From a bacterium (GTDB taxonomy: Bacteria > Patescibacteriota > Minisyncoccia > Minisyncoccales > JAZDGI01): a stretch of 64,000 nucleotides of DNA. The first letter of the stretch is position 1. Every line of letters starts with the position of its first letter. The translations under genes were made by a program, and so were the position numbers. Location of the stretch: the NCBI GenBank assembly GCA_043807085.1, contig JAZDGI010000005.1, forward strand, positions 5,816 to 69,815, in the 5' to 3' direction. Positions 1 to 64,000 of the stretch are shown piece after piece. Under the pieces are notes generated by a model that was not told the origin of the DNA, made no database searches, and saw only the letters and a program-made list of their open reading frames with translations.

Positions 1-266
1 TCGGGGAGGGCGATAAAAACGACATCGCTCGGCGTTCTAAGATTAATAATGACTGCTCTCGCTATCTCGCTTAGTCTTCTTTTTATCTTGTTGCGCGCAA
101 CGGCTTTTTGGGAAACCTTCAGGGAAACCGAGAAGGCAACCCTCGTCCAACTTAAATCATTCGGCAAAGCCTTTAAGATTAAAAAACCAGCGTTAAAAGC
201 CTTTCCCTTCTTAAAAACCCGGTCAATATCCGCTCTCTTTTTCAGCCTGCACTTAAGGGGCAACAT
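1..266 (-). CDS. rnpA: Ribonuclease P protein component, N-terminal part (gene runs off the window start)
   Basis: Not in the ORF track because it is cut by the window edge. Reverse translation from ATG at 266 gives MLPLKCRLKKRADIDRVFKKGKAFNAGFLILKALPNDLSWTRVAFSVSLKVSQKAVARNKIKRRLSEIARAV. This fits the RnpA pattern (..FSVSKK..AV.RN.IKRRLRE..). It lies directly downstream of rpmH, the classical arrangement. Confidence 0.8.
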   Translation of the reverse strand, partial: MLPLKCRLKKRADIDRVFKKGKAFNAGFLILKALPNDLSWTRVAFSVSLKVSQKAVARNKIKRRLSEIARAVIINLRTPSDVVFIALP

Positions 267-286
267 TTGATTTATATATTAAGAGA

Positions 287-421
287 TCAAACGGTTAATC
301 TGCGGCGCTTCTTTTTCCGCCGGTTAGCGACGACCCTTCTCCCTCCGCCGCTCTTTTGTCTTTTTAAAAATCCATGAGATCTCTTTCTTTTTTTCTTTTT
401 AGGCTGGTAAGTAAAACTCAT
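287..421 (-). CDS. rpmH: 50S ribosomal protein L34
   Basis: 44-aa ORF below the ORF-track cutoff: MSFTYQPKKKKRKRSHGFLKRQKSGGGRRVVANRRKKKRRRLTV. This is the L34 signature (TYQP..rKR...HGF..R). It ends in TGA and sits upstream of rnpA, divergent from dnaA. Confidence 0.93.
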   Translation of the reverse strand: MSFTYQPKKKKRKRSHGFLKRQKSGGGRRVVANRRKKKRRRLTV

Positions 422-521
422 AATAATTAATAATCGCAAAAAAATAAGGCCGTGTCAATGTTTTTGTCGTCCGCACAGGTTCTCCACAGGATATCAACAA
501 AAAGTTTTATTTTATATCAAA

Positions 522-549
522 TTTACATTTATCCCTTGATGAGTATAAT
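522..549 (+). promoter_or_regulatory. Sigma70-type promoter of dnaA (TTTACA-16 nt-TATAAT); predicted leaderless transcript
   Basis: TTTACA at 522..527, a 16-nt spacer, then TATAAT at 544..549. The dnaA ATG starts at 556, 6 nt after the -10 element, and there is no Shine-Dalgarno. Confidence 0.55.
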
Positions 550-555
550 TAAAAC

Positions 556-1905
556 ATGACCAACGAAGAGCTTTGGCAAGCGGTTCTAGCCCAAATCCAG
601 CTGACTATTTCTTCAGCCAATTTCACCACTTGGTTTAAAAACACGGGCATTGTTTCAATTGGCCAGGGAGAGGCGGCAATCTCCGTGCCAAACTCGTTTG
701 CCAAGGAATGGCTTGAACAAAAATACAAAAAGCAGATTTTAAAAATTATTCACAGCCTAAACGAAGAGGTTAAAGACGTTAGGTATTTGATTGAAAAAAC
801 GGAATCAAAAACCATCAGAAGGCCGGCGGTTTCTTTCCCGGAACCCGGACAGCTTGACTTCCAGGAATTCAAAACCGACAAAGAAACCAATCTTAACCCT
901 CGTTATACTTTTGACAATTTCATCGTCGGCTCGTTTAACGAACTGCCTCACGCCGCGGCCTGGGCCACGTCAAAAAATCCGGGCGCGGTTTACAATCCTC
1001 TTTTTATCTACGGAGGAGTGGGGCTTGGGAAGACCCATCTTCTTCAGGCCCTGGGCAACGAAATCGTTAAAAATTTTCCACAAAAAAAAGTAAAGTACGT
1101 TGCTTCGGAAAAGTTTACTTCTGGCGTAATAACTTCTATAAAAAATCGGGAGATTGAAGCCTTTAAGGCAAAATACCGGCTCATTGACGTTTTGATTATT
1201 GACGATATCCAGTTCTTGGCCGGGAAAGAAAAGACCCAGGAAGAATTCTTCCACATTTTCAACGGCCTTTACGAAAAGAGCAAGCAGATTATCCTTTCCT
1301 CTGACAGGCCGCCAAAGGCTATTCAGGCCCTGACAGAAAGATTGCGATCCAGGTTTGAGGGAGGCATGATCGCTGACATCAGCTCGCCCGACTATGAAAC
1401 AAGAGTGGCGATTCTTAAGGGCAAATGCCAAGAAAAAAACATTAATTTCCCAGAAGAGGTTTTAGGCTTTATTGCCAATAATATTCAGAGAAACGTCAGA
1501 GAGTTGGAGGGAGCTCTAAACCGCTTGGTCGCCCACCAAAAACTCCAAAACCAAACGCTGGACATTGAAGCAGCCAAAGCCCTGTTAAAGAGCTTCCTTC
1601 TCTCGCCAAGCAGGATAATCAGCGTAAAAAAAATAATCCAGTCGGTCGCAGAGCTTTACGATCTTAAAGAAAAAGATCTTTTACTGACCTCAAGGAAAAA
1701 AGAAATTGTCAGGCCCAGACAAATAGCAATGTATCTGATGAGAGAAGAAACTAAAAGCTCTTTCCCTTTTATCGGCCGCAGGTTTGCCGGGAAAGACCAC
1801 ACGACAGCCATTCACGCCTTTCAAAAAATCGCCAGAGAGCTGGAAAGCGACCAGGAGCTAGCCGAAGAAATTTCACTGATTAAAGAGAGGATATATAACG
1901 GCTGA
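556..1905 (+). CDS. dnaA: Chromosomal replication initiator protein DnaA
   Basis: 449 aa. AAA+ Walker A (GGVGLGKTHLL), Walker B (LIIDDIQF), sensor motifs and the C-terminal DNA-binding domain (RQIAMYLMRE...FAGKDHTTAIHA). Confidence 0.98.
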   Translation: MTNEELWQAVLAQIQLTISSANFTTWFKNTGIVSIGQGEAAISVPNSFAKEWLEQKYKKQILKIIHSLNEEVKDVRYLIEKTESKTIRRPAVSFPEPGQLDFQEFKTDKETNLNPRYTFDNFIVGSFNELPHAAAWATSKNPGAVYNPLFIYGGVGLGKTHLLQALGNEIVKNFPQKKVKYVASEKFTSGVITSIKNREIEAFKAKYRLIDVLIIDDIQFLAGKEKTQEEFFHIFNGLYEKSKQIILSSDRPPKAIQALTERLRSRFEGGMIADISSPDYETRVAILKGKCQEKNINFPEEVLGFIANNIQRNVRELEGALNRLVAHQKLQNQTLDIEAAKALLKSFLLSPSRIISVKKIIQSVAELYDLKEKDLLLTSRKKEIVRPRQIAMYLMREETKSSFPFIGRRFAGKDHTTAIHAFQKIARELESDQELAEEISLIKERIYNG

Positions 1906-1919
1906 CGGTGTTAATTATT

Positions 1920-2085
1920 TGTGGAAAACTTCGTTCTTTTTTTCCAGCCCGTTCTAACGCCAATTCTTCCCCAGCTTTTCCACGTAGATATCAAGGCCAT
2001 TTTTAAAGCGCCGATAGACGGCGGAAAAAACTTATCCACAGCGCCAACAACAACAATAAACGTTTAAAATATTATTATTAAAAAA
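1920..2085. promoter_or_regulatory. oriC-like DnaA-box cluster plus an A/T-only tract in the dnaA-dnaN spacer
   Basis: Perfect TTATCCACA at 2032..2040. TGTGGAAAA at 1920..1928 (TTTTCCACA on the other strand). TTTTCCACG at 1976..1984. A/T-only run at 2063..2085. Confidence 0.6.
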
Positions 2086-2096
2086 CCTAAAAGATT

Positions 2097-3260
2097 ATGA
2101 AAATTATTATTCTGCAGGAAAAATTAAAACAAGGACTTAATCTCGTAGAGAGAATGGCGTCAAAACTTACAACTCTGCCGATTTTAAATAACATTTTGCT
2201 GAAAACAGAAAAAAACTTTCTTAATATTGCGGCCACCGATCTTGAGGTTGGCATAAACTGGTGGGTCTTAGCTAAAACCGAGGAAGAAGGCTCTTTGGTT
2301 TTACCATCGCAAACAATATCCAGCCTGATTAATTTTTTACCTAACAAGCCCTTAAGTATTAACTCAAAAGGGCTGATCGCCAACTTGGAATGCGAGAATT
2401 ATAAGTCAACCGTGAAAAGCCTTGACCCAAACGAATTTCCCGCTATACCCGTTCTTTCTGACGGCGAGAGCTTGGAGCTTCCGGCCGGCCTCCTGTGTGA
2501 AGGACTTAGCCGCGTGGCCGGCATTGCCGCCCCCTCAACAACTAGGCCGGAAATCTCCGGAGTGTATTTTATTTTTCAAAAAGGCATGGTTAAAATGGTG
2601 GCTACCGACAGCTTTAGGCTGGGAGAAAAAACTATTATTAATAAAAAAGACGGAGAAGTAGGCAAGGATCGCTCTTTCATTTTGCCCCAAAAGGCGGCTC
2701 GCGAAGTTATTAATATCTTTGGCCAGAGAGAAGGGGATGTGAAAATTTATTTTTCGCCAAATCAGGTAATGTTTGAGGCCTCAATGGCCGAAACCAAGCA
2801 TCCGCAAGTCCAGCTTGTTTCTCGTTTGATTGAGGGAGAGTTCCCTGACTATCAAGAGATAATTCCCCAGACATACACGAGCAGGGTAGCTGTTTTAAAA
2901 AAGGAGCTTTTAAATCAGGTTAAGGCTGCCGGCTTGTTCAGCGGCCGGACCAACGAGATAAAGTTAAAAATAAATCCAAAAACAAAAGGCGAGGGTGAGG
3001 TTGAAATTATGAGCCAAAGCCAAGATCTCGGAGAGTACCGCGGCCTGATTCGGTCCGAAGTAAAAGGCAAGGGGCTAGAGATTTCTTTTAATCATCGCTT
3101 TCTGCTGGAAGGGTTGTCCAGCCAGTCTTCCGATCAGGCGAAAGACGGAAAAAACGAAGAAATTATTTTTGAATTAACCGGCGAGGATGGGCCAGCTATT
3201 TTAAAGACGGACCAGGAACCGGGCTTTGTTTATGTTTTAATGCCGATTAAAAAAGGCTAA
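2097..3260 (+). CDS. dnaN: DNA polymerase III beta sliding clamp
   Basis: 387 aa. Typical N-terminus (MKIIILQEKLKQGLNLVERMAS...PILNNILLKTE), three-domain length, directly downstream of dnaA. Confidence 0.95.
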   Translation: MKIIILQEKLKQGLNLVERMASKLTTLPILNNILLKTEKNFLNIAATDLEVGINWWVLAKTEEEGSLVLPSQTISSLINFLPNKPLSINSKGLIANLECENYKSTVKSLDPNEFPAIPVLSDGESLELPAGLLCEGLSRVAGIAAPSTTRPEISGVYFIFQKGMVKMVATDSFRLGEKTIINKKDGEVGKDRSFILPQKAAREVINIFGQREGDVKIYFSPNQVMFEASMAETKHPQVQLVSRLIEGEFPDYQEIIPQTYTSRVAVLKKELLNQVKAAGLFSGRTNEIKLKINPKTKGEGEVEIMSQSQDLGEYRGLIRSEVKGKGLEISFNHRFLLEGLSSQSSDQAKDGKNEEIIFELTGEDGPAILKTDQEPGFVYVLMPIKKG

Positions 3261-3268
3261 CTTATTAG

Positions 3269-4261
3269 ATGCGGCAGTTAAGGTTTTTATTTTTATTTCT
3301 CGCCGCCGCCATTTTAATGGCGGCCTTTGATTTTGTTTTTGTCTTATTCTCTTTGCCGCAAGTCGCAGATGTTTTACCCTTAGACGGAGAGCGGAACGTT
3401 TCAGAGAGAGCTGTGATTACCATACGTTTTAACAAGCCGGTTTCCAGGCAAGAGCTGAAGCATTTAATTTTTCCCGAAACTTACGGCGAGTGGAAATTTA
3501 CAGACCCTTTGATTAAAAATCATTTATTCAAAACATTAACTTTCATTCCGGCAGAAAAATTCAGTCCGGGAACGCAGTTTTTTGTAAGATTAGAAAATAT
3601 CAGAGGGTTCGGACTTGGCGCGGAAAACTTTTTTGCTTTTTCTTTTAGGACTGCGCCGGACAAAGAGGCTCTGGCAAAGAGGGTCACCTTGCTTGAAACC
3701 CCCTTGGATTGGCAAGATCATAAGCTGTCTTGCGAGGCGGCCTCTTTAAAAATGGCGCTTTGCGGGAAAGGGATAAGGGTTTCCGAGGAAGAAATAATGG
3801 CAGAAATAGGCGTTGACACGACCTCCAGGCAGGGAAAGGTCTGGGGGGACCCTTATGAAAAATTTGTCGGGGAGATTGATGGCAGAATTTGTCAAACAGG
3901 CTATGGGGCTTATTGGCCGGCAGTAGCCCGGGCGGCTCTTAAGTGGAGGGAAAGCGAAAGTTTCACGAATTGGAATTTGGAAAATTTAATTAACGAGATT
4001 GAGCAGAAAAATCCAGTTGTCGTTTGGGGGGTACTCCCTGATAAGCCATTGACTGATTGTTCTTGGTATACGAGAGAGGGAAAATATGTAAAAGCTTTTA
4101 GAGAGGCGCACGTCAGATTGCTGATAGGGTTTGTCGGGCCGGCAGATTCCCCTTCTCAAATTATTTTGAACGATCCTTTGGCTGGCCAGCTTTACTGGTC
4201 AACCGCTGACTTTCTTAAGAATTGGAGCGCGTTTAATAACAGCGGAGTGGCGGTCAGGTAG
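3269..4261 (+). CDS. Membrane-anchored protein with an Ig-like domain and a C39-like (YvpB-type) cysteine peptidase domain
   Basis: 330 aa. N-terminal TM helix and a Big_5/SbsA-like segment (RAVITIRFNKPV). The C-terminal half has a candidate Cys nucleophile (KLSCEAASLKMAL) and His (REAHVRLLIGF), as in peptidase_C39_2 proteins. Confidence 0.6.
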   Translation: MRQLRFLFLFLAAAILMAAFDFVFVLFSLPQVADVLPLDGERNVSERAVITIRFNKPVSRQELKHLIFPETYGEWKFTDPLIKNHLFKTLTFIPAEKFSPGTQFFVRLENIRGFGLGAENFFAFSFRTAPDKEALAKRVTLLETPLDWQDHKLSCEAASLKMALCGKGIRVSEEEIMAEIGVDTTSRQGKVWGDPYEKFVGEIDGRICQTGYGAYWPAVARAALKWRESESFTNWNLENLINEIEQKNPVVVWGVLPDKPLTDCSWYTREGKYVKAFREAHVRLLIGFVGPADSPSQIILNDPLAGQLYWSTADFLKNWSAFNNSGVAVR

Positions 4262-6173
4262 AAGAGAGCAGGGGGATCGCTTTTTCCAGGAATTGATGCC
4301 AAATAGGCGCCGCAAGCATGGCGCCTGGCTTGCCGGGCGAGATATTGTTGCTGTTTCCCGCCCAGACACCGACAACGATTGACGGGGTATAGCCAATAGT
4401 CCAAGCGTCGCGGTAGTCCTGGGAGGTTCCGGTTTTAACGGCAACCTTATAATTATCAAAATAAAGGGCGGACCTCGGGCCAAAAAGCGGAGTGCGGGCT
4501 TCATTATCCGCCAAAATATCAGTGATTAAATCAGCCACGCTGCTTTCTATGACTCTTTTTGGGTCTTTTTTGTTTTCAAAAACGATATTGCCTTTTCCGT
4601 CTTCAATTTTTAAAATCGCTGTTGGCGCTAGTTTTACTCCGCTGTTGGCGAAAACGCCGTAAGCCGAAGCCATCTCCAGCAGCTTTACTTCCCAGCCCCC
4701 AAGAACGATTGATGGCCCAAAGGGAGGCTTTAAAGTCGTGATGCCGAGGGATTGGGCTGTTTTTATGCTGTTTTCCAGACCGGCCAACTCCAGAAGAACC
4801 TTTACCGAAGGAACGTTCAGCGACTGGGCCAGGGCTTCTCTTAGCGTAACCGGACCGCGGAACTTCCCGTCGTAGTTTTGGGGCGTATATTCTTTTTCTC
4901 CCCAGACGCCAAAATTAGTCGGTTCGTCTACAGCGACATATTTGTCGTCGTATCCGTTTTCAAAGGCCGTGGCGTAAACAAACGGCTTAAAAGAGGAGCC
5001 TGGTTGCCGGCCAGGATTTTCTTTTGTGCCGACGACAACATTAAATTTTGGGTCGAATAAACAGGTTTTGCCAGAAACGCAATCTTTCGGATAGGGCTCG
5101 GCGTTGTAATCTCCGGTTCCGACGGTTAGAGCCAGCACCTCGCCGGTTTTTGGGCTGATGGCCACTAGTCCGGCATTGTGGACGTTGGCTGGCTTGTTTT
5201 TTTCAACCCCTTCTCTGGTGGCTTTTTCAGCTGCCTCCTGCAGTCGCCAGTCAAGAGTCGTGTAAACTTTTAACCCGCCAGACATTAAAAAATCTTCGTC
5301 GTATTTTTCTTCCAGCTGCTGCTTGACCCACAGGGTGAAATAAGGAGCTTTTAGCTGGGCCTGTTTTTCTTTGAAGTTTATTTCCCGCTGTTTTGCCGCG
5401 CCAGCTTCTTCTTCTGAAACAAACCCGACCTTAGCCATTCTATTTAAGACATAATCTTTTCTCGCCAAAAGACTTGCTTTGTTTTCGCCGTAAGGAGAGA
5501 GATAGGACGGCCCCTGGATTAGAGCCGCCAGGGTCGCGGCCTCCTCAAGAGAAAGATCAGAAGAAGACTTTTCAAAATAAGTTTGGCTGGCCGCTTCAAC
5601 GCCGTAAGCGTTTTGGCCGAAAGGAATTTGATTGAGATACCATTCTAAAATCTGATCTTTTGAGTAGCGGCGATCCACCTCAATGGCCAAGACAATTTCC
5701 CTGATTTTTCTTTCAGCGGTTTTTTTGTTGGATAGAAAAGTGGATCTTATCAGCTGCTGGGGAATGGTTGATCCTCCGTAGGTAGGCTTGCCGATTTTTA
5801 AATCAGCCAAAATGGCTCTGGCGATTCCTTTTGGGTCAATGCCCCAATGGCTGTAAAAACTAGAGTCTTCCGCGGCGATGACCGCGTTTTTTAAAATATC
5901 CGGAATTGAGGACAAAGGCGTCCACGTCCTTTTTTCTTCGCCGTAGACTTCATACAAAAGAACCTGGCCTGTGCGGTCGTAGATTTTGGTTGATTGAGGG
6001 ATCTGTCTCTCGGTGAAAACTTCCGGTCTGGGGAAGTCTTTAGTGTAATAGAAAAACAAAAACAGGCTTCCGAACAAAAAAATCGCCGAGCCCCCGGCTA
6101 AAATCTTTAGAGCCAGAAACCATTTCCCGGAGCTTTTTAGGATATTTTTTCGCCTGAAGACGCGTCTGGGCAT
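4254..6173 (-). CDS. Class A penicillin-binding protein (glycosyltransferase + transpeptidase)
   Basis: 639 aa. N-terminal TM anchor, GT51 motifs (EDSSFYSHWGIDP, GGSTIPQQL), transpeptidase SxxK (SSFKP) and KTG (VKTGTS). Confidence 0.92.
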   Translation of the reverse strand: MPRRVFRRKNILKSSGKWFLALKILAGGSAIFLFGSLFLFFYYTKDFPRPEVFTERQIPQSTKIYDRTGQVLLYEVYGEEKRTWTPLSSIPDILKNAVIAAEDSSFYSHWGIDPKGIARAILADLKIGKPTYGGSTIPQQLIRSTFLSNKKTAERKIREIVLAIEVDRRYSKDQILEWYLNQIPFGQNAYGVEAASQTYFEKSSSDLSLEEAATLAALIQGPSYLSPYGENKASLLARKDYVLNRMAKVGFVSEEEAGAAKQREINFKEKQAQLKAPYFTLWVKQQLEEKYDEDFLMSGGLKVYTTLDWRLQEAAEKATREGVEKNKPANVHNAGLVAISPKTGEVLALTVGTGDYNAEPYPKDCVSGKTCLFDPKFNVVVGTKENPGRQPGSSFKPFVYATAFENGYDDKYVAVDEPTNFGVWGEKEYTPQNYDGKFRGPVTLREALAQSLNVPSVKVLLELAGLENSIKTAQSLGITTLKPPFGPSIVLGGWEVKLLEMASAYGVFANSGVKLAPTAILKIEDGKGNIVFENKKDPKRVIESSVADLITDILADNEARTPLFGPRSALYFDNYKVAVKTGTSQDYRDAWTIGYTPSIVVGVWAGNSNNISPGKPGAMLAAPIWHQFLEKAIPLLSST

Positions 6174-6203
6174 AGTAATTATTTTAGCAAAAAAAGACCC
6201 CTC

Positions 6204-6231
6204 TTGACAAGGGTTCTAGGTTTGCTAAAAT
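6204..6231 (+). promoter_or_regulatory. Near-consensus sigma70 promoter (TTGACA-16 nt-TAAAAT) firing into a 450-nt non-coding region
   Basis: TTGACA at 6204..6209 and TAAAAT at 6226..6231. The promoter is embedded in an 11-bp inverted repeat: ATTTTAGCAAA at 6181..6191 and TTTGCTAAAAT at 6221..6231. Confidence 0.6.
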
Positions 6232-6243
6232 AAAAATATAAAT

Positions 6244-6324
6244 ATGAATAAGATAGCTAGTCAAAAATTCTGTTTTTATTGCTGGTGCCATAACTCCAGA
6301 AGCTGGCTGTTTTGTTTTGTGTAA
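6244..6324 (+). CDS. Candidate 26-aa Cys/aromatic-rich small ORF (leader peptide or small protein)
   Basis: The ATG lies 12 nt after the -10 element. Peptide: MNKIASQKFCFYCWCHNSRSWLFCFV. Its 3' end covers the first copy of a duplicated AGCTGGCTGTTTT(T)GTTT segment that can pair with CAGCCAG at 6341..6347. No homology is recognisable. Confidence 0.25.
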   Translation: MNKIASQKFCFYCWCHNSRSWLFCFV

Positions 6325-6340
6325 CCCTCGTCTTTAAGAG

Positions 6341-6372
6341 CAGCCAGTTTCTTTAAGGAGCTGGCTGTTTTT
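6341..6372 (+). terminator. Intrinsic-terminator-like hairpin (CAGCCAG / CTGGCTG + T-run)
   Basis: CAGCCAG at 6341..6347 pairs with CTGGCTG at 6361..6367, followed by TTTTTGTTT. The left arm can alternatively pair with CTGGCTG at 6304..6310. Confidence 0.45.
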
Positions 6373-6689
6373 GTTTGGCTTGAGGCGCGGCCGCGACTAG
6401 TATCGGCCGCTCTCCAGGCTGAAAATTTAAAAATCAGCCAGAGGGCCTGGGTTCTGGCGAAAAAAAAGAAAGGAGAAAAACATGCATCCTCGTTTTCACC
6501 CCGTATGTCCAATGTGGCCTTAAATAGATGAGGCCAAACCAGCGGGCGGAGAAGGGTCGTTCTTCTCCGTTCGCTGGGACTCGGCGAGAAGGAGTCGCCG
6601 TCAACAAAGGCCGAGGAGAGAGTAGAGATACTTTCTCCTTGGCCCCCTTTCATTCTTCTCGGTCTTAGTATGTTATATTTTGAAACAAT

Positions 6690-7820
6690 ATGGCCCTGTT
6701 TAAGTTTTTGTATGCCAACACAAGGAATAAAGACATGCTTTACGCGGCGGGGATGTTTCTTCCAGACCCGACCTTTTTGGTTGGCGTTAATTTCAAAAAT
6801 TATATTTTTTTAGACCAGAGGACCTTGAGACTGTTCAAAGAAAAAAACAGAAACCCCGGAATTAAGGCCGTTCTTTTAGACCCCCTCTTAGAGGAGGCTA
6901 AAAAGATAAAAGAAAAAACGACGTTAGCCGAGAAACTGGCCTTCTGCCTTTTTAAAAAATATAACCTTTTTGGAAGGCTGGTTGACGTTCCTTCGGATTT
7001 TCCCCTTTCTTTGGCCGATTTTCTTAGGGCGAAAGGAGCGATTCTCTCCCCTGAAAATCCCTTCTGGCCGAAGAGAGATCGAAAATCGCCAGAGGAGGTG
7101 GAGATAATGCGGCAAGGCGTCAAAAAAATCCAAAAAGTTTTCGCTCTTATCCGGAACATTCTTGCAGATGCCCGTATTGTCCGCGGCAAAATTGTTTATC
7201 AAAATAAGCTTCTCACTAGCGAATTCCTTAAAAAGAAAGCCGAACTTCTGTTGATAGAAGAAGGGATGAGGAGCGAAGAGGGAATTATTATCTCTTCTGG
7301 AGGGCAATCTGCTCTCCCTCATCATCCTGGTAGCGGACCGATAAGCCCTTGCGCCCCTGTTATTTGCGATATTTTTCCTCGGGATTCAGAAACAGGGTAT
7401 TTTGTTGATATGACCAGAGTCTTTTTGAAAGGAAAGCCATCGGCCAAGCTTCAAAAGATGTACGCTGCGGTAAAAAATGCCCAAGCAGAAGCAATAAAAA
7501 AAGTCAGGCCAGAGGTAAAAGCCTTTGAAATTTATGACGCATGCAATAACTTTTTTAAAAAATTGGGATATGCAACGCGAGGGGACAAGGGGTTTATCCA
7601 TGGGGCTGGCCACGGCGTCGGTCTGGACATTCACGAGCCGCCTTTTTTAGCTGGCTGGTCAGACTCGGTTCTCGTCCCGGGCAACGTGCTGACGATTGAA
7701 CCCGGCTTGTATTATCCCAAGATCGGCGGAATACGCATTGAGGATATGGTTTATGTGTCTAAAAAAGGATGCGAAGTTCTCTCTGCTTGCTCCGAGAAAG
7801 AAAGCTGGGTTATCTCCTAG
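6690..7820 (+). CDS. M24 family Xaa-Pro aminopeptidase/dipeptidase
   Basis: 376 aa. Metal-ligand motifs of the pita-bread fold (FVDMTR, HGAGHGVGLDIHEPP, EPGLY, GGIRIEDMV). Confidence 0.88.
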   Translation: MALFKFLYANTRNKDMLYAAGMFLPDPTFLVGVNFKNYIFLDQRTLRLFKEKNRNPGIKAVLLDPLLEEAKKIKEKTTLAEKLAFCLFKKYNLFGRLVDVPSDFPLSLADFLRAKGAILSPENPFWPKRDRKSPEEVEIMRQGVKKIQKVFALIRNILADARIVRGKIVYQNKLLTSEFLKKKAELLLIEEGMRSEEGIIISSGGQSALPHHPGSGPISPCAPVICDIFPRDSETGYFVDMTRVFLKGKPSAKLQKMYAAVKNAQAEAIKKVRPEVKAFEIYDACNNFFKKLGYATRGDKGFIHGAGHGVGLDIHEPPFLAGWSDSVLVPGNVLTIEPGLYYPKIGGIRIEDMVYVSKKGCEVLSACSEKESWVIS

Positions 7821-7832
7821 TTTGTCTTCGGC

Positions 7833-9077
7833 TTGAGATGGATGTATATTAAAAGAATGAAGAGAAATACCGATCCTAAAAAAATAGAAGAAGCAGTATC
7901 CTCTCGTTTTATCGAAAGAATCTATCCATCAAAAAAGGCTCTAGAAGATTTTTTGAAATCAGGCAGAAGAATGGATATTTACATTGGTTTTGATCCTACA
8001 GGGCCAGAGCTTCATTTAGGACATTCTACAAATTTTTTGCTTCTTAAAAAATTTCAAGAATTAGGGCACAAAGTTATTCTTCTCGTCGGCGATTTTACTG
8101 CTCGGATTGGCGACCCAACGGGAAAGTCAATTACCAGGAGAGCTTTAACGAAAGAGCAGGTTTTAGAAAATTGCAAAACCTACGAAAACCAAGCGAGTAA
8201 AATCTTAGATTTTAATTCTAATGCCAACCCTGTTGTAATAAAATTTAACAGCCAGTGGCTGAGCAAACTAACGCTAGAAGACGTTATTAAATTAACTGCC
8301 CATTTTACAGTTAACCAAATGATCCAAAGAGATATGTTTCAACAGAGGATAGAAGAAAAGAAGGAAATTTATATAAATGAGTTTTTGTATCCTATGTTGC
8401 AAGGATATGATTCAGCAACACTTGGTGTGGATATTGAGGTTGGCGGTACAGACCAAACCTTTAACATGTTAGTAGGGCGAGACCTTGTCAGGATTTATAA
8501 AAATAAAGAAAAATTCGTTATTACAACTCCCTTGTTAATTAATCCCAAAACCGGCAAAAAATTGATGTCAAAAAGTGAAGGAGGTTATATCGCCCTGAAC
8601 GATTCTCCTCAAGAAATGTATGGGAAAGTGATGGCTTTACCCGATGAAGTAATTATCTCTTGCTTGCAATTATGCACAGAGATGCCATTGGTAGAGATTC
8701 AAGTGATGGAAAAAAATCTAAAACAAAAGCAATGTAATCCCCGCGATTTAAAAATAAAATTGGCCAAGGAAATCGTTAGTATCTATCATGGTCAAAAATT
8801 TGCGCTTTTAGCGGAAAAAGAGTTTGAAAAAGTTTTTAAAGACAAAGAGCTGCCGACAGAAATTCCGGGAGTTTTTGTGCGGGAAAAAACCCTAAACATC
8901 CTTGACTTGTTGGTTAAAACAAAGCTAGCCGCTTCCAAGTCCGAAGCCAAAAGGCTGGTTTTGCAAAAAGGAGTTAGGGTGGATGGAGCTGTTTTAGACG
9001 ACTGGAAAGCGGTTGTAGCGATAAAAAAAGACTTGGTGGCGCAAGTCGGCAAAAGAAAAGTCGTTAAGGTTATTTAA
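7833..9077 (+). CDS. tyrS: Tyrosine--tRNA ligase
   Basis: Class I motifs HLGH and KMSKS-like (KLMSKS), with a C-terminal S4 domain (SKSEAKRLVLQKGVRVDG). The track start is TTG at 7833; in-frame ATGs at 7842 and 7857 are alternative starts. Confidence 0.95.
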   Translation: MRWMYIKRMKRNTDPKKIEEAVSSRFIERIYPSKKALEDFLKSGRRMDIYIGFDPTGPELHLGHSTNFLLLKKFQELGHKVILLVGDFTARIGDPTGKSITRRALTKEQVLENCKTYENQASKILDFNSNANPVVIKFNSQWLSKLTLEDVIKLTAHFTVNQMIQRDMFQQRIEEKKEIYINEFLYPMLQGYDSATLGVDIEVGGTDQTFNMLVGRDLVRIYKNKEKFVITTPLLINPKTGKKLMSKSEGGYIALNDSPQEMYGKVMALPDEVIISCLQLCTEMPLVEIQVMEKNLKQKQCNPRDLKIKLAKEIVSIYHGQKFALLAEKEFEKVFKDKELPTEIPGVFVREKTLNILDLLVKTKLAASKSEAKRLVLQKGVRVDGAVLDDWKAVVAIKKDLVAQVGKRKVVKVI

Positions 9078-9084
9078 AACAAAA

Positions 9085-9107
9085 CCCCGAGACATGCTCG
9101 GGGTTTT
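9085..9107 (+). terminator. Rho-independent terminator after tyrS
   Basis: CCCCGAG at 9085..9091, loop ACATG, CTCGGGG at 9097..9103, then TTTT. An A-run precedes it, so it could act in both directions. Confidence 0.8.
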
Positions 9108-9252
9108 GGCTACTCAACTTCTTCTTTTTCTTCGGTTTCTTCTAGGTAAATCATGAATGCAGTTTCTTATTCTTAAATTTTTGGGATTTCGACCTTTGAG
9201 GTCTGTGTAGGAGCATTATATAGCTTCCAAAGCCGCTGTCAAGCGGCTTTTG

Positions 9253-9570
9253 TTAGATCATCTCTATTTTAAAATCTTTTTTCTTTTTTGACCAAGCCCA
9301 TATCTCCACCTCGGCGCTAAAAGCCGCTTTTGGCGCTATTTTATTTTCTTTAAAAAACTTTTGTATTTTTTTTCGTCTGGCCGATAAATTAGACACAGTG
9401 GTTAGCTGAATGAATTTAAGGCCTCCGGTTGTTTTTTTGCAGCAGACCATATCAAAAACGCCGAAGATATCGTTTTGTTTGAACCTGACTTTCGGCGGAT
9501 ACCAGTAAGCCCATTTGTCTTCGCAGAGAATTTGGACCGCTTTTTTTCTAATTTCAGCCTCCCTCGGCAT
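9253..9570 (-). CDS. Hypothetical protein (possible restriction-endonuclease-like fold)
   Basis: 105 aa. The segment DIFGVFDMVCCKK...LKFIQLTT loosely resembles Hjc/PD-(D/E)xK cores, but the E-x-K triad is not intact. It is followed by hairpin 9229..9250. Confidence 0.4.
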   Translation of the reverse strand: MPREAEIRKKAVQILCEDKWAYWYPPKVRFKQNDIFGVFDMVCCKKTTGGLKFIQLTTVSNLSARRKKIQKFFKENKIAPKAAFSAEVEIWAWSKKKKDFKIEMI

Positions 9571-9572
9571 TA

Positions 9573-10313
9573 TTATATTTTCAAATTAGAGTAAATATTT
9601 TGAACGCTTTCTAACTCGTCTAGCGCGCCAAATAATTTTTGACATGATTCTTTTGCTCTTTTCTCGGCGTCAATTTCTTCTTTTGGCACCCACTCCAGAG
9701 AAGAGTCCTCGCTCTTGATTCCTTTTTCTTCCAGCCCTTTTCTTGTTTTTTCCAATTCTTCCGGCTTGGTGTAGATCTCTAAAATATCATTGCGCCAAAC
9801 AACGTCCTGCGCCCCTGCCTCAATCGCTGACATCTCTAATTCTTCGCGGGACTTCATTTGTGGATCGGGGGCTGGCGGCTGGGAATTTATCGTTATTACT
9901 CCCTTTCTTTCAAACATCCACTTGACCGCTCCTTCGGCAACTAATTTCCCCCCGTACTGGTTTAGAGTCTGCTTTATTTCTCCGAGAGCGCGGTTTTTAT
10001 TGTCGGTTATCCCCTCAATAATTATCGCTATTCCCTCGGGGCCGTAAGCCTCAAACAGAATTTCTTCCAAGCCCTCTTCTTCTTGGCCTCCTTCGGCTCT
10101 TTTAATTGCCCTTTCCACGTTTTCTTTGGGCATATTAAAATTTTTAGCTTGTTCTATGGCCATTCTTAATTTATAATTGCTTTCCGTGCTGGCTCCTCCC
10201 TCTTTGACCGCCACTGAAATAACGCGGGCCATTTTTGAAAAAATTTGGCCGCGTTTTTGATCGGTAATCTCTTTTTGGTGTTTAATTGTCTTTGCGTGGC
10301 TGTGGCCGCTCAT
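9573..10313 (-). CDS. yebC: YebC/PmpR family DNA-binding regulator
   Basis: Family N-terminus MSGHSHAKTIKHQK begins at the ATG at 10313. The 26-codon extension in the track is rejected. That ATG forms an ATGA overlap with the comEA stop. Confidence 0.9.
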   Translation of the reverse strand: MSGHSHAKTIKHQKEITDQKRGQIFSKMARVISVAVKEGGASTESNYKLRMAIEQAKNFNMPKENVERAIKRAEGGQEEEGLEEILFEAYGPEGIAIIIEGITDNKNRALGEIKQTLNQYGGKLVAEGAVKWMFERKGVITINSQPPAPDPQMKSREELEMSAIEAGAQDVVWRNDILEIYTKPEELEKTRKGLEEKGIKSEDSSLEWVPKEEIDAEKRAKESCQKLFGALDELESVQNIYSNLKI

Positions 10314-10732
10314 ATTTTTACTTTTCTTTTTAAGAGTAGGATACCAAATCCTGAGAAAATAGCAACGGCTATGGCTGTGGACAAGACCCAAAAGAATCCC
10401 GAAGGATTAGGCGGTTGTTCTTTTGGCTGTTCTTTGAGTTGTTCTTTCTGCTCTTGCTCGAAAAGTTCGGCAGGCAGAGCTTTTTCAACCCAGGCCAATC
10501 CTTGTTTTTTAATATCCTCAACTCTTAATTTGCTGATGCCTTTTATTCTAACCAGGTCTTCCAAGGAAGAAAACGGCCTTAAAGAAACCAATTCCAGGCC
10601 TCGAGCCTCTCCTATATGGACAATTTTGATTAGATCGCTCAGAGGAGCGGTATTAATGTCTATTTTTTCTGCGGCGAACACTCCGCGCCAGGCAAAGAAG
10701 AGGAGAAGGACCACTCTTGACAAAAGCTTCAT
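10310..10732 (-). CDS. comEA: ComEA-like helix-hairpin-helix DNA-binding protein
   Basis: 140 aa. Signal/TM at the N-terminus, HhH repeats (INTAPLSDLIKIVHIGEARGLELV...LEDLVRIKGISKLRVEDI), C-terminal TM helix. Confidence 0.8.
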   Translation of the reverse strand: MKLLSRVVLLLFFAWRGVFAAEKIDINTAPLSDLIKIVHIGEARGLELVSLRPFSSLEDLVRIKGISKLRVEDIKKQGLAWVEKALPAELFEQEQKEQLKEQPKEQPPNPSGFFWVLSTAIAVAIFSGFGILLLKRKVKI

Positions 10733-10756
10733 AATATATTACAATACGAAAGATAG

Positions 10757-10876
10757 GCCCTAAAACTGGGGGCAGGGAACTTTTCTTAGCCGGATAGCTT
10801 GGCTCAGGCGAAGCTACTCCTCGGAAAAGCTCTAAACTTCTGTTCCAATAACTAAAGTTGCCCCCAGTTTTAGGGC
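10757..10876. other. 120-nt structured element closed by a perfect 18-bp inverted repeat
   Basis: GCCCTAAAACTGGGGGCA at 10757..10774 pairs with TGCCCCCAGTTTTAGGGC at 10859..10876. Nested helices: CTTTTC/GAAAAG, TAGCTT/AAGCTA, GGAAC/GTTCC. It lies 7 nt after the PilB-like stop and 24 nt before the comEA start. Confidence 0.7.
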
Positions 10877-10883
10877 TTTGTCG

Positions 10884-12158
10884 TTATTGTTCTTCTTCTG
10901 AGGCCACCCTGTCTAGCTCTTCAATTGTAGTGATCCCCGCTAAAACTTTAATCAGCCCGTCGCAATATATTGTTTTCATCCCTCTTTTTATTGCCAACTC
11001 CTTTATTTCTGAAACAGAGGGCTTTTTGAGTATTAATTTTTCCATTTCGTCGTCAACCAGAAAAGCTTCGTATATTCCGATTCTCCCTTTGTAGCCGGTA
11101 AAATTGCATTTTTTGCACTGGCCGGCCTTTGGTATTTTTATATTTTTTGGCGGTTTTTTAAGGGCTATCTTTATTTTTTTTAATTCTTGGCTGGACGGGG
11201 CTTCAAATTTCGCGCAGCTTGGACAAATTTTTCTGACCAGTCTTTGGGCAATAATTAAATTAATGGCTGGACCGAGATCGGCCGGGTTGGCCCCCAGATT
11301 TATGAGCCTGAAGATAGTTCCGGCGGCGTCATTGGTATGCAGGGTTGTTAAGACAAGGTGACCCGTCAGAGAGGATTGCAGTCCTATATTAGCTGTTTCT
11401 ATGTCCCTGATTTCTCCTACCAAGATTACGTCCGGGTCCTGTCTGACGATTGCTCTGAGCCCTGAAACAAAATCATATCCTTTTTCCGGGGCCACCTGGG
11501 TCTGGGAAACGCCCTCAAGCCGGTATTCCACAGGGTCTTCAATGGTTATGATCTTGATTTCCGGCCGACAGACTTCTTTTAAAAAGGCGTAAAGCGTGGT
11601 GGTTTTGCCCGAGCCTGTTGGCCCGGTGACAACGATCATTCCGTTGGGTTTTTTGATTTCTTTTTTGAAAAGCTCCAGAAGATCTTTTCTCAAGCCCAAA
11701 ACATCCAAGCCCATCACTGATTTTGGGTTTAAGACCCTTAAGACGATCGCTTCTCCCTCTTCTGCGGGCAAAACAGACGCTCTTATTTCAATCAGAGAAG
11801 AGGCTGTTTTAACGGAAAATCGGCCGTCTTGGGGCCGATCGGAAATATTTAGCTTGATCCCCGAAAGCAATTTAATTCTTGAAAGAAGGCTTTCGTAGAT
11901 CGGTTTTTCAAAAAATAAAATATCTTGCAGCAGGCCGTCCAATCTCATCCTTAACTTGACTTCTTCTTTTTCTGCCTCAATATGAATGTCTGAAGCTCCC
12001 AGAGAAATAGCGCCGCAGAGGATGGTTTCTATAATTTTTGTCGTTTCCTCTTTAAAAGACAGCTCAATTTCTTTTTTTAGGTCAATAACGTTTTCAATTT
12101 TCTTATTTCGGCCCTGAGAGACGTCCACCAGCCCGGTAATTTCTTTTGGAGTTTCCAT
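10884..12158 (-). CDS. GspE/PilB-family type II/IV secretion ATPase (short form, no N-terminal MshEN-type domain)
   Basis: 424 aa. Walker A (GPTGSGKTTT), Asp box, Walker B, His box, tetracysteine motif (CPSC...CKKC). Confidence 0.9.
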   Translation of the reverse strand: METPKEITGLVDVSQGRNKKIENVIDLKKEIELSFKEETTKIIETILCGAISLGASDIHIEAEKEEVKLRMRLDGLLQDILFFEKPIYESLLSRIKLLSGIKLNISDRPQDGRFSVKTASSLIEIRASVLPAEEGEAIVLRVLNPKSVMGLDVLGLRKDLLELFKKEIKKPNGMIVVTGPTGSGKTTTLYAFLKEVCRPEIKIITIEDPVEYRLEGVSQTQVAPEKGYDFVSGLRAIVRQDPDVILVGEIRDIETANIGLQSSLTGHLVLTTLHTNDAAGTIFRLINLGANPADLGPAINLIIAQRLVRKICPSCAKFEAPSSQELKKIKIALKKPPKNIKIPKAGQCKKCNFTGYKGRIGIYEAFLVDDEMEKLILKKPSVSEIKELAIKRGMKTIYCDGLIKVLAGITTIEELDRVASEEEQ

Positions 12159-12186
12159 TTTAAAATTGTAAAATTAAAAAGAACTA

Positions 12187-12639
12187 ATGTCAATAAAACA
12201 CATAGAAATTTTGACCCTGAACTATCGGCAAACGCAAAGCGCCGGGAAAGTTTTGGCTGAAGAAATTTTGGAAACGTCCGGTCAAAAATCATTTGTCTTG
12301 GGACTGGAGGGAGAGCTAGGAGGAGGGAAGACCACTTTTTTGCAGGGGTTTGCCCAAGGGCTCGGCATTAAAGAAAAAATTACCAGTCCGACTTTCGTGA
12401 TTATGAAAAGATTCAAGATCAAAAATTTAAAATTTAAGAATTTTTATCATTTTGACTGCTACCGCATCCAAAAAGCCGAAGAGATTTCGGTAACGGGGCT
12501 TAAAGAGATAATTTCTGATCCGCAAAACATTGTTGCTATTGAGTGGTCGGAGAGAATAAAAAAGATTATGCCTAAAAACGCTTTGCGGCTAAGTTTTGTT
12601 TATATGGGCAAAGACAAGAGAAAAATCGTGATAGAATAA
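12187..12639 (+). CDS. tsaE: tRNA t6A37 biosynthesis ATPase TsaE
   Basis: 150 aa. GELGGGKTTFLQG P-loop, SPTFVIM and YHFDCYR motifs. Confidence 0.9.
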   Translation: MSIKHIEILTLNYRQTQSAGKVLAEEILETSGQKSFVLGLEGELGGGKTTFLQGFAQGLGIKEKITSPTFVIMKRFKIKNLKFKNFYHFDCYRIQKAEEISVTGLKEIISDPQNIVAIEWSERIKKIMPKNALRLSFVYMGKDKRKIVIE

Positions 12640-12643
12640 AAGA

Positions 12644-13513
12644 ATGCCAGAGAAAGAACGATTAATCGTTATTGACGCGAATTCGGTGATCCACCGAGCT
12701 TATCACGCTCTGCCTCCTTTGACAACGAAAAAAGGGGAATTGGCAAATGCGGTCTATGGATTTCTTTTGGTTTTTTTAAGGGTAATAAAGGAATTCCGGC
12801 CGGATTATATTGCCGCGGCTTTTGATTTGCCCCTGCCGACCTTTAGGCATGATCGTTTCAAGGAGTACAAAGCTAAAAGGCTAAAAACGCCAGACGATCT
12901 CCGCTCTCAGATAACAAAAACAAAAGAAATCCTTCTGGCTTTTGGCGTTCCGGTTTTTGAAAAGGAAAAGTTTGAGGCAGACGACATCATCGGCACTTTA
13001 GCGGAACTAGCCTCTTCTGAAATTGAAACAATAATTGTTTCGGGCGACTTTGATGTCTTGCAGCTCGTCTCTCCAAAAACCAAAGCCTATGTTTTAAGAA
13101 AGGGCGTCAAAGACATAGTTCTGTACGATGAAACTTTGGTCAGGGAAAGATATCAAGGACTAAACCAGCGCCAGATCATTGACTTTAAGGCCTTAAGGGG
13201 AGATCCTTCCGATAATATTCCCGGCGTCAGGGGTATTGGCGAAAAAACCGCCTTTGACTTAATAAAGGAATTCAACAATCTTAACAATCTTTATGAAAAC
13301 ATCAGCGACGTAAAGCCAAGAGCGAAAGAGCTGCTTTTGGCGCAAAAAGAAAATGCTTTTTTGAGCCGCGATCTGTCGGCCATACGCAAAGACGCGCCCA
13401 TAGAGCTTGATTTAAGCAGGTGCGATTTTAATAAAAACTACAACAAGGAGGCGGCCAGGCAGGCGCTGGAATCTCTTGAGTTTTACAGCTTGATAAAAAG
13501 ACTGCCGTCTTGA
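12644..13513 (+). CDS. Stand-alone 5'-3' exonuclease (Pol I N-terminal / FEN-like)
   Basis: 289 aa. PIN-like domain (LIVIDANSVIHRAYHALP), acidic metal sites, H3TH (GDPSDNIPGVRGIGEKTA). No polymerase domain follows. Confidence 0.9.
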   Translation: MPEKERLIVIDANSVIHRAYHALPPLTTKKGELANAVYGFLLVFLRVIKEFRPDYIAAAFDLPLPTFRHDRFKEYKAKRLKTPDDLRSQITKTKEILLAFGVPVFEKEKFEADDIIGTLAELASSEIETIIVSGDFDVLQLVSPKTKAYVLRKGVKDIVLYDETLVRERYQGLNQRQIIDFKALRGDPSDNIPGVRGIGEKTAFDLIKEFNNLNNLYENISDVKPRAKELLLAQKENAFLSRDLSAIRKDAPIELDLSRCDFNKNYNKEAARQALESLEFYSLIKRLPS

Positions 13514-13550
13514 GCTGAAAATGTGTTATGATTAAAAATATACATTTTCT

Positions 13551-14084
13551 ATGCGGATACGATTTTCGTTTCGGGCAATTTCAATAATTTTACTGGTGAT
13601 TTCTTTTTTGCTGGCAGCGATTTTCCGGGAGAAAATCGCTGTTGCTGCCGGCTTTTTAGCTGGCGGAGGACTTCTTTTTTTTATCGTAGAGATGTGCGTT
13701 ATAAAGCCCGTTCGCAAACTGCAGTCGGCTCTAAAAAAAATACGCGAAGAAAATTTCAGCTTTCGTTTGCCCCACCGGCCTTTTAATGAAATCGGCGATT
13801 TGTTCGCTATTTTTAACGAAGCCGCCCAGGCCCTGAAAGACTCAAGAGTCTCCATTGAAAAAGATAAAGCTGCTTTGGAAAAAAGCGCTTGGTCAAAGAC
13901 CGAAGAATTAAAAAATCTAACTGAAAAGTTTGAGAAGAAAGTGAAAGAGGCGAATAAAGAGGTTTATGAAAAAATGGAAGAACTGGAAAGATTTAATAAG
14001 CTGGCTGTCGGTCGGGAATTAAAAATGATTGAGTTAAAGGCAAAATTAAAAAAACTCGCAAGATATGCCAAGGCAAAAGGTTAA
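13551..14084 (+). CDS. Sensor histidine kinase, N-terminal fragment (TM + HAMP + coiled coil)
   Basis: 177 aa. Two TM helices, HAMP-like linker and the coiled-coil motif LAVGRELKMIELKAKL that normally precedes the kinase core. It ends 20 nt inside the next ORF. Confidence 0.7.
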   Translation: MRIRFSFRAISIILLVISFLLAAIFREKIAVAAGFLAGGGLLFFIVEMCVIKPVRKLQSALKKIREENFSFRLPHRPFNEIGDLFAIFNEAAQALKDSRVSIEKDKAALEKSAWSKTEELKNLTEKFEKKVKEANKEVYEKMEELERFNKLAVGRELKMIELKAKLKKLARYAKAKG

Positions 14085-15216
14085 AAAAGACAAGGAAGCG
14101 AGACTGGCCCTGCTGAATATGCTGGAAGATACCGAGGAGGCTAGGCGCCGGGCGGAAGAAGAAAAAAACAAAGCGCTGGCCGTGATCGCCAAGTTTACCG
14201 ACGGCCTTTTGGTTTTTAACGGAGAGAACAGGCTTTCTTTGATAAACCCTCCGGCCGAAAATTTTTTAGAAATAAAAGGAACGGAGGCTGTAGGCCGGTC
14301 GGTCTCCGAGTTAAGCGGTTTTCCTCTTTTTGCCAAATTGTTGGCTCTAGCCGACCCGGAGCTCAAAGAGGTTTTTAGAAAAGAACTGGCGATAAAAGAA
14401 GGATTGACTCTAGAGGCAAGCGTTGTCCCAATGGGGGGACGGGAAAAAGCTGGAGCGATAATAATTCTTCACGATATTACCAGGGAAAAAGCAATTGAGA
14501 GAATGAAGACGGAGTTCGTTTCTTTGGCCGCTCATCAGCTAAGAACGCCGCTCTCGGCAATTAAGTGGACGTTAAAAATGCTTTTAGATGGAGACGTTGG
14601 CGAAATTACGGCTGAACAAAGAGAAATAGTCAACAAGAGCTACCAAAGCACGGAAAGGATGATTGATTTGGTCAATGACTTGCTTAACACGACTAAAATT
14701 GAGGAGGGCAGATATCTTTTCAGTCCGAATCTTGTTGATATTGAACCTATTTGCAGAAACGTCATAGCGTTATTGGGGCCATCAGCCAAGAGAAAAAAAA
14801 TCAGCCTGAAACTTGTTGCGCCCTTTAAATCCCTGCCCAAGGTTAAGGCAGACACGGAAAAATTAAAACTGGCGATACAAAACCTTATTGATAATTCTAT
14901 CAGGTATACTTTGCCTGGCGGGAAAATAAAGGTTTCTCTGGCAGGCAGCAAGAAGGAAATAGAGTTCTATGTCCAGGACAACGGCGTAGGCATCCCCCAG
15001 AGACAAAAAGAAAGGGTTTTTTCTAAGTTTTTTCGCGCTGACAACGTGCTTAGAATAGATACGGAAGGATCGGGCTTGGGTCTTTTTATCGCTAAAAATA
15101 TTATTGAAGCCCACGGTGGGAAAATATGGTTTGAATCAAGGGAGGGGGAGGGCGCGACCTTTCATTTCACCTTGCCGGCGAAAGAAGAGTTTGCAGAATT
15201 CTTAAAAGAGTTTTAA
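14065..15216 (+). CDS. Sensor histidine kinase, C-terminal part (PAS + HisKA + HATPase_c)
   Basis: 383 aa. H-box (SLAAHQLRTPLSAI), N box (DNSIRYT), G boxes (DNGVGI, GSGLGL). It is in the +1 frame relative to the upstream fragment. Confidence 0.85.
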   Translation: MPRQKVKKDKEARLALLNMLEDTEEARRRAEEEKNKALAVIAKFTDGLLVFNGENRLSLINPPAENFLEIKGTEAVGRSVSELSGFPLFAKLLALADPELKEVFRKELAIKEGLTLEASVVPMGGREKAGAIIILHDITREKAIERMKTEFVSLAAHQLRTPLSAIKWTLKMLLDGDVGEITAEQREIVNKSYQSTERMIDLVNDLLNTTKIEEGRYLFSPNLVDIEPICRNVIALLGPSAKRKKISLKLVAPFKSLPKVKADTEKLKLAIQNLIDNSIRYTLPGGKIKVSLAGSKKEIEFYVQDNGVGIPQRQKERVFSKFFRADNVLRIDTEGSGLGLFIAKNIIEAHGGKIWFESREGEGATFHFTLPAKEEFAEFLKEF

Positions 15217-15227
15217 AATAAAAATGT

Positions 15228-15596
15228 ATGACAAGCAAAATTTTAATCATAGAGGACGATAAATTTTTACGCGAGCTATTAGCGCAAAAGCTTACCAAGG
15301 AAGGTTATGACAATATCCAGGCGGTTGACGGCGAAGAAGGAATAAAAATGATCAAAAGCGAACAGCCGGGATTGGTTCTTTTAGACCTAATTCTTCCTGG
15401 CATTGACGGATTTGAAGTTTTAGCAAGAATGAAGGAAGATTCTGCTGCGGCCTCAACGCCAGTTATTATTCTTTCCAATCTTGGGCAGAAAGAAGATGTT
15501 GAAAAAGGGTTGAATCTGGGAGCTGTGGACTATTTGATCAAGGCCCATTTTACCCTGGGAGAGATTATTGAAAAAGTAAGGAGAAACCTTAAATAA
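15228..15596 (+). CDS. Single-domain response regulator (receiver only)
   Basis: 122 aa. IEDD acidic pocket, phospho-acceptor DLILPGIDG, conserved K (IKAHF). Confidence 0.9.
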   Translation: MTSKILIIEDDKFLRELLAQKLTKEGYDNIQAVDGEEGIKMIKSEQPGLVLLDLILPGIDGFEVLARMKEDSAAASTPVIILSNLGQKEDVEKGLNLGAVDYLIKAHFTLGEIIEKVRRNLK

Positions 15597-15601
15597 TTTA
15601 A

Positions 15602-16378
15602 ATGCCCGAATTGCCGGAGGTTGAGACGATACGGCGTCAATTGGCCCGGAAAATTATCGGCAAAAAATTAAACGGCCTGCCGGCCGGCAGGCAAGGCTGG
15701 AAAATTATCGGCGTGCGGAGAAGGGCCAAGCTTTTAATAATTGATTTTGTCGGCGGGCAAAACCTTATTTTTCATCTAAAACTGACCGGTCAGCTGATCT
15801 TTAACGGAAAACCTTCGGCGCATACCCGCAAGGTTTTTAATTTTGGCGACGGCTCGCGGCTAATTTTTAATGACGCCCGGAAGTTCGGCTGGTGGAAAAA
15901 AACGAAAGGAACGGAAAAGATAGAAGATAAATTCGGGCCGGAGGCCTTGGAAATTAGCCTTGATGACTTCAAAAGAGATTTATCCCGAAAACCGAATGCC
16001 AAAATCAAACCTCTCTTGATGGACCAAAAATTTATTGCCGGCATCGGCAATATTTATTCAGATGAAATTTTATTTGCCGCTAGAGTTAATCCCTTGCGCC
16101 GGGTAAAATCCTTGGAGGTTAAAGAGGTTGGGCGAATTCATCAAAGTATCAAAAAAATTTTAGTAGAGGCGATCAAGTGCGGAGGTTCGTCGGTTGAATA
16201 TTATCTTGACGCTTGCGGCAAGAAGGGGGACTATGTTAAGTATCATAAAGTTTATCAAAGGGAAGGCAAAAAATGCTTTCGCTGCGGCGCGAGCATAGAA
16301 AGATTAAAAATCAGCGGCAGATCCGCTCGCTTCTGCCCCAAGTGCCAGCCTTTCGGCACGGCTCAGGGCAAGAAATAA
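15602..16378 (+). CDS. mutM: Formamidopyrimidine-DNA glycosylase
   Basis: N-terminal MPELPEVE, H2TH region, C-terminal zinc finger (CFRCG...CPKC). It carries a 51-nt in-frame insertion (see the repeat at 15648..15712). Confidence 0.92.
   Translation: MPELPEVETIRRQLARKIIGKKLNGLPAGRQGWKIIGVRRRAKLLIIDFVGGQNLIFHLKLTGQLIFNGKPSAHTRKVFNFGDGSRLIFNDARKFGWWKKTKGTEKIEDKFGPEALEISLDDFKRDLSRKPNAKIKPLLMDQKFIAGIGNIYSDEILFAARVNPLRRVKSLEVKEVGRIHQSIKKILVEAIKCGGSSVEYYLDACGKKGDYVKYHKVYQREGKKCFRCGASIERLKISGRSARFCPKCQPFGTAQGKK
15648..15712 (+). repeat. GC-rich palindromic micro-element flanked by a perfect 14-bp direct repeat, in frame in mutM
   Basis: GGAAAATTATCGGC occurs at 15648..15661 and again at 15699..15712. 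Between them lies the perfect 18-nt palindrome GCCTGCCGGCCGGCAGGC at 15675..15692. The repeat period is 51 nt = 17 codons (KIIG[KKLNGLPAGRQGWKIIG]). Confidence 0.9.
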
Positions 16379-16380
16379 TT

Positions 16381-17322
16381 ATGCTTATTTTTCTTTACGG
16401 GCAGGATACTTATAGATCGCGGCAAAAACTGAACGAGATGATTGGAGAATATAAATCGCTCCACAAAAAAGGGCTGAATTTTATAATTTTTGACGGCGCT
16501 GTTTATAATTTTCCCGATCTTAAAAACGAAATTGGGATCGTTTCTATGTTCAGCGACAAAAAACTGATTATCGCCAAGAATATTTTTTCTAATTTAAAGC
16601 TCAAGGACGATTTGCTGAAAAGTTCCGAAAAGCTTATGGGGCTAAAAGACATCATCTTATTTTACGAAGACGGCAAGGTTGCGGCTAGCGACGCTTTATT
16701 GAGGTTTTTGAAAAAGGAGGCTAAATGCCAGGAATTTGAGCCTTTGTCTGGCCAAAAGTTAAAAAATTGGATCAAGCTGGAATTTGAGAAGCAAAAAGCC
16801 AAGGCTTCTCCGGATGTTGCGGAAAAACTTTTCATTTCTTATGACAACGATCTCTGGCGGCTGGCTAATGATATTAAAAAGCTGGCCGTTTTTAAGTTAG
16901 GCCAAAAAGAAGAGATTAATATGACTGATTTCAGGAAGCTGGTAAAAACCGAGATTGAAAGCGATATTTTTAAAACGATTGAGGCGGCCGCTTCAAAGAA
17001 TGTCAAACTAGCGCTTTCTTTACTTCACGGGCATCTTCAGGCAGGCGCTGATCCGCTCTATCTTCTCTCCATGCTGAATTACCAATTTAGAAATATATCA
17101 GAGATCAGGAGTCTAATTGAAAAGGGCGTTCAGTATCAGCTAATCGCCCCGACGACAAAGCTTCATCCTTTTGTCGTCAGAAAAACTTATGCTCTTTGTC
17201 AAAAATTTACTATGGCCGGAATTAAAAAAATCTACCAGAGTATTTTTCAGGCGGACCTAGATATTAAAACCGGGAAGGTTGACGCGGAAACAGCTCTTGA
17301 TTTGCTTATTTCTGGGATTTAG
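16381..17322 (+). CDS. holA: DNA polymerase III delta subunit
   Basis: The family N-terminus MLIFLYGQDTYRSRQKL starts at ATG 16381. The track start at 16273 lies inside mutM and is rejected. Confidence 0.8.
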   Translation: MLIFLYGQDTYRSRQKLNEMIGEYKSLHKKGLNFIIFDGAVYNFPDLKNEIGIVSMFSDKKLIIAKNIFSNLKLKDDLLKSSEKLMGLKDIILFYEDGKVAASDALLRFLKKEAKCQEFEPLSGQKLKNWIKLEFEKQKAKASPDVAEKLFISYDNDLWRLANDIKKLAVFKLGQKEEINMTDFRKLVKTEIESDIFKTIEAAASKNVKLALSLLHGHLQAGADPLYLLSMLNYQFRNISEIRSLIEKGVQYQLIAPTTKLHPFVVRKTYALCQKFTMAGIKKIYQSIFQADLDIKTGKVDAETALDLLISGI

Positions 17323-17572
17323 CGATGGCTTTAGCAATACGGGATTTTTTTCGGTTGGCGGTATTTTTTTTGATAACCCCTGTTTTAGCGGCTTTGTCCA
17401 GGGCTTTGTAGACTTCGGACAGGAGTTTTTTTGCTTCTTCAGCTTTTTTTTGGGAAAGCAAAGATCGAGTCTCTTTCAAAATGCTTTTAACTTTGTTTTT
17501 CGCTTTTATATTTTTGGTTCTGCGCCTTTTGCTTTGGCGCAGAGCTTTTTTCGCCGACTTAGTAATAGGCAT
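17306..17572 (-). CDS. rpsT: 30S ribosomal protein S20
   Basis: 88 aa from ATG at 17572: MPITKSAKKALRQSKRRRTKNIKAKN... The 12-codon upstream extension is rejected. Confidence 0.93.
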   Translation of the reverse strand: MPITKSAKKALRQSKRRRTKNIKAKNKVKSILKETRSLLSQKKAEEAKKLLSEVYKALDKAAKTGVIKKNTANRKKSRIAKAIAKSQK

Positions 17573-17630
17573 ATGGTTTTTTTTACCACCTTTTAAATTT
17601 TTAATCAAGTATGCTAAAAATAAGATAGAG

Positions 17631-18818
17631 ATGAAGGGTTTAATTAAAAAATTTATTCCTAAATTTTTAATTGGCTGGTATCATTTCGGACTGGTGTTTT
17701 TGGCTGCGATTATTTACGGCCGGCCTTCAAAAAAAATAAAAGTAATTGGGGTTACGGGCACCGACGGCAAATCAACCACCGTGCATTTAATTGCCAAAGT
17801 TTTAGAGGAAGCGGGATATAAAACGGCCCTAATGTCTTCTATTAGTTTTAAAATTGGCGAAAAAGAATTGGTGAATAAGCTCAAAATGACAATGCCTGGC
17901 CGTTTTGTTATTCAAAGATTTTTGAGCCAAGCGATAAAAGAGGGTTGTGAATATGTGGTTTTGGAAGTCAGTTCCGAAGGAACAAAACAGCACCGGCACG
18001 AATTTATTGATTTTGAAGCCGCGGTTTTTACCAATTTATCACCGGAGCATATTGAGAGCCACGGCGGTTTCGAAAATTACAAAAAAGCCAAAGGAAAATT
18101 ATTTGAAGCGACAAAAAACATTCACGTCATCAATCTTGATGATGAAAACACAGATTATTTTTGGCAATTTCCGGCAAAAAAGAAGTTTGGCTACAAAATT
18201 TCCGATTACCCCGATTTAAAAATTAAATTGTTGGGAGAATTTAATAAATATAATGCCTTGGCAGCGATATATGTTGGCTTATCGCAAGGGATTGGTTTGG
18301 AGGTTTGCAAAAAAGCCGTGGAAAATTTTGAAGGGATTCCCGGCAGAATGGAAATGGTAATTCAAGAGCCGTTTAGGGCTATTGTTGATTACGCAGTCAC
18401 TCCGAACGCTTTAGAGAAGGCATATCAAGCAGTAAAGCCGAATATCTGTGTCCTGGGTTCTTGCGGCGGAGGAAGGGACAAATGGAAAAGAAAGGTTCTT
18501 GGCGAGATAGCCGGAAAATATTGCGATGAAGTAATTGTTACTGACGAGGACCCTTATGATGAAAATCCGATGGAAATAATTGAGCAGGTGGCAAATGGGG
18601 CTGGTCAAAAAGCCAAAAAGATTTTAGATAGAAGAGAGGCGATAAAAAAAGCTTTGAATTTGGCAAAAGTTGGCGATACGGTAATTATTACCGGCAAGGG
18701 ATGCGAACCATGGATGTGCGTGGCCGGCGGCAAAAAAATTCCGTGGGACGATCGACGGGTTGCGATCGAGGAGTTCCGGAAACTGAAAATAGTTGACAAG
18801 CCGTCCTTTATTTTCTAA
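17631..18818 (+). CDS. murE: Mur ligase family protein (MurE-like UDP-MurNAc-tripeptide synthetase)
   Basis: ATP site VIGVTGTDGKSTT and a DNPR-like segment (VTDEDPYDENP). The start is set to ATG 17631 (MKGLIKKF...), because the track start overlaps rpsT. Confidence 0.75.
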   Translation: MKGLIKKFIPKFLIGWYHFGLVFLAAIIYGRPSKKIKVIGVTGTDGKSTTVHLIAKVLEEAGYKTALMSSISFKIGEKELVNKLKMTMPGRFVIQRFLSQAIKEGCEYVVLEVSSEGTKQHRHEFIDFEAAVFTNLSPEHIESHGGFENYKKAKGKLFEATKNIHVINLDDENTDYFWQFPAKKKFGYKISDYPDLKIKLLGEFNKYNALAAIYVGLSQGIGLEVCKKAVENFEGIPGRMEMVIQEPFRAIVDYAVTPNALEKAYQAVKPNICVLGSCGGGRDKWKRKVLGEIAGKYCDEVIVTDEDPYDENPMEIIEQVANGAGQKAKKILDRREAIKKALNLAKVGDTVIITGKGCEPWMCVAGGKKIPWDDRRVAIEEFRKLKIVDKPSFIF

Positions 18819-18833
18819 TATTTATTATTTAAT

Positions 18834-19544
18834 ATGTCTATACCTGAAATTACCATTTCCGGAGAAAAGATTTTTGAGGTCTTTAATTTCCCGGTTACCA
18901 ATACCCTTCTTTTGAGTTTTGTCATAACTTTTAGCATAATTGCGGCCTTCTCGGCCGTTTTTAAAAAAGCTGCTTTTCTACCCGGCCGGCTTCAGAATTT
19001 CTTTGAGTGGATTCTGGAGTCGCTTTATAATTTTTTCCATTCAATTACTCTTTCTAAGGAGAAAACAATAGAAATTTTTCCTATTGCCGCCACCTTATTT
19101 TTGCTGATTTTGGCGTCAAACCTTATGGAACTAGTTCCGGGTGTTGGCATTTTTCATTTCTTGCGATCGCCCAGCTCTGATTTGAACTTTACCCTGCCCC
19201 TGGCTCTTTTTTCTATTTTGTACATTAATTTTCTGGCCTTAAGAAGAGTCGGCCTTTTCCATTATCTAAAGAAGTTTATAAACATCAAAAACCCTATTTT
19301 GTTTTTTGTGGGATTTTTGGAGGGGATAGGTGAAATGACAAGGATTTTTTCTTTGGCTATACGTCTTTTCGGCAATCTTTTTGCCGGCGAGGTGCTTTTA
19401 ATCGTTACTTCTTTTTTGTTCGCCTACCTTCTTCCCTTGCCCTTTTTGGGGTTGGAAATTATGGTGGCCGTTATCCAGGCCTTTATTTTCTCTTCGCTGA
19501 TAGTTATTTTTTACGCGTCGTCGGTTCAAACGGAACATGGATAA
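18834..19544 (+). CDS. atpB: F-type ATP synthase subunit a
   Basis: 236 aa polytopic protein with the essential-Arg motif LAIRLFGNLFAGE. Confidence 0.93.
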   Translation: MSIPEITISGEKIFEVFNFPVTNTLLLSFVITFSIIAAFSAVFKKAAFLPGRLQNFFEWILESLYNFFHSITLSKEKTIEIFPIAATLFLLILASNLMELVPGVGIFHFLRSPSSDLNFTLPLALFSILYINFLALRRVGLFHYLKKFINIKNPILFFVGFLEGIGEMTRIFSLAIRLFGNLFAGEVLLIVTSFLFAYLLPLPFLGLEIMVAVIQAFIFSSLIVIFYASSVQTEHG

Positions 19545-19773
19545 TAATAACCAGAAAGCCAAAGTTTTTTACGCTGTTTCTCTGGGCTTGGAGCTTGGTT
19601 TTTTGATCGCTGTTCCTTTGGTCGTTTTTTTGGCGGCTGGAGTTTTTTTAGACAGGATCATTGGCGTTGCTCCCGTTTTTTTGATAACATTTGTCATTGC
19701 CAGTCTAATTGGGATATTTTTTGAAGTTAGGTATTTGATTTTGCCGTTTTTGGAAAAAAGGTCATCAAAGTAA
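19537..19773 (+). CDS. AtpZ/AtpI-like small membrane protein
   Basis: 78 aa, two TM helices (LGLELGFLIAVPLVVFLAAGVFLD...), located inside the atp operon between atpB and atpE. Confidence 0.6.
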   Translation: MDNNNQKAKVFYAVSLGLELGFLIAVPLVVFLAAGVFLDRIIGVAPVFLITFVIASLIGIFFEVRYLILPFLEKRSSK

Positions 19774-19776
19774 TAA

Positions 19777-20031
<255 letters not shown>

Positions 20032-20034
20032 TCA

Positions 20035-20520
20035 ATGGAAGGGCTTGGAATAAATTGGAAAATTTTGATCGGGCAGATTGTCAACTTCGCTATTCTTTTC
20101 TATCTTTTGAAAAGGTTTGCTTTCAAGCCCTTTTTGGCCTTGCTGGAAAAAAGAAGGGTAAAGATTGAGGATGGGATGAAAAAATCTGCAGAAGCTGAAG
20201 CTTCCCTTCAGAGAATAAAGGAATTAGGCAGGACTTTGTTGGCTGAAAAAGAAAAAAAAGCTTCGGAATTGATTAAGAAAGGCGAACTAAGAGCCAAAGA
20301 AATGGAAAAGAAGATAATTGAGGAAGCCGAAGAGGAAAAAAGCAGGATTATTGATGCGGCAAAAAAAACGATGGACAAAGAAATAGTCAGGGAAAGAGAG
20401 GCTCGGGAGAAGAAGATGGTTGAGGGCGTTTTCTTTTTGGCGGAAAAGTTTCTGAAAGAAAAGCATAATCAAGAAAATGATAAAAAATTTATTGAAGAGC
20501 TCGTGTCTGATTTAAAATAA
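20035..20520 (+). CDS. atpF: F-type ATP synthase subunit b
   Basis: 161 aa. One N-terminal TM helix followed by a long charged coiled coil. Operon position supports the call. Confidence 0.88.
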   Translation: MEGLGINWKILIGQIVNFAILFYLLKRFAFKPFLALLEKRRVKIEDGMKKSAEAEASLQRIKELGRTLLAEKEKKASELIKKGELRAKEMEKKIIEEAEEEKSRIIDAAKKTMDKEIVREREAREKKMVEGVFFLAEKFLKEKHNQENDKKFIEELVSDLK

Positions 20521-20909
20521 TGACTAAAAAAGCGGTTTCTAGCTGGGCCAGGGCGTTATTCCTGGCGCAAAAAGGAAAGGAGCAAACAGAGAGGGGTAGG
20601 ATAGCAGTTAAGCTTGTTCAAATACTTAAAGACCGGAGAAAGGAGCGTTTTTTGCCAAAAATACTGGAAGAGTCAAAAAGAATCCAAAGAAGAGAGGAGG
20701 GTATATCCTTGATTTTCGGCGCTAAGCAAGAGCCGTCCGTTATCAAGAAGGTAAAGCTTATGATTCCCAATATTTTTAAGGCAGATGGGGCCGTTGAAGT
20801 AAAGACAGATGAAAAAATTATCGGAGGGTTTCGTCTGGAAACGGAAAACTTTTTAATCAAGGCTTCTGTCAAGGACTTTTTAGATTATTTAAAAGCAAAA
20901 GTTTTATAA
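20520..20909 (+). CDS. atpH: F-type ATP synthase subunit delta (short form)
   Basis: 129 aa between atpF and atpA, with the C-terminal OSCP-like motif (IIGGFRLE). Assigned mainly from operon position. Confidence 0.7.
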   Translation: MTKKAVSSWARALFLAQKGKEQTERGRIAVKLVQILKDRRKERFLPKILEESKRIQRREEGISLIFGAKQEPSVIKKVKLMIPNIFKADGAVEVKTDEKIIGGFRLETENFLIKASVKDFLDYLKAKVL

Positions 20910-20910
20910 A

Positions 20911-22437
20911 ATGGCTGAAAAAATAGAACAATTAAAAAAACAACTAGAGGATATAAAACTGAAGCCGATCGTGGAAGAAATCGGCCGAGTTTTGGAAGTT
21001 AAAGACGGGGTGATTAAGGCTTCGGGCCTGGAAAAAGTGGAAAATTTTGAGCTGGTGGAAGTTGAGGCAAAAAACGTCGTCGGCTTAACATTGAACTTGG
21101 AAGAATACGAAACAGGAATAGTTCTGCTGGGAAAAGGAGCGGATGTTAAAGAGGGCGATATTGTCAGGCGGACTAAAAAAACCCTGTCTATCCCTGTGGG
21201 CGAGGGTTTTCTGGGGCGCGTGGTCAATCCCTTAGGAGAGCCGGTTGATGGAGCCGGGAAAATAGAGGCTGTAAGCTTTTCTCCTATGGAAAGAATGGGA
21301 CCGTCGGTGATTGAAAGGGAGCCCGTAAGAACTCCCCTGCATACCGGCGTTTTGGCTATTGATGGATTGATTCCTATCGGTAGAGGACAAAGAGAATTGA
21401 TTTTGGGAGACAGGGGGACGGGCAAAACAGCTTTGGCGATAGACGCGATTTTAAATCAAAAAAAAGAAAAAAATCGGCCGATTTGCATTTACGTGGCTAT
21501 TGGCCAAAAGAAATCAAGAGTTAAAAGAATTATCAAAATTTTGGAAGAAAAAGGGGCCTTGGAGTATACTATTGTGGTCTGCGCTTTTGCCGACGATCCG
21601 GCCAGCTTTCTTTATCTGGCTCCTTTGGCCGGCGCTTCTCTCGGAGAATATTTTAGAGATCAGGGGAAAGATGTTTTGATTATTTTTGACGATCTGACCA
21701 AGCAGGCCTGGGCATGGAGAGAAATATCCTTGATTTTAAGGCGTCCGCCGGGCCGCGAAGCTTATCCTGGAGATATTTTTTATTTGCATTCCAGGCTCTT
21801 GGAAAGAGCTGCCAAACTTTCCAAGGAAAAAGGCGGAGGGTCTTTAACGGCCCTGCCGATTATTGAAACGCACGCTGGAGATATTTCAGCTTATATTCCG
21901 ACCAATGTAATTTCTATCACCGACGGTCAGATATTTTTGGATTCTTCTCTTTTTTGCAAGGGCCAGCGGCCGGCTATTGATATTGGCAAGTCTGTTTCAC
22001 GCGTTGGCTCCCACGCCCAACTGCCAGCCATGAAAAAGATCGCCGGCAATTTGAAACTGAATCTAGCCCAGTTTCAGGAGCTGGAAAGATTTTCCGAATT
22101 TACCGAGGAGCTTGATCCGGAGACTAAAAAGATAATAGAAAAAGGCAAAAAGATGCGGGAAATTTTAAAGCAATCTGATCTGGCTCCTTTATCGTTTGAA
22201 AAAGAGATCGTTGTTATTTTTGCCGGAGTAAAAGGATTTTTAGACGATTTGGAAATAGGAAAAGTCGCCGGCTTCAAAAAAGAATTAATCGGCGAGATAG
22301 AAAGAATGAATCCGGAAATTTTTGCTAAAATCGGCGAAAAAGGAGAATTGGATGAAAAAACTCAAGCTGGCCTTGAAGAGATAATAAGCAAAATAGTAAA
22401 AAGCTATGGAGCTGAAAGAAATCAGGAGAAAAATTGA
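20911..22437 (+). CDS. atpA: F-type ATP synthase subunit alpha
   Basis: 508 aa. P-loop GDRGTGKT and typical alpha motifs. Confidence 0.98.
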   Translation: MAEKIEQLKKQLEDIKLKPIVEEIGRVLEVKDGVIKASGLEKVENFELVEVEAKNVVGLTLNLEEYETGIVLLGKGADVKEGDIVRRTKKTLSIPVGEGFLGRVVNPLGEPVDGAGKIEAVSFSPMERMGPSVIEREPVRTPLHTGVLAIDGLIPIGRGQRELILGDRGTGKTALAIDAILNQKKEKNRPICIYVAIGQKKSRVKRIIKILEEKGALEYTIVVCAFADDPASFLYLAPLAGASLGEYFRDQGKDVLIIFDDLTKQAWAWREISLILRRPPGREAYPGDIFYLHSRLLERAAKLSKEKGGGSLTALPIIETHAGDISAYIPTNVISITDGQIFLDSSLFCKGQRPAIDIGKSVSRVGSHAQLPAMKKIAGNLKLNLAQFQELERFSEFTEELDPETKKIIEKGKKMREILKQSDLAPLSFEKEIVVIFAGVKGFLDDLEIGKVAGFKKELIGEIERMNPEIFAKIGEKGELDEKTQAGLEEIISKIVKSYGAERNQEKN

Positions 22438-23287
22438 ATCGGTTAACAATATCCGGAATTTAACCAGCGCCCTGGAAACTTTGTCGGCTTTAAAAATGAA
22501 GAAAGCTCAGAAGACCGCTATTCTTTCCCGTCCTTTTAGTCATAAAATTGCGGTTTTCCTGGAAGAAATAGAGCCTTTATTCAAAGAAAAGAAATCCGTT
22601 TTTTTTCGGGAAGAAAAAGCGGGCAAAATTTTATTCGTGGCGATTACTTCCGATCGGGGATTTTGCGGTTCGTTTAATCAGAATATTTTGCGGCGGGCGG
22701 AAAAGGAAATCAAAGAGAGGTCGTCTCAGGGCACAGAACTAATAGAAGTTTTTCCGGTCGGCAAGAAGGGGACGGCTTTTTTTAAAAAAAGAGGCAGGGA
22801 TATAAAATATAGTTTTATTGGCATCGGAGACGCCGCTACTCTGGAAGAAGTAAAGCCAATTTCTGATTTTTTGATAAAGTCTTTTTTGGAAAAAAAATTT
22901 CAAGAGATACATCTCGTTTGGTCAGACTTTGTATCCACTTTTTTGCAGAAACCGCGCCATACCCAAATTTTACCACTGAAAAAAGAAAATCTTGAAGAGT
23001 TTTTCGGCAGAGAAGATAAATACGAAAGAAGAGAATTTTTAGTTGAGCCCTCTCTGAGGTTGTTGGCTAAAGAAGTGGTGCCTCAATTGGTTGAATATCT
23101 GATTTATCAGGCAATCTTAGAAAATAACGCTTCGGAACACTCGGCCAGGATGATGGCGATGAGGAATGCGTCTGATAACGCCCAAAAAAAATCAAGCGAA
23201 TTGAAATTGGAGTATAACAAGGCCAGACAGGAGCAAATAACCAGCGAGGTCCTGGAAATTTCTTCAGCCAAAGAGGTATTAGATTAA
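22406..23287 (+). CDS. atpG: F-type ATP synthase subunit gamma
   Basis: 293 aa. N-terminal MELKEIRRKIESVNNIRNLTSALE and C-terminal helix (QEQITSEVLEI). Confidence 0.93.
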   Translation: MELKEIRRKIESVNNIRNLTSALETLSALKMKKAQKTAILSRPFSHKIAVFLEEIEPLFKEKKSVFFREEKAGKILFVAITSDRGFCGSFNQNILRRAEKEIKERSSQGTELIEVFPVGKKGTAFFKKRGRDIKYSFIGIGDAATLEEVKPISDFLIKSFLEKKFQEIHLVWSDFVSTFLQKPRHTQILPLKKENLEEFFGREDKYERREFLVEPSLRLLAKEVVPQLVEYLIYQAILENNASEHSARMMAMRNASDNAQKKSSELKLEYNKARQEQITSEVLEISSAKEVLD

Positions 23288-23296
23288 TAAGTTTAA

Positions 23297-24658
<1,362 letters not shown>

Positions 24659-24673
24659 TTGACCTAAATTGTT

Positions 24674-24913
24674 ATGGAGGTGGAAATATTAACCCCTAAG
24701 GGGCTTGAATTCAAAGGAGAAGCTATTTGCCTGACCTTGCCTACTTTGGCTGGAGAAATTTCGGTTTTGCCTAAACACGCCTCTTTGATATCGGTTTTGA
24801 AGCCGGGCAGGATGAGGATTAAAACCGAGAAAGAAGAAATGATTAAACAAATTGAAGGAGGAATCCTGGAGGTTTCGGGCGATAAAGCCGTTATTCTTTT
24901 AAAAAAGTTCTAA
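24674..24913 (+). CDS. atpC: F-type ATP synthase subunit epsilon (beta-sandwich domain only)
   Basis: 79 aa in the last operon position, with the typical N-terminal domain pattern (LPTLAGEISVLPKHASLISVLKPG). Confidence 0.85.
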   Translation: MEVEILTPKGLEFKGEAICLTLPTLAGEISVLPKHASLISVLKPGRMRIKTEKEEMIKQIEGGILEVSGDKAVILLKKF

Positions 24914-24936
24914 AAGCGCGCATGGATTGGTGAAGC

Positions 24937-24965
24937 TTGACATTTAAAAAGTACTTTGGTATAGT
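24937..24965 (+). promoter_or_regulatory. Consensus-like sigma70 promoter (TTGACA-17 nt-TATAGT)
   Basis: TTGACA at 24937..24942 and TATAGT at 24960..24965. An AAAGGAG ribosome-binding site lies upstream of the ATG at 25011. Confidence 0.65.
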
Positions 24966-25010
24966 ATCATTGGCTTTTTCCAAATTTTATTGAAAGGAGA
25001 GTGATGACAA

Positions 25011-25736
25011 ATGGTAGAGAAAAAGAAAAAGGATCTCGGTCAATTTTTGCTGGAGGGGGACTTTCTAAAAGACTCTGAACTCCAAATTGCCAAGGAAGCG
25101 GCAAAACAGACTGGAAAGAATCTGGCCGAGGTGCTCTCGGAAAAAAAATTGGTGACGCCCGAGACATTGGCCACTGCTTTGAGCTTCCTGTATGGCGCCC
25201 AAATAGTAGATCTGGGGAGATGTGAAATTCAGCCCGCGGCGTTGGCCCTTATCTCGGAGTCAGTGGCCCGGAGTAGCAACGTTCTTCCTTTGTCTGTGAA
25301 TGGGAGCGAGCTAATCGTGGCCGTAGATGACCCTAGTGATATCCTGTTAATTAATACTTTGGCTTCTCTGACCAGCCAGCGCATTCGACCGGTGGTTCCT
25401 CTCCATGGCGACCTTAAAAAGGCCGTTGAGTATTACTATGGGGACCCCGAAATTGCTGTCCGTGAACAGGCCGGAGCCGCGAAAGCGGCTATTGAATCGG
25501 TAGCGAGGAAGCTTCTTCTCCTCGCCAAAAGAGAGAACGTCGCGGTAATCCATATTGAAATGGATTTAAGGGACGGGGGGGCGGAGGTAACTTTTGAGGC
25601 TAAGGGCGAGGATGCTCTGTGTTACCTGTCAATTACTTTGCCGCCATGTCTCTATCAGTCGTTAATTGTCTGCTTTAACGCAACGGCCGGAGTGAAGGTG
25701 GTGGAAGAAAGGAGGGCAATGGTAAAATTGAAATAA
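25011..25736 (+). CDS. Stand-alone T2SS/T4P ATPase N-terminal (GspE_N / MshEN-like) domain protein with a unique C-terminal half
   Basis: 241 aa. Residues ~8-145 follow the GspE_N pattern (LGQFLLEGDFLKDSELQIAKEAAKQTGKNLAEVL...VDLGRCEIQPAALALI...NVLPLSVNGSELIVAVDDPSD). The last ~95 aa have no recognisable motif. Confidence 0.7.
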   Translation: MVEKKKKDLGQFLLEGDFLKDSELQIAKEAAKQTGKNLAEVLSEKKLVTPETLATALSFLYGAQIVDLGRCEIQPAALALISESVARSSNVLPLSVNGSELIVAVDDPSDILLINTLASLTSQRIRPVVPLHGDLKKAVEYYYGDPEIAVREQAGAAKAAIESVARKLLLLAKRENVAVIHIEMDLRDGGAEVTFEAKGEDALCYLSITLPPCLYQSLIVCFNATAGVKVVEERRAMVKLK

Positions 25737-25750
25737 ATCCTTTTGTCCTA

Positions 25751-25785
25751 GGGGGAGTCGCGGTGCGGCCCCCTTTCTTTTTTTT
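25751..25785 (+). terminator. Rho-independent terminator
   Basis: GGGGG at 25751..25755 pairs with CCCCC at 25769..25773, followed by TTTCTTTTTTTT. Confidence 0.6.
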
Positions 25786-25806
25786 GGAAATTTGTTATAA
25801 TTGGGA

Positions 25807-25974
25807 ATGAAAAAAATGTCAAAATCAATCAGGAAATATATTCGCTTGGAAAAAGCCCGAATCCATCGGAGTCTTTTGAGCTTAGCCGACCAAGATAAAT
25901 TGATTGGCGAGCTGTATCAAAAATTTACAAAAAAAGATGGTAATCCAGGAAATTTACCAATTAGCGATAAATAA
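25807..25974 (+). CDS. Small basic protein (55 aa), candidate leaderless gene
   Basis: Below the ORF-track cutoff. MKKMSKSIRKYIRLEKARIHRSLLSLADQDKLIGELYQKFTKKDGNPGNLPISDK. An extended -10 element (TGTTATAAT, 25793..25801) ends 5 nt before the ATG. It overlaps the NIF3-like start by 38 nt. Confidence 0.45.
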   Translation: MKKMSKSIRKYIRLEKARIHRSLLSLADQDKLIGELYQKFTKKDGNPGNLPISDK

Positions 25975-26881
25975 GGGAATTGAAGCTGATTTCCGCGGCC
26001 AGGCTGGAGTGGAAAAGTTTTTGCAAAGGAAAAAAGAAAAATACGAAAAACTTTCCGAGAAAGAAAGGGCGATTTTTGATTTAGATCTTTTGGGCAATCC
26101 TTACGCTGACAGCCGTATTTTGAATATGGCTGCTGATAAGGACATTAAAAAGATTTTGGCCGGCATTGATATAGAGCCGGCTGAAATTTTGTTAGCCAAA
26201 GAAATTGGCCGGATTGATTTAATTATATCGCACCATCCGATGGGCAAGGCCTTGGCCTCTCTGGCCGACGTGATGGAAATGCAGTGCGATGTCTTAAACC
26301 AATATGGCGTACCCATTAATGTTGCCGAAGGACTGATGAAAGAGAAAATTTCCGAAGTGGCTAGGGGAGTCAATCGGTTAAACCACCAACGGACGGTTGA
26401 TGCGGCCAAGATTTTAGGATTCAACCTGATGTGTCTTCATACAATCTGCGACAATCTGGTGGCGAAATTTTTAAAAGATAAAATTGAAAAACAAGACTTT
26501 GACAGGGTTGGCGATTTGCTGGATTCTCTGAAAGAGATTCCTGAATACCAAGAAGCAATGAAAATCGGAGCCGGTCCGAAAATTTTTGTCGGCGCTCCGG
26601 AAAATCGCTGCGGGAAAATCGCCCTGACCGAGATTACCGGCGGCACAGAGGGGTCTTCAAAAATCTACGAAAAAATGGCGGGCGCCGGCATTGGCACGAT
26701 AGTCGGCATACATGTTTCCGAGAACCATAAAAAAGAAGCGGAAGCCGCCAATGTTAATATGGTTATTGCCGGCCATATGTCTTCGGACTCTTTGGGCATG
26801 AATCTCTTTTTAGACGAACTAGAGAAGAAAGGCATAGAGGTCGTTCCCTGCTCTGGTCTTATCAGGGTTAAAAGAATATAG
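25937..26881 (+). CDS. NIF3-like dinuclear-metal-centre protein (GTP cyclohydrolase 1 type 2 homologue family)
   Basis: 314 aa from ATG 25937 (MVIQEIYQLAI...). His-rich metal motifs (ISHHPMG, CLHTICDN, AGHMSSD). The track's TTG start at 25904 is an alternative. Confidence 0.8.
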   Translation: MVIQEIYQLAINKGIEADFRGQAGVEKFLQRKKEKYEKLSEKERAIFDLDLLGNPYADSRILNMAADKDIKKILAGIDIEPAEILLAKEIGRIDLIISHHPMGKALASLADVMEMQCDVLNQYGVPINVAEGLMKEKISEVARGVNRLNHQRTVDAAKILGFNLMCLHTICDNLVAKFLKDKIEKQDFDRVGDLLDSLKEIPEYQEAMKIGAGPKIFVGAPENRCGKIALTEITGGTEGSSKIYEKMAGAGIGTIVGIHVSENHKKEAEAANVNMVIAGHMSSDSLGMNLFLDELEKKGIEVVPCSGLIRVKRI

Positions 26882-26895
26882 CATTGTTTCTTTTC

Positions 26896-26967
26896 GTCCC
26901 CATAGCTTAACGGATAAAGCGCGGCCCTCCGAAGGCCGAAATCGAGGTTCGATTCCCCGTGGGGACA
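26896..26967 (+). tRNA. tRNA-Arg (anticodon CCG)
   Basis: 72-nt cloverleaf. Acceptor GTCCCCA/TGGGGAC, D arm GCTT/AAGC, anticodon arm CGGCC-CTCCGAA-GGCCG, T loop TTCGATT. There is one A-C mismatch in the T stem, and CCA is not encoded. Confidence 0.85.
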
Positions 26968-26968
26968 C

Positions 26969-26997
26969 TTGACACGAGGGGGCGTTGACTCTAAAAT
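26969..26997 (+). promoter_or_regulatory. Consensus sigma70 promoter (TTGACA-17 nt-TAAAAT)
   Basis: TTGACA at 26969..26974, an exact 17-nt spacer, TAAAAT at 26992..26997. It starts 2 nt after the tRNA-Arg 3' end. Confidence 0.7.
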
Positions 26998-27003
26998 TTA
27001 AAG

Positions 27004-27164
27004 TTGAGGGGGGTGCGGGTTTTTGCCCTAAGGACAAACGGTTTTTTAGCGGAGGAGGCTAATAGCAGCTGCCTAGCAATGTCCAACTAGACTTTAGTAA
27101 AGGTCAATTTCGTTGAGGACCGTCCCCCTTCACTAAAAAAGCAGGGCTTTGGCTCTGCTTTTTT
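27004..27164 (+). ncRNA. Unclassified ~160-nt structured RNA (orphan sRNA or riboswitch-like leader)
   Basis: Bounded by the consensus promoter and by an intrinsic terminator (GCAGGGC 27141..27147 / GCTCTGC 27152..27158, with A6 and T6 flanks). A 9-bp closing helix pairs 27005..27013 with 27124..27132. Internal hairpins include 27046..27062, which displays GGAGGAG in its loop. No ORF. Confidence 0.45.
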
Positions 27165-27193
27165 AGTTGCCCAGATTGTGCTAAAATAAATTT

Positions 27194-27778
27194 ATGAAAT
27201 CAGAGAAATACGAAATTGTCGTTTCTGGAGCGGCTCGGTGCAGTCATTGCGCTCAAAACATAGAAGAAATAGCCAAAGAAGTTGGTCGGGAAATCGCTCG
27301 CCGTAAATGCAACCTGGTGACGGGAGCCACTACCGGGATTCCTTATTTTTCGGCTTTGGGGTGCAACGAGGCTGGCGGATTTAACATAGGTTTCTCGCCG
27401 GCAGTTTCCGAATCGGCGCACATCAAAACTTATAAGCTTCCTTTGGAGCCGTTTGATATAATGATTTATACCGGAGCTGATTATACCGGCCGGAATGTTA
27501 TGATGACCAAATCGGCTGACGGCGTTATCATTATCTGCGGCCGCATGGGAACATTGCACGAATTCGTGACTGCTTTTGAGTTGCAAAAGCCAATTGGCGT
27601 CTTGGAAGGCACGGGCGGCACGGCTGATAAAATCAGAACGATTGCCACCGGCCCTTACCGCGGAGTCAACAAAATAATTTACGAAAGGGATCCTAAAAAA
27701 TTAGTGGACAGATTGATTAATCAAATAGAGCAAGAAAAAAAAGCAAATTCCAGCTCCCTGAAAAGGTCGAGAAAATAA
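27194..27778 (+). CDS. SLOG-superfamily (TIGR00725 / LOG-like) nucleotide-binding protein
   Basis: 194 aa. Rossmann-like pattern VVSGAAR...LVTGATTGIPY...GRNVMMTKSADGVIIICGRMGTLHEF. Confidence 0.65.
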   Translation: MKSEKYEIVVSGAARCSHCAQNIEEIAKEVGREIARRKCNLVTGATTGIPYFSALGCNEAGGFNIGFSPAVSESAHIKTYKLPLEPFDIMIYTGADYTGRNVMMTKSADGVIIICGRMGTLHEFVTAFELQKPIGVLEGTGGTADKIRTIATGPYRGVNKIIYERDPKKLVDRLINQIEQEKKANSSSLKRSRK

Positions 27779-27796
27779 TTAAGTCTTATTAATTCT

Positions 27797-28054
27797 ATGC
27801 CAGAAAAAGAGGGCAAATTAATCGGCAAAATCACTCACTATTTTGGCAATATCGGAGTGGCCGTCATTGAGCTTTCATCTGCTTTAAAAATCGGAGAAGA
27901 AATACGGATTGTCGGCGGCGAGACCGATTTTTCTCAAACCGTTGATTCAATGGAGATTGACCGCAAAAAGATTGAAAAAGCCAAGTCCGGCGATTCAGTC
28001 GGCCTAAAAGTCAGCCAAAAAGTCAGGGAAGATTACAAGGTTTACAAGGTCTAA
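27797..28054 (+). CDS. Small beta-barrel protein resembling translation-factor domain 2
   Basis: 85 aa. GKITHYFGNIGVAVIELSSALKIGEEIRIVG...GDSVGLKV resembles EF-Tu domain-2-type barrels. Confidence 0.5.
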   Translation: MPEKEGKLIGKITHYFGNIGVAVIELSSALKIGEEIRIVGGETDFSQTVDSMEIDRKKIEKAKSGDSVGLKVSQKVREDYKVYKV

Positions 28055-28081
28055 AAAATTTTAGAAATTAATTTTCCCGCG

Positions 28082-29329
28082 ATGCGGTTTATCGCTGATT
28101 TTCATATTCACAGCAAATATTCCCGGGCCACTTCAAAGGATATGAATTTGGAATCCCTTGATAAATGGGCTGAAATCAAGGGAATTAAGGTTTTGGGCAC
28201 GGGCGACTTTACTCATCCCGCATGGATTAAAGAACTAAAAGAGAAACTGAAACCCGCTGAAGACGGGCTTTTAAAATTAAGAGCTTCGCGGGGCGAAACG
28301 CGGTTTATTTTAACTTCGGAAATAAGCTGTATCTATTCTAAGGCAGGAAAAACCAGAAAAATTCACATTATTGTTTTCGCTCCCTCTATTGAGGCGGTAG
28401 AAAAAATCAACAGTCGTTTGAATCTGATCGGCAATTTAAAATCTGACGGCCGGCCGATTTTGGGCTTGGACGCCAAAGAGTTGGCAAGGATTGTTTTAGA
28501 CTCCTCGCCCGATTGCTTGGTTGTCCCGGCTCATGCCTGGACCCCATGGTTCGCTGTTTTTGGCTCAAAATCCGGCTTTGATTCGCTTGAGGAATGCTTT
28601 GAGGAATATTCTAAACATATTTACGCGGTGGAAACAGGGCTGTCCAGCGATCCGGCTATGAATTGGCGGATGATCGGCTTAGACAAGGTTGCTTTGATCA
28701 GCAATTCGGACGCTCATTCTCCGTCAAAAATCGGCAGAGAGGCGAATGTTTTTGATACAGAAGTTTCTTACCCGGCGATTATTGAGGCGATAAAGACAAA
28801 AAATCCGCAAAAATTTTTATATACTATTGAGTTTTTTCCCGAAGAAGGCAAATATCATTATGACGGCCACCGGCTTTGCGGTGTCAGTTTGTCTCCTCAA
28901 GAATCCAAAAAATACAATAATATCTGCCCTAATTGCGGGAGACCGCTGACTATCGGCGTTTTAAACCGAGTTGAAAAATTAGCTGACCGGCCGGAGAATT
29001 TCAAGCCGACCAACGCTATTCCTTTTAAAAGTCTTATTCCTTTGTCAGAAATTATCGCCGATTCTTTGGGCGTGGGGCCAACAGCTAAAAAAGTTTTTTC
29101 CGAGTATCGAAGTCTGATTAAAAAATTCGGCAATGAGTTTAATATTTTACTCAACGTTTCCAGAGAAGAGCTGGCTGGAGCGACTTTGCCTGAAATTGCC
29201 GAAGCCGTAATTCGCGTAAGAGAAGGCAGGGTTTCAATTGAGCCGGGGTACGATGGCGTTTATGGAAAAATAAGAATATTTTCCAAAAGCGAAAAAAAAG
29301 CTCCGGTCAGCCAAAAAACCCTATTCTAA
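28082..29329 (+). CDS. Endonuclease Q-like PHP-domain nuclease (TIGR00375 family)
   Basis: 415 aa. N-terminal FIADFHIHSKYSRATS, further His/Asp metal ligands (PAHAWTPW, NSDAHS), zinc-finger segment (CPNCGRPLTIGVLNRV). Confidence 0.8.
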   Translation: MRFIADFHIHSKYSRATSKDMNLESLDKWAEIKGIKVLGTGDFTHPAWIKELKEKLKPAEDGLLKLRASRGETRFILTSEISCIYSKAGKTRKIHIIVFAPSIEAVEKINSRLNLIGNLKSDGRPILGLDAKELARIVLDSSPDCLVVPAHAWTPWFAVFGSKSGFDSLEECFEEYSKHIYAVETGLSSDPAMNWRMIGLDKVALISNSDAHSPSKIGREANVFDTEVSYPAIIEAIKTKNPQKFLYTIEFFPEEGKYHYDGHRLCGVSLSPQESKKYNNICPNCGRPLTIGVLNRVEKLADRPENFKPTNAIPFKSLIPLSEIIADSLGVGPTAKKVFSEYRSLIKKFGNEFNILLNVSREELAGATLPEIAEAVIRVREGRVSIEPGYDGVYGKIRIFSKSEKKAPVSQKTLF

Positions 29330-29348
29330 ATTAAAAAAAAAGACCGCG

Positions 29349-29543
29349 TCATCGTTTCGATAATAATGATGCGGTTTCGATAGGGTCTAGCTCCCACCCC
29401 AGTTCCTCCAGAGAGTTCCTAATCGCGGTGATCGTTTGCCGCGCCCTAGACTTGGCTTTGACAGACACCTCTCCGACCGGAATTAAGTGCCTTATCAGAT
29501 TATTAACGTACACGAGGTTTTTATTAAGACCGTCGGCTTCCAT
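29349..29543 (-). CDS. Hypothetical small protein
   Basis: 64 aa. Strong ribosome-binding site (GGGAGGG, 5-6 nt before the ATG). No recognisable motif. Confidence 0.5.
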   Translation of the reverse strand: MEADGLNKNLVYVNNLIRHLIPVGEVSVKAKSRARQTITAIRNSLEELGWELDPIETASLLSKR

Positions 29544-29625
29544 TTTTTCCCTCCCTTGCGTAATTTTATATTTTTACTAACACGTTTTTTAATTTTAGTA
29601 AAGTAATCTATAATTAACAAAAAAG

Positions 29626-30597
29626 ATGAAAGACATTGATTTGATCCGCAGGCTAAATAAAGATTGGCAGCTAGGGAATATAAAAATTAAAAAAGCTGGC
29701 GGCCAGACGAACCGCAATTATATTATTGAGAGTAAAGGCCGGAAGTTTTTTGTTCGTTTGCCGTGGGAAACCAGAGTAATTAACAGACAGATTGAGGGGA
29801 AAAATATTTTAGCTCTAAGCCGCAATAAAAAACTGCGGGAAATTTTACCGAAATATTATATCTATATTCTAAGAGGCAAAAATATTTTATCTTCAAAGAG
29901 CGAAAAATTTGATCTGCCCGATGGCGCAATGGTAATGGAATATATCCCCGGGAGGATATTCACGCTTTCTTTATTCAAAATAAAGAAATATCAGGAGAAA
30001 TTGGCGCGAATGTTTTATGCTTTTCATGCAAGCAAAGTCTGTTTCAAGAATAAATACAGCGTTTTCCGAGACGAGCTTGCAAAATACAGGGCTGCCGTTG
30101 AAAGGCGCGCTATCCCCAAATTTATAGGCAAAAAAACTATCCGGACTCTTAAAAAAATTGAAGCGGATATTAAAAATAAAATCCCCCGATTAAAAAGGGG
30201 CGTTCCGGCGCATAATGATTTTATTTTCCAAAATTTTATAGTCGGGAATGATGGGAAAATATATCTTTTGGACTTTGAATACGCCGGAACGAATATTAAA
30301 GGAGGACTTCTCTACGACTTCGCGTTTTTATTCGCTGACAATCTTTTTAGAAAGCCGGCTATGACCAAAGAATTATTTAACGAGTTTTTGAAAATAGCAG
30401 ATAAAGTATATGGGAAGGTTCTTGATAGGAGCCAGATTTATCAACTGGCCGCAGTCATCCCTGTTATGCAGGTTTGGTGGGGGTTATTGCGTTATTTTGA
30501 TTCTAAATCAAAAAAAGAGAAAATCTTTTTCAAAGAATATATTTTGAAAAGAACGAACTGGCTGGATAAAATAAAAAGAGGAGTCAGGGAATCTTGA
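29626..30597 (+). CDS. Choline/aminoglycoside-kinase-family phosphotransferase
   Basis: 323 aa. Brenner motif (PAHNDFIFQNF) and metal-binding LLDFEYAG. Confidence 0.8.
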   Translation: MKDIDLIRRLNKDWQLGNIKIKKAGGQTNRNYIIESKGRKFFVRLPWETRVINRQIEGKNILALSRNKKLREILPKYYIYILRGKNILSSKSEKFDLPDGAMVMEYIPGRIFTLSLFKIKKYQEKLARMFYAFHASKVCFKNKYSVFRDELAKYRAAVERRAIPKFIGKKTIRTLKKIEADIKNKIPRLKRGVPAHNDFIFQNFIVGNDGKIYLLDFEYAGTNIKGGLLYDFAFLFADNLFRKPAMTKELFNEFLKIADKVYGKVLDRSQIYQLAAVIPVMQVWWGLLRYFDSKSKKEKIFFKEYILKRTNWLDKIKRGVRES

Positions 30598-31363
30598 CTC
30601 CGGTGAAAAAACAAACGCTTTCGGCCACCCCCTCCGCGAAATCAAGAGGAGATTCGTGGCCGTTCTCTCCCCTGATTTTTACGAGCTCCTTAAAGTCTGA
30701 TCGGGCGTTGACGGGGCAAGCCAGAAATCCGACGCGGTCGGCGGCTGGTTTGCCGCCCAGCGAGTCGTCTATCAGAAGCATTTCCGAAAGAGGAACGCCC
30801 GTTATTTCGGCGAGTCTGACGGCACCCGTTCCCTTGTCTATCCCTTTGGGGCTGATATCCACTGCGATGCTTGAAACATTAATTTCCAAGAATTCAATAA
30901 TGTCTCGCAGGGATTCTCTTATTATCCGTTCGCAATCAGCTAAAGAAGCGGTGCTGTCTTTTACCTCAATGGCGACGTTTACCTCTTTCCCGACATAAGG
31001 AAAAAGAAATGGATATTTCGTCGCTAGCCGCGGGATTCTTTTACGGTTGATTTCGTCAAACACCTCCTTCATCTCCGGCGTGAAAGCGGGGTGATACCTT
31101 CTCTCTTGGGTTTTTGGATTGAATAAAACCAGACCGCTTTCTGTTATCGACCAAGAGTCCGGAATTTCCATAAACCTAGAAATTCCGAGGACGTATGACG
31201 CCTCCCTGCCCGTACAAAATCCGAAGCGGGCTATTTTGCCCAGATTAGCCTGCTCAATAAGCCAGGAAAGCTTAGGCAGCCCGGAAAATACGCTGATAGG
31301 GGTTTTCCCGCTGGTTGACACAATAGTATCGTCAATGTCGGCCAGAATATATCTTATCGGCAT
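30584..31363 (-). CDS. HAD-superfamily (type IIB-like) phosphatase
   Basis: 259 aa. Motif I (ILADIDDTIV) and motif IV (LLIDDSLGGKP). It converges on and overlaps the kinase gene by 14 nt. Confidence 0.75.
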   Translation of the reverse strand: MPIRYILADIDDTIVSTSGKTPISVFSGLPKLSWLIEQANLGKIARFGFCTGREASYVLGISRFMEIPDSWSITESGLVLFNPKTQERRYHPAFTPEMKEVFDEINRKRIPRLATKYPFLFPYVGKEVNVAIEVKDSTASLADCERIIRESLRDIIEFLEINVSSIAVDISPKGIDKGTGAVRLAEITGVPLSEMLLIDDSLGGKPAADRVGFLACPVNARSDFKELVKIRGENGHESPLDFAEGVAESVCFFTGVKIP

Positions 31364-31446
31364 GGGCCCCTCCTTCTTTATTAAGAACTTGATGATATAC
31401 TACTTATACTTTTACAATTTGTCAACTAGTGCTAATATATTTTTAT

Positions 31447-32037
31447 ATGCAAAGAAAAACTATTTTCCAGAGGAAAACCAAAGAAACGGACATAAAAATA
31501 GAGCTGAATATTGACGGGATAGGCAAGGGAGACATTTTAACCCCCATTCCTTTTTTTAATCATCTCTTGGACAACTTCGCCAAGCATGGGCTTTTTGATC
31601 TGAAGATAAGAGCCGCAGGAGATATTGAGATTGATCAGCACCATCTGATTGAAGATATCGGGATTTGTCTCGGCGAGGCATTCAAAACAGCTCTCGGCGA
31701 TAAAAAAGGAATCAATCGGTCTGGTTATTTCGTGTTTCCATTAGACGAAGCGCTTTCGGCCGTAGCATTAGACGTTTCGGGCAGGGCATTTTTAGATTTT
31801 AATTGTAAATTCAAAAAAGAAAAAATCGGCGATTTGGATTCTGATTTAGTCAAAGAGTTTTTTTGGGGATTTGTCAGGCATTTAGAGGCGACTCTGCACT
31901 TGCGAGTTTTGCGCGGCGAAAACGAGCACCACAAAGCTGAATCTCTTTTTAAAGCCTTCGGTAAAGCAATGAAAACCGCTTGCTCAAAAGATAAAAGGAT
32001 TTTAAAAGAGTTGCCCAGCACTAAAGGCTTAATTTAG
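31447..32037 (+). CDS. hisB: Imidazoleglycerol-phosphate dehydratase
   Basis: The family N-terminus MQRKTIFQRKTKETDIKIELNIDG starts at ATG 31447. HHLIED and ENEHHKAES metal motifs. Confidence 0.93.
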   Translation: MQRKTIFQRKTKETDIKIELNIDGIGKGDILTPIPFFNHLLDNFAKHGLFDLKIRAAGDIEIDQHHLIEDIGICLGEAFKTALGDKKGINRSGYFVFPLDEALSAVALDVSGRAFLDFNCKFKKEKIGDLDSDLVKEFFWGFVRHLEATLHLRVLRGENEHHKAESLFKAFGKAMKTACSKDKRILKELPSTKGLI

Positions 32038-32088
32038 CGATGAAGGGTTTTACCCCTCATCTTTATCTTCGTTTTTATAAATAAAAAC

Positions 32089-33153
32089 TTGATGATGAAA
32101 GACCGCATTAAAAGAATGGGCCATTACGAACCGCCCTTGGAGGGAAGAGGCTCTAAGGATTTTTTGCTTTTGGATTTTAATGAGAGGACAACTCCAGCTA
32201 GCCCTAAAGTCAAAGAGGCCCTAAGAAAGTTTATTGAGGCTGACAGAACGCAGGTTTATCCGGAATACGGCAACTTAGAGATGAAAATCGCTGAATATGC
32301 CGGCGTGAAAAATGGCCAGGCAATGGTAACCAATGGCGGCGACCAAGGCATTGATATTATCTGTAGAGGGTTTTTAGACGAAGGAGACAGGGTGATTATT
32401 CCTTTTCCGGCTTTTGCCATGCATTATCAGTCGGCCGGAATACAGGGAGCAGAGAGCTTAGAACCGAAATATAATAGCAATGGAGGATTTCCATTAGAAG
32501 AAACTTTAAATTTGCTGGAAGATGAAAAAGTACAATTAATTATTCTTTGCAATCCGAATAATCCCTTGGGCAGTATAATCCCGCTTGAAAATGTTGAGAA
32601 AATTTTAGAAAAAGCCAAGGAAAAAAATATCGCAGTCTTACATGACGAAGCTTATTTTGAGTTTTCCAAAATCACCGCTAAAGATTTAATAGAAAAATAC
32701 GACAATCTTTATATTATTAGGACGCTTGCTAAGGCCTTTGGCTTGGTGGCGAGCAGGGCGGGATATGTTATTTCAAAAGAAGAAAATATTCAAGAGTTAT
32801 TGAAGATCCGCGGACCTTATGATGTAAATATGTTTGCCAAGACGGCAATTTTAGCCGCTCTTTCCGATGTTGATTATATGCAAGCATATATCAAGGAAGT
32901 GATGGAGATTTCCAAGCCGAAATTAGAGCAGTTTTTAAAAGAAAAAGGGATTTTCTTTTACCCGAGTTGGGCTAACTATCTTCTTTTAGCGCTAGAAAAT
33001 CCAAAAGAAATAATAGAAAAATTAAAATCCAAGGGAATTTTAGTCAGGCCAAAGTCCGCTTCTGACGGCAAAGATGCGGTCAGGGTCAGCGTTGGCGCCT
33101 TGAAAGATACGGAGAAATTTGTCAAAGCGCTCAAAGAGGTTCTGCCTGGTTGA
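32089..33153 (+). CDS. hisC: Histidinol-phosphate aminotransferase (class II PLP aminotransferase)
   Basis: 354 aa. YPEYG, NPNNPLG and the PLP-Lys region (IIRTLAKAFGL..SRAGY). Confidence 0.85.
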   Translation: MMMKDRIKRMGHYEPPLEGRGSKDFLLLDFNERTTPASPKVKEALRKFIEADRTQVYPEYGNLEMKIAEYAGVKNGQAMVTNGGDQGIDIICRGFLDEGDRVIIPFPAFAMHYQSAGIQGAESLEPKYNSNGGFPLEETLNLLEDEKVQLIILCNPNNPLGSIIPLENVEKILEKAKEKNIAVLHDEAYFEFSKITAKDLIEKYDNLYIIRTLAKAFGLVASRAGYVISKEENIQELLKIRGPYDVNMFAKTAILAALSDVDYMQAYIKEVMEISKPKLEQFLKEKGIFFYPSWANYLLLALENPKEIIEKLKSKGILVRPKSASDGKDAVRVSVGALKDTEKFVKALKEVLPG

Positions 33154-33211
33154 CACCGGTTGAAATAAAAGTAAAATTAGAAAGGTTTAAGGGTTTGAGT
33201 AAAATTTAAGC

Positions 33212-34117
33212 ATGAGCCATTCAGAATCAGAAATGCCGAATCAAAATAATATTGAAAAAGTATTGATTGAGTATTTGGCCGAGACCACGAAAGAAATCAA
33301 TAAAAAAGCGGCCAATGGCGAAGGAAAGGAAATTTTAGGCGAGGTCATCAACCGGCCCGACGATGTTGATATTGGCATTGATAAAGTTGGAGAAGAAATT
33401 TTGGAGAGATTGCTGAAAAAATACGGAATAGGGGCGACAATTTTTTCCGAGCCGGAATCCAGGGACATTAAAAACGGTCACAATATTTACGGGTCCATTG
33501 ACCCTTTTGACGGATCAATTCTTTTTCTCAATGGCCTGCGGCAAAATTGGTATACGGCTCTGAGCTTCTATGAAAAAGACAGAACCCCTATTTGCACCGG
33601 TATTTCCGATATTCTAAACGAAAAATTTTATATCTCAACGAGCGCTGGTAATTATCTTTTGGGCAAGGAAAATGATATAACTAAAATAGCCAGATCAAAC
33701 AGAAAAAAAATAACCGAGCCCATTATCTTGGCCAGTTATTTGATGAGCTCTCTATATTCTAAAAAATTTCTTGATATCTTCGGGGACTTGATCAAAAATT
33801 TGCACCCCAAAGCTCTTTTTTATCCTCAAGGGGGATCTTTTATCTACGCGTTTTTAGCGGCGGGCTTGGTTGACGCTTATGTGATGTTTGACGAACCCAG
33901 ATCGGAAATAGATCCGGGATATCCCATGGCCAAAAGAGCCGGCTGCTCAATAGTCAGCGTGAATTCCGACGGGAGCTATCAGGACTACGAGTTTTTGCCC
34001 AGCCGCCAGCACGATAAGGTTGATTTGCTGGTGGCTTCAGCCACTTCCGAAATTCGAGACGAGATAATAAAAATTTATGTTAAAAAATATGCCGAAAAAT
34101 ACTCTTTTGGGGTATAA
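33212..34117 (+). CDS. Inositol monophosphatase/FBPase-family phosphatase (candidate HisN-like histidinol-phosphate phosphatase)
   Basis: 301 aa. IMPase-type motif (SIDPFDGS). The HisN assignment rests only on gene context. Confidence 0.55.
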   Translation: MSHSESEMPNQNNIEKVLIEYLAETTKEINKKAANGEGKEILGEVINRPDDVDIGIDKVGEEILERLLKKYGIGATIFSEPESRDIKNGHNIYGSIDPFDGSILFLNGLRQNWYTALSFYEKDRTPICTGISDILNEKFYISTSAGNYLLGKENDITKIARSNRKKITEPIILASYLMSSLYSKKFLDIFGDLIKNLHPKALFYPQGGSFIYAFLAAGLVDAYVMFDEPRSEIDPGYPMAKRAGCSIVSVNSDGSYQDYEFLPSRQHDKVDLLVASATSEIRDEIIKIYVKKYAEKYSFGV

Positions 34118-34958
34118 GCCAATTCAAAAATTTATCAAAGGAGTGGGCCGCGACGTCAAAAAATATTTTAAAAAGGACAAAGGCTGCGTTGTCGGACTGG
34201 GAGACGACGGATTTTTTTACGGGCTCGGGCTTTATCAATGGTTATCCCAAGAAAAGGGGGATATTAATTTTATAGGAATGGATGATGATGGCAAGGAATT
34301 GGATGAAGAAAAAATGAGGGAGAGGAAAATCTTGCTGGTTGATAATGATGTTGTTACCGGTAAAGGATACAAGAGAACGATGGAAATAATGAGAGGGAAA
34401 AAAGAAAAGCTAAAGCTGAAAGACGTAAAATACGCGGTCCTCTGCGACAGGACTGGATTAGCCGACTTTTCAGTGGAGGGTTATTCGGCCCATGCGCCAT
34501 GGAGCCTGGAAAAATTGGACGGCACCGATTTAAAAATTATTCAGGAGCTTTCGGAGGATGGAAGAAGGTCTTTTATTGAAATCGCCAAAAAAACAGGCTT
34601 TAGTCAGGTTGCCGTGAAAAACAGAGTGGAGAGATTGATCGGGGCGGATTTTTTGAAAATCCAGGGACAGCTGAACATCGCGAAATGCTATTCAGTTAGC
34701 GCTCATATTGAAATTGAGGCTGATAAAGAAACGGTGGAAAGAATGATTGAAAAATTTGAAAAATCTCCCCTGATTTATCATTTGGCCAAAACATCGGGAA
34801 AGTATAACCTATTGCTAGACATTATTGTTCCCAATTTAGAAAACATAGAGAGCTTCATTGACAAGGAAATACGTCGGGAACTTAACGTAAAACATATTGA
34901 AATAAGCATCGGCGATTTGCCGATAATTCCCAAAACCTGGAATCCTAAAATCGTTTAG
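34077..34958 (+). CDS. Fusion protein: phosphoribosyltransferase-like domain + Lrp/AsnC-type regulator
   Basis: The N-terminal part has a PRPP-loop-like motif (KILLVDNDVVTGKGY). The C-terminal part is a full Lrp/AsnC module (DLKIIQELSEDGRRSFIEIAKKTGFSQVAVKNRVERL plus a RAM-type domain). An alternative ATG is at 34089. Confidence 0.7.
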   Translation: MLKNMPKNTLLGYKPIQKFIKGVGRDVKKYFKKDKGCVVGLGDDGFFYGLGLYQWLSQEKGDINFIGMDDDGKELDEEKMRERKILLVDNDVVTGKGYKRTMEIMRGKKEKLKLKDVKYAVLCDRTGLADFSVEGYSAHAPWSLEKLDGTDLKIIQELSEDGRRSFIEIAKKTGFSQVAVKNRVERLIGADFLKIQGQLNIAKCYSVSAHIEIEADKETVERMIEKFEKSPLIYHLAKTSGKYNLLLDIIVPNLENIESFIDKEIRRELNVKHIEISIGDLPIIPKTWNPKIV

Positions 34959-34967
34959 CTCTGGGTA

Positions 34968-34995
34968 TTGACAAGTAGTCTCGGTTTTATAGAAT
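34968..34995 (+). promoter_or_regulatory. Promoter upstream of greA (TTGACA-16 nt-TAGAAT)
   Basis: TTGACA at 34968..34973 and TAGAAT at 34990..34995. An ~75-nt leader with a 10-bp inverted repeat follows. Confidence 0.55.
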
Positions 34996-35073
34996 AGAAT
35001 ATAGAGCGATACTTTAGAAAATAAATAAAAAAAGCTTTTTGGCTCAACTTTCTAAAGTTTGCTTTGCAAGGCG

Positions 35074-35559
35074 ATGCCTATTATTGTTCAAGAAAAAAAG
35101 TATTATTTAACTAAGGATGGCCTGGAAAAGATAAAAAAAGAATATGAAGGGTTAAAAAACCTTAAGCTGTCAAAAATAAAAGGCGAGTCTCCTAAAATTT
35201 GGCAGTCTGAAGACTTGAACCCGGAATACCTTTCTTTTCGTGAAGATTTGGATTTTCTTGAATCAAGAATAATCGAGCTGGATTATATTTTGAAGAATTC
35301 CGACTTGATTAAAAATTCCGCCAAGATTAAAAAAGACGTGGTAAATTTGGGCGCTCGAATTATCGTTGAAGCTGATGGTCAAAATGACGAATTTGAAATC
35401 GTTGGAACCCTTGAAGCTAATCCCGCTTTGGGGAAAATTTCCGACGAATCGCCTGTCGGAAGGGCTTTGCTCGGTCATAAAGCTGGAGAAGAGGTTGTTA
35501 TTTCTTCCCCGATAAAAACCACCTATAAAATCAAAAAAATTAAATATCAGCTATCGTAG
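35074..35559 (+). CDS. greA: Transcription elongation factor GreA
   Basis: The start is set to ATG 35074 (MPIIVQEKKYYLTKDGLEKIKKEYE...). C-terminal FKBP-like domain (SDESPVGRALLGHKAGEEV). Confidence 0.88.
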   Translation: MPIIVQEKKYYLTKDGLEKIKKEYEGLKNLKLSKIKGESPKIWQSEDLNPEYLSFREDLDFLESRIIELDYILKNSDLIKNSAKIKKDVVNLGARIIVEADGQNDEFEIVGTLEANPALGKISDESPVGRALLGHKAGEEVVISSPIKTTYKIKKIKYQLS

Positions 35560-35628
35560 TTTTAGACAAGGCCGTATTGTGATAAGATTAAAGCCAGGAT
35601 AGATGTCCTGGTTTTAATTTTATAAAAG

Positions 35629-36252
35629 ATGACTAAGATTAACAGGGTTATTAAAACTTTAGTCGCTTCAGACATTTTTTTACAAACGGGTTGGGGGCTG
35701 ATCGGCCCGATTTTCGCCATCTTTTTAATTGGGCAAATTGAGGGAGGAAATTTGAAGATGGTTGGTTTTGTGGCCGCTGTTTATTGGGTTGCCAAATCAA
35801 TCATCCAGCCGTTTATCGCCAGCTGGCTGGACAAAAATCATGGCGAGAAAGATGATTTTGCCTTTTTGGTAGCGGGAATGTATGTTGCCAATTTAATTCC
35901 TTTGGGTTATATTTTTTCTACCCAGCCCTGGCATATTTATGCCTTGGAGTTTGTCCGAGCTTTGGCAATGGCTTGCGTCATACCCACCTGGGCGGGAATA
36001 TTCACCAGGCATATAGACAAGGGCAGAGAAGCCTTTTCCTGGAGCTTGGAAAGCACTGGTATTGGTTTTGCCGCCGGGTTAGCCGGCGCCTCTGGCGCGT
36101 GGCTAGCCAGCATTTTCGGATTTAAAATCGTTTTTGTTTTAGTAAGTATTTTTGGTTTATTGTCCTCCTCTGCCCTTCTTTTGATCAGAAAGAATATTTT
36201 TCAAAAAGACGGCTTTGCCCCGCGCGTGCCGCCCGCCGAAAAACCATTTTAA
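35629..36252 (+). CDS. Half-size (6-TM) MFS-like membrane protein
   Basis: 207 aa, about six predicted TM helices. Its last 13 codons are duplicated at 37211..37249. Confidence 0.6.
   Translation: MTKINRVIKTLVASDIFLQTGWGLIGPIFAIFLIGQIEGGNLKMVGFVAAVYWVAKSIIQPFIASWLDKNHGEKDDFAFLVAGMYVANLIPLGYIFSTQPWHIYALEFVRALAMACVIPTWAGIFTRHIDKGREAFSWSLESTGIGFAAGLAGASGAWLASIFGFKIVFVLVSIFGLLSSSALLLIRKNIFQKDGFAPRVPPAEKPF
36214..36252 (+). repeat. Direct repeat, copy 1 (3' end of the MFS-like gene)
   Basis: TTTGCCCCGCGCGTGCCGCCCGCCGAAAAACCATTTTAA encodes FAPRVPPAEKPF-stop. It matches copy 2 at 33 of 39 nt; the first 20 nt are identical. Confidence 0.9.
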
Positions 36253-36308
36253 TTTAAGCCAAGAATAAATTCTCTTGAAAAGGGCAGTTTTTTTGATATA
36301 ATAAAGAT

Positions 36309-36617
36309 ATGAACAAGGCATTATTGAGAGAAAATAAGTCTTTACCGGACTTTTTTAAGCCGCTTTTGTGGTCTTATAATTTTTCTAAGATTAATTCTGA
36401 AAATCATAAAGAGGCAATTATTGCTAACGCAATTAATTATGGCGATCTTAAGCATTGGCGCTGGATAAATAAAGCTTATGGAAGAAATGCGATTGTCGGT
36501 GTTCTAAAAAATATGCCAGCGACCGGATTAAGACCGAGAGCTCTTCGTCTGGCCTCAATTATTTTTTCTATTAAAAATTTCAAATATGAACCAAGAGGCA
36601 CTAAGCGAGAAAGGTAA
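36309..36617 (+). CDS. Small protein paired with the AbiEii-like nucleotidyltransferase (putative antitoxin partner)
   Basis: 102 aa. It overlaps the downstream NTase gene by 32 nt. The assignment is by operon context only. Confidence 0.45.
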   Translation: MNKALLRENKSLPDFFKPLLWSYNFSKINSENHKEAIIANAINYGDLKHWRWINKAYGRNAIVGVLKNMPATGLRPRALRLASIIFSIKNFKYEPRGTKRER

Positions 36618-37203
36618 GAAAATTTTGTCTGAACTGCGAAATTTCAGCAATTTTTATCTTGCTGGCGGAACGGCTTTGGCTTTGCAAATCGGGCATCGAA
36701 AATCCGCTGACTTTGATTTGTTTTCAGAAAAAAAAATTAGCGGAGGGCTCTTGAGCAAAATTAAAAATGTTTTTCATCAAAATTCGTTTGCGTTATCTGT
36801 TAATAATCCGGACGAGCTGACCGTTTTCATTGATGGCATAAAAATCACTTTTTTAAAATATCCCTTTCGGGTGATTTCAAAATTAGTTGAATATGAAGGA
36901 GTAAACTTATTAAGCATTAAAGAAATTGCCGCCACGAAAGCATATACTGTCGGCAGAAGATGCTCATATAAAGACTATATTGATCTATATTTTATTATTT
37001 CGGAACATCTTTCTGATTTGAATGAAATTATTAAACTAGCCGAGAAAAAATACGGCGGCGAATTTAATTCACGGCTTTTTTTAGAGCAGCTTGTTTATGT
37101 GGAAGATATTAAAGACACCGAAATTATTTTTTTAAAACAAGCAGTCGGCAAAAAAGATGTAGAATCCTTTTTCCAAAAAAAAATCGGGGAAATAAAATTG
37201 TAG
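36586..37203 (+). CDS. Nucleotidyltransferase, AbiEii/AbiGii (DUF1814)-type toxin family
   Basis: 205 aa. NTase signature YLAGGTALALQIGHRKSADFDLF (G[GS]...DxD). Confidence 0.7.
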   Translation: MNQEALSEKGKKILSELRNFSNFYLAGGTALALQIGHRKSADFDLFSEKKISGGLLSKIKNVFHQNSFALSVNNPDELTVFIDGIKITFLKYPFRVISKLVEYEGVNLLSIKEIAATKAYTVGRRCSYKDYIDLYFIISEHLSDLNEIIKLAEKKYGGEFNSRLFLEQLVYVEDIKDTEIIFLKQAVGKKDVESFFQKKIGEIKL

Positions 37204-37210
37204 AAAGCTA

Positions 37211-37249
37211 TTTGCCCCGCGCGTGCCGCCAAGCGAGAAACCGTTTTGA
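37211..37249 (+). repeat. Direct repeat, copy 2 (orphan duplicate of the MFS-like gene 3' end)
   Basis: TTTGCCCCGCGCGTGCCGCCAAGCGAGAAACCGTTTTGA would encode FAPRVPPSEKPF-stop. It lies immediately upstream of the PolX ATG at 37251. Confidence 0.9.
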
Positions 37250-37250
37250 T

Positions 37251-38978
37251 ATGAAGAACCAAGATTTGGCGAAAATATTTTATGGAATAGCGGATTATTT
37301 GGAGATGGATAGGGTGGCTTTTAAGCCCTTTGCCTGGCGAAAAGTTGCCGTTGTTTTGGAGGCAATGAAAGAAGACGTCGGAGAGGTTTACAAAAAAGGA
37401 GGAAGGAAGGCTTTGGAGGAAATTCCGGGGGTTGGGAAAAGCATTGCTGAAAACATAGAAGAATATCTGAAAACAGGCAAGGTCAAATATTATGAAAGAT
37501 TTAAAAAAAGCCTGCCGATAAATTTACCGGAGATGATTGCGGTTGAGGGGTTAGGCCCTAAAAAAGCCAAGGTTCTTTATGAAAGATTGGGAGTGAAAGA
37601 TTTAAAAACATTGGAAAAGGCGGCTAGGGCCCATAAAATCGCTTCTTTATTCGGATTTGGAGAGAAAACTGAAAAGAATATTTTAGAGGGGATTAACTTT
37701 TTGAAAAGAAGCAAGGGGAGATTTTTGCTGGGAGAAATTCTGCCCAAAGCCGGCGAGGTTTTGGAAAAGCTAAGAAGCTTGAAAGAATCGGAAAAGGTGG
37801 ATATGGCCGGTTCTTTGCGGAGAAAGAAAGAAACTATTGGCGATGTTGATTTTCTGGCTATTTCCAGGAAGCCCAAGCCGATAATGGATTTTTTTGTTTC
37901 TTTGCCCGGAGTTGTCAGAGTCTGGGGCAAGGGTTTGACAAAAACGTCGGTAAGAACGGAAGAAGGCTTTGATATGGATATCAGGGTAGTGCCCAAAAGA
38001 AGTTATGGTTCAGCTCTTCAGTATTTTACAGGGTCTGTGGATCATAATATTGCCACGAGAAAAATTGCCATGGACAAGGGACTGAAGCTTTCTGAATACG
38101 GGCTTTTTAAGGGCTCAAAAATGATTGCCGGCGCTAGCGAAGAGGAGATTTATAAAGCTTTGGGCATGGAATGGATTGAGCCGGAAATAAGGGAAAATCA
38201 GGGTGAAATCGCCGTCGCCCAAAACAATCAACTCCCGAAGCTGATTAATTATAAAGATATTAGGGGTGATTTGCACTGCCATTCCGATTGGGCCGGCGGA
38301 AAAAATTCTATTGAAGATCTGTCAGGAGCCGCTCAAAAAATAGGCTATGAATATCTGGGCATAGCCGACCATACAAAGTTTTTGAGGATTGAACACGGGC
38401 TGGATGAAAGAAAATTAGAATTGAGAAATAAGGAAATTGACAAAATAAACGAAAAATTTAAGGTTCAAGGTTCAAGGTTCAAGATATTGAAGGGTTGCGA
38501 GGCGAATATTTTGAACGACGGCTCAATTGATATTAAGGATGATGCCTTGGCGAAGTTAGATTTTGTTATCGCCGGTATTCACTCCTCTTTCAAAATGGCG
38601 AAAGAAAGAATAACAGAAAGAATAATAAGGGCGATGAGAAATCCCAATGTAGATATTATTTCTCATCCGACAGGTCGAATCTTGAAAAAAAGGGATGAAT
38701 ATCAGATTGATTTCAGCAAAATTTTAAGAATCGCCAAGGAAACCGAGACTATTCTGGAGATAAATTCTTATCCTGAAAGATTAGATTTAAACGACCAGAA
38801 TATCAGGCGAGCCAAAGTCGCGGGAGTAAAAATGATTATTAATACCGACGCTCACCGGAAGGATCAGCTGGTACTTATGGAATTGGGCGTTTCCCAGGCC
38901 CGTCGCGGCTGGGCCGAGAAGGAAAACATAATAAATTGCCGGCCATTAGATAAACTATTAAAATTTTTTAAGAAATAA
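37251..38978 (+). CDS. Family X DNA polymerase with C-terminal PHP domain (PolX)
   Basis: The start is set to ATG 37251 (MKNQDLAKIFYGIADYLEM). HhH motifs, catalytic GDVDFL and PHP motifs (GDLHCHSDW, ADHT, NTDAH). The track's TTG at 37212 lies inside repeat copy 2. Confidence 0.92.
   Translation: MKNQDLAKIFYGIADYLEMDRVAFKPFAWRKVAVVLEAMKEDVGEVYKKGGRKALEEIPGVGKSIAENIEEYLKTGKVKYYERFKKSLPINLPEMIAVEGLGPKKAKVLYERLGVKDLKTLEKAARAHKIASLFGFGEKTEKNILEGINFLKRSKGRFLLGEILPKAGEVLEKLRSLKESEKVDMAGSLRRKKETIGDVDFLAISRKPKPIMDFFVSLPGVVRVWGKGLTKTSVRTEEGFDMDIRVVPKRSYGSALQYFTGSVDHNIATRKIAMDKGLKLSEYGLFKGSKMIAGASEEEIYKALGMEWIEPEIRENQGEIAVAQNNQLPKLINYKDIRGDLHCHSDWAGGKNSIEDLSGAAQKIGYEYLGIADHTKFLRIEHGLDERKLELRNKEIDKINEKFKVQGSRFKILKGCEANILNDGSIDIKDDALAKLDFVIAGIHSSFKMAKERITERIIRAMRNPNVDIISHPTGRILKKRDEYQIDFSKILRIAKETETILEINSYPERLDLNDQNIRRAKVAGVKMIINTDAHRKDQLVLMELGVSQARRGWAEKENIINCRPLDKLLKFFKK
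38460..38483 (+). repeat. Heptanucleotide tandem repeat (AAGGTTC x3 + AAG) in frame in PolX
   Basis: Three perfect 7-nt units (21 nt = 7 codons) encode KVQGSRF(K) between PHP motifs. Confidence 0.95.
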
Positions 38979-38982
38979 TTTT

Positions 38983-39426
38983 GTGGAAAAGTCAGCCGGA
39001 GCTGTAATTTTTAGGAAACAAGAGGGTCGAACCATGTTCTTGCTTTTGCATTACCCTTCGGCCTCTCATCGGACCGACAAAGAATACTGGGATTTGCCAA
39101 AAGGGCATATTGAGCCGGGCGAAACCGAGGGAAAGACCGTCTTGCGGGAAGTGCAGGAAGAAACTGGACTTACCGAATTCAAATTTATTCCCAAGTTTAG
39201 AGAAGTCATAAAATACTTTTTTAAGTGGGAAGGGAAAACGATTTTTAAAACTGTGGCTTTTTATCTGCTGGAAACAGAAACCGAAGAAATCAAAATTTCT
39301 CCAGAGCATATTGGCTTTGTTTGGCTGCCATACGAAGAAGCAAAAGAGAGATTGAGCTTTAAAAATGCCAAAGAAATTTTAGAAAAGGCGAATAATTTTT
39401 TTAACAAAAATGCTGCGATTAGTTAA
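38983..39426 (+). CDS. NUDIX hydrolase
   Basis: 147 aa. Nudix box GHIEPGETEGKTVLREVQEETGL. GTG start. Confidence 0.9.
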   Translation: MEKSAGAVIFRKQEGRTMFLLLHYPSASHRTDKEYWDLPKGHIEPGETEGKTVLREVQEETGLTEFKFIPKFREVIKYFFKWEGKTIFKTVAFYLLETETEEIKISPEHIGFVWLPYEEAKERLSFKNAKEILEKANNFFNKNAAIS

Positions 39427-39555
39427 AACTCCGATTCAAAAATAGGGTAAGATAGGGTGCGGATATCTCGGTCTTTAAAAAAAATCAGAAAGATTTTAAT
39501 TATTATAAGGTTAAGGTGAAAAATTTTCTATAGTCTATAGAAAAGGAGTTTCAAA

Positions 39556-39687
39556 ATGTGCGATCATCCGGTTCAGTTAGCCTTTGAGGGGTTTCCGCCG
39601 CCTGAAGAGAAGCAACCGCCCACCGTTATTATAACCCATTCCCCACCAGAGGGAGTTGGAGTAGAGCGCAGAACCCTTGAGATGTGA
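39556..39687 (+). CDS. Candidate 43-aa proline-rich small protein
   Basis: AAAGGAG lies 7 nt upstream of the ATG. Peptide: MCDHPVQLAFEGFPPPEEKQPPTVIITHSPPEGVGVERRTLEM. A 17-nt palindrome (39526..42) precedes it and a strong terminator follows. Below the ORF-track cutoff. Confidence 0.4.
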   Translation: MCDHPVQLAFEGFPPPEEKQPPTVIITHSPPEGVGVERRTLEM

Positions 39688-39711
39688 GATACAGTTCTTA
39701 AAGGCCAAAAA

Positions 39712-39737
39712 GCCGCCATATATATTTATATGGCGGC
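39712..39737. terminator. Bidirectional terminator hairpin (11-bp stem)
   Basis: GCCGCCATATA at 39712..39722 pairs with TATATGGCGGC at 39727..39737, between the small ORF (+) and rplT (-). Confidence 0.75.
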
Positions 39738-39741
39738 CTAT

Positions 39742-40086
39742 CTATTTTATTTTTTCAATAATTTTTCCAAATATCTGCGGATGATTTTTTGCCAGCTCGG
39801 ATAAAATTTTTCTATCCAGGCCAATTTTATTTTTTTTGAGACCGTTAATAAACCGGCTATAAGATAAGCCATGAGTTCTGGAAGCCGCATTAATTTGAAT
39901 TTGCCACAATCTGCGGAAATCTCTTTTTTTTACCTTGCGATCTCGGTAAGAATATTCCCAGGCGTGCTGCAGGGCTTCTTTGGCCGCTTTTAATTTTGAT
40001 TTTCTGCCCCAACGAAAACCTTTGGCCTCTTTTAATAAATGCCTCCGTCTTTTTTGAAAAACTTTTCCGCCTTTTACTCTAGCCAT
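39742..40086 (-). CDS. rplT: 50S ribosomal protein L20
   Basis: 114 aa: MARVKGGKVFQKRRRHLLKEAKGFRWGRKSK... The infC-rpmI-rplT order is conserved. Confidence 0.97.
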   Translation of the reverse strand: MARVKGGKVFQKRRRHLLKEAKGFRWGRKSKLKAAKEALQHAWEYSYRDRKVKKRDFRRLWQIQINAASRTHGLSYSRFINGLKKNKIGLDRKILSELAKNHPQIFGKIIEKIK

Positions 40087-40089
40087 AAA

Positions 40090-40266
40090 TCAGCAAATAA
40101 ATTTTTTTATTATTTTAGCTTCGGACTTTGAAACTAAAACCCATTTGCGCGAGGATCGTATTTTTTGTCCTGTTTTTTTGGCGCGGAAGTGGTTGAGTCC
40201 GGTCGGCCTTCTAAAAATTTTTCCAGTTTTGGTTATCTTGAACCTTTTGGCGATTGAATTTCTCAT
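40090..40266 (-). CDS. rpmI: 50S ribosomal protein L35
   Basis: 58 aa, below the track cutoff: MRNSIAKRFKITKTGKIFRRPTGLNHFRAKKTGQKIRSSRKWVLVSKSEAKIIKKFIC. It fits the L35 pattern and lies between infC and rplT. Confidence 0.9.
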   Translation of the reverse strand: MRNSIAKRFKITKTGKIFRRPTGLNHFRAKKTGQKIRSSRKWVLVSKSEAKIIKKFIC

Positions 40267-40268
40267 TT

Positions 40269-40775
40269 TTATTGTTTGGCGATAATCATTGAGAATCCGC
40301 GCATTTCTCTTTTTAATTCTCTTTCAATTTTTATCGGCACCAGAGCGTTAAGAAAATTTAGGAATTGGCCGATTTTTCCCTTGGCAAATTCTCCCAACCC
40401 CTTTTCCCTCCCGCGCAAAACCATTTCTACTCTCACTTTGTCACCGGCTTTTAAAAATTTCTCCGCCTGACGAGCTCTGGTTTCCATATCGTGCTGGGAT
40501 ATATTGAAAGTTAATCTTATTCCCTTTAGTCCGCCGCTTTTTTTGCCGCCGGGCGACTTTTCTTTCTTTCGGAGCCAGTAAAGGTATTTTCCGTAGTCTG
40601 ATATTTTACAGACCGGCGGTTCTACTTTTTCGGTGACCTGGATCAAATCTAAATTGCGTTCTTTGGCAAGCCGAAGCGCTTCTTGCGCCGCCATGATTCC
40701 CAGCTGTTTGCCGGTTTCATCTATGACTCTTACTGACGCGGCTGTTATTTGATTATTCGCTTTTGGTTTTAGCAA
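40269..40775 (-). CDS. infC: Translation initiation factor IF-3
   Basis: 168 aa. NNQITAASVRVIDETGKQLG plus the C-terminal domain. Non-ATG (TTG) start, as is usual for infC. Confidence 0.93.
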   Translation of the reverse strand: MLKPKANNQITAASVRVIDETGKQLGIMAAQEALRLAKERNLDLIQVTEKVEPPVCKISDYGKYLYWLRKKEKSPGGKKSGGLKGIRLTFNISQHDMETRARQAEKFLKAGDKVRVEMVLRGREKGLGEFAKGKIGQFLNFLNALVPIKIERELKREMRGFSMIIAKQ

Positions 40776-40801
40776 AAATAATTACTAAATAATTATTGCT
40801 G

Positions 40802-41145
40802 TGGAGGTGGTGGGAATTGGACCCACGTCCGAAAAGTTTTTTCAAAATAATTCTACAGGCTTAGTCCGGTTTTAGTAAGTATAGAATTTAAACCGGGCGA
40901 AAGTTCTATGCTTTGAATCCAAATGTTTTTCAATAGTCTTTCTGGATTCAGGAGAGAACTATTTATCTCGCTGATATGACACCTAATTTTGCCTAGCGAG
41001 AATCAGCAAATTAGATGCCGCTTAAGCGTAAACTAAAGCGGGTTTTTGAAATAAGTTGGCACTTATTATTTTTGCCGTTTTTTAAAAGTTCCGGCAACTT
41101 TGCCTGCTTATTTTAATCGGCTCTTCGTCAAGTCCGATCACCCCC
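40802..41145 (-). ncRNA. ssrA: tmRNA (SsrA)
   Basis: 5' GGGGGUGAUCGGACUUGACG... and a 3' tRNA-like end GGACGUGGGUCCAAUUCCCACCACCUCCA. The acceptor stem GGGGGUG/CACCUCC has the G3:U pair. The tag reading frame at 41022..41060 is GCC AAC ... GCT TAA = ANLFQKPALVYA-stop, preceded by AUAAGU (compare E. coli AUAGUC-GCA AAC). Confidence 0.9.
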
Positions 41146-41590
41146 ATTTTTTTAACTCTCTCTCAATTTCTCTTTTTACATCCCTTTTCTTGAATGTCTC
41201 TCTCTTATCGTACTGTTTTTTACCCTTAGCTAATCCGAATTCAAGCTTTATCTTGCCTTTCAAAGTATACACCTTTAGGGGTATTAAAGTCAAGCTTTTT
41301 TCTTGAGATTTGCCGATTAAATATCGTATCTCTTTCTTTTTTAAGAGCAATTTGCGCGATCTCTCCGGATTGTAGTCGCCCGGCGCGTTTTTGGGCTGGT
41401 AAGGAGGGACATTGGCGCCGATCAAAAAAGGTTCGCCGTCTTGGCTGATGATGACATAAGACGCCTGAAGCGAAATCCGGCCATTTTTGATGGATTTTAC
41501 TTCCTGTCCGATTAAGGCTATTCCCGCCTCAAACTTTTCCAGAATTTCGTAGTTAAAATACGCCTTTCTATTTTCCGCTAAGATTTCCAT
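41138..41590 (-). CDS. smpB: SsrA-binding protein SmpB
   Basis: 150 aa. ENRKAYFNYEILEKFEAGIALIGQEVKSI... with a basic C-terminal tail. The last 8 nt overlap the tmRNA 5' end. Confidence 0.95.
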   Translation of the reverse strand: MEILAENRKAYFNYEILEKFEAGIALIGQEVKSIKNGRISLQASYVIISQDGEPFLIGANVPPYQPKNAPGDYNPERSRKLLLKKKEIRYLIGKSQEKSLTLIPLKVYTLKGKIKLEFGLAKGKKQYDKRETFKKRDVKREIERELKKWG

Positions 41591-41704
41591 ATCAGGCAGT
41601 AGAAACTCGACTAAATTTTATTTATTTCGTTGCCGCGGCAGCGGTCGAGTTTTCACTACCTGGCATACTTTAATTTTAGCAGAATTTGAGCTAAACTAAT
41701 AATA

Positions 41705-43375
41705 ATGCTTCGGCAAGAAATTAAAAATTTAGTGGAAAAAGCGGTAAAAGAGCTCTACGGAATAGGGGCTGAAATTAGAATTGACCAGCCGGAAAATGCG
41801 GATTTTGGGGATTATTCCACAAATGTGGCGATGCTACTCAAAAAAAATCCTCAAGAAGTAGCAGGGGCGATAAAATCCCCGATTTTAGAAAAAGTAGAAG
41901 TAAAAAACGGGTTTATCAACTTTTGGGTCAGTCAGAGAGAACTAGAAAAGTTATATTCTGAATATCTAAAAAAAGGCGTGAGATTTTTTCAAAATAAACC
42001 CCAAAAGAAAGAAATAATTGTCATTGAGTATTCTTCTCCAAATATCGCTAAGCCCCTTGGTATTCACCATCTCCGATCAACTATTATCGGTCAGGCGCTG
42101 GTTAATATCTTGCGGTTTATCGGTCATAAAATAATTTCCTTAAGTTTTCCGGGCGATTTTGGCACCCAATTCGGCTTTTTAATTGCCGCCTATAAGCGCT
42201 GGGGCGGCCGCGAGAAACTAAAGAAAAACCCAATTTCCGAAATGCTTAATCTTTATGTCCGTTTTTCGCAGGCGGCTAAAGAAGACCCAAGACTTCTTGA
42301 GGACGGGCGAAGGGAATTTAAAAAACTGGAACAGGGCGATATTGAAAATAAAAAGCTCTGGAAATGGTTTTCAGATGAATCATTGCGGGATTTCGATCGG
42401 GTTTATAAATTGCTTGATGTTAAAATTGAAAATACAATCGGCGAAAGCTTTTATGAGCCGGAATTAAAATCTTTAGTCCAAGACGCTTTAAAAAGAGGCA
42501 TTGCCGAAAAAGGCGAAGATGGCGCGATTGTGATTAAAATTCCAAATAGCGATACTCCGGAGATAATCCAAAAAGCGGACGGAGCCACGATTTATACGAC
42601 CAGAGAATTAGCCGCTATCCGCCATCGCATTAAGAAATGGCAGGCAACAAAAATTTTGTACGCTGCGGCCAACCAGCAAACATTTCATCTTGCCCAGGTT
42701 TTCGGCGCGGCCCAGCGGCTCGGCATTGCCAAGCTTGAGCAGTTGGGCCATATAAAATTTGGCATGATGCTGGGGCCTGGCGGAAAAAAATTCGCTACCC
42801 GAGAAGGCCGATTGATACCAATGGAGGAAGTTTTGAATGAAGCAGTTTTGCGGGCTAGAAAAATTATTGAAGAACTAAATTCTTCTTTAACTGAATTGGA
42901 AAAAGAAAAAATCGCCAAAGAGGTTGGAATTGGAGCGGTAAAATTTTTTGACCTCTCTCACAATCGCTTGTCTGATATTATTTTTGAGTGGGACAACATT
43001 TTAAATTTAAAGGGCTTTGCTTCTCCTTATATCCAATATACTTATGCTCGTTTGGCAAGCATACTAAGGAAAGGTAATTTCAAAAAGAAAACAGGCAGTT
43101 TTGTTATCACTCATCCGTTAGAAAGAAAAATAATATTAATGATTCTCGGTTTTGGTGAAATATTGCAAGAAATCGGTAAAACATATTTTCCAAACCAGCT
43201 GGCGGAATATATTTATAAGTTAAGTAATGAATTAAATGCCTTTTACGAAGTACTGCCCATATTAAAAGCAGAAGCCAAAGAAAGAGAAAGCCGCCTTAAT
43301 CTTATTTTGGGAGCGAAAGAAATTTTAAAAACCGGACTAAATCTTTTAGGCATTTCCGCGCCGGAGAAAATGTGA
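41705..43375 (+). CDS. argS: Arginine--tRNA ligase
   Basis: 556 aa. SSPNIAKPLGIHHLRS (HIGH region) and C-terminal DALR anticodon-binding domain. Confidence 0.95.
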   Translation: MLRQEIKNLVEKAVKELYGIGAEIRIDQPENADFGDYSTNVAMLLKKNPQEVAGAIKSPILEKVEVKNGFINFWVSQRELEKLYSEYLKKGVRFFQNKPQKKEIIVIEYSSPNIAKPLGIHHLRSTIIGQALVNILRFIGHKIISLSFPGDFGTQFGFLIAAYKRWGGREKLKKNPISEMLNLYVRFSQAAKEDPRLLEDGRREFKKLEQGDIENKKLWKWFSDESLRDFDRVYKLLDVKIENTIGESFYEPELKSLVQDALKRGIAEKGEDGAIVIKIPNSDTPEIIQKADGATIYTTRELAAIRHRIKKWQATKILYAAANQQTFHLAQVFGAAQRLGIAKLEQLGHIKFGMMLGPGGKKFATREGRLIPMEEVLNEAVLRARKIIEELNSSLTELEKEKIAKEVGIGAVKFFDLSHNRLSDIIFEWDNILNLKGFASPYIQYTYARLASILRKGNFKKKTGSFVITHPLERKIILMILGFGEILQEIGKTYFPNQLAEYIYKLSNELNAFYEVLPILKAEAKERESRLNLILGAKEILKTGLNLLGISAPEKM

Positions 43376-43454
43376 GATTGACATTTTTTAAAAAATCTTT
43401 TAGTTTAAATAAACCATCGTATTTTTAAAATAAAAAATGGGAAAGGAGATTGGC

Positions 43455-43706
43455 ATGACTGGAAGCGCTAATGAGAGAAAATTTGAGAAGCCCTCTCGGT
43501 TAACGCCAACCGAAAAAAGAATATTGAGTTTGATTGCCCAGAAGATACCGCGGGAAGAAATTGCCAACTCTTTGCATATCTCCCTCAAAGCCGTTGCTAA
43601 AGAACTTCACGCGATCAGGGAAAAATTGGAGATTGGTAGCAGCGGGTTGGCGGTTGATACCGATAAGCGGACGGTCGAGAAGGCCGCCGCCGAAGATATA
43701 ACTTGA
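43455..43706 (+). CDS. Small LuxR/GerE-type HTH protein
   Basis: LTPTEKRILSLIAQKIPREEIANSLHISLKAVAKELHAIREKL. ATG 43455 is preferred (GGAG lies 6 nt upstream); the track start at 43437 is the alternative. Confidence 0.7.
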   Translation: MTGSANERKFEKPSRLTPTEKRILSLIAQKIPREEIANSLHISLKAVAKELHAIREKLEIGSSGLAVDTDKRTVEKAAAEDIT

Positions 43707-43874
43707 ATTGGCAGAGCGCTTAACGCCTCGCCAATTTTTATTGATAAAAGCGGTTTAAAAAAAATATTGTGAACTCGACTGGGAGATAGAAATTAACTAT
43801 ACTCAATTCACGCGGCCATTAGTGGCTAGAAGAAATTCTAGTCCTTTTTATTATCCAAAAAAAACAAAAACTTT

Positions 43875-43898
43875 ATATTATTGCTATAGCAATAATAT
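43875..43898. promoter_or_regulatory. Perfect 24-nt palindrome (candidate operator) upstream of the PaaX-like gene
   Basis: ATATTATTGCTATAGCAATAATAT. It shares the 19-mer ATTGCTATAGCAATAATAT with 44502..44520. Confidence 0.6.
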
Positions 43899-43913
43899 AG
43901 CGTTAGAATACGA

Positions 43914-44489
43914 TTGATGAATAAGTATAAATATTATTTTAAAAAGCCGAAATCGGAAATCTCAAAAGATATCGTGAAAGGATTGCTGGTGGGCGGGGCA
44001 GTTTGTATCTCCGCAGCCTCACCTTATTTTGCTTCAAATTTGATGCGAGCCATAAGGCAAAGCAAAAAATATGAGAGAAAAAGATTTTACGACACTTTTT
44101 ATAGGCTGAAAAAACGTGGATGTATTAAGTTTGAAAAAAAGAATCACCAAATTTATATAAGCCTGACTGACGAGGGCAGGAAAAAAGCCGGAATATATCA
44201 AATTAACGACTTGGAGATTAAAAAACCTAAAAAATGGGACGGGAGATGGAGAATAATTCTTTTTGATATTTCTGAAGTAAAAAAAATAAAAAGAGAAGCT
44301 TTCCGCGGAAAATTAAAAGAATTAGGTTTTTATCCCTTTCAAAAGAGCGCCTGGATTCATCCTTACGATTGTCGCAACGAAGTTGAGCTACTGAAAGACT
44401 TTTTCGGCTTAGGTGAGCAGGAGCTTCGCTTAATTGTCGCGCAAGATATTGGGGAAAATATTTTTTTGAGAAATATCTTTAAAATTTAA
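43914..44489 (+). CDS. PaaX-family-like regulator (wHTH + Cas2-like C-terminal domain)
   Basis: 191 aa. WDGRWRIILFDISEVKKIKREAFRGKLKELGFYPFQKSAWIHPYDC is the hallmark PaaX C-domain pattern. An N-terminal TM-like segment is present. Confidence 0.65.
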   Translation: MMNKYKYYFKKPKSEISKDIVKGLLVGGAVCISAASPYFASNLMRAIRQSKKYERKRFYDTFYRLKKRGCIKFEKKNHQIYISLTDEGRKKAGIYQINDLEIKKPKKWDGRWRIILFDISEVKKIKREAFRGKLKELGFYPFQKSAWIHPYDCRNEVELLKDFFGLGEQELRLIVAQDIGENIFLRNIFKI

Positions 44490-44501
44490 CGACGCCATAA
44501 A

Positions 44502-44520
44502 ATTGCTATAGCAATAATAT
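44502..44520. promoter_or_regulatory. Second copy of the palindrome-containing 19-mer, upstream of ileS
   Basis: ATTGCTATAGCAATAATAT (core palindrome ATTGCTATAGCAAT), 74 nt upstream of the ileS ATG. Confidence 0.55.
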
Positions 44521-44594
44521 GGAGTTAGTTTTAAAAGGGTGATTTGTTTTGGTTGATAAAAGCAGGATAAAATGATATTCTGGACAATACGAAT

Positions 44595-47500
44595 ATGGAT
44601 GTAAACTTTCCGGAGCTTGAGGAGAAAATTTTAAAATTCTGGCGGGAAAACCTGATTTTTAAAAAATCAATTTCACGGCGCAAAAAGAGCCGCAATTTTG
44701 TGTTTTACGAGGGCCCGCCCACGGCCAACGGAAAGCCTGGAATCCATCATGTTTTGACCAGGGTTTTTAAAGACATTATCTGCCGCTATAAAACTATGCG
44801 GGGTTTTAGAGTTGAGAGAAAGGCCGGCTGGGACACTCACGGCTTGCCGGTAGAGCTGGAAGTTGAAAAAAAATTAGGGTTGAAAAATAAAAAAGACATT
44901 GAAAAATACGGCATAGCTAAATTTAATAAAAATTGCCAAGAATCGGTTTGGCAATATAAAAAAGAATGGGAGAAATTAACCGACAGGATTGGTTTTTGGC
45001 TTGACGAGGACAATCCGTACGTCACCTATCAAACGGAATACATTGAAACCGTTTGGCATATTTTGAAGCGGATTTACCAAAAAGGCCTGCTTTATCATGA
45101 TTACAAGGTGGTTCCTTATTGCCCAAGGTGTGGAACTACCTTATCCAGCCACGAGGTTGCCCAAGGATACGAAAAGATCAAAGATCCTTCTATTTTCGTC
45201 AAATTCAGGATTAAAAATCCGGAATTCAAAGATTCTTATTTGCTGATTTGGACCACTACTCCCTGGACGTTGCCAGGCAACGTGGCGATTGCCGTTAATC
45301 CCGAGATGGCTTATGCCAAAATCAAATCGCCAGATATAGAAGAGTATTTAATTTTAGCTAAAGACAAAATAGCCGAACGGCAAATAAAAGGAAAAATAGT
45401 CCAAGAATTTAAGGGAAAGGATTTAGCCGGATTGGCTTACGAGCCAGCGTACGCTGACGAGGATTTTTCTAAAAGCGCCTACAGAGTCATTTTGGCTGAT
45501 TTTGTTTCTTTGGAAAGCGGCACTGGTTTAGTTCATATTGCCCCGGGTTTTGGATTGGAAGATATGGAAGCTGTAAAAAATCAAAACACAGAATCAAAAA
45601 GGCAGGGTCTGCCCGAACTCCCAATTTTATTGCCAGTGAACGAAGAAGGGAAATTCGCGCTTGACGCCAAGAAGTGGGCCGGAATGTTTGTCAAAGAAGC
45701 GGACCCTTTGATTATTAACGATCTGAAAGAAAGGGGTTTTTTGTTCGCTGAAGAATTATACGAACACGATTACCCTTTTTGCTGGCGCTGTCATTCTCCG
45801 CTGCTTTATTACGCCAGAAAATCTTGGTTTATTCAGACGACCAAAATTAAGGACGATCTTATTGGGAATAATCAAAAAATAAATTGGGTTCCGGTTCATT
45901 TGAAAGAAGGAAGATTCGGCGAGTGGTTAAGAGATTTGAAAGACTGGGCTTTGACCAGAGAAAGATATTGGGGAACTCCCCTGCCTATTTGGCAATGCAA
46001 GACCTGCGGAAAGCAGGAAATTATCGGCTCTAGAAAAGAACTATTCGGCCGAGCTTCTTCGGGCAGCAGATATTTTATTTTCCGCCACGGGTATTCTTTA
46101 AGGCAGATTAAAAAGGTATCTTCCTGCTGGCCGGAAAAAGTACCATTTCCCTTGACGAAAAAAGGAGAGAGGGAGGTTGAGGTCGCGGCGAAAAAACTAA
46201 AAAATAAAAAAATTGACTTAATTTTTTCCTCCGACCTGTTGAGAGCGAAGCAAACCGCCCGAATTATCGCCAAAGAAACCGGAGCCAAAATAATTATCGC
46301 CAAGCAATTGAGGGATTATAACGTGGGAGTTTTTAACTATAAAAATCCGAAATTATCTTGGGAATATTTGGAGAAAAGCGAAAATCCGATTTTAACGAAA
46401 TTGCCCAAGGGAGAGAGTCTGGCAAATATCAGAAAAAGAATGTACGAATTTTTAAAAAGAGTAAATGAAAAATACCCGGCAAAAAACATTGTTATCGTGT
46501 CTCACGAGCTCCCTTTGACGATTTTAGAGCAGACCTTAAGCGGCTTGGAATTAGAAGAAATATTGAAACAAAGGGCGCAGCGGAAAATAAATCCAATCGC
46601 TACGGCCGAATGGCGGGAGATAAAGTTTAAAACCCTTCCCTTTAACGGCAATTACGAAATAGATCTCCACCGCCCTTATATTGACGAAATGAAATTTCAG
46701 TGTCTGGGTTGTCAGGGTGAGATGGAAAGGGTTTCTGAAGTTATAGATTGCTGGTTTGATTCGGGCTCTATGCCCTTTGCCCAGGCGCGCTGGCCGTTCA
46801 GCGGAAACTTGAAGCCTGAACCCTCTGGCGCGAAACCTCCGAAACTGTTCCCGGCAGATTATATTGCCGAAGGGGTTGATCAGACGAGAGGCTGGTTTTA
46901 CACCCTATTGGCGATCTCCACGCTTTTAGGATTTGGTTCTCCCTACAAGAATGTCATTTCCTTGGGCCATATTTTAGATGAAAAGGGAGAAAAAATGTCA
47001 AAATCGAAAGGTAATATTGTTGATCCGTGGTATATTGCCGGCCGGTACGGGGCAGACGCCGCCCGTTGGTATTTTTATACCGTCAACCAGCCCGGCGAAG
47101 CGAAATTGTTTTCAGAGAAAGATATTGACCAGGCATTAAAAAGATTTATTTTGATATTTTGGAATTGTTTTACCTTCTGGGAAACATACAAAAAAAATTC
47201 AAAAGTCAAAAGCCAAAAGACAAAACCAAAGAATGTTTTAGATAGGTGGATTATTTCCAGGCTGAACCGGCTGGTTTTAGAAGCGACCGAATCTTTGGAC
47301 AGATTTGATGTGACAGGCGCGGCTAGAATTATTGAAAATTTTGTAATCAACGATTTGTCTTTGTGGTATATTAGAAGATCCAGAAAGCGGTTCAAAGAGA
47401 TTGAGAATTTTTTAGCCCTTATTCTTTTGGCTGTATGCAAACTTGGCGCGCCCTTCTTTCCTTTTTTGAGCGAAGAAATATACCAAAAAATTTCCGGTTG

Positions 47501-48065
47501 CCGATTTTCAGCTTCCAAATCAGTGCATTTGGAAAAGTGGCCGATAGCGGATAAAAAATTAATTGATAAAAAACTGGAGGGAAGCATGAACGAGGTTCGC
47601 GAGATAGTCAATTTAGGATTGAGAGAAAGGGCGAAGTCGGGCATTAAGGTCAGGCAGCCTCTCGGTAAATTACAAATTACAAATTGCAAATTACAAAAAG
47701 AGGAAGAACTTCTGGGGCTAATAAGAGAAGAGGTTAATGTTAAGGAAATTACTTTCGGCGAGTCTTTAAGGCTAGATACGGAAATAACCGAAGAACTTGA
47801 AAGGGAAGGAATTGTTCGGGAAGTTGTTCGTCAGATTCAGGGAATGAGAAAAGAGGCAAAATTGCGGCCGAAAGATAAAATTTCAGTGAGCTATTTAGCC
47901 GAAGGCGAATTGGGCGAAATTTTGGAAAAAAGTAAAAGTTTGATGCTGGAGGAGGCGAATATAAGCGATTTAGTCCGACGAAGAGAGATTTCGGGGGAGT
48001 TTCTCGCTCAAAAAGAAATAAAGGTCGGCGATGAAAAATTATGGCTGGGAATTAAGAAAATTTAA
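44595..48065 (+). CDS. ileS: Isoleucine--tRNA ligase with an inserted histidine-phosphatase (PGAM-like) domain
   Basis: 1156 aa. HIGH-type motif (GKPGIHHV), CP1 editing domain, KMSKS. Residues ~487-685 (nt ~46053..46655) form an extra domain with RHG, LTKKGE, SSDLLRAKQTA and SHE motifs. Confidence 0.95.
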   Translation: MDVNFPELEEKILKFWRENLIFKKSISRRKKSRNFVFYEGPPTANGKPGIHHVLTRVFKDIICRYKTMRGFRVERKAGWDTHGLPVELEVEKKLGLKNKKDIEKYGIAKFNKNCQESVWQYKKEWEKLTDRIGFWLDEDNPYVTYQTEYIETVWHILKRIYQKGLLYHDYKVVPYCPRCGTTLSSHEVAQGYEKIKDPSIFVKFRIKNPEFKDSYLLIWTTTPWTLPGNVAIAVNPEMAYAKIKSPDIEEYLILAKDKIAERQIKGKIVQEFKGKDLAGLAYEPAYADEDFSKSAYRVILADFVSLESGTGLVHIAPGFGLEDMEAVKNQNTESKRQGLPELPILLPVNEEGKFALDAKKWAGMFVKEADPLIINDLKERGFLFAEELYEHDYPFCWRCHSPLLYYARKSWFIQTTKIKDDLIGNNQKINWVPVHLKEGRFGEWLRDLKDWALTRERYWGTPLPIWQCKTCGKQEIIGSRKELFGRASSGSRYFIFRHGYSLRQIKKVSSCWPEKVPFPLTKKGEREVEVAAKKLKNKKIDLIFSSDLLRAKQTARIIAKETGAKIIIAKQLRDYNVGVFNYKNPKLSWEYLEKSENPILTKLPKGESLANIRKRMYEFLKRVNEKYPAKNIVIVSHELPLTILEQTLSGLELEEILKQRAQRKINPIATAEWREIKFKTLPFNGNYEIDLHRPYIDEMKFQCLGCQGEMERVSEVIDCWFDSGSMPFAQARWPFSGNLKPEPSGAKPPKLFPADYIAEGVDQTRGWFYTLLAISTLLGFGSPYKNVISLGHILDEKGEKMSKSKGNIVDPWYIAGRYGADAARWYFYTVNQPGEAKLFSEKDIDQALKRFILIFWNCFTFWETYKKNSKVKSQKTKPKNVLDRWIISRLNRLVLEATESLDRFDVTGAARIIENFVINDLSLWYIRRSRKRFKEIENFLALILLAVCKLGAPFFPFLSEEIYQKISGCRFSASKSVHLEKWPIADKKLIDKKLEGSMNEVREIVNLGLRERAKSGIKVRQPLGKLQITNCKLQKEEELLGLIREEVNVKEITFGESLRLDTEITEELEREGIVREVVRQIQGMRKEAKLRPKDKISVSYLAEGELGEILEKSKSLMLEEANISDLVRRREISGEFLAQKEIKVGDEKLWLGIKKI
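47199..47226 (+). repeat. Heptanucleotide-periodic repeat in ileS (TCAAAAG TCAAAAG CCAAAAG ACAAAAC)
   Basis: Four 7-nt units read through as SKVKSQKTKP. Confidence 0.8.
47667..47694 (+). repeat. Heptanucleotide tandem repeat in ileS (AAATTAC x2, AAATTGC, AAATTAC)
   Basis: Four 7-nt units with one substitution encode KLQITNCKLQ. Confidence 0.95.
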
Positions 48066-48069
48066 AAAA

Positions 48070-48444
48070 ATGCCGTTTTTAAACTTCGGAGATTTCGGCC
48101 GGCTGACAAAACCAACTAAAGAAGCGCCAAGTAAAAAGCCGGCGGCAAAAGACGTCAAAAAAGACCCCTCTCTCTATGGCGGCAAAGACTATTTGAAAGG
48201 AGAAACGGGAAGGAACTGGTTGAGAACGGATGAGGCTTGGAAAATTATGAAAAAGTCGGCGGGAGAGAGAGTCTCTTTTGAAAAAGAGTTGCTCAGAGGC
48301 GGTCAGGGGATTTCCAGGCAAAAAATGGAAGAGGATTATAAAAAAATAACCCAATTCCCCAATCAATATAAAAAGGAGCATGGCGTAGACGAGAAAGAAA
48401 GAAATATAAGAGTTGAAACTTATAAAAAATTCCTGGGCAAATAA
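48070..48444 (+). CDS. Hypothetical lysine-rich protein
   Basis: 124 aa from ATG 48070 (MPFLNFGDFGRL...). The track start at 48031 overlaps the ileS end. No recognisable motif. Confidence 0.5.
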   Translation: MPFLNFGDFGRLTKPTKEAPSKKPAAKDVKKDPSLYGGKDYLKGETGRNWLRTDEAWKIMKKSAGERVSFEKELLRGGQGISRQKMEEDYKKITQFPNQYKKEHGVDEKERNIRVETYKKFLGK

Positions 48445-48449
48445 ATTTT

Positions 48450-49181
48450 TTGATGTTCGTCCACTACAGAACCCAGGGCCTGGTTGTTGAAAAAAGAGAG
48501 AGAGGAGAGGCTGATTTGATATTCACGATTTACACGAAAGATTTCGGGAAATTGGAAATTTTGGGAAGAGCCGTCCGTAAAATTTCTTCAAAATTGAGAT
48601 CGGCCGTAAGGGTCTTTTGCCTTTCGGAGATGGAATTTGTCCAGGGTAAGAGATACAAAACTCTGACCGACGCGATTTTGATTGAAAAATTCGGCAATAT
48701 AAAAAAAGATCTGGGAAGATTGGCGGTTGCCCATAAAATCGCCGATATTTTAGATGAGCTGATTAGCGGTCAGGAGCGCGATGAAAAAGTTTGGCGGCTT
48801 TTAAAGGAAACATTTGACATCTTGGATAACCGGAGAATCGTTAACTGGCAGATTGTTTTTTATTTCTTTTTTTGGAATTTTATTTCTCTTTTAGGCTATC
48901 GACCGGAGCTCTATTGTTGCTCATTCTGCAAAAAGAAGTTGGAACCAGAAAGATTATTTTTCAGCCACAAAGAAGGGGGCGTCATTTGCCAAAATTGCGC
49001 CAAAAGAGCAGAATTAAAAGAAGAGATTGATTCGGAAGCGGTAAAAATTTTGAGGATAATAATTAGAAAAGACTGGGAAATGCTTTCAAAATTAAAAATT
49101 GACAAAAACAGCCTTAAGGAACTGCAAACAATTTCCGGACGGCATTATTTATATCTATGCGAAAGCTTATCTTCTTTATAA
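48450..49181 (+). CDS. recO: DNA repair protein RecO
   Basis: 243 aa. OB-fold N-terminus (YRTQGLVVEKRERGEADLIFTIYTKDFGKLEILGRAVRK) and a Cys4 zinc motif (CCSFC...CQNC). Confidence 0.85.
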   Translation: MMFVHYRTQGLVVEKRERGEADLIFTIYTKDFGKLEILGRAVRKISSKLRSAVRVFCLSEMEFVQGKRYKTLTDAILIEKFGNIKKDLGRLAVAHKIADILDELISGQERDEKVWRLLKETFDILDNRRIVNWQIVFYFFFWNFISLLGYRPELYCCSFCKKKLEPERLFFSHKEGGVICQNCAKRAELKEEIDSEAVKILRIIIRKDWEMLSKLKIDKNSLKELQTISGRHYLYLCESLSSL

Positions 49182-50779
49182 TAATTATCGTGACGGCGGC
49201 GGGCGGTTTTGGTTTTTGGAATTATCAAAAAAATACTTATTCAAAAGACGTTTTGAGGCTGGAAATTCTTGGTCCCAAAGAAGTTTTGGCGGGCCAGGCT
49301 GTTGAGTACAGCGTAAAATATAAAAATAACGGAGATTTCCGCCTTGATAACCCCCAGCTTATTTTTGAGCCGCCTTCGCACGCCATCGGAGAGAACGGCG
49401 ATATTTTTGAAAGGCAAACTTCGGTTGTAAGCGAAGCGATTTATCCTGGGCAAGAGCAGACTTTTTCTTTCAAAATGCGGATTCTAGACAAAGAAGGAGA
49501 AATAAAAACCGCTAAAGCTATTTTAAGTTATCAGCCTAAGGGGCTGAAGGCCAGATACGAGTCTTCAACCAGTTTTACTCTTGTTGTAAAATCCGCGCCC
49601 ATTACTTTTGATTTTGATTTGTCTTCTAAAACCGAAGCCGGGGAAAATTTCACTTTCAGAGCTAACTATTTTTCCAATTTAGACTATGTTTTAACCGATA
49701 TGAGGATACAGATGGAATATCCTTCCGGCTTTGAGCTTATTGGTTCTTCCCCTAAATCTTTAGGAGGAAGCGAGTGGGAAATTCCGGTTTTGAACAAATC
49801 TCAGGGCGGCCGGATTGAAATTCAGGGCAAGATTCAGGGCGAAATCGGCGAGGCGAAGGTTTTCCGGGCCAAACTCGGAATCTGGAAAAAAGGAGAGTTT
49901 ATTTTATTAAAAGAAATAAATGCGGGAACAGAATTAATTAATCCGTCAATCTATTTGAGGCAGGAAATAAACGGCAATCCTCAATACGTTGCCCAGCCAG
50001 GAGATTGGCTGCATTACAAGGTTTATTTTAAAAATATCGGCAATAATGAATTGAATAATTTGTTCCTCGTTAATAATCTTGAGGGCGACGCCTTTGACTT
50101 TTCAACTATAAAATCAGATAACGGCAACTATCAGCCAGGGGATAATTCTGTTGTTTTTGATTGGCGGTCGGTGTCCGATCTCCAATATTTGGCTCCGACC
50201 CAGGAGGGAAAAATTGATTTTTGGATAAAACTGAAAGATGACCTGGGCAATGTGAACAATCCAATGGTTAAAAATAAAGTTTTTATTTCCCAGATCAAAG
50301 AAGAATTTACGACGAAAATCGGATCGAAGTTGGAGATTGTCCAGAAAGGATTTTTTCAGGATGAGGTTTTCGGCAATAGCGGGCCTTTGCCGCCGCAAGC
50401 CGGTCAAACGACCACTTACACGATTTTATGGCAGGTAAAAAATTATTACTCCGACGTTAAAAACGTGAAGGTTAAAGCTGTCTTGCCGCAATCATTATCG
50501 TTAACCGGAAAAATTTTCCCCGAAACAGAATTTTCTAAATTCACTTTTGATTCCCGATCAAGAGAGATCGTCTGGTCGGTTGGCGATTTGGCGAGAGGTA
50601 CAGGGCTGTCTAGCCCAGGACCAAATGTTTCTTTCCAAGTTGCTCTTGCTCCAGCTTCCTACCAAACCGGCCAGATGGAAATTATCGGGCAAGCCGAAGT
50701 TTCGGGAGAAGATGGCTGGACAGAAGATATCATCAGGGCCACAGCGTCGGCTGTAACTACTTCGTCAATCGTCAGATAA
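49157..50779 (+). CDS. Membrane-anchored protein with repeated beta-sandwich (DUF11/CARDB-like) modules
   Basis: 540 aa. N-terminal TM helix, then repeats of the type 'Y.V.YKN.G...L.N..L'. No catalytic motif is recognised. Confidence 0.55.
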   Translation: MRKLIFFIIIIVTAAGGFGFWNYQKNTYSKDVLRLEILGPKEVLAGQAVEYSVKYKNNGDFRLDNPQLIFEPPSHAIGENGDIFERQTSVVSEAIYPGQEQTFSFKMRILDKEGEIKTAKAILSYQPKGLKARYESSTSFTLVVKSAPITFDFDLSSKTEAGENFTFRANYFSNLDYVLTDMRIQMEYPSGFELIGSSPKSLGGSEWEIPVLNKSQGGRIEIQGKIQGEIGEAKVFRAKLGIWKKGEFILLKEINAGTELINPSIYLRQEINGNPQYVAQPGDWLHYKVYFKNIGNNELNNLFLVNNLEGDAFDFSTIKSDNGNYQPGDNSVVFDWRSVSDLQYLAPTQEGKIDFWIKLKDDLGNVNNPMVKNKVFISQIKEEFTTKIGSKLEIVQKGFFQDEVFGNSGPLPPQAGQTTTYTILWQVKNYYSDVKNVKVKAVLPQSLSLTGKIFPETEFSKFTFDSRSREIVWSVGDLARGTGLSSPGPNVSFQVALAPASYQTGQMEIIGQAEVSGEDGWTEDIIRATASAVTTSSIVR

Positions 50780-50790
50780 AGCACGCTTTT

Positions 50791-52062
50791 ATGGAGAATC
50801 TAATGGAGAAAATTGTAAGTTTGTGCAAGAGGCGGGGATTTATTTTTCCTTCCTCGGAGATTTATGGCGGGCTGGCTAATTCGTGGGATTATGGCCCGTT
50901 GGGAACAGAATTGAAAAATAATATCAAGCAGCTTTGGTGGAAAAAATTCGTTCAAAGCCGCGATGATATGGTCGGGATAGACGCATCGCTTATTATGAAT
51001 CCTAAAGCTTGGGAGGCGTCAGGCCATTTAAAAGAATTCACCGATCCGCTTGTTGAATGCAAAAATTGCCACAGCCGATTCAGGGCCGATCATAAAACAT
51101 GTCCGGATTGCGGCAAAAAAGAATTTACCCAAGAAAGACATTTCAATTTGATGTTGAAAACTTTTTTGGGTCCAGTAGAAGATGATTCCAGCGTCGTTTA
51201 TTTCCGGCCGGAAACCGCTCAAGCGATGTTCGTTGATTTTAAAAGCATTTTAGAGGTTTCGCGTAAAATTTTGCCTTTCGGCATTGCTCAAATCGGCAAA
51301 GCGTTCAGAAACGAAATTACTCCCGGCAATTTTATTTTCCGGACCCGGGAGTTTGAGCAAATGGAAATTGAGTATTTTATTCTTGAAAAAGATTGGAAAG
51401 ATTATTTTGAAGTGTGGCGGAAAGAGGTGTGGAATTGGATGACAAATGACCTGGGCCTTGACAAAAAACACGTTCACGAACTAGATGTGCCAGACGGCGA
51501 GCGCGCGCACTATTCAAAGAAGACCATCGATTTTGAGTATGACTATCCGTTTGGGAAAAAAGAGCTTTATGGTTTGGCTTATCGTACCGATTTTGATTTG
51601 AAAAATCACTTTAAAGAACCGCCGTACAAAGAGGAGGGTGTTGACGCCTTCTATCCGCATGTGATTGAGCCGACATGGGGAGTTGACCGCTCGGTTTTAG
51701 CTGTACTTTTAGAATCTTACAAAGAGGATGCTAAAAGAGTTGTTTTAAAGCTTCCGATAAAGCTAGCTCCGTATAAAGTCGCTGTTTTTCCGCTTTTAGC
51801 GAATAAGCCGGAACTCGTAAAATTAGCCAGGAAAATTTACGATGATTTGCGCAAGGATTTTATGATTGCCTGGGACGACCGTGGGAACATCGGCAAACGT
51901 TATTATTCTCAAGACGAAATCGGCACGCCGTATTGCATCACCGTTGACTTTGACAGCTTGAAAAAAAACGACGTCACCATCCGCGACCGCGACACTATGA
52001 AGCAAGAAAGAAGAAAAATTAAAGATTTAGTCAAAATCTTAAAAGAAAAATTAGAAAATTAA
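50791..52062 (+). CDS. glyQS: Glycine--tRNA ligase (dimeric class II type)
   Basis: 423 aa. RRGFIFPSSEIYGGLANSWDYGPLG, class II motifs, C-terminal anticodon-binding domain. An alternative ATG is at 50803. Confidence 0.93.
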   Translation: MENLMEKIVSLCKRRGFIFPSSEIYGGLANSWDYGPLGTELKNNIKQLWWKKFVQSRDDMVGIDASLIMNPKAWEASGHLKEFTDPLVECKNCHSRFRADHKTCPDCGKKEFTQERHFNLMLKTFLGPVEDDSSVVYFRPETAQAMFVDFKSILEVSRKILPFGIAQIGKAFRNEITPGNFIFRTREFEQMEIEYFILEKDWKDYFEVWRKEVWNWMTNDLGLDKKHVHELDVPDGERAHYSKKTIDFEYDYPFGKKELYGLAYRTDFDLKNHFKEPPYKEEGVDAFYPHVIEPTWGVDRSVLAVLLESYKEDAKRVVLKLPIKLAPYKVAVFPLLANKPELVKLARKIYDDLRKDFMIAWDDRGNIGKRYYSQDEIGTPYCITVDFDSLKKNDVTIRDRDTMKQERRKIKDLVKILKEKLEN

Positions 52063-53331
52063 ATGTTTAAGAAGACTACGCTGGAAAACGGGTTGAGGAT
52101 TATTACCGTGCCGCAGGAGAACACCGAGGCTGTGACGGTGCTGGTTCTAGTTGGAACGGGTTCAAAATACGAGGAAAAAGAGGTCAACGGCATTTCTCAT
52201 TTTTTGGAGCATATGTATTTTAAGGGCACCAAAAAGCAGCCGACTTATTTGGAGGTGGCGGAAACCTTAGATAAAATCGGCGGAATCTACAACGCTTTTA
52301 CCGCCGAAGATTATACCGGTTATTTTGCCAAAGTTTCAGCCGGCCATTTAGATACGGCGCTGGAATGGGTTTCTGATATTTTTTTAAATTCCATTTTGCC
52401 TAAAGCTGAAATTGAAAAAGAAAAAGGAGTTATTAAGGAAGAGCTGAATATGCATCAGGATATTCCGATGAATTATGTCCAGCTTTTGTGGGCTAGGCTT
52501 CTATACGGAGACCAGCCGGCCGGTCGAGATATTGTTGGCACGAAAGAAACGCTAAGCAAAATGACGCGAGAGAAACTCCTTAGTTATATGAAAAGCCAAT
52601 ATGTCGCAAGCAATACCATTATTTGCGTTGCCGGTAAAATGACAGCCAGTAAGACTCTGGTTAAGGTCAAAAGATATTTCGCTAAAATAACGACCGCCAA
52701 GCCAGCGCAAAAACCTCCGGTTTTTGAAAGGCAGACCGCGCCTGAAAGCTTAATTTATTTTAAGGAAACCGATCAGAGCCATCTGTGCTTAGGCGTGAGA
52801 GCGTATAATCTTTCCCATCCGTTAAGATATGCCCAAGAGCTTTTGGGCGTGATTTTGGGCGGGATGATGAGCTCTCGGCTTTTTGTGGAAGTAAGAGAAA
52901 GGCTTGGTTTGACTTATTACATTAAAACCGCCATTGAAGATAATGCCGACACAGGGTATCTGGTTACTCAGGTGGGGGTGGATAATAAACGAGTGGAGCA
53001 GACTATTTCTGTGATCCTCAAAGAATATAAAAGGGTTTCTCAAGAAAAAATTTCAGCCGCGGAATTAAAGAAAGCCAAGGATTATGTTAAGGGGAAAATG
53101 GTGCTTGAGCTGGAGCCTTCAGACACCAAAGCTTTTTTTTACGCCGGGCAGGAGCTCTTGGAAAAAAAGATTCTTCTCTCGGAGCAAGTTTTCAAGAAAA
53201 TTGATAAAGTTTCAGAAAATGATATTCTTAAAGTAGCTGGAGATATTTTCAGGCCCGAAAATTTAAACGTTGCTTTGGTCGGCCCGTTTAAGGATAAAGA
53301 TAAATTTTCCAAGCTGTTAAATGACTGGTGA
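52063..53331 (+). CDS. M16 family (pitrilysin/insulinase-like) zinc peptidase
   Basis: 422 aa. Inverted zinc motif HFLEHMYFKGT. Confidence 0.9.
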   Translation: MFKKTTLENGLRIITVPQENTEAVTVLVLVGTGSKYEEKEVNGISHFLEHMYFKGTKKQPTYLEVAETLDKIGGIYNAFTAEDYTGYFAKVSAGHLDTALEWVSDIFLNSILPKAEIEKEKGVIKEELNMHQDIPMNYVQLLWARLLYGDQPAGRDIVGTKETLSKMTREKLLSYMKSQYVASNTIICVAGKMTASKTLVKVKRYFAKITTAKPAQKPPVFERQTAPESLIYFKETDQSHLCLGVRAYNLSHPLRYAQELLGVILGGMMSSRLFVEVRERLGLTYYIKTAIEDNADTGYLVTQVGVDNKRVEQTISVILKEYKRVSQEKISAAELKKAKDYVKGKMVLELEPSDTKAFFYAGQELLEKKILLSEQVFKKIDKVSENDILKVAGDIFRPENLNVALVGPFKDKDKFSKLLNDW

Positions 53332-54370
53332 AAACGGAAAAATTCTGGATATTTCATGGGGGACGATTCTTAAAATTGCCTTTGCCGGTTTTTCTTTCTA
53401 TTTGATTTTTTTAATCAGGAACATTCTCGTTCTTATTATTTTTTCCGTTATTGTTTCTTTGCTTTTTAATCCTGCCATTGATTTCATCCAAAAGCGCAGA
53501 ATTCCGCGTCTTTTGGCGGTCATCTCTGTTTATGTGGCGATTTTCGGTTTTCTTGGCGGGGTTCTCTATTTAATCTCCTCGCCTTTCATTTCCGAAACTC
53601 AAAGATTCTCCCAGCTTTTTCCGCAATACTTTGAAAGAATGTCGCCGGTTTTAAAAGGTTTGGGCGTTGGCGCTTTTGAGAACTTTGACGTTTTTACCAA
53701 GACACTGCAAAATTGGCTTGCTAGCGCTTCTTCCAGCGTATTTTCCGCGGTTTCGGCTATTTTCGGCGGTATTTTTTCAACGATAACGATTTTCACCATT
53801 GCCTTTTTTCTTTCTCTGGAGGGAAAAGGAGTAAAAAAAATAATTGTTCTTTTTTCGCCTAAAAGATACGAGGACTATATTGCGGAGCGTTGGCTGAAAA
53901 GTCAAAACAAAGTAGTAGGCTGGTTTGCGATAAAATTTTTAACATCTGTTCTTGTGGGGTTGCTGACCTTTGCCGCCGCTAAAATTTTAGGAGCAGATTA
54001 CGCCATTTCTCTGTCGCTTCTGGCGGGCGCGTTCAATATCGTTCCGATAGTCGGCCCGATTGTTTCGGGCGTAATAATTTTTGGCTTTGTGGCTTTGACG
54101 TCTTTGGTTAAAGCGATATTTATTTTAATCGCCTTCATTCTTATCCAGCAGATCGAGGGCAATGTCGTGACCCCGATTTTAGCCAAAAGATTTGTCGGGG
54201 TTCCGCCGGTCTTGGTTTTAGTCTCTTTGCTGATCGGCGGGAAACTTTGGGGATTTTTAGGAGCTTTTTTGGCTATTCCTTTGGCCGCCGTAATTTTCGA
54301 AATTTTAAGAGATTTTTTGAAAAGAAAGAAAGGAGAGGGGATAGCGGAGATAGAAGAAGAAAGAGAATGA
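53321..54370 (+). CDS. AI-2E family transporter (PerM/UPF0118)
   Basis: 349 aa polytopic membrane protein with the family C-terminal pattern (QQIEGNVVTPIL...GAFLAIPLAAV). Confidence 0.85.
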   Translation: MTGENGKILDISWGTILKIAFAGFSFYLIFLIRNILVLIIFSVIVSLLFNPAIDFIQKRRIPRLLAVISVYVAIFGFLGGVLYLISSPFISETQRFSQLFPQYFERMSPVLKGLGVGAFENFDVFTKTLQNWLASASSSVFSAVSAIFGGIFSTITIFTIAFFLSLEGKGVKKIIVLFSPKRYEDYIAERWLKSQNKVVGWFAIKFLTSVLVGLLTFAAAKILGADYAISLSLLAGAFNIVPIVGPIVSGVIIFGFVALTSLVKAIFILIAFILIQQIEGNVVTPILAKRFVGVPPVLVLVSLLIGGKLWGFLGAFLAIPLAAVIFEILRDFLKRKKGEGIAEIEEERE

Positions 54371-55068
54371 GTATTTTATATATCGTCGCGACTCCCATCG
54401 GCAATCTTGAGGATATTACCAAAAGAGCCCTCCGCGTTTTGGCGGAGGTTGATTTGATTTTGTGCGAGGATACCAGACAAACCCAAAAATTATTAAATTT
54501 TTATAATATTAAAACTAAAACTTTAAGCTATCATCAGCACTCAAAGCTTCAAAAAATTGGCCAGATTATTCAGCTTTTGAAATTGGGCAAAAATTTGGCC
54601 TTGGTTTCGGACGCCGGCACGCCGGGAATTTCAGACCCCGGCAATCAATTAGTCGCGCAGGTTGCATCCGCGCAAATTACACAGGTGCAACCTGTGCCTG
54701 GATCTTCGGCTCTGACTGCGGCAGCCAGCGTTTCCGGTTTTCCGATGGATAAGTTTTTATTTTTGGGCTTCCCGCCAATGAAAAAGAAAAGGAAAAAATT
54801 TTTTGAAGAGATTCTAGGCTCAAAATACCCGGTGATCTTTTACGAGTCGCCGCACAGGATCATAAAAACTCTAAAGGAGCTAAGCTCCTTCGTTGAGGGG
54901 CTTAGCTCCTTAGATATAATGGTTGGACGAGAACTAACTAAAAAGTTTGAAACGATTTATAGGGGAAAAATTGGAGAGATAACGAAGACTTTAGAAAAAG
55001 AAGGTCCTCGAGGCGAATTCGCGGTTGTTGTCAATCGGAATATTGCTAATTTGCCGCTGCTTTGCTAA
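54367..55068 (+). CDS. rsmI: 16S rRNA (cytidine1402-2'-O)-methyltransferase
   Basis: The family N-terminus MSILYIVATPIGNLEDITKRALRVL starts at ATG 54367, in an ATGA overlap with the upstream stop. The track start at 54247 is rejected. Confidence 0.9.
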   Translation: MSILYIVATPIGNLEDITKRALRVLAEVDLILCEDTRQTQKLLNFYNIKTKTLSYHQHSKLQKIGQIIQLLKLGKNLALVSDAGTPGISDPGNQLVAQVASAQITQVQPVPGSSALTAAASVSGFPMDKFLFLGFPPMKKKRKKFFEEILGSKYPVIFYESPHRIIKTLKELSSFVEGLSSLDIMVGRELTKKFETIYRGKIGEITKTLEKEGPRGEFAVVVNRNIANLPLLC

Positions 55069-55097
55069 AAAAAGGAGAGCTGGTACTGTTCCACCTC

Positions 55098-55334
55098 TCA
55101 TTTGACGCCATGCTCTTTTAGATAGCGCAAAGCGTCCTCCATCGTTTGGATTTTTTCGGCGTCTTCGTCGGGTACCTCCAGCTCGAATTCTTCTTCCAGC
55201 GCCATAACCAGCTCTATCAGGTCCAGGGAATCGGCGTTGAGGTCGTCTTTGAACGAAGTAGCGGTCGTAATTTCCCCTTCCTCAACACTGAATTTTTCAG
55301 CAATGATTTTTTTGAGCCTTTCTTCTAGCTCCAT
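55098..55334 (-). CDS. acpP: Acyl carrier protein
   Basis: 78 aa with the phosphopantetheine site [20 protein letters not shown]. Confidence 0.93.
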
Positions 55335-55374
55335 CGAGCCCTCCTTTAGAAAAAAATAACAGAATATTTATCAT

Positions 55375-56826
55375 ATGTCAACCAAGACAACCAAGAAAAA
55401 AACATTTTATATTACCACCAGCATTCCCTATGTTAACGCGCCGCCGCACATAGGTTTTGCCCAGGAACTGATCCAGGCGGATGTTTTGGCCCGCTATCAC
55501 CGCGGCTTGAGCGAAGACGTTTTCTTTCTGACCGGTACCGACGAGAACGGCTTAAAAAACGCGCTGGCGGCTGAAAAAGCAGGGAAGACTCCCCAAGAAT
55601 TTGTTGATGAAATATCAGAAAAATTTAGGCTTTTGACAAAAAGTTTGAACCTATCAAACGACGATTTTATCAGAACTAGCGACAAAAAGAGGCATTGGCC
55701 AGCCGCTCAAAAAGTTTGGTCTCTGCTAAAAGAGAGCGGGGATATTTACAAAAAGAAATACAGGGGCCTTTATTGCGTCGGCTGTGAAGCTTTTATCAAA
55801 GAAAAAGACCTTGTTAACGGACAATGTCCGGTTCATCTGAAAAAGCCAGAAGTTTTAGGGGAAGAGAATTATTTTTTCCGGCTGTCAAAATACGCAGCTT
55901 TAGTAGAAAAGGAAATCAGAGAAAATAAGATAAAAATCGTCCCGGAATCCAAAAAAAATGAAATTTTGAATTTTATAAGTCAGGGAGTTGAAGATGTCAG
56001 CTGCTCCCGCTCAAAAGAGAAGTTAAAATGGGGAGTGCCGGTTCCAGGCGACCAAAACCAGATAATTTATATCTGGCTGGAGGCGCTTTCAAATTATATT
56101 TCTGCTTTAAATTACGCTTCAAACGGAGACAAATTTAAAAAATTCTGGCCGGCCGATATTCATTGCATGGGAAAAGATATTTTCCGTTTTCACGCCTTGC
56201 TCTGGCCAGCGGTGCTTGTGTCTATTAAATTGCCTTTGCCCAAGACAATTTTTGTACGCGGATTTATGACTTCCGGCGGTCAAAAAATGTCAAAGTCATT
56301 AGGCAATGTTGTTGATCCTTTTGAACTGGTAAAGAAATATGGGACAGACGCTGTTCGCTATTTTCTTTTGCGGGAAATTCCAGCGACAGAGGATGGAGAT
56401 TTTACTATTGAAAAATTTGAACAGAGATATAATAGCGATTTGGCAAGTGGTTTAGGGAATTTAGTAGCCAGAGTAATAACGATGGCTAAAAATCCGAAAT
56501 CCGAAATCCGAAGCACGAAACAAATTCAAAATTTTAAATTCCAGACAACAATAAATAAAACTAAGAAAGATTACGAAAAATCCTTAGAAGAGTTTAGGTT
56601 TAATGAGGCGTTGATTGCGATTTGGGAGTTGATTAGTTTTTGCGACGAATATATTGAAAAAGAAAAGCCGTGGGAGGGAGGAAAAAATGATGTTATTAGC
56701 GGTTTGTTATTCGTCATTAGCCAGCTAGCAGAATTATTAGAGCCATTTTTGCCTGAAACCGCGGAAAAAATAACTAAACAGCTTAAAATCCAAAAAAGCG
56801 AACTATTATTCCCCCGTTTAAAATGA
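55375..56826 (+). CDS. metG: Methionine--tRNA ligase
   Basis: 483 aa. TSIPYVNAPPHIGF (HIGH-type), zinc knuckle CVGCEAF...CPVH, KMSKS. Confidence 0.95.
   Translation: MSTKTTKKKTFYITTSIPYVNAPPHIGFAQELIQADVLARYHRGLSEDVFFLTGTDENGLKNALAAEKAGKTPQEFVDEISEKFRLLTKSLNLSNDDFIRTSDKKRHWPAAQKVWSLLKESGDIYKKKYRGLYCVGCEAFIKEKDLVNGQCPVHLKKPEVLGEENYFFRLSKYAALVEKEIRENKIKIVPESKKNEILNFISQGVEDVSCSRSKEKLKWGVPVPGDQNQIIYIWLEALSNYISALNYASNGDKFKKFWPADIHCMGKDIFRFHALLWPAVLVSIKLPLPKTIFVRGFMTSGGQKMSKSLGNVVDPFELVKKYGTDAVRYFLLREIPATEDGDFTIEKFEQRYNSDLASGLGNLVARVITMAKNPKSEIRSTKQIQNFKFQTTINKTKKDYEKSLEEFRFNEALIAIWELISFCDEYIEKEKPWEGGKNDVISGLLFVISQLAELLEPFLPETAEKITKQLKIQKSELLFPRLK
56490..56517 (+). repeat. Heptanucleotide tandem repeat in metG (AAATCCG x3 + AAGCACG)
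   Basis: Three perfect units and one degenerate unit encode (K)NPKSEIRST. A further 7-nt-periodic tail (AAACAAA TTCAAAA TTTTAAA) follows. Confidence 0.95.
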
Positions 56827-56827
56827 A

Positions 56828-57667
56828 ATGCTGATTGATACTCACGCGCATTTGAATTTTAACGCGTTTAAAGACGATGCCGACGAGGTGATTCGTCGGT
56901 CTTTGGCTGGAGGGGCTAAAATGATAAATGTCGGCTCGCAGTATTCAACATCAAAGCGGGCGGTGGAAATAGCTGAATCCGCCAGCTGGCGAGATAAAGG
57001 TGTTTACGCGGCAATCGGCCTTCATCCTGTTCATCTGGCTGATGGAATTTTTGAGGCGAAATTAGATAAAGAAGAAATAGCTTTCCGAGCGGACAACGAA
57101 AATTTTGATTACAAAAGATATAAAGATTTAGCCGAGTCAAAAAAGGTGGTGGCCGTGGGCGAGATCGGCTTGGATTACTATTATTATCCCAAAAATAAAG
57201 CAAAGTTAAGCCAATTTATAAATAGGCAGAAAAAGGCCATCTCTGACCAAATGCATTTGGCCGAAGAATTAAATTTGCCTGTAATTTTTCATTGCCGCAG
57301 CGCTCATAATGACCTAATAAACGAGATCGGATCTCCTAAAATAACGGGCGCTATCCACTGCTTTACAGGAACGTGGGAAGACGCAAAAAGATATTTAGCA
57401 ATGGGATTTTACCTCGGCTTTAACGGCATAATTTTTAAGCTAAACTTAGACGATATAATCAAGAAAACGCCGCTGGATAGGATTTTGCTGGAAACCGATT
57501 GTCCTTATTTGGCGCCTCCGCCCGCCGTAGCTTTAGCGAAGGAGGGCCGCAACGAACCTCTTTTCATAAAATATGTCGCGCAAAAAATCGCCGAGCTAAA
57601 GGGCGAAACTTTCGAAAAGATTGCCGAAATCACCACTCAAAACGCCCAAAATCTCTTCAGAATTTAA
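56828..57667 (+). CDS. TatD family metal-dependent hydrolase
   Basis: 279 aa. IDTHAHLNF, GEIGLDYY, FHCR, ETDCPYLAP. Confidence 0.92.
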   Translation: MLIDTHAHLNFNAFKDDADEVIRRSLAGGAKMINVGSQYSTSKRAVEIAESASWRDKGVYAAIGLHPVHLADGIFEAKLDKEEIAFRADNENFDYKRYKDLAESKKVVAVGEIGLDYYYYPKNKAKLSQFINRQKKAISDQMHLAEELNLPVIFHCRSAHNDLINEIGSPKITGAIHCFTGTWEDAKRYLAMGFYLGFNGIIFKLNLDDIIKKTPLDRILLETDCPYLAPPPAVALAKEGRNEPLFIKYVAQKIAELKGETFEKIAEITTQNAQNLFRI

Positions 57668-57716
57668 TAATCCGCATATTGAAAAAGGTGCTTTTTTGTT
57701 ATAAATTGAGAGTATT

Positions 57717-60152
57717 ATGGAATCGTATAATCCGCGGAAAATTGAGGCAAAATGGCAGAAAATCTGGGAGAAAAAAGGGTTTTATAAAGCTGAAGATTTT
57801 TCCAAAAAGCCCAATCGGTACATTCTGTTTGAATTCCCTTATCCTTCCGGAGAGGGTCTTCATGTCGGCCACCCCAGAAGCTACGTTGCCTTAGACGCAA
57901 TTGCTCGCAAAAGGAGGATGGAAGGATTTAATGTTTTGTTCCCGATTGGCTGGGACGCTTTTGGTTTGCCGACGGAAAACTATGCCATTAAAACCGGCGT
58001 CCATCCGAAGGTTGCCACCGAGAAAAACATCGCCACTTTCAAAAGACAACTAGAATCTTTGGGTTTGTCTTTTGATTGGTCGAGAGAAATCAATACGACC
58101 GACCCGAAATATTATAAATGGACGCAATGGATTTTTCTGAAACTTTTTGAAAAAGGTTTAGCTTATCAAGCGGAAATACCGGTTAATTGGTGTCCCTCCT
58201 GTAAAATCGGCTTGGCCAACGAAGAAGTGGTGGACGGTCAATGCGAGCGCTGCGGCGCCGAGGTTGGAGAGAAATTATTAAAGCAATGGATGATAAAAAT
58301 CACGAAATACGCCGACAGGTTGATTGACGATTTGAAAAATGTTGATTTCCCCGAGCGGGTTAAAGCCCAGCAAATAAACTGGATAGGTAGGAGCGGTGGG
58401 GTTAACTTGAGAAATAAGATTAAGGATATGGACATTGAGTTTGAGGTCTACGACTCAATTCCTCAGACTTTTTTGGCCCAGACTTTTACCGTTATTGCCC
58501 CCGATCACCCTTTATTGCAAAAGTTGATTGAAGGTACTGAATACGAAAGACCGGCTTTGGAGTTTGCCCGCAAAATTATCAAGAAAAGAACGGAAGAAAA
58601 ATACGAAACCATCAAAGAGCTCGAAGGAATTTTCACGGGGAGATACGTTGAGAATTATATGGGTACTGGCCGAGACTTGCCAATTTGGGTGGCTAGTTAT
58701 GTTCTTTCTGAATACGGGACAGGCATAGTCAATTGTAGTGCTCACGATGAGAGGGATTTCGCTTTCGCTAAAAAATATAAAATTCCTCTCCGCGCTGTTT
58801 TATTGCCCGAAGACAAGGCATTAGCCGAAAAGGTAAAGAATTTAGAAGTCTTTTATCGGGAACCAGACGGGATTCTTCAAGAGCCCTTAGCGTTCAAAGG
58901 GATGAGATGGGCAGAAGCTAAAGAGCCGATAATTGATTATTTGATAAAAAATAATTTAGGCAGTAGGGCCGTCAATTATAAGTTGCGCGACTGGGTTTTT
59001 TCCAGACAGCATTATTGGGGAGAACCAATCCCGATTATCCATTGCGAAAAGTGCGGGATAGCGCCAGTTCCAGAAAAGGATTTGCCGGTGGAGTTGCCTT
59101 ATGTGGAAAAATACCAGCCGACAGGCACGGGCGAGTCGCCTCTGGCCGCGATTGCCGAGTGGGTCAACATCAAATGTCCCAAATGCGGCGGCCACGCAAA
59201 GAGGGAAACAGATACTATGCCTAATTGGGCCGGCTCCAATTGGTACTATTTAAGATATTTGGACCCTAAAAATGATAAAGCATTGGCGGATGCTAAAAAA
59301 ATAAAATACTGGATGCCGGTTGATTGGTATAACGGCGGCATGGAGCATACCACTCTACACCTTTTATACTCCCGTTTTATTTATAAATTCCTTTTTGATA
59401 TTGGCGTGGCACCGCAGCCCGAACCTTACCAGAAAAGAACTTCTCACGGTATGGTTTTGGCCGAGGACGGCAGGAAGATGTCAAAATCTTTTGGCAATGT
59501 CATTAACCCCGATGATATCGTAGAAAAATTCGGAGCGGATACAATGCGTCTTTATGAAATGTTTATGGGGCCATTTGATCAAGCGGTTTCCTGGAGCACA
59601 CGGGGCGTGATAGGCGTTTCAAGATTTTTGGGAAAGACCTGGAATTTAGTTTTGGAATGCCGCGGAAATAAAGAAAGCAGCCAAAAGATTTTAAGGGTTA
59701 TTAGCAAGCTTAATAAAAAAATCAACGACGATTTAGAGGTAATGAAATTCAACACTATAATTTCTTCTTTCATGGAATTTATTAATTTAGGCCAAGAACA
59801 TAAAAATGAGATAGGCAAAGAAATAATTGAAAAATTTTTAATTTTAATTTCGCCTTTTGCTCCCCATATTGCCGAAGAGTTATGGGATCAAACGGGTCAT
59901 AAAAACAGCATCTTTTTAGAAAAATGGCCGAAGTGTGATCCAAGGTTTATTAAAGACGAAATAATGACTCTGATTATCCAGATTAACGGCAAGTTTCGCG
60001 ATAAAATTGAGGTAGGCCTAGAAACCACGAAAGAGGAGGCCGAAAAATTGACTTTGGGGCGAGAAAGGGTTAAACAATGGATATCGGGCAAGGAAATAAA
60101 AAAGATAATTTTTGTCCAAAATAAACTAATTAATATCGTATGTGCGGGATAG
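57717..60152 (+). CDS. leuS: Leucine--tRNA ligase
   Basis: 811 aa. YPSGEGLHVGH (HIGH), CP1 editing domain, KMSKS. Confidence 0.97.
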   Translation: MESYNPRKIEAKWQKIWEKKGFYKAEDFSKKPNRYILFEFPYPSGEGLHVGHPRSYVALDAIARKRRMEGFNVLFPIGWDAFGLPTENYAIKTGVHPKVATEKNIATFKRQLESLGLSFDWSREINTTDPKYYKWTQWIFLKLFEKGLAYQAEIPVNWCPSCKIGLANEEVVDGQCERCGAEVGEKLLKQWMIKITKYADRLIDDLKNVDFPERVKAQQINWIGRSGGVNLRNKIKDMDIEFEVYDSIPQTFLAQTFTVIAPDHPLLQKLIEGTEYERPALEFARKIIKKRTEEKYETIKELEGIFTGRYVENYMGTGRDLPIWVASYVLSEYGTGIVNCSAHDERDFAFAKKYKIPLRAVLLPEDKALAEKVKNLEVFYREPDGILQEPLAFKGMRWAEAKEPIIDYLIKNNLGSRAVNYKLRDWVFSRQHYWGEPIPIIHCEKCGIAPVPEKDLPVELPYVEKYQPTGTGESPLAAIAEWVNIKCPKCGGHAKRETDTMPNWAGSNWYYLRYLDPKNDKALADAKKIKYWMPVDWYNGGMEHTTLHLLYSRFIYKFLFDIGVAPQPEPYQKRTSHGMVLAEDGRKMSKSFGNVINPDDIVEKFGADTMRLYEMFMGPFDQAVSWSTRGVIGVSRFLGKTWNLVLECRGNKESSQKILRVISKLNKKINDDLEVMKFNTIISSFMEFINLGQEHKNEIGKEIIEKFLILISPFAPHIAEELWDQTGHKNSIFLEKWPKCDPRFIKDEIMTLIIQINGKFRDKIEVGLETTKEEAEKLTLGRERVKQWISGKEIKKIIFVQNKLINIVCAG

Positions 60153-61969
60153 TAGGCTATATTGGCAAAAAAAACGCCGTTCCGATTCTAATGGAAGGGC
60201 TAAAAAGAGAAAGCTACCGAGGGTATGATTCCAGCGGCATTGTTGTGTTTGGAAACGGTAAGCCAGTCTGTATAAAGGCGGTTGGGAAACTGGAAAATCT
60301 TGAAGAGAAATTAAGCGATAACAGCCCGCAAGGAACTTTAGGATTGGGCCATGTCCGCTGGGCGACCCATGGCGGCGTAACCGAGGAAAACGCTCATCCG
60401 CATCACGACTGCAAAAATAATATCTGGCTGGTTCACAACGGCATTATTGAGAATTACAAAGAGCTGAAGAAAAAACTGGAAGAAAAAGGGCATAAATTTG
60501 TTTCTCAAACAGATACAGAGGTTATCGTCCATTTAGCTGAAGAATTTTTTAAAGGAAATTTGGAAGAAGCCATCAAAAAAACCACAGCTTTTTTAAGGGG
60601 CACTTATGGAATAGCCGCGATTTCCCGTGATGATCCTGACAAGATTGTTGTCGCCCGATTGAGCAGTCCTCTGGTAATCGGCTGGGGGGATAATGAGTAT
60701 ATGGTAGCCTCTGATCCGGCGGCTGTAATCGGCCATACTAGAACCATAACTTATCTATATGATAACGAAATAGCGACGATTACTTTGGCTGGCGGTCCTA
60801 AAATCTGGACGATAATAAAGGAGCCGATAGAAAAAAGAAAAGAAAATATAGGCTGGACCGTGGAGGAGGCTCAAAAAGGCGGCTATGCCCATTTTATGCT
60901 TAAAGAAATAATGGAAGAGCCCGAGGCAATTGAGAATGCGATGAGAGGCAGATTGGTGCCCGAGGATGGCCAGGTGAGATTGGGCGGGTTAAGTTCTGTT
61001 GGGGTTAAACTAAGAGAGATTGATAAGCTAATTTTAATTGCCTGCGGCACAGCAGCTCACGCCGCTAGAACTGGCGAATACATGCTGGAAGAATACGCTG
61101 GTATTCCGACTGAAGTTGATGTTGGCTCAGAATTCAGGTATCGAAAGCCCGTTTTGGATAAGCAGACGGCTGTTATTTGCATTTCTCAATCAGGCGAAAC
61201 AGCCGACACTTTAGCCGCTTTGCGGGAAATGAAGCAAAAAGGAATTTTGGCCTTGGGAGTTACCAATGTGGTCGGCTCAACTCAAGCCAGAGAAACTGAT
61301 GCCGGAGTTTATACCCGGTCAGGGCCCGAGATGGCTGTCGCATCAACCAAAGCTTTTATTGGCCAATTGACAACTTTGGCTATGTTAACAGTTTATTTAG
61401 GCCGGCAAAGGGATATGGCTTTGGTCATGGGCAAAAGAATTGTTGTCGAGCTTTCGAAGCTGCCTGAATTAGCCCGGCAAGTTTTGAAACAAGCGTCGGA
61501 AATAGAAAAAATTGCAAAAAAATATAAAGACTTCAAAAATTTTTATTTTATTGGCCGAAAGTATAATCATCCGGCAGCGCGCGAAGGCGCTCATAAATTC
61601 AAAGAAGTCACTTATCTTCACGCCGAAGGAGTCAGGGCGGGAGAACTGAAGCATTGCGAGCTGGCCCTAATTGACGAAAGTTTCCCAACTGTGGCCATTT
61701 GCCCTTCGGACTCGGTCTATGAAAAAATGATTTCCAATATCCAGGAAATAAAGGCCCGTAAGGGACCAGTTATCGCTATTGCCACTGAAGGCAACGAAGA
61801 GATTAAAAATTTGGTTGATGACGTCATTTATATCCCCAAAACCTTGGAAATGCTGACGCCGATTCTGTCAGTCATTCCCCTGCATCTCCTCGCTTATTAC
61901 GTGGCCAAAGAATTAGGTTACGACATTGATAAACCCAAAAATTTGGCCAAAAGCGTAACTGTTGAGTAA
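60140..61969 (+). CDS. glmS: Glutamine--fructose-6-phosphate aminotransferase
   Basis: 609 aa. N-terminal MCGIVGY, two SIS domains, C-terminal KSVTVE. Confidence 0.98.
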   Translation: MCGIVGYIGKKNAVPILMEGLKRESYRGYDSSGIVVFGNGKPVCIKAVGKLENLEEKLSDNSPQGTLGLGHVRWATHGGVTEENAHPHHDCKNNIWLVHNGIIENYKELKKKLEEKGHKFVSQTDTEVIVHLAEEFFKGNLEEAIKKTTAFLRGTYGIAAISRDDPDKIVVARLSSPLVIGWGDNEYMVASDPAAVIGHTRTITYLYDNEIATITLAGGPKIWTIIKEPIEKRKENIGWTVEEAQKGGYAHFMLKEIMEEPEAIENAMRGRLVPEDGQVRLGGLSSVGVKLREIDKLILIACGTAAHAARTGEYMLEEYAGIPTEVDVGSEFRYRKPVLDKQTAVICISQSGETADTLAALREMKQKGILALGVTNVVGSTQARETDAGVYTRSGPEMAVASTKAFIGQLTTLAMLTVYLGRQRDMALVMGKRIVVELSKLPELARQVLKQASEIEKIAKKYKDFKNFYFIGRKYNHPAAREGAHKFKEVTYLHAEGVRAGELKHCELALIDESFPTVAICPSDSVYEKMISNIQEIKARKGPVIAIATEGNEEIKNLVDDVIYIPKTLEMLTPILSVIPLHLLAYYVAKELGYDIDKPKNLAKSVTVE

Positions 61970-63665
61970 ATTTATGATTAAAGACAGCAACAAAATATTT
62001 TTGCTTGGAAATGAGGCGATAGTGCGCGGGGCTTTAGCCTCGGGCGTTGATTTTGTGGCAACGTATCCAGGGACGCCTTCTTCGGAAATCGGCAACATCT
62101 TCAATAAAATTGCCAAAGAAAACGGCGTTTATTTTGAATTTTCCACTAACGAAAAGGCGGCTTTGGAGGCTGGAATAGGAGCTTCGTTTTCTGGATTGAA
62201 AACAATGGTGGCGATGAAAAATTTCGGCCTTAACGTTTGCCTGGATTCTTTAATTCCGTTTGTTTATACTGGCAGCAAAGGAGCGACCGTTATCGTCGTG
62301 GCTGACGATCCTTCCTGTCACAGCTCGGCCCAGTCAGAAGAAAATACAAGGCCGATAGCTGATTTGGCCCATATCCCGATTCTAGAGCCGGCCGATCCGC
62401 AGGAATGTTTTGATTTTGTGAAGCTCGGCTTTGAAATTTCCGAAAAGTTTAGCCTTCCGATTTTGATCAGGACGACAACAAGAGTGGCGCATCAAAGCGC
62501 TCAAGTAAGTTTGGGCGAAATCCGAAATCCAAAACCCCTGCCTGGCCGGCAGGCAGGCGAAATCCAAAATGGCAGGTTTGTTAGAGATCAAAAAAGGTTC
62601 GTGACGATGCCGCCGCGGGTTTTGGAGATGAAAAAAGAGCTTTTGGAAAAAATAGAAAAAATCCGGCTTTTCGCTGAGCAAAACACAAAAAACAAGACAC
62701 AAAATACGAAAATAGGTATAATTACCTCCGGAGTTTCTTATTTATATGTCATGGAGGCGTTAAAGGAACTCAATTTAAATTTGCCGGCTTTGAAGCTTGA
62801 TTTTTTCTATCCTTTGCCGGAAAAGAAAATTAAAAGTTTCATTAAGAATTTTAAAAAGGTCTTAATCGTTGAGGAATTGGAGCCGTTTTTGGAAAAAGAA
62901 ATTGAAAGATTGGCAAAAGAAGCTAATTGCCGGCTTGAAATTCACGGCAAAGATTTATTGCCAATCGTCGGCGAGCTCAAACCAGAAATCGTTGAAGTCG
63001 CTATCGCCAAACTCGTCGGCAGAAAATTAGAAATTAGAAATTCGAAATTAGAAATTTCGCAGATTAAGCATCTGCCGAGGTTTTGCCCGGGATGCCCATA
63101 TCATATGGTTTTTGCAGCGATAAAAAAAGCTACTCCTTTGGATGCGATTTTTGGCGGCGACATCGGCTGTTATATGCTGGGAGCGATTCCGCCTCAAGGG
63201 CTTTACGATTACCTTTCTTCAATGGGGTCATCTATCGGCATTGGGCATGGAGTTTCCAAGGCAACCAACCAGAAGGTGATTACTTTTATCGGGGACTCAA
63301 CTTTTTTCCATGCCGGAATTCCCGCTTTATTGAATGCGGTTTTTAATAAATCAAATCCTTTGATTATTATTTTAGATAACGGCACAACGGCCATGACCGG
63401 CCATCAGCCGAATCCGGGCACAGCCGTGAAAAAAGATTCTAAATACGAATTTGAATGGAAAGGCTATGGACAAAACTCACTGGCGTCAGAAAAGCCATTA
63501 TCCATTGAGGAAATTGTTAAGGCCTGCGGCGTTAAAAATTTAAAAGTCGTTAATTCTTTCAATCTAAGCGAAGTGGAAGCTGCCGTGAAAGAATTTTTGC
63601 CGAGAGCAGAAGTTTCAGTAATAATCGCCCGGGGAATCTGCGCCTTGCTCGCCAAAAAATTATGA
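61962..63665 (+). CDS. iorA: Indolepyruvate:ferredoxin oxidoreductase alpha subunit-like (TPP enzyme)
   Basis: 567 aa. LLGNEAIVRGALASGVDFVATYPGTPSSEI, a CPGCPY motif and a TPP-binding GDSTFFHAG. It contains several micro-repeats. Confidence 0.85.
   Translation: MSKFMIKDSNKIFLLGNEAIVRGALASGVDFVATYPGTPSSEIGNIFNKIAKENGVYFEFSTNEKAALEAGIGASFSGLKTMVAMKNFGLNVCLDSLIPFVYTGSKGATVIVVADDPSCHSSAQSEENTRPIADLAHIPILEPADPQECFDFVKLGFEISEKFSLPILIRTTTRVAHQSAQVSLGEIRNPKPLPGRQAGEIQNGRFVRDQKRFVTMPPRVLEMKKELLEKIEKIRLFAEQNTKNKTQNTKIGIITSGVSYLYVMEALKELNLNLPALKLDFFYPLPEKKIKSFIKNFKKVLIVEELEPFLEKEIERLAKEANCRLEIHGKDLLPIVGELKPEIVEVAIAKLVGRKLEIRNSKLEISQIKHLPRFCPGCPYHMVFAAIKKATPLDAIFGGDIGCYMLGAIPPQGLYDYLSSMGSSIGIGHGVSKATNQKVITFIGDSTFFHAGIPALLNAVFNKSNPLIIILDNGTTAMTGHQPNPGTAVKKDSKYEFEWKGYGQNSLASEKPLSIEEIVKACGVKNLKVVNSFNLSEVEAAVKEFLPRAEVSVIIARGICALLAKKL
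62517..62569 (+). repeat. Composite: GAAATCC heptamers plus a GC-rich palindrome flanked by an 11-nt direct repeat, in frame in iorA
   Basis: GAAATCC occurs at 62517, 62524 and 62559. The hairpin is CCTGCCTG-GCCGG-CAGGCAGG at 62537..62557. GAAATCCAAAA occurs at 62524..62534 and again at 62559..62569. The segment encodes EIRNPKPLPGRQAGEIQN. Confidence 0.9.
62679..62713 (+). repeat. Degenerate heptanucleotide-periodic tract in iorA
   Basis: CAAAACA CAAAAAA CAAGACA CAAAATA CGAAAAT encodes (E)QNTKNKTQNTKI. Confidence 0.7.
63024..63051 (+). repeat. Heptanucleotide tandem repeat in iorA (AAATTAG x2, AAATTCG, AAATTAG)
   Basis: Encodes KLEIRNSKLE. The one variant unit (TCG in place of TAG) removes what would otherwise be an in-frame stop codon. 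Confidence 0.95.
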
Positions 63666-64000
63666 AAGATTTCAATATTATCATCAATGGCGTTGGAGGG
63701 CAGGGGTTAATTACCTTGCTGAAAATTATTTCTGAAGCCGCCAAAAGCTCTGGTTTTGACATTAGAGCTTCCGAACTCCATGGTCTGTCCCAGAGAGGCG
63801 GATCAGTAGAGGTTTATATCAGGTTTGGCAAAAAAATCTGGTCTCCGTTAGTCTCTCAAGGAAAAGCTGATTTAATAATTTCTCTGGAAGAGCAGGAATC
63901 TTTAAACGGCTTGTATTATTCTTCTCCAAACACCGCTTTTTTGATCAATCAATACCGCACGCCGACTTTTACCAAAGACCGAACAGAAGAAGAGGTTCTA
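63662..64000 (+). CDS. iorB: Indolepyruvate:ferredoxin oxidoreductase beta subunit-like, N-terminal part (runs off the window end)
   Basis: Not in the track because it is open at the window edge. The ATG at 63662 forms an ATGA overlap with the iorA stop. MKDFNIIINGVGGQGLITLLKIISEAAKSSGFDIRASELHGLSQRGGSV matches the gamma/beta-subunit pattern of 2-oxoacid:ferredoxin oxidoreductases. Confidence 0.8.
   Translation, partial: MKDFNIIINGVGGQGLITLLKIISEAAKSSGFDIRASELHGLSQRGGSVEVYIRFGKKIWSPLVSQGKADLIISLEEQESLNGLYYSSPNTAFLINQYRTPTFTKDRTEEEVL

What the first reader, a model, noticed from the sequence alone, without database searches (positions are those of the whole stretch)
62679..63051. Two further period-7 tracts in iorA (CAAAACA-type and AAATTAG-type)
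62679..62713 (CAAAACA CAAAAAA CAAGACA CAAAATA CGAAAAT) encodes QNTKNKTQNTKI. 63024..63051 (AAATTAG AAATTAG AAATTCG AAATTAG) encodes KLEIRNSKLE. In the second array, the single variant unit is exactly the one whose TAG would fall in frame. This is direct evidence of selection acting on a repeat that arose at the DNA level. One 1.7-kb gene thus carries three heptamer tracts plus a palindromic insert, which makes it a hotspot.
Basis: seen in the sequence. Interest (0 to 1): 0.55.

Follow-up and report, generated by a model that had tools for sequence, protein, structure and literature searches.

The report
Coding seven-base repeats in bacterial enzyme linkers
Two short stretches of an essential-type metabolic gene are built from a 7-base DNA unit repeated head to tail. 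They are one example of a habit shared by a whole group of tiny bacteria (Patescibacteria/CPR), whose genomes write such 7-base repeats into the flexible linkers of ordinary proteins.

Summary
Both tracts exist at the stated coordinates.

**Tract 2 (63024-63056)** is a clean (AAATTAG)x4.7 repeat. Its one variant unit (TCG, 63042-63044) is exactly where TAG would be in frame.

**Tract 1 (62679-62713)** is a decayed (CAAAATA)n tract. Its period-7 signal is weak but real, and an orthologue supports the reading.

**They are not inserts.** Alignment with 83 orthologous loci and 120 proteins shows that both sit in ancestral inter-domain linkers of unchanged length. The structure model gives these linkers pLDDT below 50.

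**The real finding is wider than this gene:**
- In 1.0 Mb of Patescibacteria DNA, period-7 tandem tracts number 60, against 10 or fewer for any other period from 3 to 21.
- Orthologous loci from archaea and other bacteria, with the same GC content, have 1 in 0.36 Mb.
- 93% of the tracts lie inside ORFs, so they are not depleted from coding DNA.
- They give 7-residue-period peptides such as KLEIRNSKLEI and KYKIQNTKYKIQ.
- iorA is a true hotspot: 20 of 56 tracts in 10% of the DNA.
- Stop-containing units never run perfectly for more than 2.9 copies in ORFs.

**Best reading:** heptanucleotide microsatellites generated at the DNA level and filtered by selection for an open frame and a tolerated linker. 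Heptamer repeats are known elsewhere, but mostly between genes. This coding, linker-overwriting, lineage-wide form appears undescribed. Why the period is 7 remains unexplained.

The parts
61974..63665 (+). iorA-like gene (fused 2-oxoacid:ferredoxin oxidoreductase alpha/beta-type, 563 aa) that hosts the tracts
   Evidence: ORF. Pfam POR_N aa 19-201 and TPP_enzyme_C aa 396-550. PDB relatives 1yd7, 8ys5 and 6n2n. Orthologues are named IorA.
63024..63056 (+). Tract 2: (AAATTAG)x4.7, encoding KLEIRNSKLEI. It lies in the linker between the alpha-like part and the Cys-motif/TPP-binding part.
   Evidence: TRF 92% matches. Lag-7 self-match 0.92. Model pLDDT below 50 for aa 351-370. The linker is present in all orthologues. 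33/33 nt identical to L001.
63042..63044 (+). The TCG (Ser) codon: the single deviation from the unit, at the only position where TAG would be in frame
   Evidence: Sequence and frame. Same TCG in L001 and L086. General pattern in 17 tracts.
62679..62713 (+). Tract 1: decayed (CAAAATA)n tract encoding QNTKNKTQNTKI, in the linker between domain I and domain II, just before the strand IGIITSG
   Evidence: TRF 74% matches. Lag-7 self-match 0.71, P=0.003/0.03. One of 8 lag-7 loci in the window. Its 3' 24 nt match the L004 (AAATACA)x3 tract with 1 mismatch. pLDDT below 50 for aa 238-242.
62516..62534 (+). Third iorA tract: (CGAAATC)x2.7, encoding GEIRNPK. The same unit is used in MetRS at 56490.
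   Evidence: Orthologues carry EIRNPKSEIR or IQNPKSKIQ at this site.
62535..62569 (+). GC-rich hairpin insert (arms CCTGCCTG/CAGGCAGG, 62537-62557) followed by a second copy of CGAAATCCAAAA (62558-62569; first copy 62523-62534). It is nested in the heptamer tract and is a true insertion of about 11 aa.
   Evidence: Sequence. Gap in nearly all 83 orthologues. Analogous GC-rich insert splitting an (AAAATCC)n tract at the same site in L086.
56490..56520 (+). Sister tract (AAATCCG)x3.3 in MetRS, between the catalytic and anticodon-binding domains; encodes KNPKSEIRSTK
47667..47697 (+). Sister tract (AAATTAC)x4.4 in IleRS, just after the Anticodon_1 domain; encodes KLQITNCKLQK
47194..47230 (+). Sister tract (AAAAGTC-type)x4.6 in IleRS, just before the Anticodon_1 domain; encodes KNSKVKSQKTKPK
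38460..38483 (+). Sister tract (AAGGTTC)x3.4, perfect, in a PolX/PHP polymerase gene; encodes KVQGSRFK
12422..12443 (+). Sister tract (AAAATTT)x3 in TsaE; encodes KNLKFKNF
19768..19783 (.). Short (AAGTAAT)x2.3 tract outside the long ORFs (between ORFs ending at 19544 and starting at 20035)

Best explanation
The two tracts are heptanucleotide microsatellites that sit inside a coding gene.

**How they arise and survive**
- In Patescibacteria (CPR), a DNA-level tandem-duplication process with a sharp preference for 7-nt units produces A-rich arrays all over the genome. The simplest candidate is replication slippage.
- Because 7 is not a multiple of 3, the ribosome reads the unit in all three frames. 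Three units make a 7-residue peptide period (K-L-E-I-R-N-x and similar).
- Such arrays survive in genes only under three conditions:
  - the net length change is a multiple of 21 nt;
  - any unit that would place a stop in frame has been changed by a point mutation (TAG to TCG here);
  - the peptide lies where the protein tolerates a hydrophilic, unstructured stretch.

**Why iorA**
- IorA is a fusion of alpha-like and beta-like modules with several inter-domain linkers, so it collects tracts.
- The tracts have overwritten ancestral linkers rather than been inserted.
- Tract 2 is an old, well-kept copy. Tract 1 is a copy decaying by point substitutions.
- The tracts most likely have no role beyond serving as linker.

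**Shown:**
- period-7 specificity;
- restriction to the lineage;
- location in coding DNA and in linkers;
- stop avoidance;
- 7-aa length steps between orthologues;
- stability among close relatives.

**Inferred:** slippage as the generator, neutrality of the peptides, and the reason for 7.
For: **Period-7 specificity**
- Window: 4 tracts at period 7 and none at any other period from 3 to 21; shuffles give 0.01-0.02.
- 57 CPR loci, 1.006 Mb: 60 tracts at period 7, against 10 or fewer for any other period.
- 27 non-CPR orthologous loci of the same GC content (0.378), 0.36 Mb: 1 tract.

**DNA-level origin**
- Perfect DNA runs reach 6.3 units (44 nt) in ORFs. One example is (AAATACA)x6.3 at the same iorA site in L002.
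- The same unit families occur in both orientations and outside ORFs, e.g. a perfect (AAATTAG)x4.3 in L019.
- Tracts are not depleted from coding DNA: 56 of 60 lie in ORFs, against a 90% coding fraction.

**Selection filter**
- Stop-containing units have at most 2.9 perfect copies in ORFs.
- 15 of 26 deviations lie in would-be in-frame stops (9% of positions). Each is a single-base neighbour of the stop.

**Linker location**
- The model gives pLDDT below 50 at aa 238-242 and 351-370.
- The other window tracts fall at Pfam domain borders in IleRS and MetRS.

**Overwriting, not insertion**
- The linkers are present, at similar length, in archaeal and other bacterial orthologues that show no 7-aa period.
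- In CPR orthologues, site 2 is mostly 14 aa with a 7-aa period. Some have 21 aa, a step of 3 units.

**Hotspot**
- 20 of 56 tracts lie in iorA, which is 9.9% of the DNA (p=2e-7).

**Prior knowledge**
- Heptanucleotide repeats are the most abundant long simple repeats in many bacteria. A polymerase-footprint slippage idea was proposed for this (Mrazek et al. 2007, as summarised in PMC4692102 and PMC4679880).
Against: - No copy-number polymorphism of heptamer tracts was seen among members of nine clusters at 90% identity or more. The expected signature of active slippage is therefore missing, although the samples are small.
- Tract 2 is 33/33 nt identical in an orthologue with only 69% nucleotide identity and 46% third-position identity. 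It is 30/33 identical in a third orthologue, with the same TCG. That is more conservation than a neutral linker should show.
- The same few units recur across sites, genes and genomes. Pair identity is 17 times that of random genomic heptamers. Slippage of arbitrary local sequence does not predict this.
- Nothing here explains why the period is 7.
Confidence: 0.65

Rival explanations
1. The arrays are functional at the nucleic-acid level. They would act as periodic binding sites in mRNA or single-stranded DNA for a protein that reads about 7 nt per subunit (cold-shock/OB-fold, S1-like or HutP-like), or as elements that set local DNA or RNA properties. Being coding is tolerated but secondary.
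For: - Strict period specificity and restriction to one lineage.
- Tract 2 is conserved at all 11 third-codon positions against a 46% gene-wide third-position identity.
- Unit families are shared far above chance.
- Published proposals exist for TAACTGA repeats as binding sites, and CspB is reported to bind heptamer repeats (PMC4679880).
Against: - There are 30 different units among 60 tracts, with no single motif.
- Tracts sit in the middle of housekeeping ORFs at protein linker positions, not at fixed distances from starts or ends.
- Many orthologues have decayed tracts at the same site with no apparent loss.
- No Rfam family matches there.
Confidence: 0.1
2. The periodicity is selected at the protein level. 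The linker would need a K-hydrophobic-x-hydrophobic-x-N-x seven-residue motif (for example a small hairpin). The DNA repeat would be a by-product of strong AT-rich codon bias acting on a repeated peptide.
For: - Almost all CPR orthologues keep a two-fold 7-aa pattern at site 2, even where the DNA repeat is weak (KYSPANGRYRISVP and similar).
- The A-rich strand is the sense strand in most coding tracts.
Against: - Non-CPR orthologues have the same linker with no 7-aa period.
- Very different peptides occupy the same site (KLEIRNS, KYKIQNT, LSVISYE, QLTTYNL).
- Perfect 30-44-nt DNA repeats, and stop-containing units repaired by one base, are not expected from peptide selection.
- The same units occur outside ORFs.
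- The model shows no confident structure there.
Confidence: 0.12
3. The tracts are laid down by a templated or mobile process rather than local slippage. One route is short-patch copying from other heptamer arrays in the genome. Another is footprints of a small element that targets such arrays, like the GC-rich hairpin insert nested in the third tract.
For: - Units are shared between unrelated sites, e.g. AAATCCG in both MetRS and iorA of this genome. KLEI- and KYKIQ-type tracts occur at both site 1 and site 2 of different orthologues.
- The window shows a mosaic. Its site 2 matches a KHLPRFC-type orthologue, while its site 1 matches KRxPQLC-type orthologues.
- GC-rich inserts split heptamer tracts at the same site in two orthologues.
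- Close relatives differ by the presence or absence of 11-22 aa inserts at these loops.
Against: - The two tracts have no terminal inverted repeats, no flanking duplications and no net length gain.
- Shared units are among the commonest heptamers of these AT-rich genomes (ranks 2-40 of 1172), so recurrence may be due to composition plus selection.
Confidence: 0.1
4. Tract 1 only: it is ordinary A-rich low-complexity coding sequence (Lys/Asn/Gln/Thr codons) with an accidental period-7 look.
For: - Only 74% matches and TRF score 33, with a minimum of 30.
- P=0.03 once any lag is allowed, and the boundaries were chosen after seeing the sequence.
Against: - At the same criterion, lags 4-6, 8 and 10 give no locus in 64 kb, while lag 7 gives 8, including this one.
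- The 3' 24 nt equal the end of a clear (AAATACA)x3 tract at the same site in L004, with one mismatch.
- Other orthologues carry fresh heptamer tracts at this site (KLEIKNLKLG, KYKIQNTKIG).
Confidence: 0.1

Closest known systems
Long simple sequence repeats with 7-nt units in prokaryotes (Mrazek, Guo & Shah 2007, as summarised in PMC4692102 and PMC4679880)
   Same: Tandem 7-nt units, over-represented relative to neighbouring periods and longer than chance. A DNA-level origin by slippage was proposed, possibly tied to the length of DNA held by the polymerase.
   Different: Those surveys report that repeats inside genes are mainly multiples of three, and that heptamer excess is mainly intergenic. 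Here 93% of tracts are inside ORFs of core housekeeping genes and are translated in all three frames. CPR genomes were not part of those surveys.
Cyanobacterial STRR heptamers, GGGAATC repeats of Xanthomonas and GGGGA(T/C)T repeats of Nostoc (PMC4692102)
   Same: Lineage-specific families of tandem heptamers. Length and sequence vary between related genomes at the same locus.
   Different: Those are G-rich, intergenic and candidate G-quadruplex formers. The CPR units are A-rich (A 55% of unit bases), coding, and not G4-prone.
TAACTGA direct repeats of marine Beggiatoaceae, cyanobacteria and Bacteroidetes (PMC4679880)
   Same: Heptamer arrays of 2-6 copies. When read on the reverse strand they give LSVISYQ peptides. 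One related CPR locus (L009 7828-7857) has (ATCAGTT)x4.3 in an ORF, and orthologue P0002 has KKLSVISYELSV at iorA site 2.
   Different: The Beggiatoa repeats are one specific unit, mostly a few bases upstream of start codons, and are proposed as regulator binding sites. The CPR tracts use about 30 units and lie within ORFs.
Amino-acid tandem repeats of Borg elements (PMC9879509)
   Same: A-biased DNA tandem repeats that arise at the DNA level, land in ORFs without breaking them, and create disordered protein segments. Homologous proteins carry similar repeats.
   Different: All Borg repeats within ORFs have unit lengths divisible by three. The CPR units are 7 nt, so only triplets of units keep the frame, and stop-containing units need repair. 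The Borg repeats evolve fast, whereas these were stable among close relatives.
Phase-variable contingency loci (tetra-, penta- and heptanucleotide repeats in Haemophilus and Neisseria; PMC2651432 listed)
   Same: Non-triplet repeats inside genes, where gain or loss of one unit would shift the frame.
   Different: Contingency loci have long perfect arrays in surface or restriction genes and vary between strains. Here perfect runs are short (2.7 units in tract 2), the genes are housekeeping, and no frame-shifted or length variants were found.

Membership tests
Heptanucleotide simple sequence repeat (microsatellite-type tandem repeat) | Head-to-tail copies of one 7-nt unit, at least 3 copies | tested here: met
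   Tract 2 has 4.7 copies at 92% matches. Tract 1 has 4.9 copies at 74%, so it is degenerate.
Heptanucleotide simple sequence repeat (microsatellite-type tandem repeat) | Longer than expected by chance for the genome's composition | tested here: met
   4 tracts observed against 0.01-0.02 expected at score 12 or more. Tract 1 passes only the looser empirical scan.
Heptanucleotide simple sequence repeat (microsatellite-type tandem repeat) | Copy-number change between related genomes (signature of slippage) | tested here: inconclusive
   Orthologues differ at site 2 in steps of 7 aa, which is 3 units. However, members of nine clusters at 90% identity or more show no tract-length variation. No close relative of this genome is available; the nearest orthologue is 74% identical.
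Phase-variation contingency locus | Long perfect repeat array prone to frequent slippage | tested here: not met
   The longest perfect run in tract 2 is 2.7 units. Tract 1 has none.
Phase-variation contingency locus | On/off frameshift variants among strains, and a host gene that is dispensable or surface-related | tested here: not met
   The hosts are IorA, IleRS, MetRS, TsaE and PolX. No frame-shifted variants were seen in the clusters.
Intergenic regulatory heptamer repeats (STRR, TAACTGA, GGGAATC types) | Located between genes, often just upstream of start codons | tested here: not met
   56 of 60 CPR tracts, and both tracts of the finding, lie inside long ORFs.
Intergenic regulatory heptamer repeats (STRR, TAACTGA, GGGAATC types) | One defined unit sequence per family | tested here: not met
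   There are 30 canonical units among 60 tracts. The units of the two tracts are AAATTAG and CAAAATA.
Miniature mobile insert (MITE or small dispersed repeat type) | Present or absent relative to orthologues, with inverted-repeat or hairpin ends | tested here: not met
   There is no net insertion at site 1 or site 2, and neither tract contains an inverted repeat. The feature is met only by the neighbouring segment 62535-62569.
Coiled-coil heptad repeat (protein level) | Helical segment with hydrophobic residues at positions a and d over several heptads | tested here: not met
   The model shows coil with pLDDT below 50. Hydrophobic residues are spaced i, i+2 (K-L-E-I), and there are only about 1.5 periods.
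Triplet-compatible amino-acid tandem repeats (Borg-type aaTR) | DNA unit length divisible by three | tested here: not met
   The unit is 7 nt. In Borgs all repeats within ORFs have units divisible by three.

The most novel reading that the evidence does not exclude
Patescibacteria may have a lineage-specific process, or a property of their replication or repair enzymes, that writes A-rich 7-nt arrays into DNA. This process would keep rewriting the inter-domain linkers of core proteins. Some arrays, such as tract 2, are kept identical across deeply diverged genomes because the array itself is read by a nucleic-acid-binding factor. On this reading the tracts would be a new class of functional periodic element embedded in coding sequence, or the visible trace of an unknown mutational machine.
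Probability: 0.12. Interest if true: 0.8.

Novelty: new variant of a known kind. Interest (0 to 1): 0.5.

Why it matters
**A rule that fails here.** Non-triplet repeats are usually purged from genes. In this large bacterial radiation, 7-nt repeats are as common inside genes as outside, and they occupy inter-domain linkers of aminoacyl-tRNA synthetases, a repair polymerase and a redox enzyme.

**What it offers**
- A natural system for studying how DNA-level repeat generation and protein-level selection interact. Stop repair by single base changes and 21-nt length quanta are both visible.
- A possible explanation for the odd 'KIQNSKFKIQN'-type low-complexity peptides seen in CPR proteins.
- A simple sequence signature for this lineage.
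- A sharper form of the old open question of why bacterial polymerases favour 7-nt slippage. A clade with a roughly 20-fold excess is where the cause could be found.

**A practical caution.** These segments are not lineage-specific 'inserts' and should be masked in alignments and phylogenies.

Tried and rejected
- **Translation frame.** My first frame (61975) gave 35 stops. I corrected it to 61974.
- **First period scan.** It used thresholds that scaled with period and was not comparable across periods. I replaced it with a fixed score.
- **Extracting linker DNA.** A regex approach failed for half the loci. I replaced it with tblastn plus MAFFT column mapping.
- **Longest-identical-run count.** The first count broke at shared gap columns and was redone.
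- **Known RNA families.** None lies in or near iorA. The window holds only a tmRNA and a tRNA, both elsewhere.
- **Literature on heptamer repeats in CPR/Patescibacteria.** Three searches found nothing. Mrazek 2007 is not held, so it is cited only through two papers that summarise it.
- **Two papers checked and found not directly relevant.** The FEBS J 2025 paper on frameshifting tandem repeats does not treat 7-nt units. A lookup in PMC3315296 failed on a term-length error and was not repeated.
- **Strain polymorphism of this genome.** It cannot be tested. The only database sequence above 74% identity is the genome's own.
- **Readings considered and rejected.** Phase variation, coiled coil, mobile insert (for these two tracts) and assembly artefact. 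The same kinds of tract occur in independent JGI, ENA and NCBI assemblies.
Full report
**1. What is at the coordinates**

The host gene runs 61974..63665 on the + strand. It encodes a 563-aa protein with POR_N (aa 19-201) and TPP_enzyme_C (aa 396-550) domains. Its nearest solved relatives are 2-oxoacid:ferredoxin oxidoreductase alpha subunits. Its database relatives are annotated IorA in Nealsonbacteria, Paceibacterota and other Patescibacteria. The nearest non-self relative is only 74% identical.

Tract 2 is a clean tandem repeat.
- TRF reports 63024-63056, period 7, 4.7 copies, 92% matches.
- Lag-7 self-match is 0.92, and none of 20,000 composition-preserving shuffles reaches it.
- It encodes KLEIRNSKLEI.
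- Codons start at positions divisible by 3. The TAG triplets of units 1, 2 and 4 (63028, 63035, 63049) are therefore out of frame. The unit-3 triplet (63042-63044) is in frame and reads TCG.

Tract 1 (62679-62713, QNTKNKTQNTKI) is weak.
- It has 74% matches and TRF score 33.
- Lag 7 and lag 14 are nevertheless its highest self-match values, both 0.71. P=0.003 for lag 7, or 0.03 after allowing any lag.
- I scanned every 35-nt window of the 64 kb at a 70% self-match cut-off. Lag 7 gives 8 loci, including this one. Lags 4, 5, 6, 8 and 10 give none; lags 9, 11 and 12 give 1, 1 and 3.

**2. Period 7 is special in this genome and in its whole lineage**

- In the window, at a fixed self-match score of 12 or more, period 7 has four tracts and every other period from 3 to 21 has none. 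Codon-block shuffles and third-order Markov simulations give 0.01-0.02.
- I fetched 80 orthologous loci from one genome per species and four more through exact protein look-ups.
- In 57 Patescibacteria loci (1.006 Mb, window included) there are 60 period-7 tracts, against 10 or fewer for any other period.
- In 27 loci from archaea and other bacteria with identical GC content (0.378; 0.36 Mb) there is one.
- Fifty-six of the 60 lie in stop-to-stop ORFs of 450 nt or more. This matches the 90% of the DNA that such ORFs cover, so the tracts are not depleted from coding sequence.
- The A-rich strand is usually the sense strand. The peptides have a 7-residue period: KSEIRNPKSEIRN, KFKIQNSKFKIQ, KYKIQNTKYKIQ, KLKIENWKLKI, QLSVISYQL.
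- In the window the other hosts are TsaE, a PolX/PHP polymerase, IleRS (two tracts) and MetRS. In IleRS and MetRS the tracts fall at Pfam domain borders.

**3. The tracts are overwritten linkers, not inserts**

Evidence comes from a MAFFT alignment of the iorA products of all 84 loci and from the 120 best protein hits.

- **Site 2** is a 13-21-aa linker. It lies between the helix ending AIAKxx and the K[HR]xP[RQ][FL]C-x-GCPY motif.
  - It is present in every orthologue, including Methanobacterium, Thermoplasmata and Aenigmatarchaeota.
  - The window has the usual CPR length.
  - Non-CPR linkers show no 7-aa period.
  - CPR linkers almost always do (KYKIQNTKYKIQ, KLKIKNWKLKI, KKLSVISYELSV, KYQIPNTKYQIP). 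A minority are exactly 7 aa longer, which is three units.
- **Site 1** is the linker before the strand (I/L)GIITSG. The window's version is slightly shorter than usual. It replaces the widely conserved S-x-[IL]-N-x-[IV] stretch.
- **Structure.** An AlphaFold model built on 44 orthologues (mean pLDDT 76.8) has only five segments below pLDDT 50. One, aa 238-242, lies inside tract 1 (aa 236-247). Another, aa 351-370, covers tract 2 (aa 351-361). Both are coil between a helix and the next domain.
- **Site 0.** Only here is there a true insertion of about 11 aa (62535-62569). It consists of a GC-rich hairpin followed by a second copy of CGAAATCCAAAA, nested in a third heptamer tract.

**4. DNA-level origin, protein-level filter**

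At iorA site 2 different orthologues carry different units.
- L002 has (AAATACA)x6.3, a perfect 44 nt.
- L004 and others have ATTCAAT-type units.
- L006 and L010 have AATTGAA-type units.
- L015 has (AAATTCA)x5.
- The window, L001 and L086 have AAATTAG.

Such perfect DNA runs, the use of the same units in both orientations, and their occurrence outside ORFs point to a DNA-level generator. A perfect (AAATTAG)x4.3 in L019 is one example outside any ORF.

- Among 56 coding tracts, the 17 whose consensus unit contains a stop triplet never exceed 2.9 perfect units.
- Of the 39 stop-free tracts, 20 exceed 3.0 units, with a maximum of 6.3.
- In those 17 tracts, 15 of 26 deviations from consensus fall in the would-be in-frame stop codons, which make up 9% of positions.
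- Each deviation is a one-base neighbour of the stop: TAG to TCG or TTG; TGA to TGG or TGT; TAA to TTA, CAA, AAA, GAA or TCA.

An open frame makes one change per would-be stop obligatory. The informative point is therefore different. Stop-bearing units are present in genes at all, and in nine tracts the repair is the only change.

**5. Tract 1 as a decayed tract**

- The 3' 24 nt of tract 1 (ACAAAATACGAAAATAGGTATAAT) differ by one base from L004.
- In L004 they end a clear (AAATACA)x3 tract encoding KYKIQNTKIG.
- Five of the 120 proteins share QNTKIG.
- Others have fresh KLEIKNLKLG-type tracts at this site.

The 5' part of the window's tract has drifted (CAAAACA CAAAAAA CAAGACA).

**6. Hotspot**

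With the window excluded, 20 of 56 tracts in CPR loci lie in iorA, which is 9.9% of the DNA (binomial p=2e-7). At least five positions in the protein recur as hosts: the N-terminal loop, site 0, site 1, site 2 and a loop near aa 430. I attribute this to the number of permissive linkers in this fused enzyme. No replication or transcription feature specific to the gene was found or tested.

**7. Things the simple slippage picture does not explain**

- **Missing polymorphism.** Members of nine clusters at 90% identity or more show no heptamer copy-number differences. They do differ by the presence or absence of 11-22-aa inserts in the same loops.
- **Excess conservation.**
  - Tract 2 is 33/33 nt identical between the window and L001. 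That gene pair is 69% identical in DNA and 46% at third positions, and its next longest shared run is 20 nt.
  - A third orthologue (L086, 66% aa identity) has 30/33 with the same TCG.
  - Yet closer orthologues (71-74%) have unrelated peptides there.
  - At other sites the same unit is repaired with TTG or TGG.
  - The shared TCG therefore suggests old common ancestry with unusual preservation. Parallel choice of Ser cannot be excluded.
- **Recurring units.** Units recur across sites and genomes: AAATTAG 6, AAAATTC 6, AAAATTG 5, AAAAATT 5 and AAATCCG 4 of 60. Pair identity is 17 times that of random genomic heptamers. AAATCCG serves both MetRS and iorA in this genome.
- **The period itself.** Nothing explains why it is 7. 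The only published idea is that about 7 nt is the stretch held by the polymerase.

**8. Comparison with what is known**

- Heptamer excess among long simple repeats in bacteria, cyanobacterial STRR, Xanthomonas and Nostoc G-rich heptamers, and Beggiatoa TAACTGA repeats are all documented. They are described as mainly intergenic.
- Those sources state that repeats inside genes are mostly multiples of three.
- In Borg elements all repeats within ORFs are divisible by three.
- Three literature searches found nothing on heptamer repeats in CPR/Patescibacteria. The library is not exhaustive.

I therefore file the finding as a new variant of a known kind. It consists of heptanucleotide microsatellites that are predominantly coding, occupy linker sites that hold a heptamer tract in many orthologues of housekeeping proteins, and are characteristic of one radiation.

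**9. Verdict**

Selection against the in-frame stop and the hotspot are supported. 'Inserts' and a recent local origin are not.
- The most likely mechanism is DNA-level 7-nt tandem duplication filtered by frame, stop and linker tolerance (confidence about 0.65).
- The two tracts are in themselves ordinary instances of this process.
- The lineage-wide pattern behind them is the part worth following up.

Noticed in passing
window 62535-62569 and window 15672-15692: GC-rich hairpin or palindromic sequences are inserted in frame in coding genes. In iorA the sequence is CCTGCCTG-GCCGG-CAGGCAGG (aa PLPGRQAG), flanked by the direct repeat CGAAATCCAAAA. In an Fpg/MutM-like ORF (15602-16378) there is a perfect 18-nt palindrome GCCTGCCGGCCGGCAGGC (aa LPAGRQ). 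They share the core CTGCC(T)GGCCGGCAGG, and the pattern is expected 0.13 times by chance. This may be a tiny insert family.
   Followed up: partly
L086 (P0020) iorA site 0; L085 (P0012) iorA site 1: In L086 a 30-nt GC-rich insert splits an (AAAATCC)n tract at the same site as in the window. In L085 a 54-nt GC-rich insert with inverted ends (GAAGCC...GGCTTC) is present, but it is absent from cluster members at 90% identity or more (P0121). Similar presence/absence inserts occur in P0080/P0128 and P0086/P0151.
   Followed up: partly
window 44595-48065: The IleRS gene encodes 1156 aa and carries a histidine-phosphatase (His_Phos_1) domain at aa 494-658, between two parts of the tRNA-synt_1 catalytic domain. 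A DUF5915 tail is also present. This is an unusual domain insertion in an aminoacyl-tRNA synthetase.
   Followed up: no
L009 7828-7857; protein P0002 site 2: (ATCAGTT)x4.3, the reverse complement of the TAACTGA repeat of Beggiatoaceae and cyanobacteria, occurs inside a LeuRS-size ORF of a CPR genome and encodes QLSVISYQL. Orthologue P0002 has KKLSVISYELSV in the iorA linker.
   Followed up: no
window 40799-41145 (-) and 26896-26967 (+): A tmRNA gene and a tRNA gene are the only Rfam matches in the window.
   Followed up: no
window 57717-63665 and loci L001, L002, L004: The gene order leuS - glmS - iorA - iorB(POR) is conserved across divergent Patescibacteria.
   Followed up: no
window 38460-38483: The family-X DNA polymerase (PolX with PHP domain) gene itself carries a perfect (AAGGTTC)x3.4 tract, inside the PHP domain region.
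   Followed up: no
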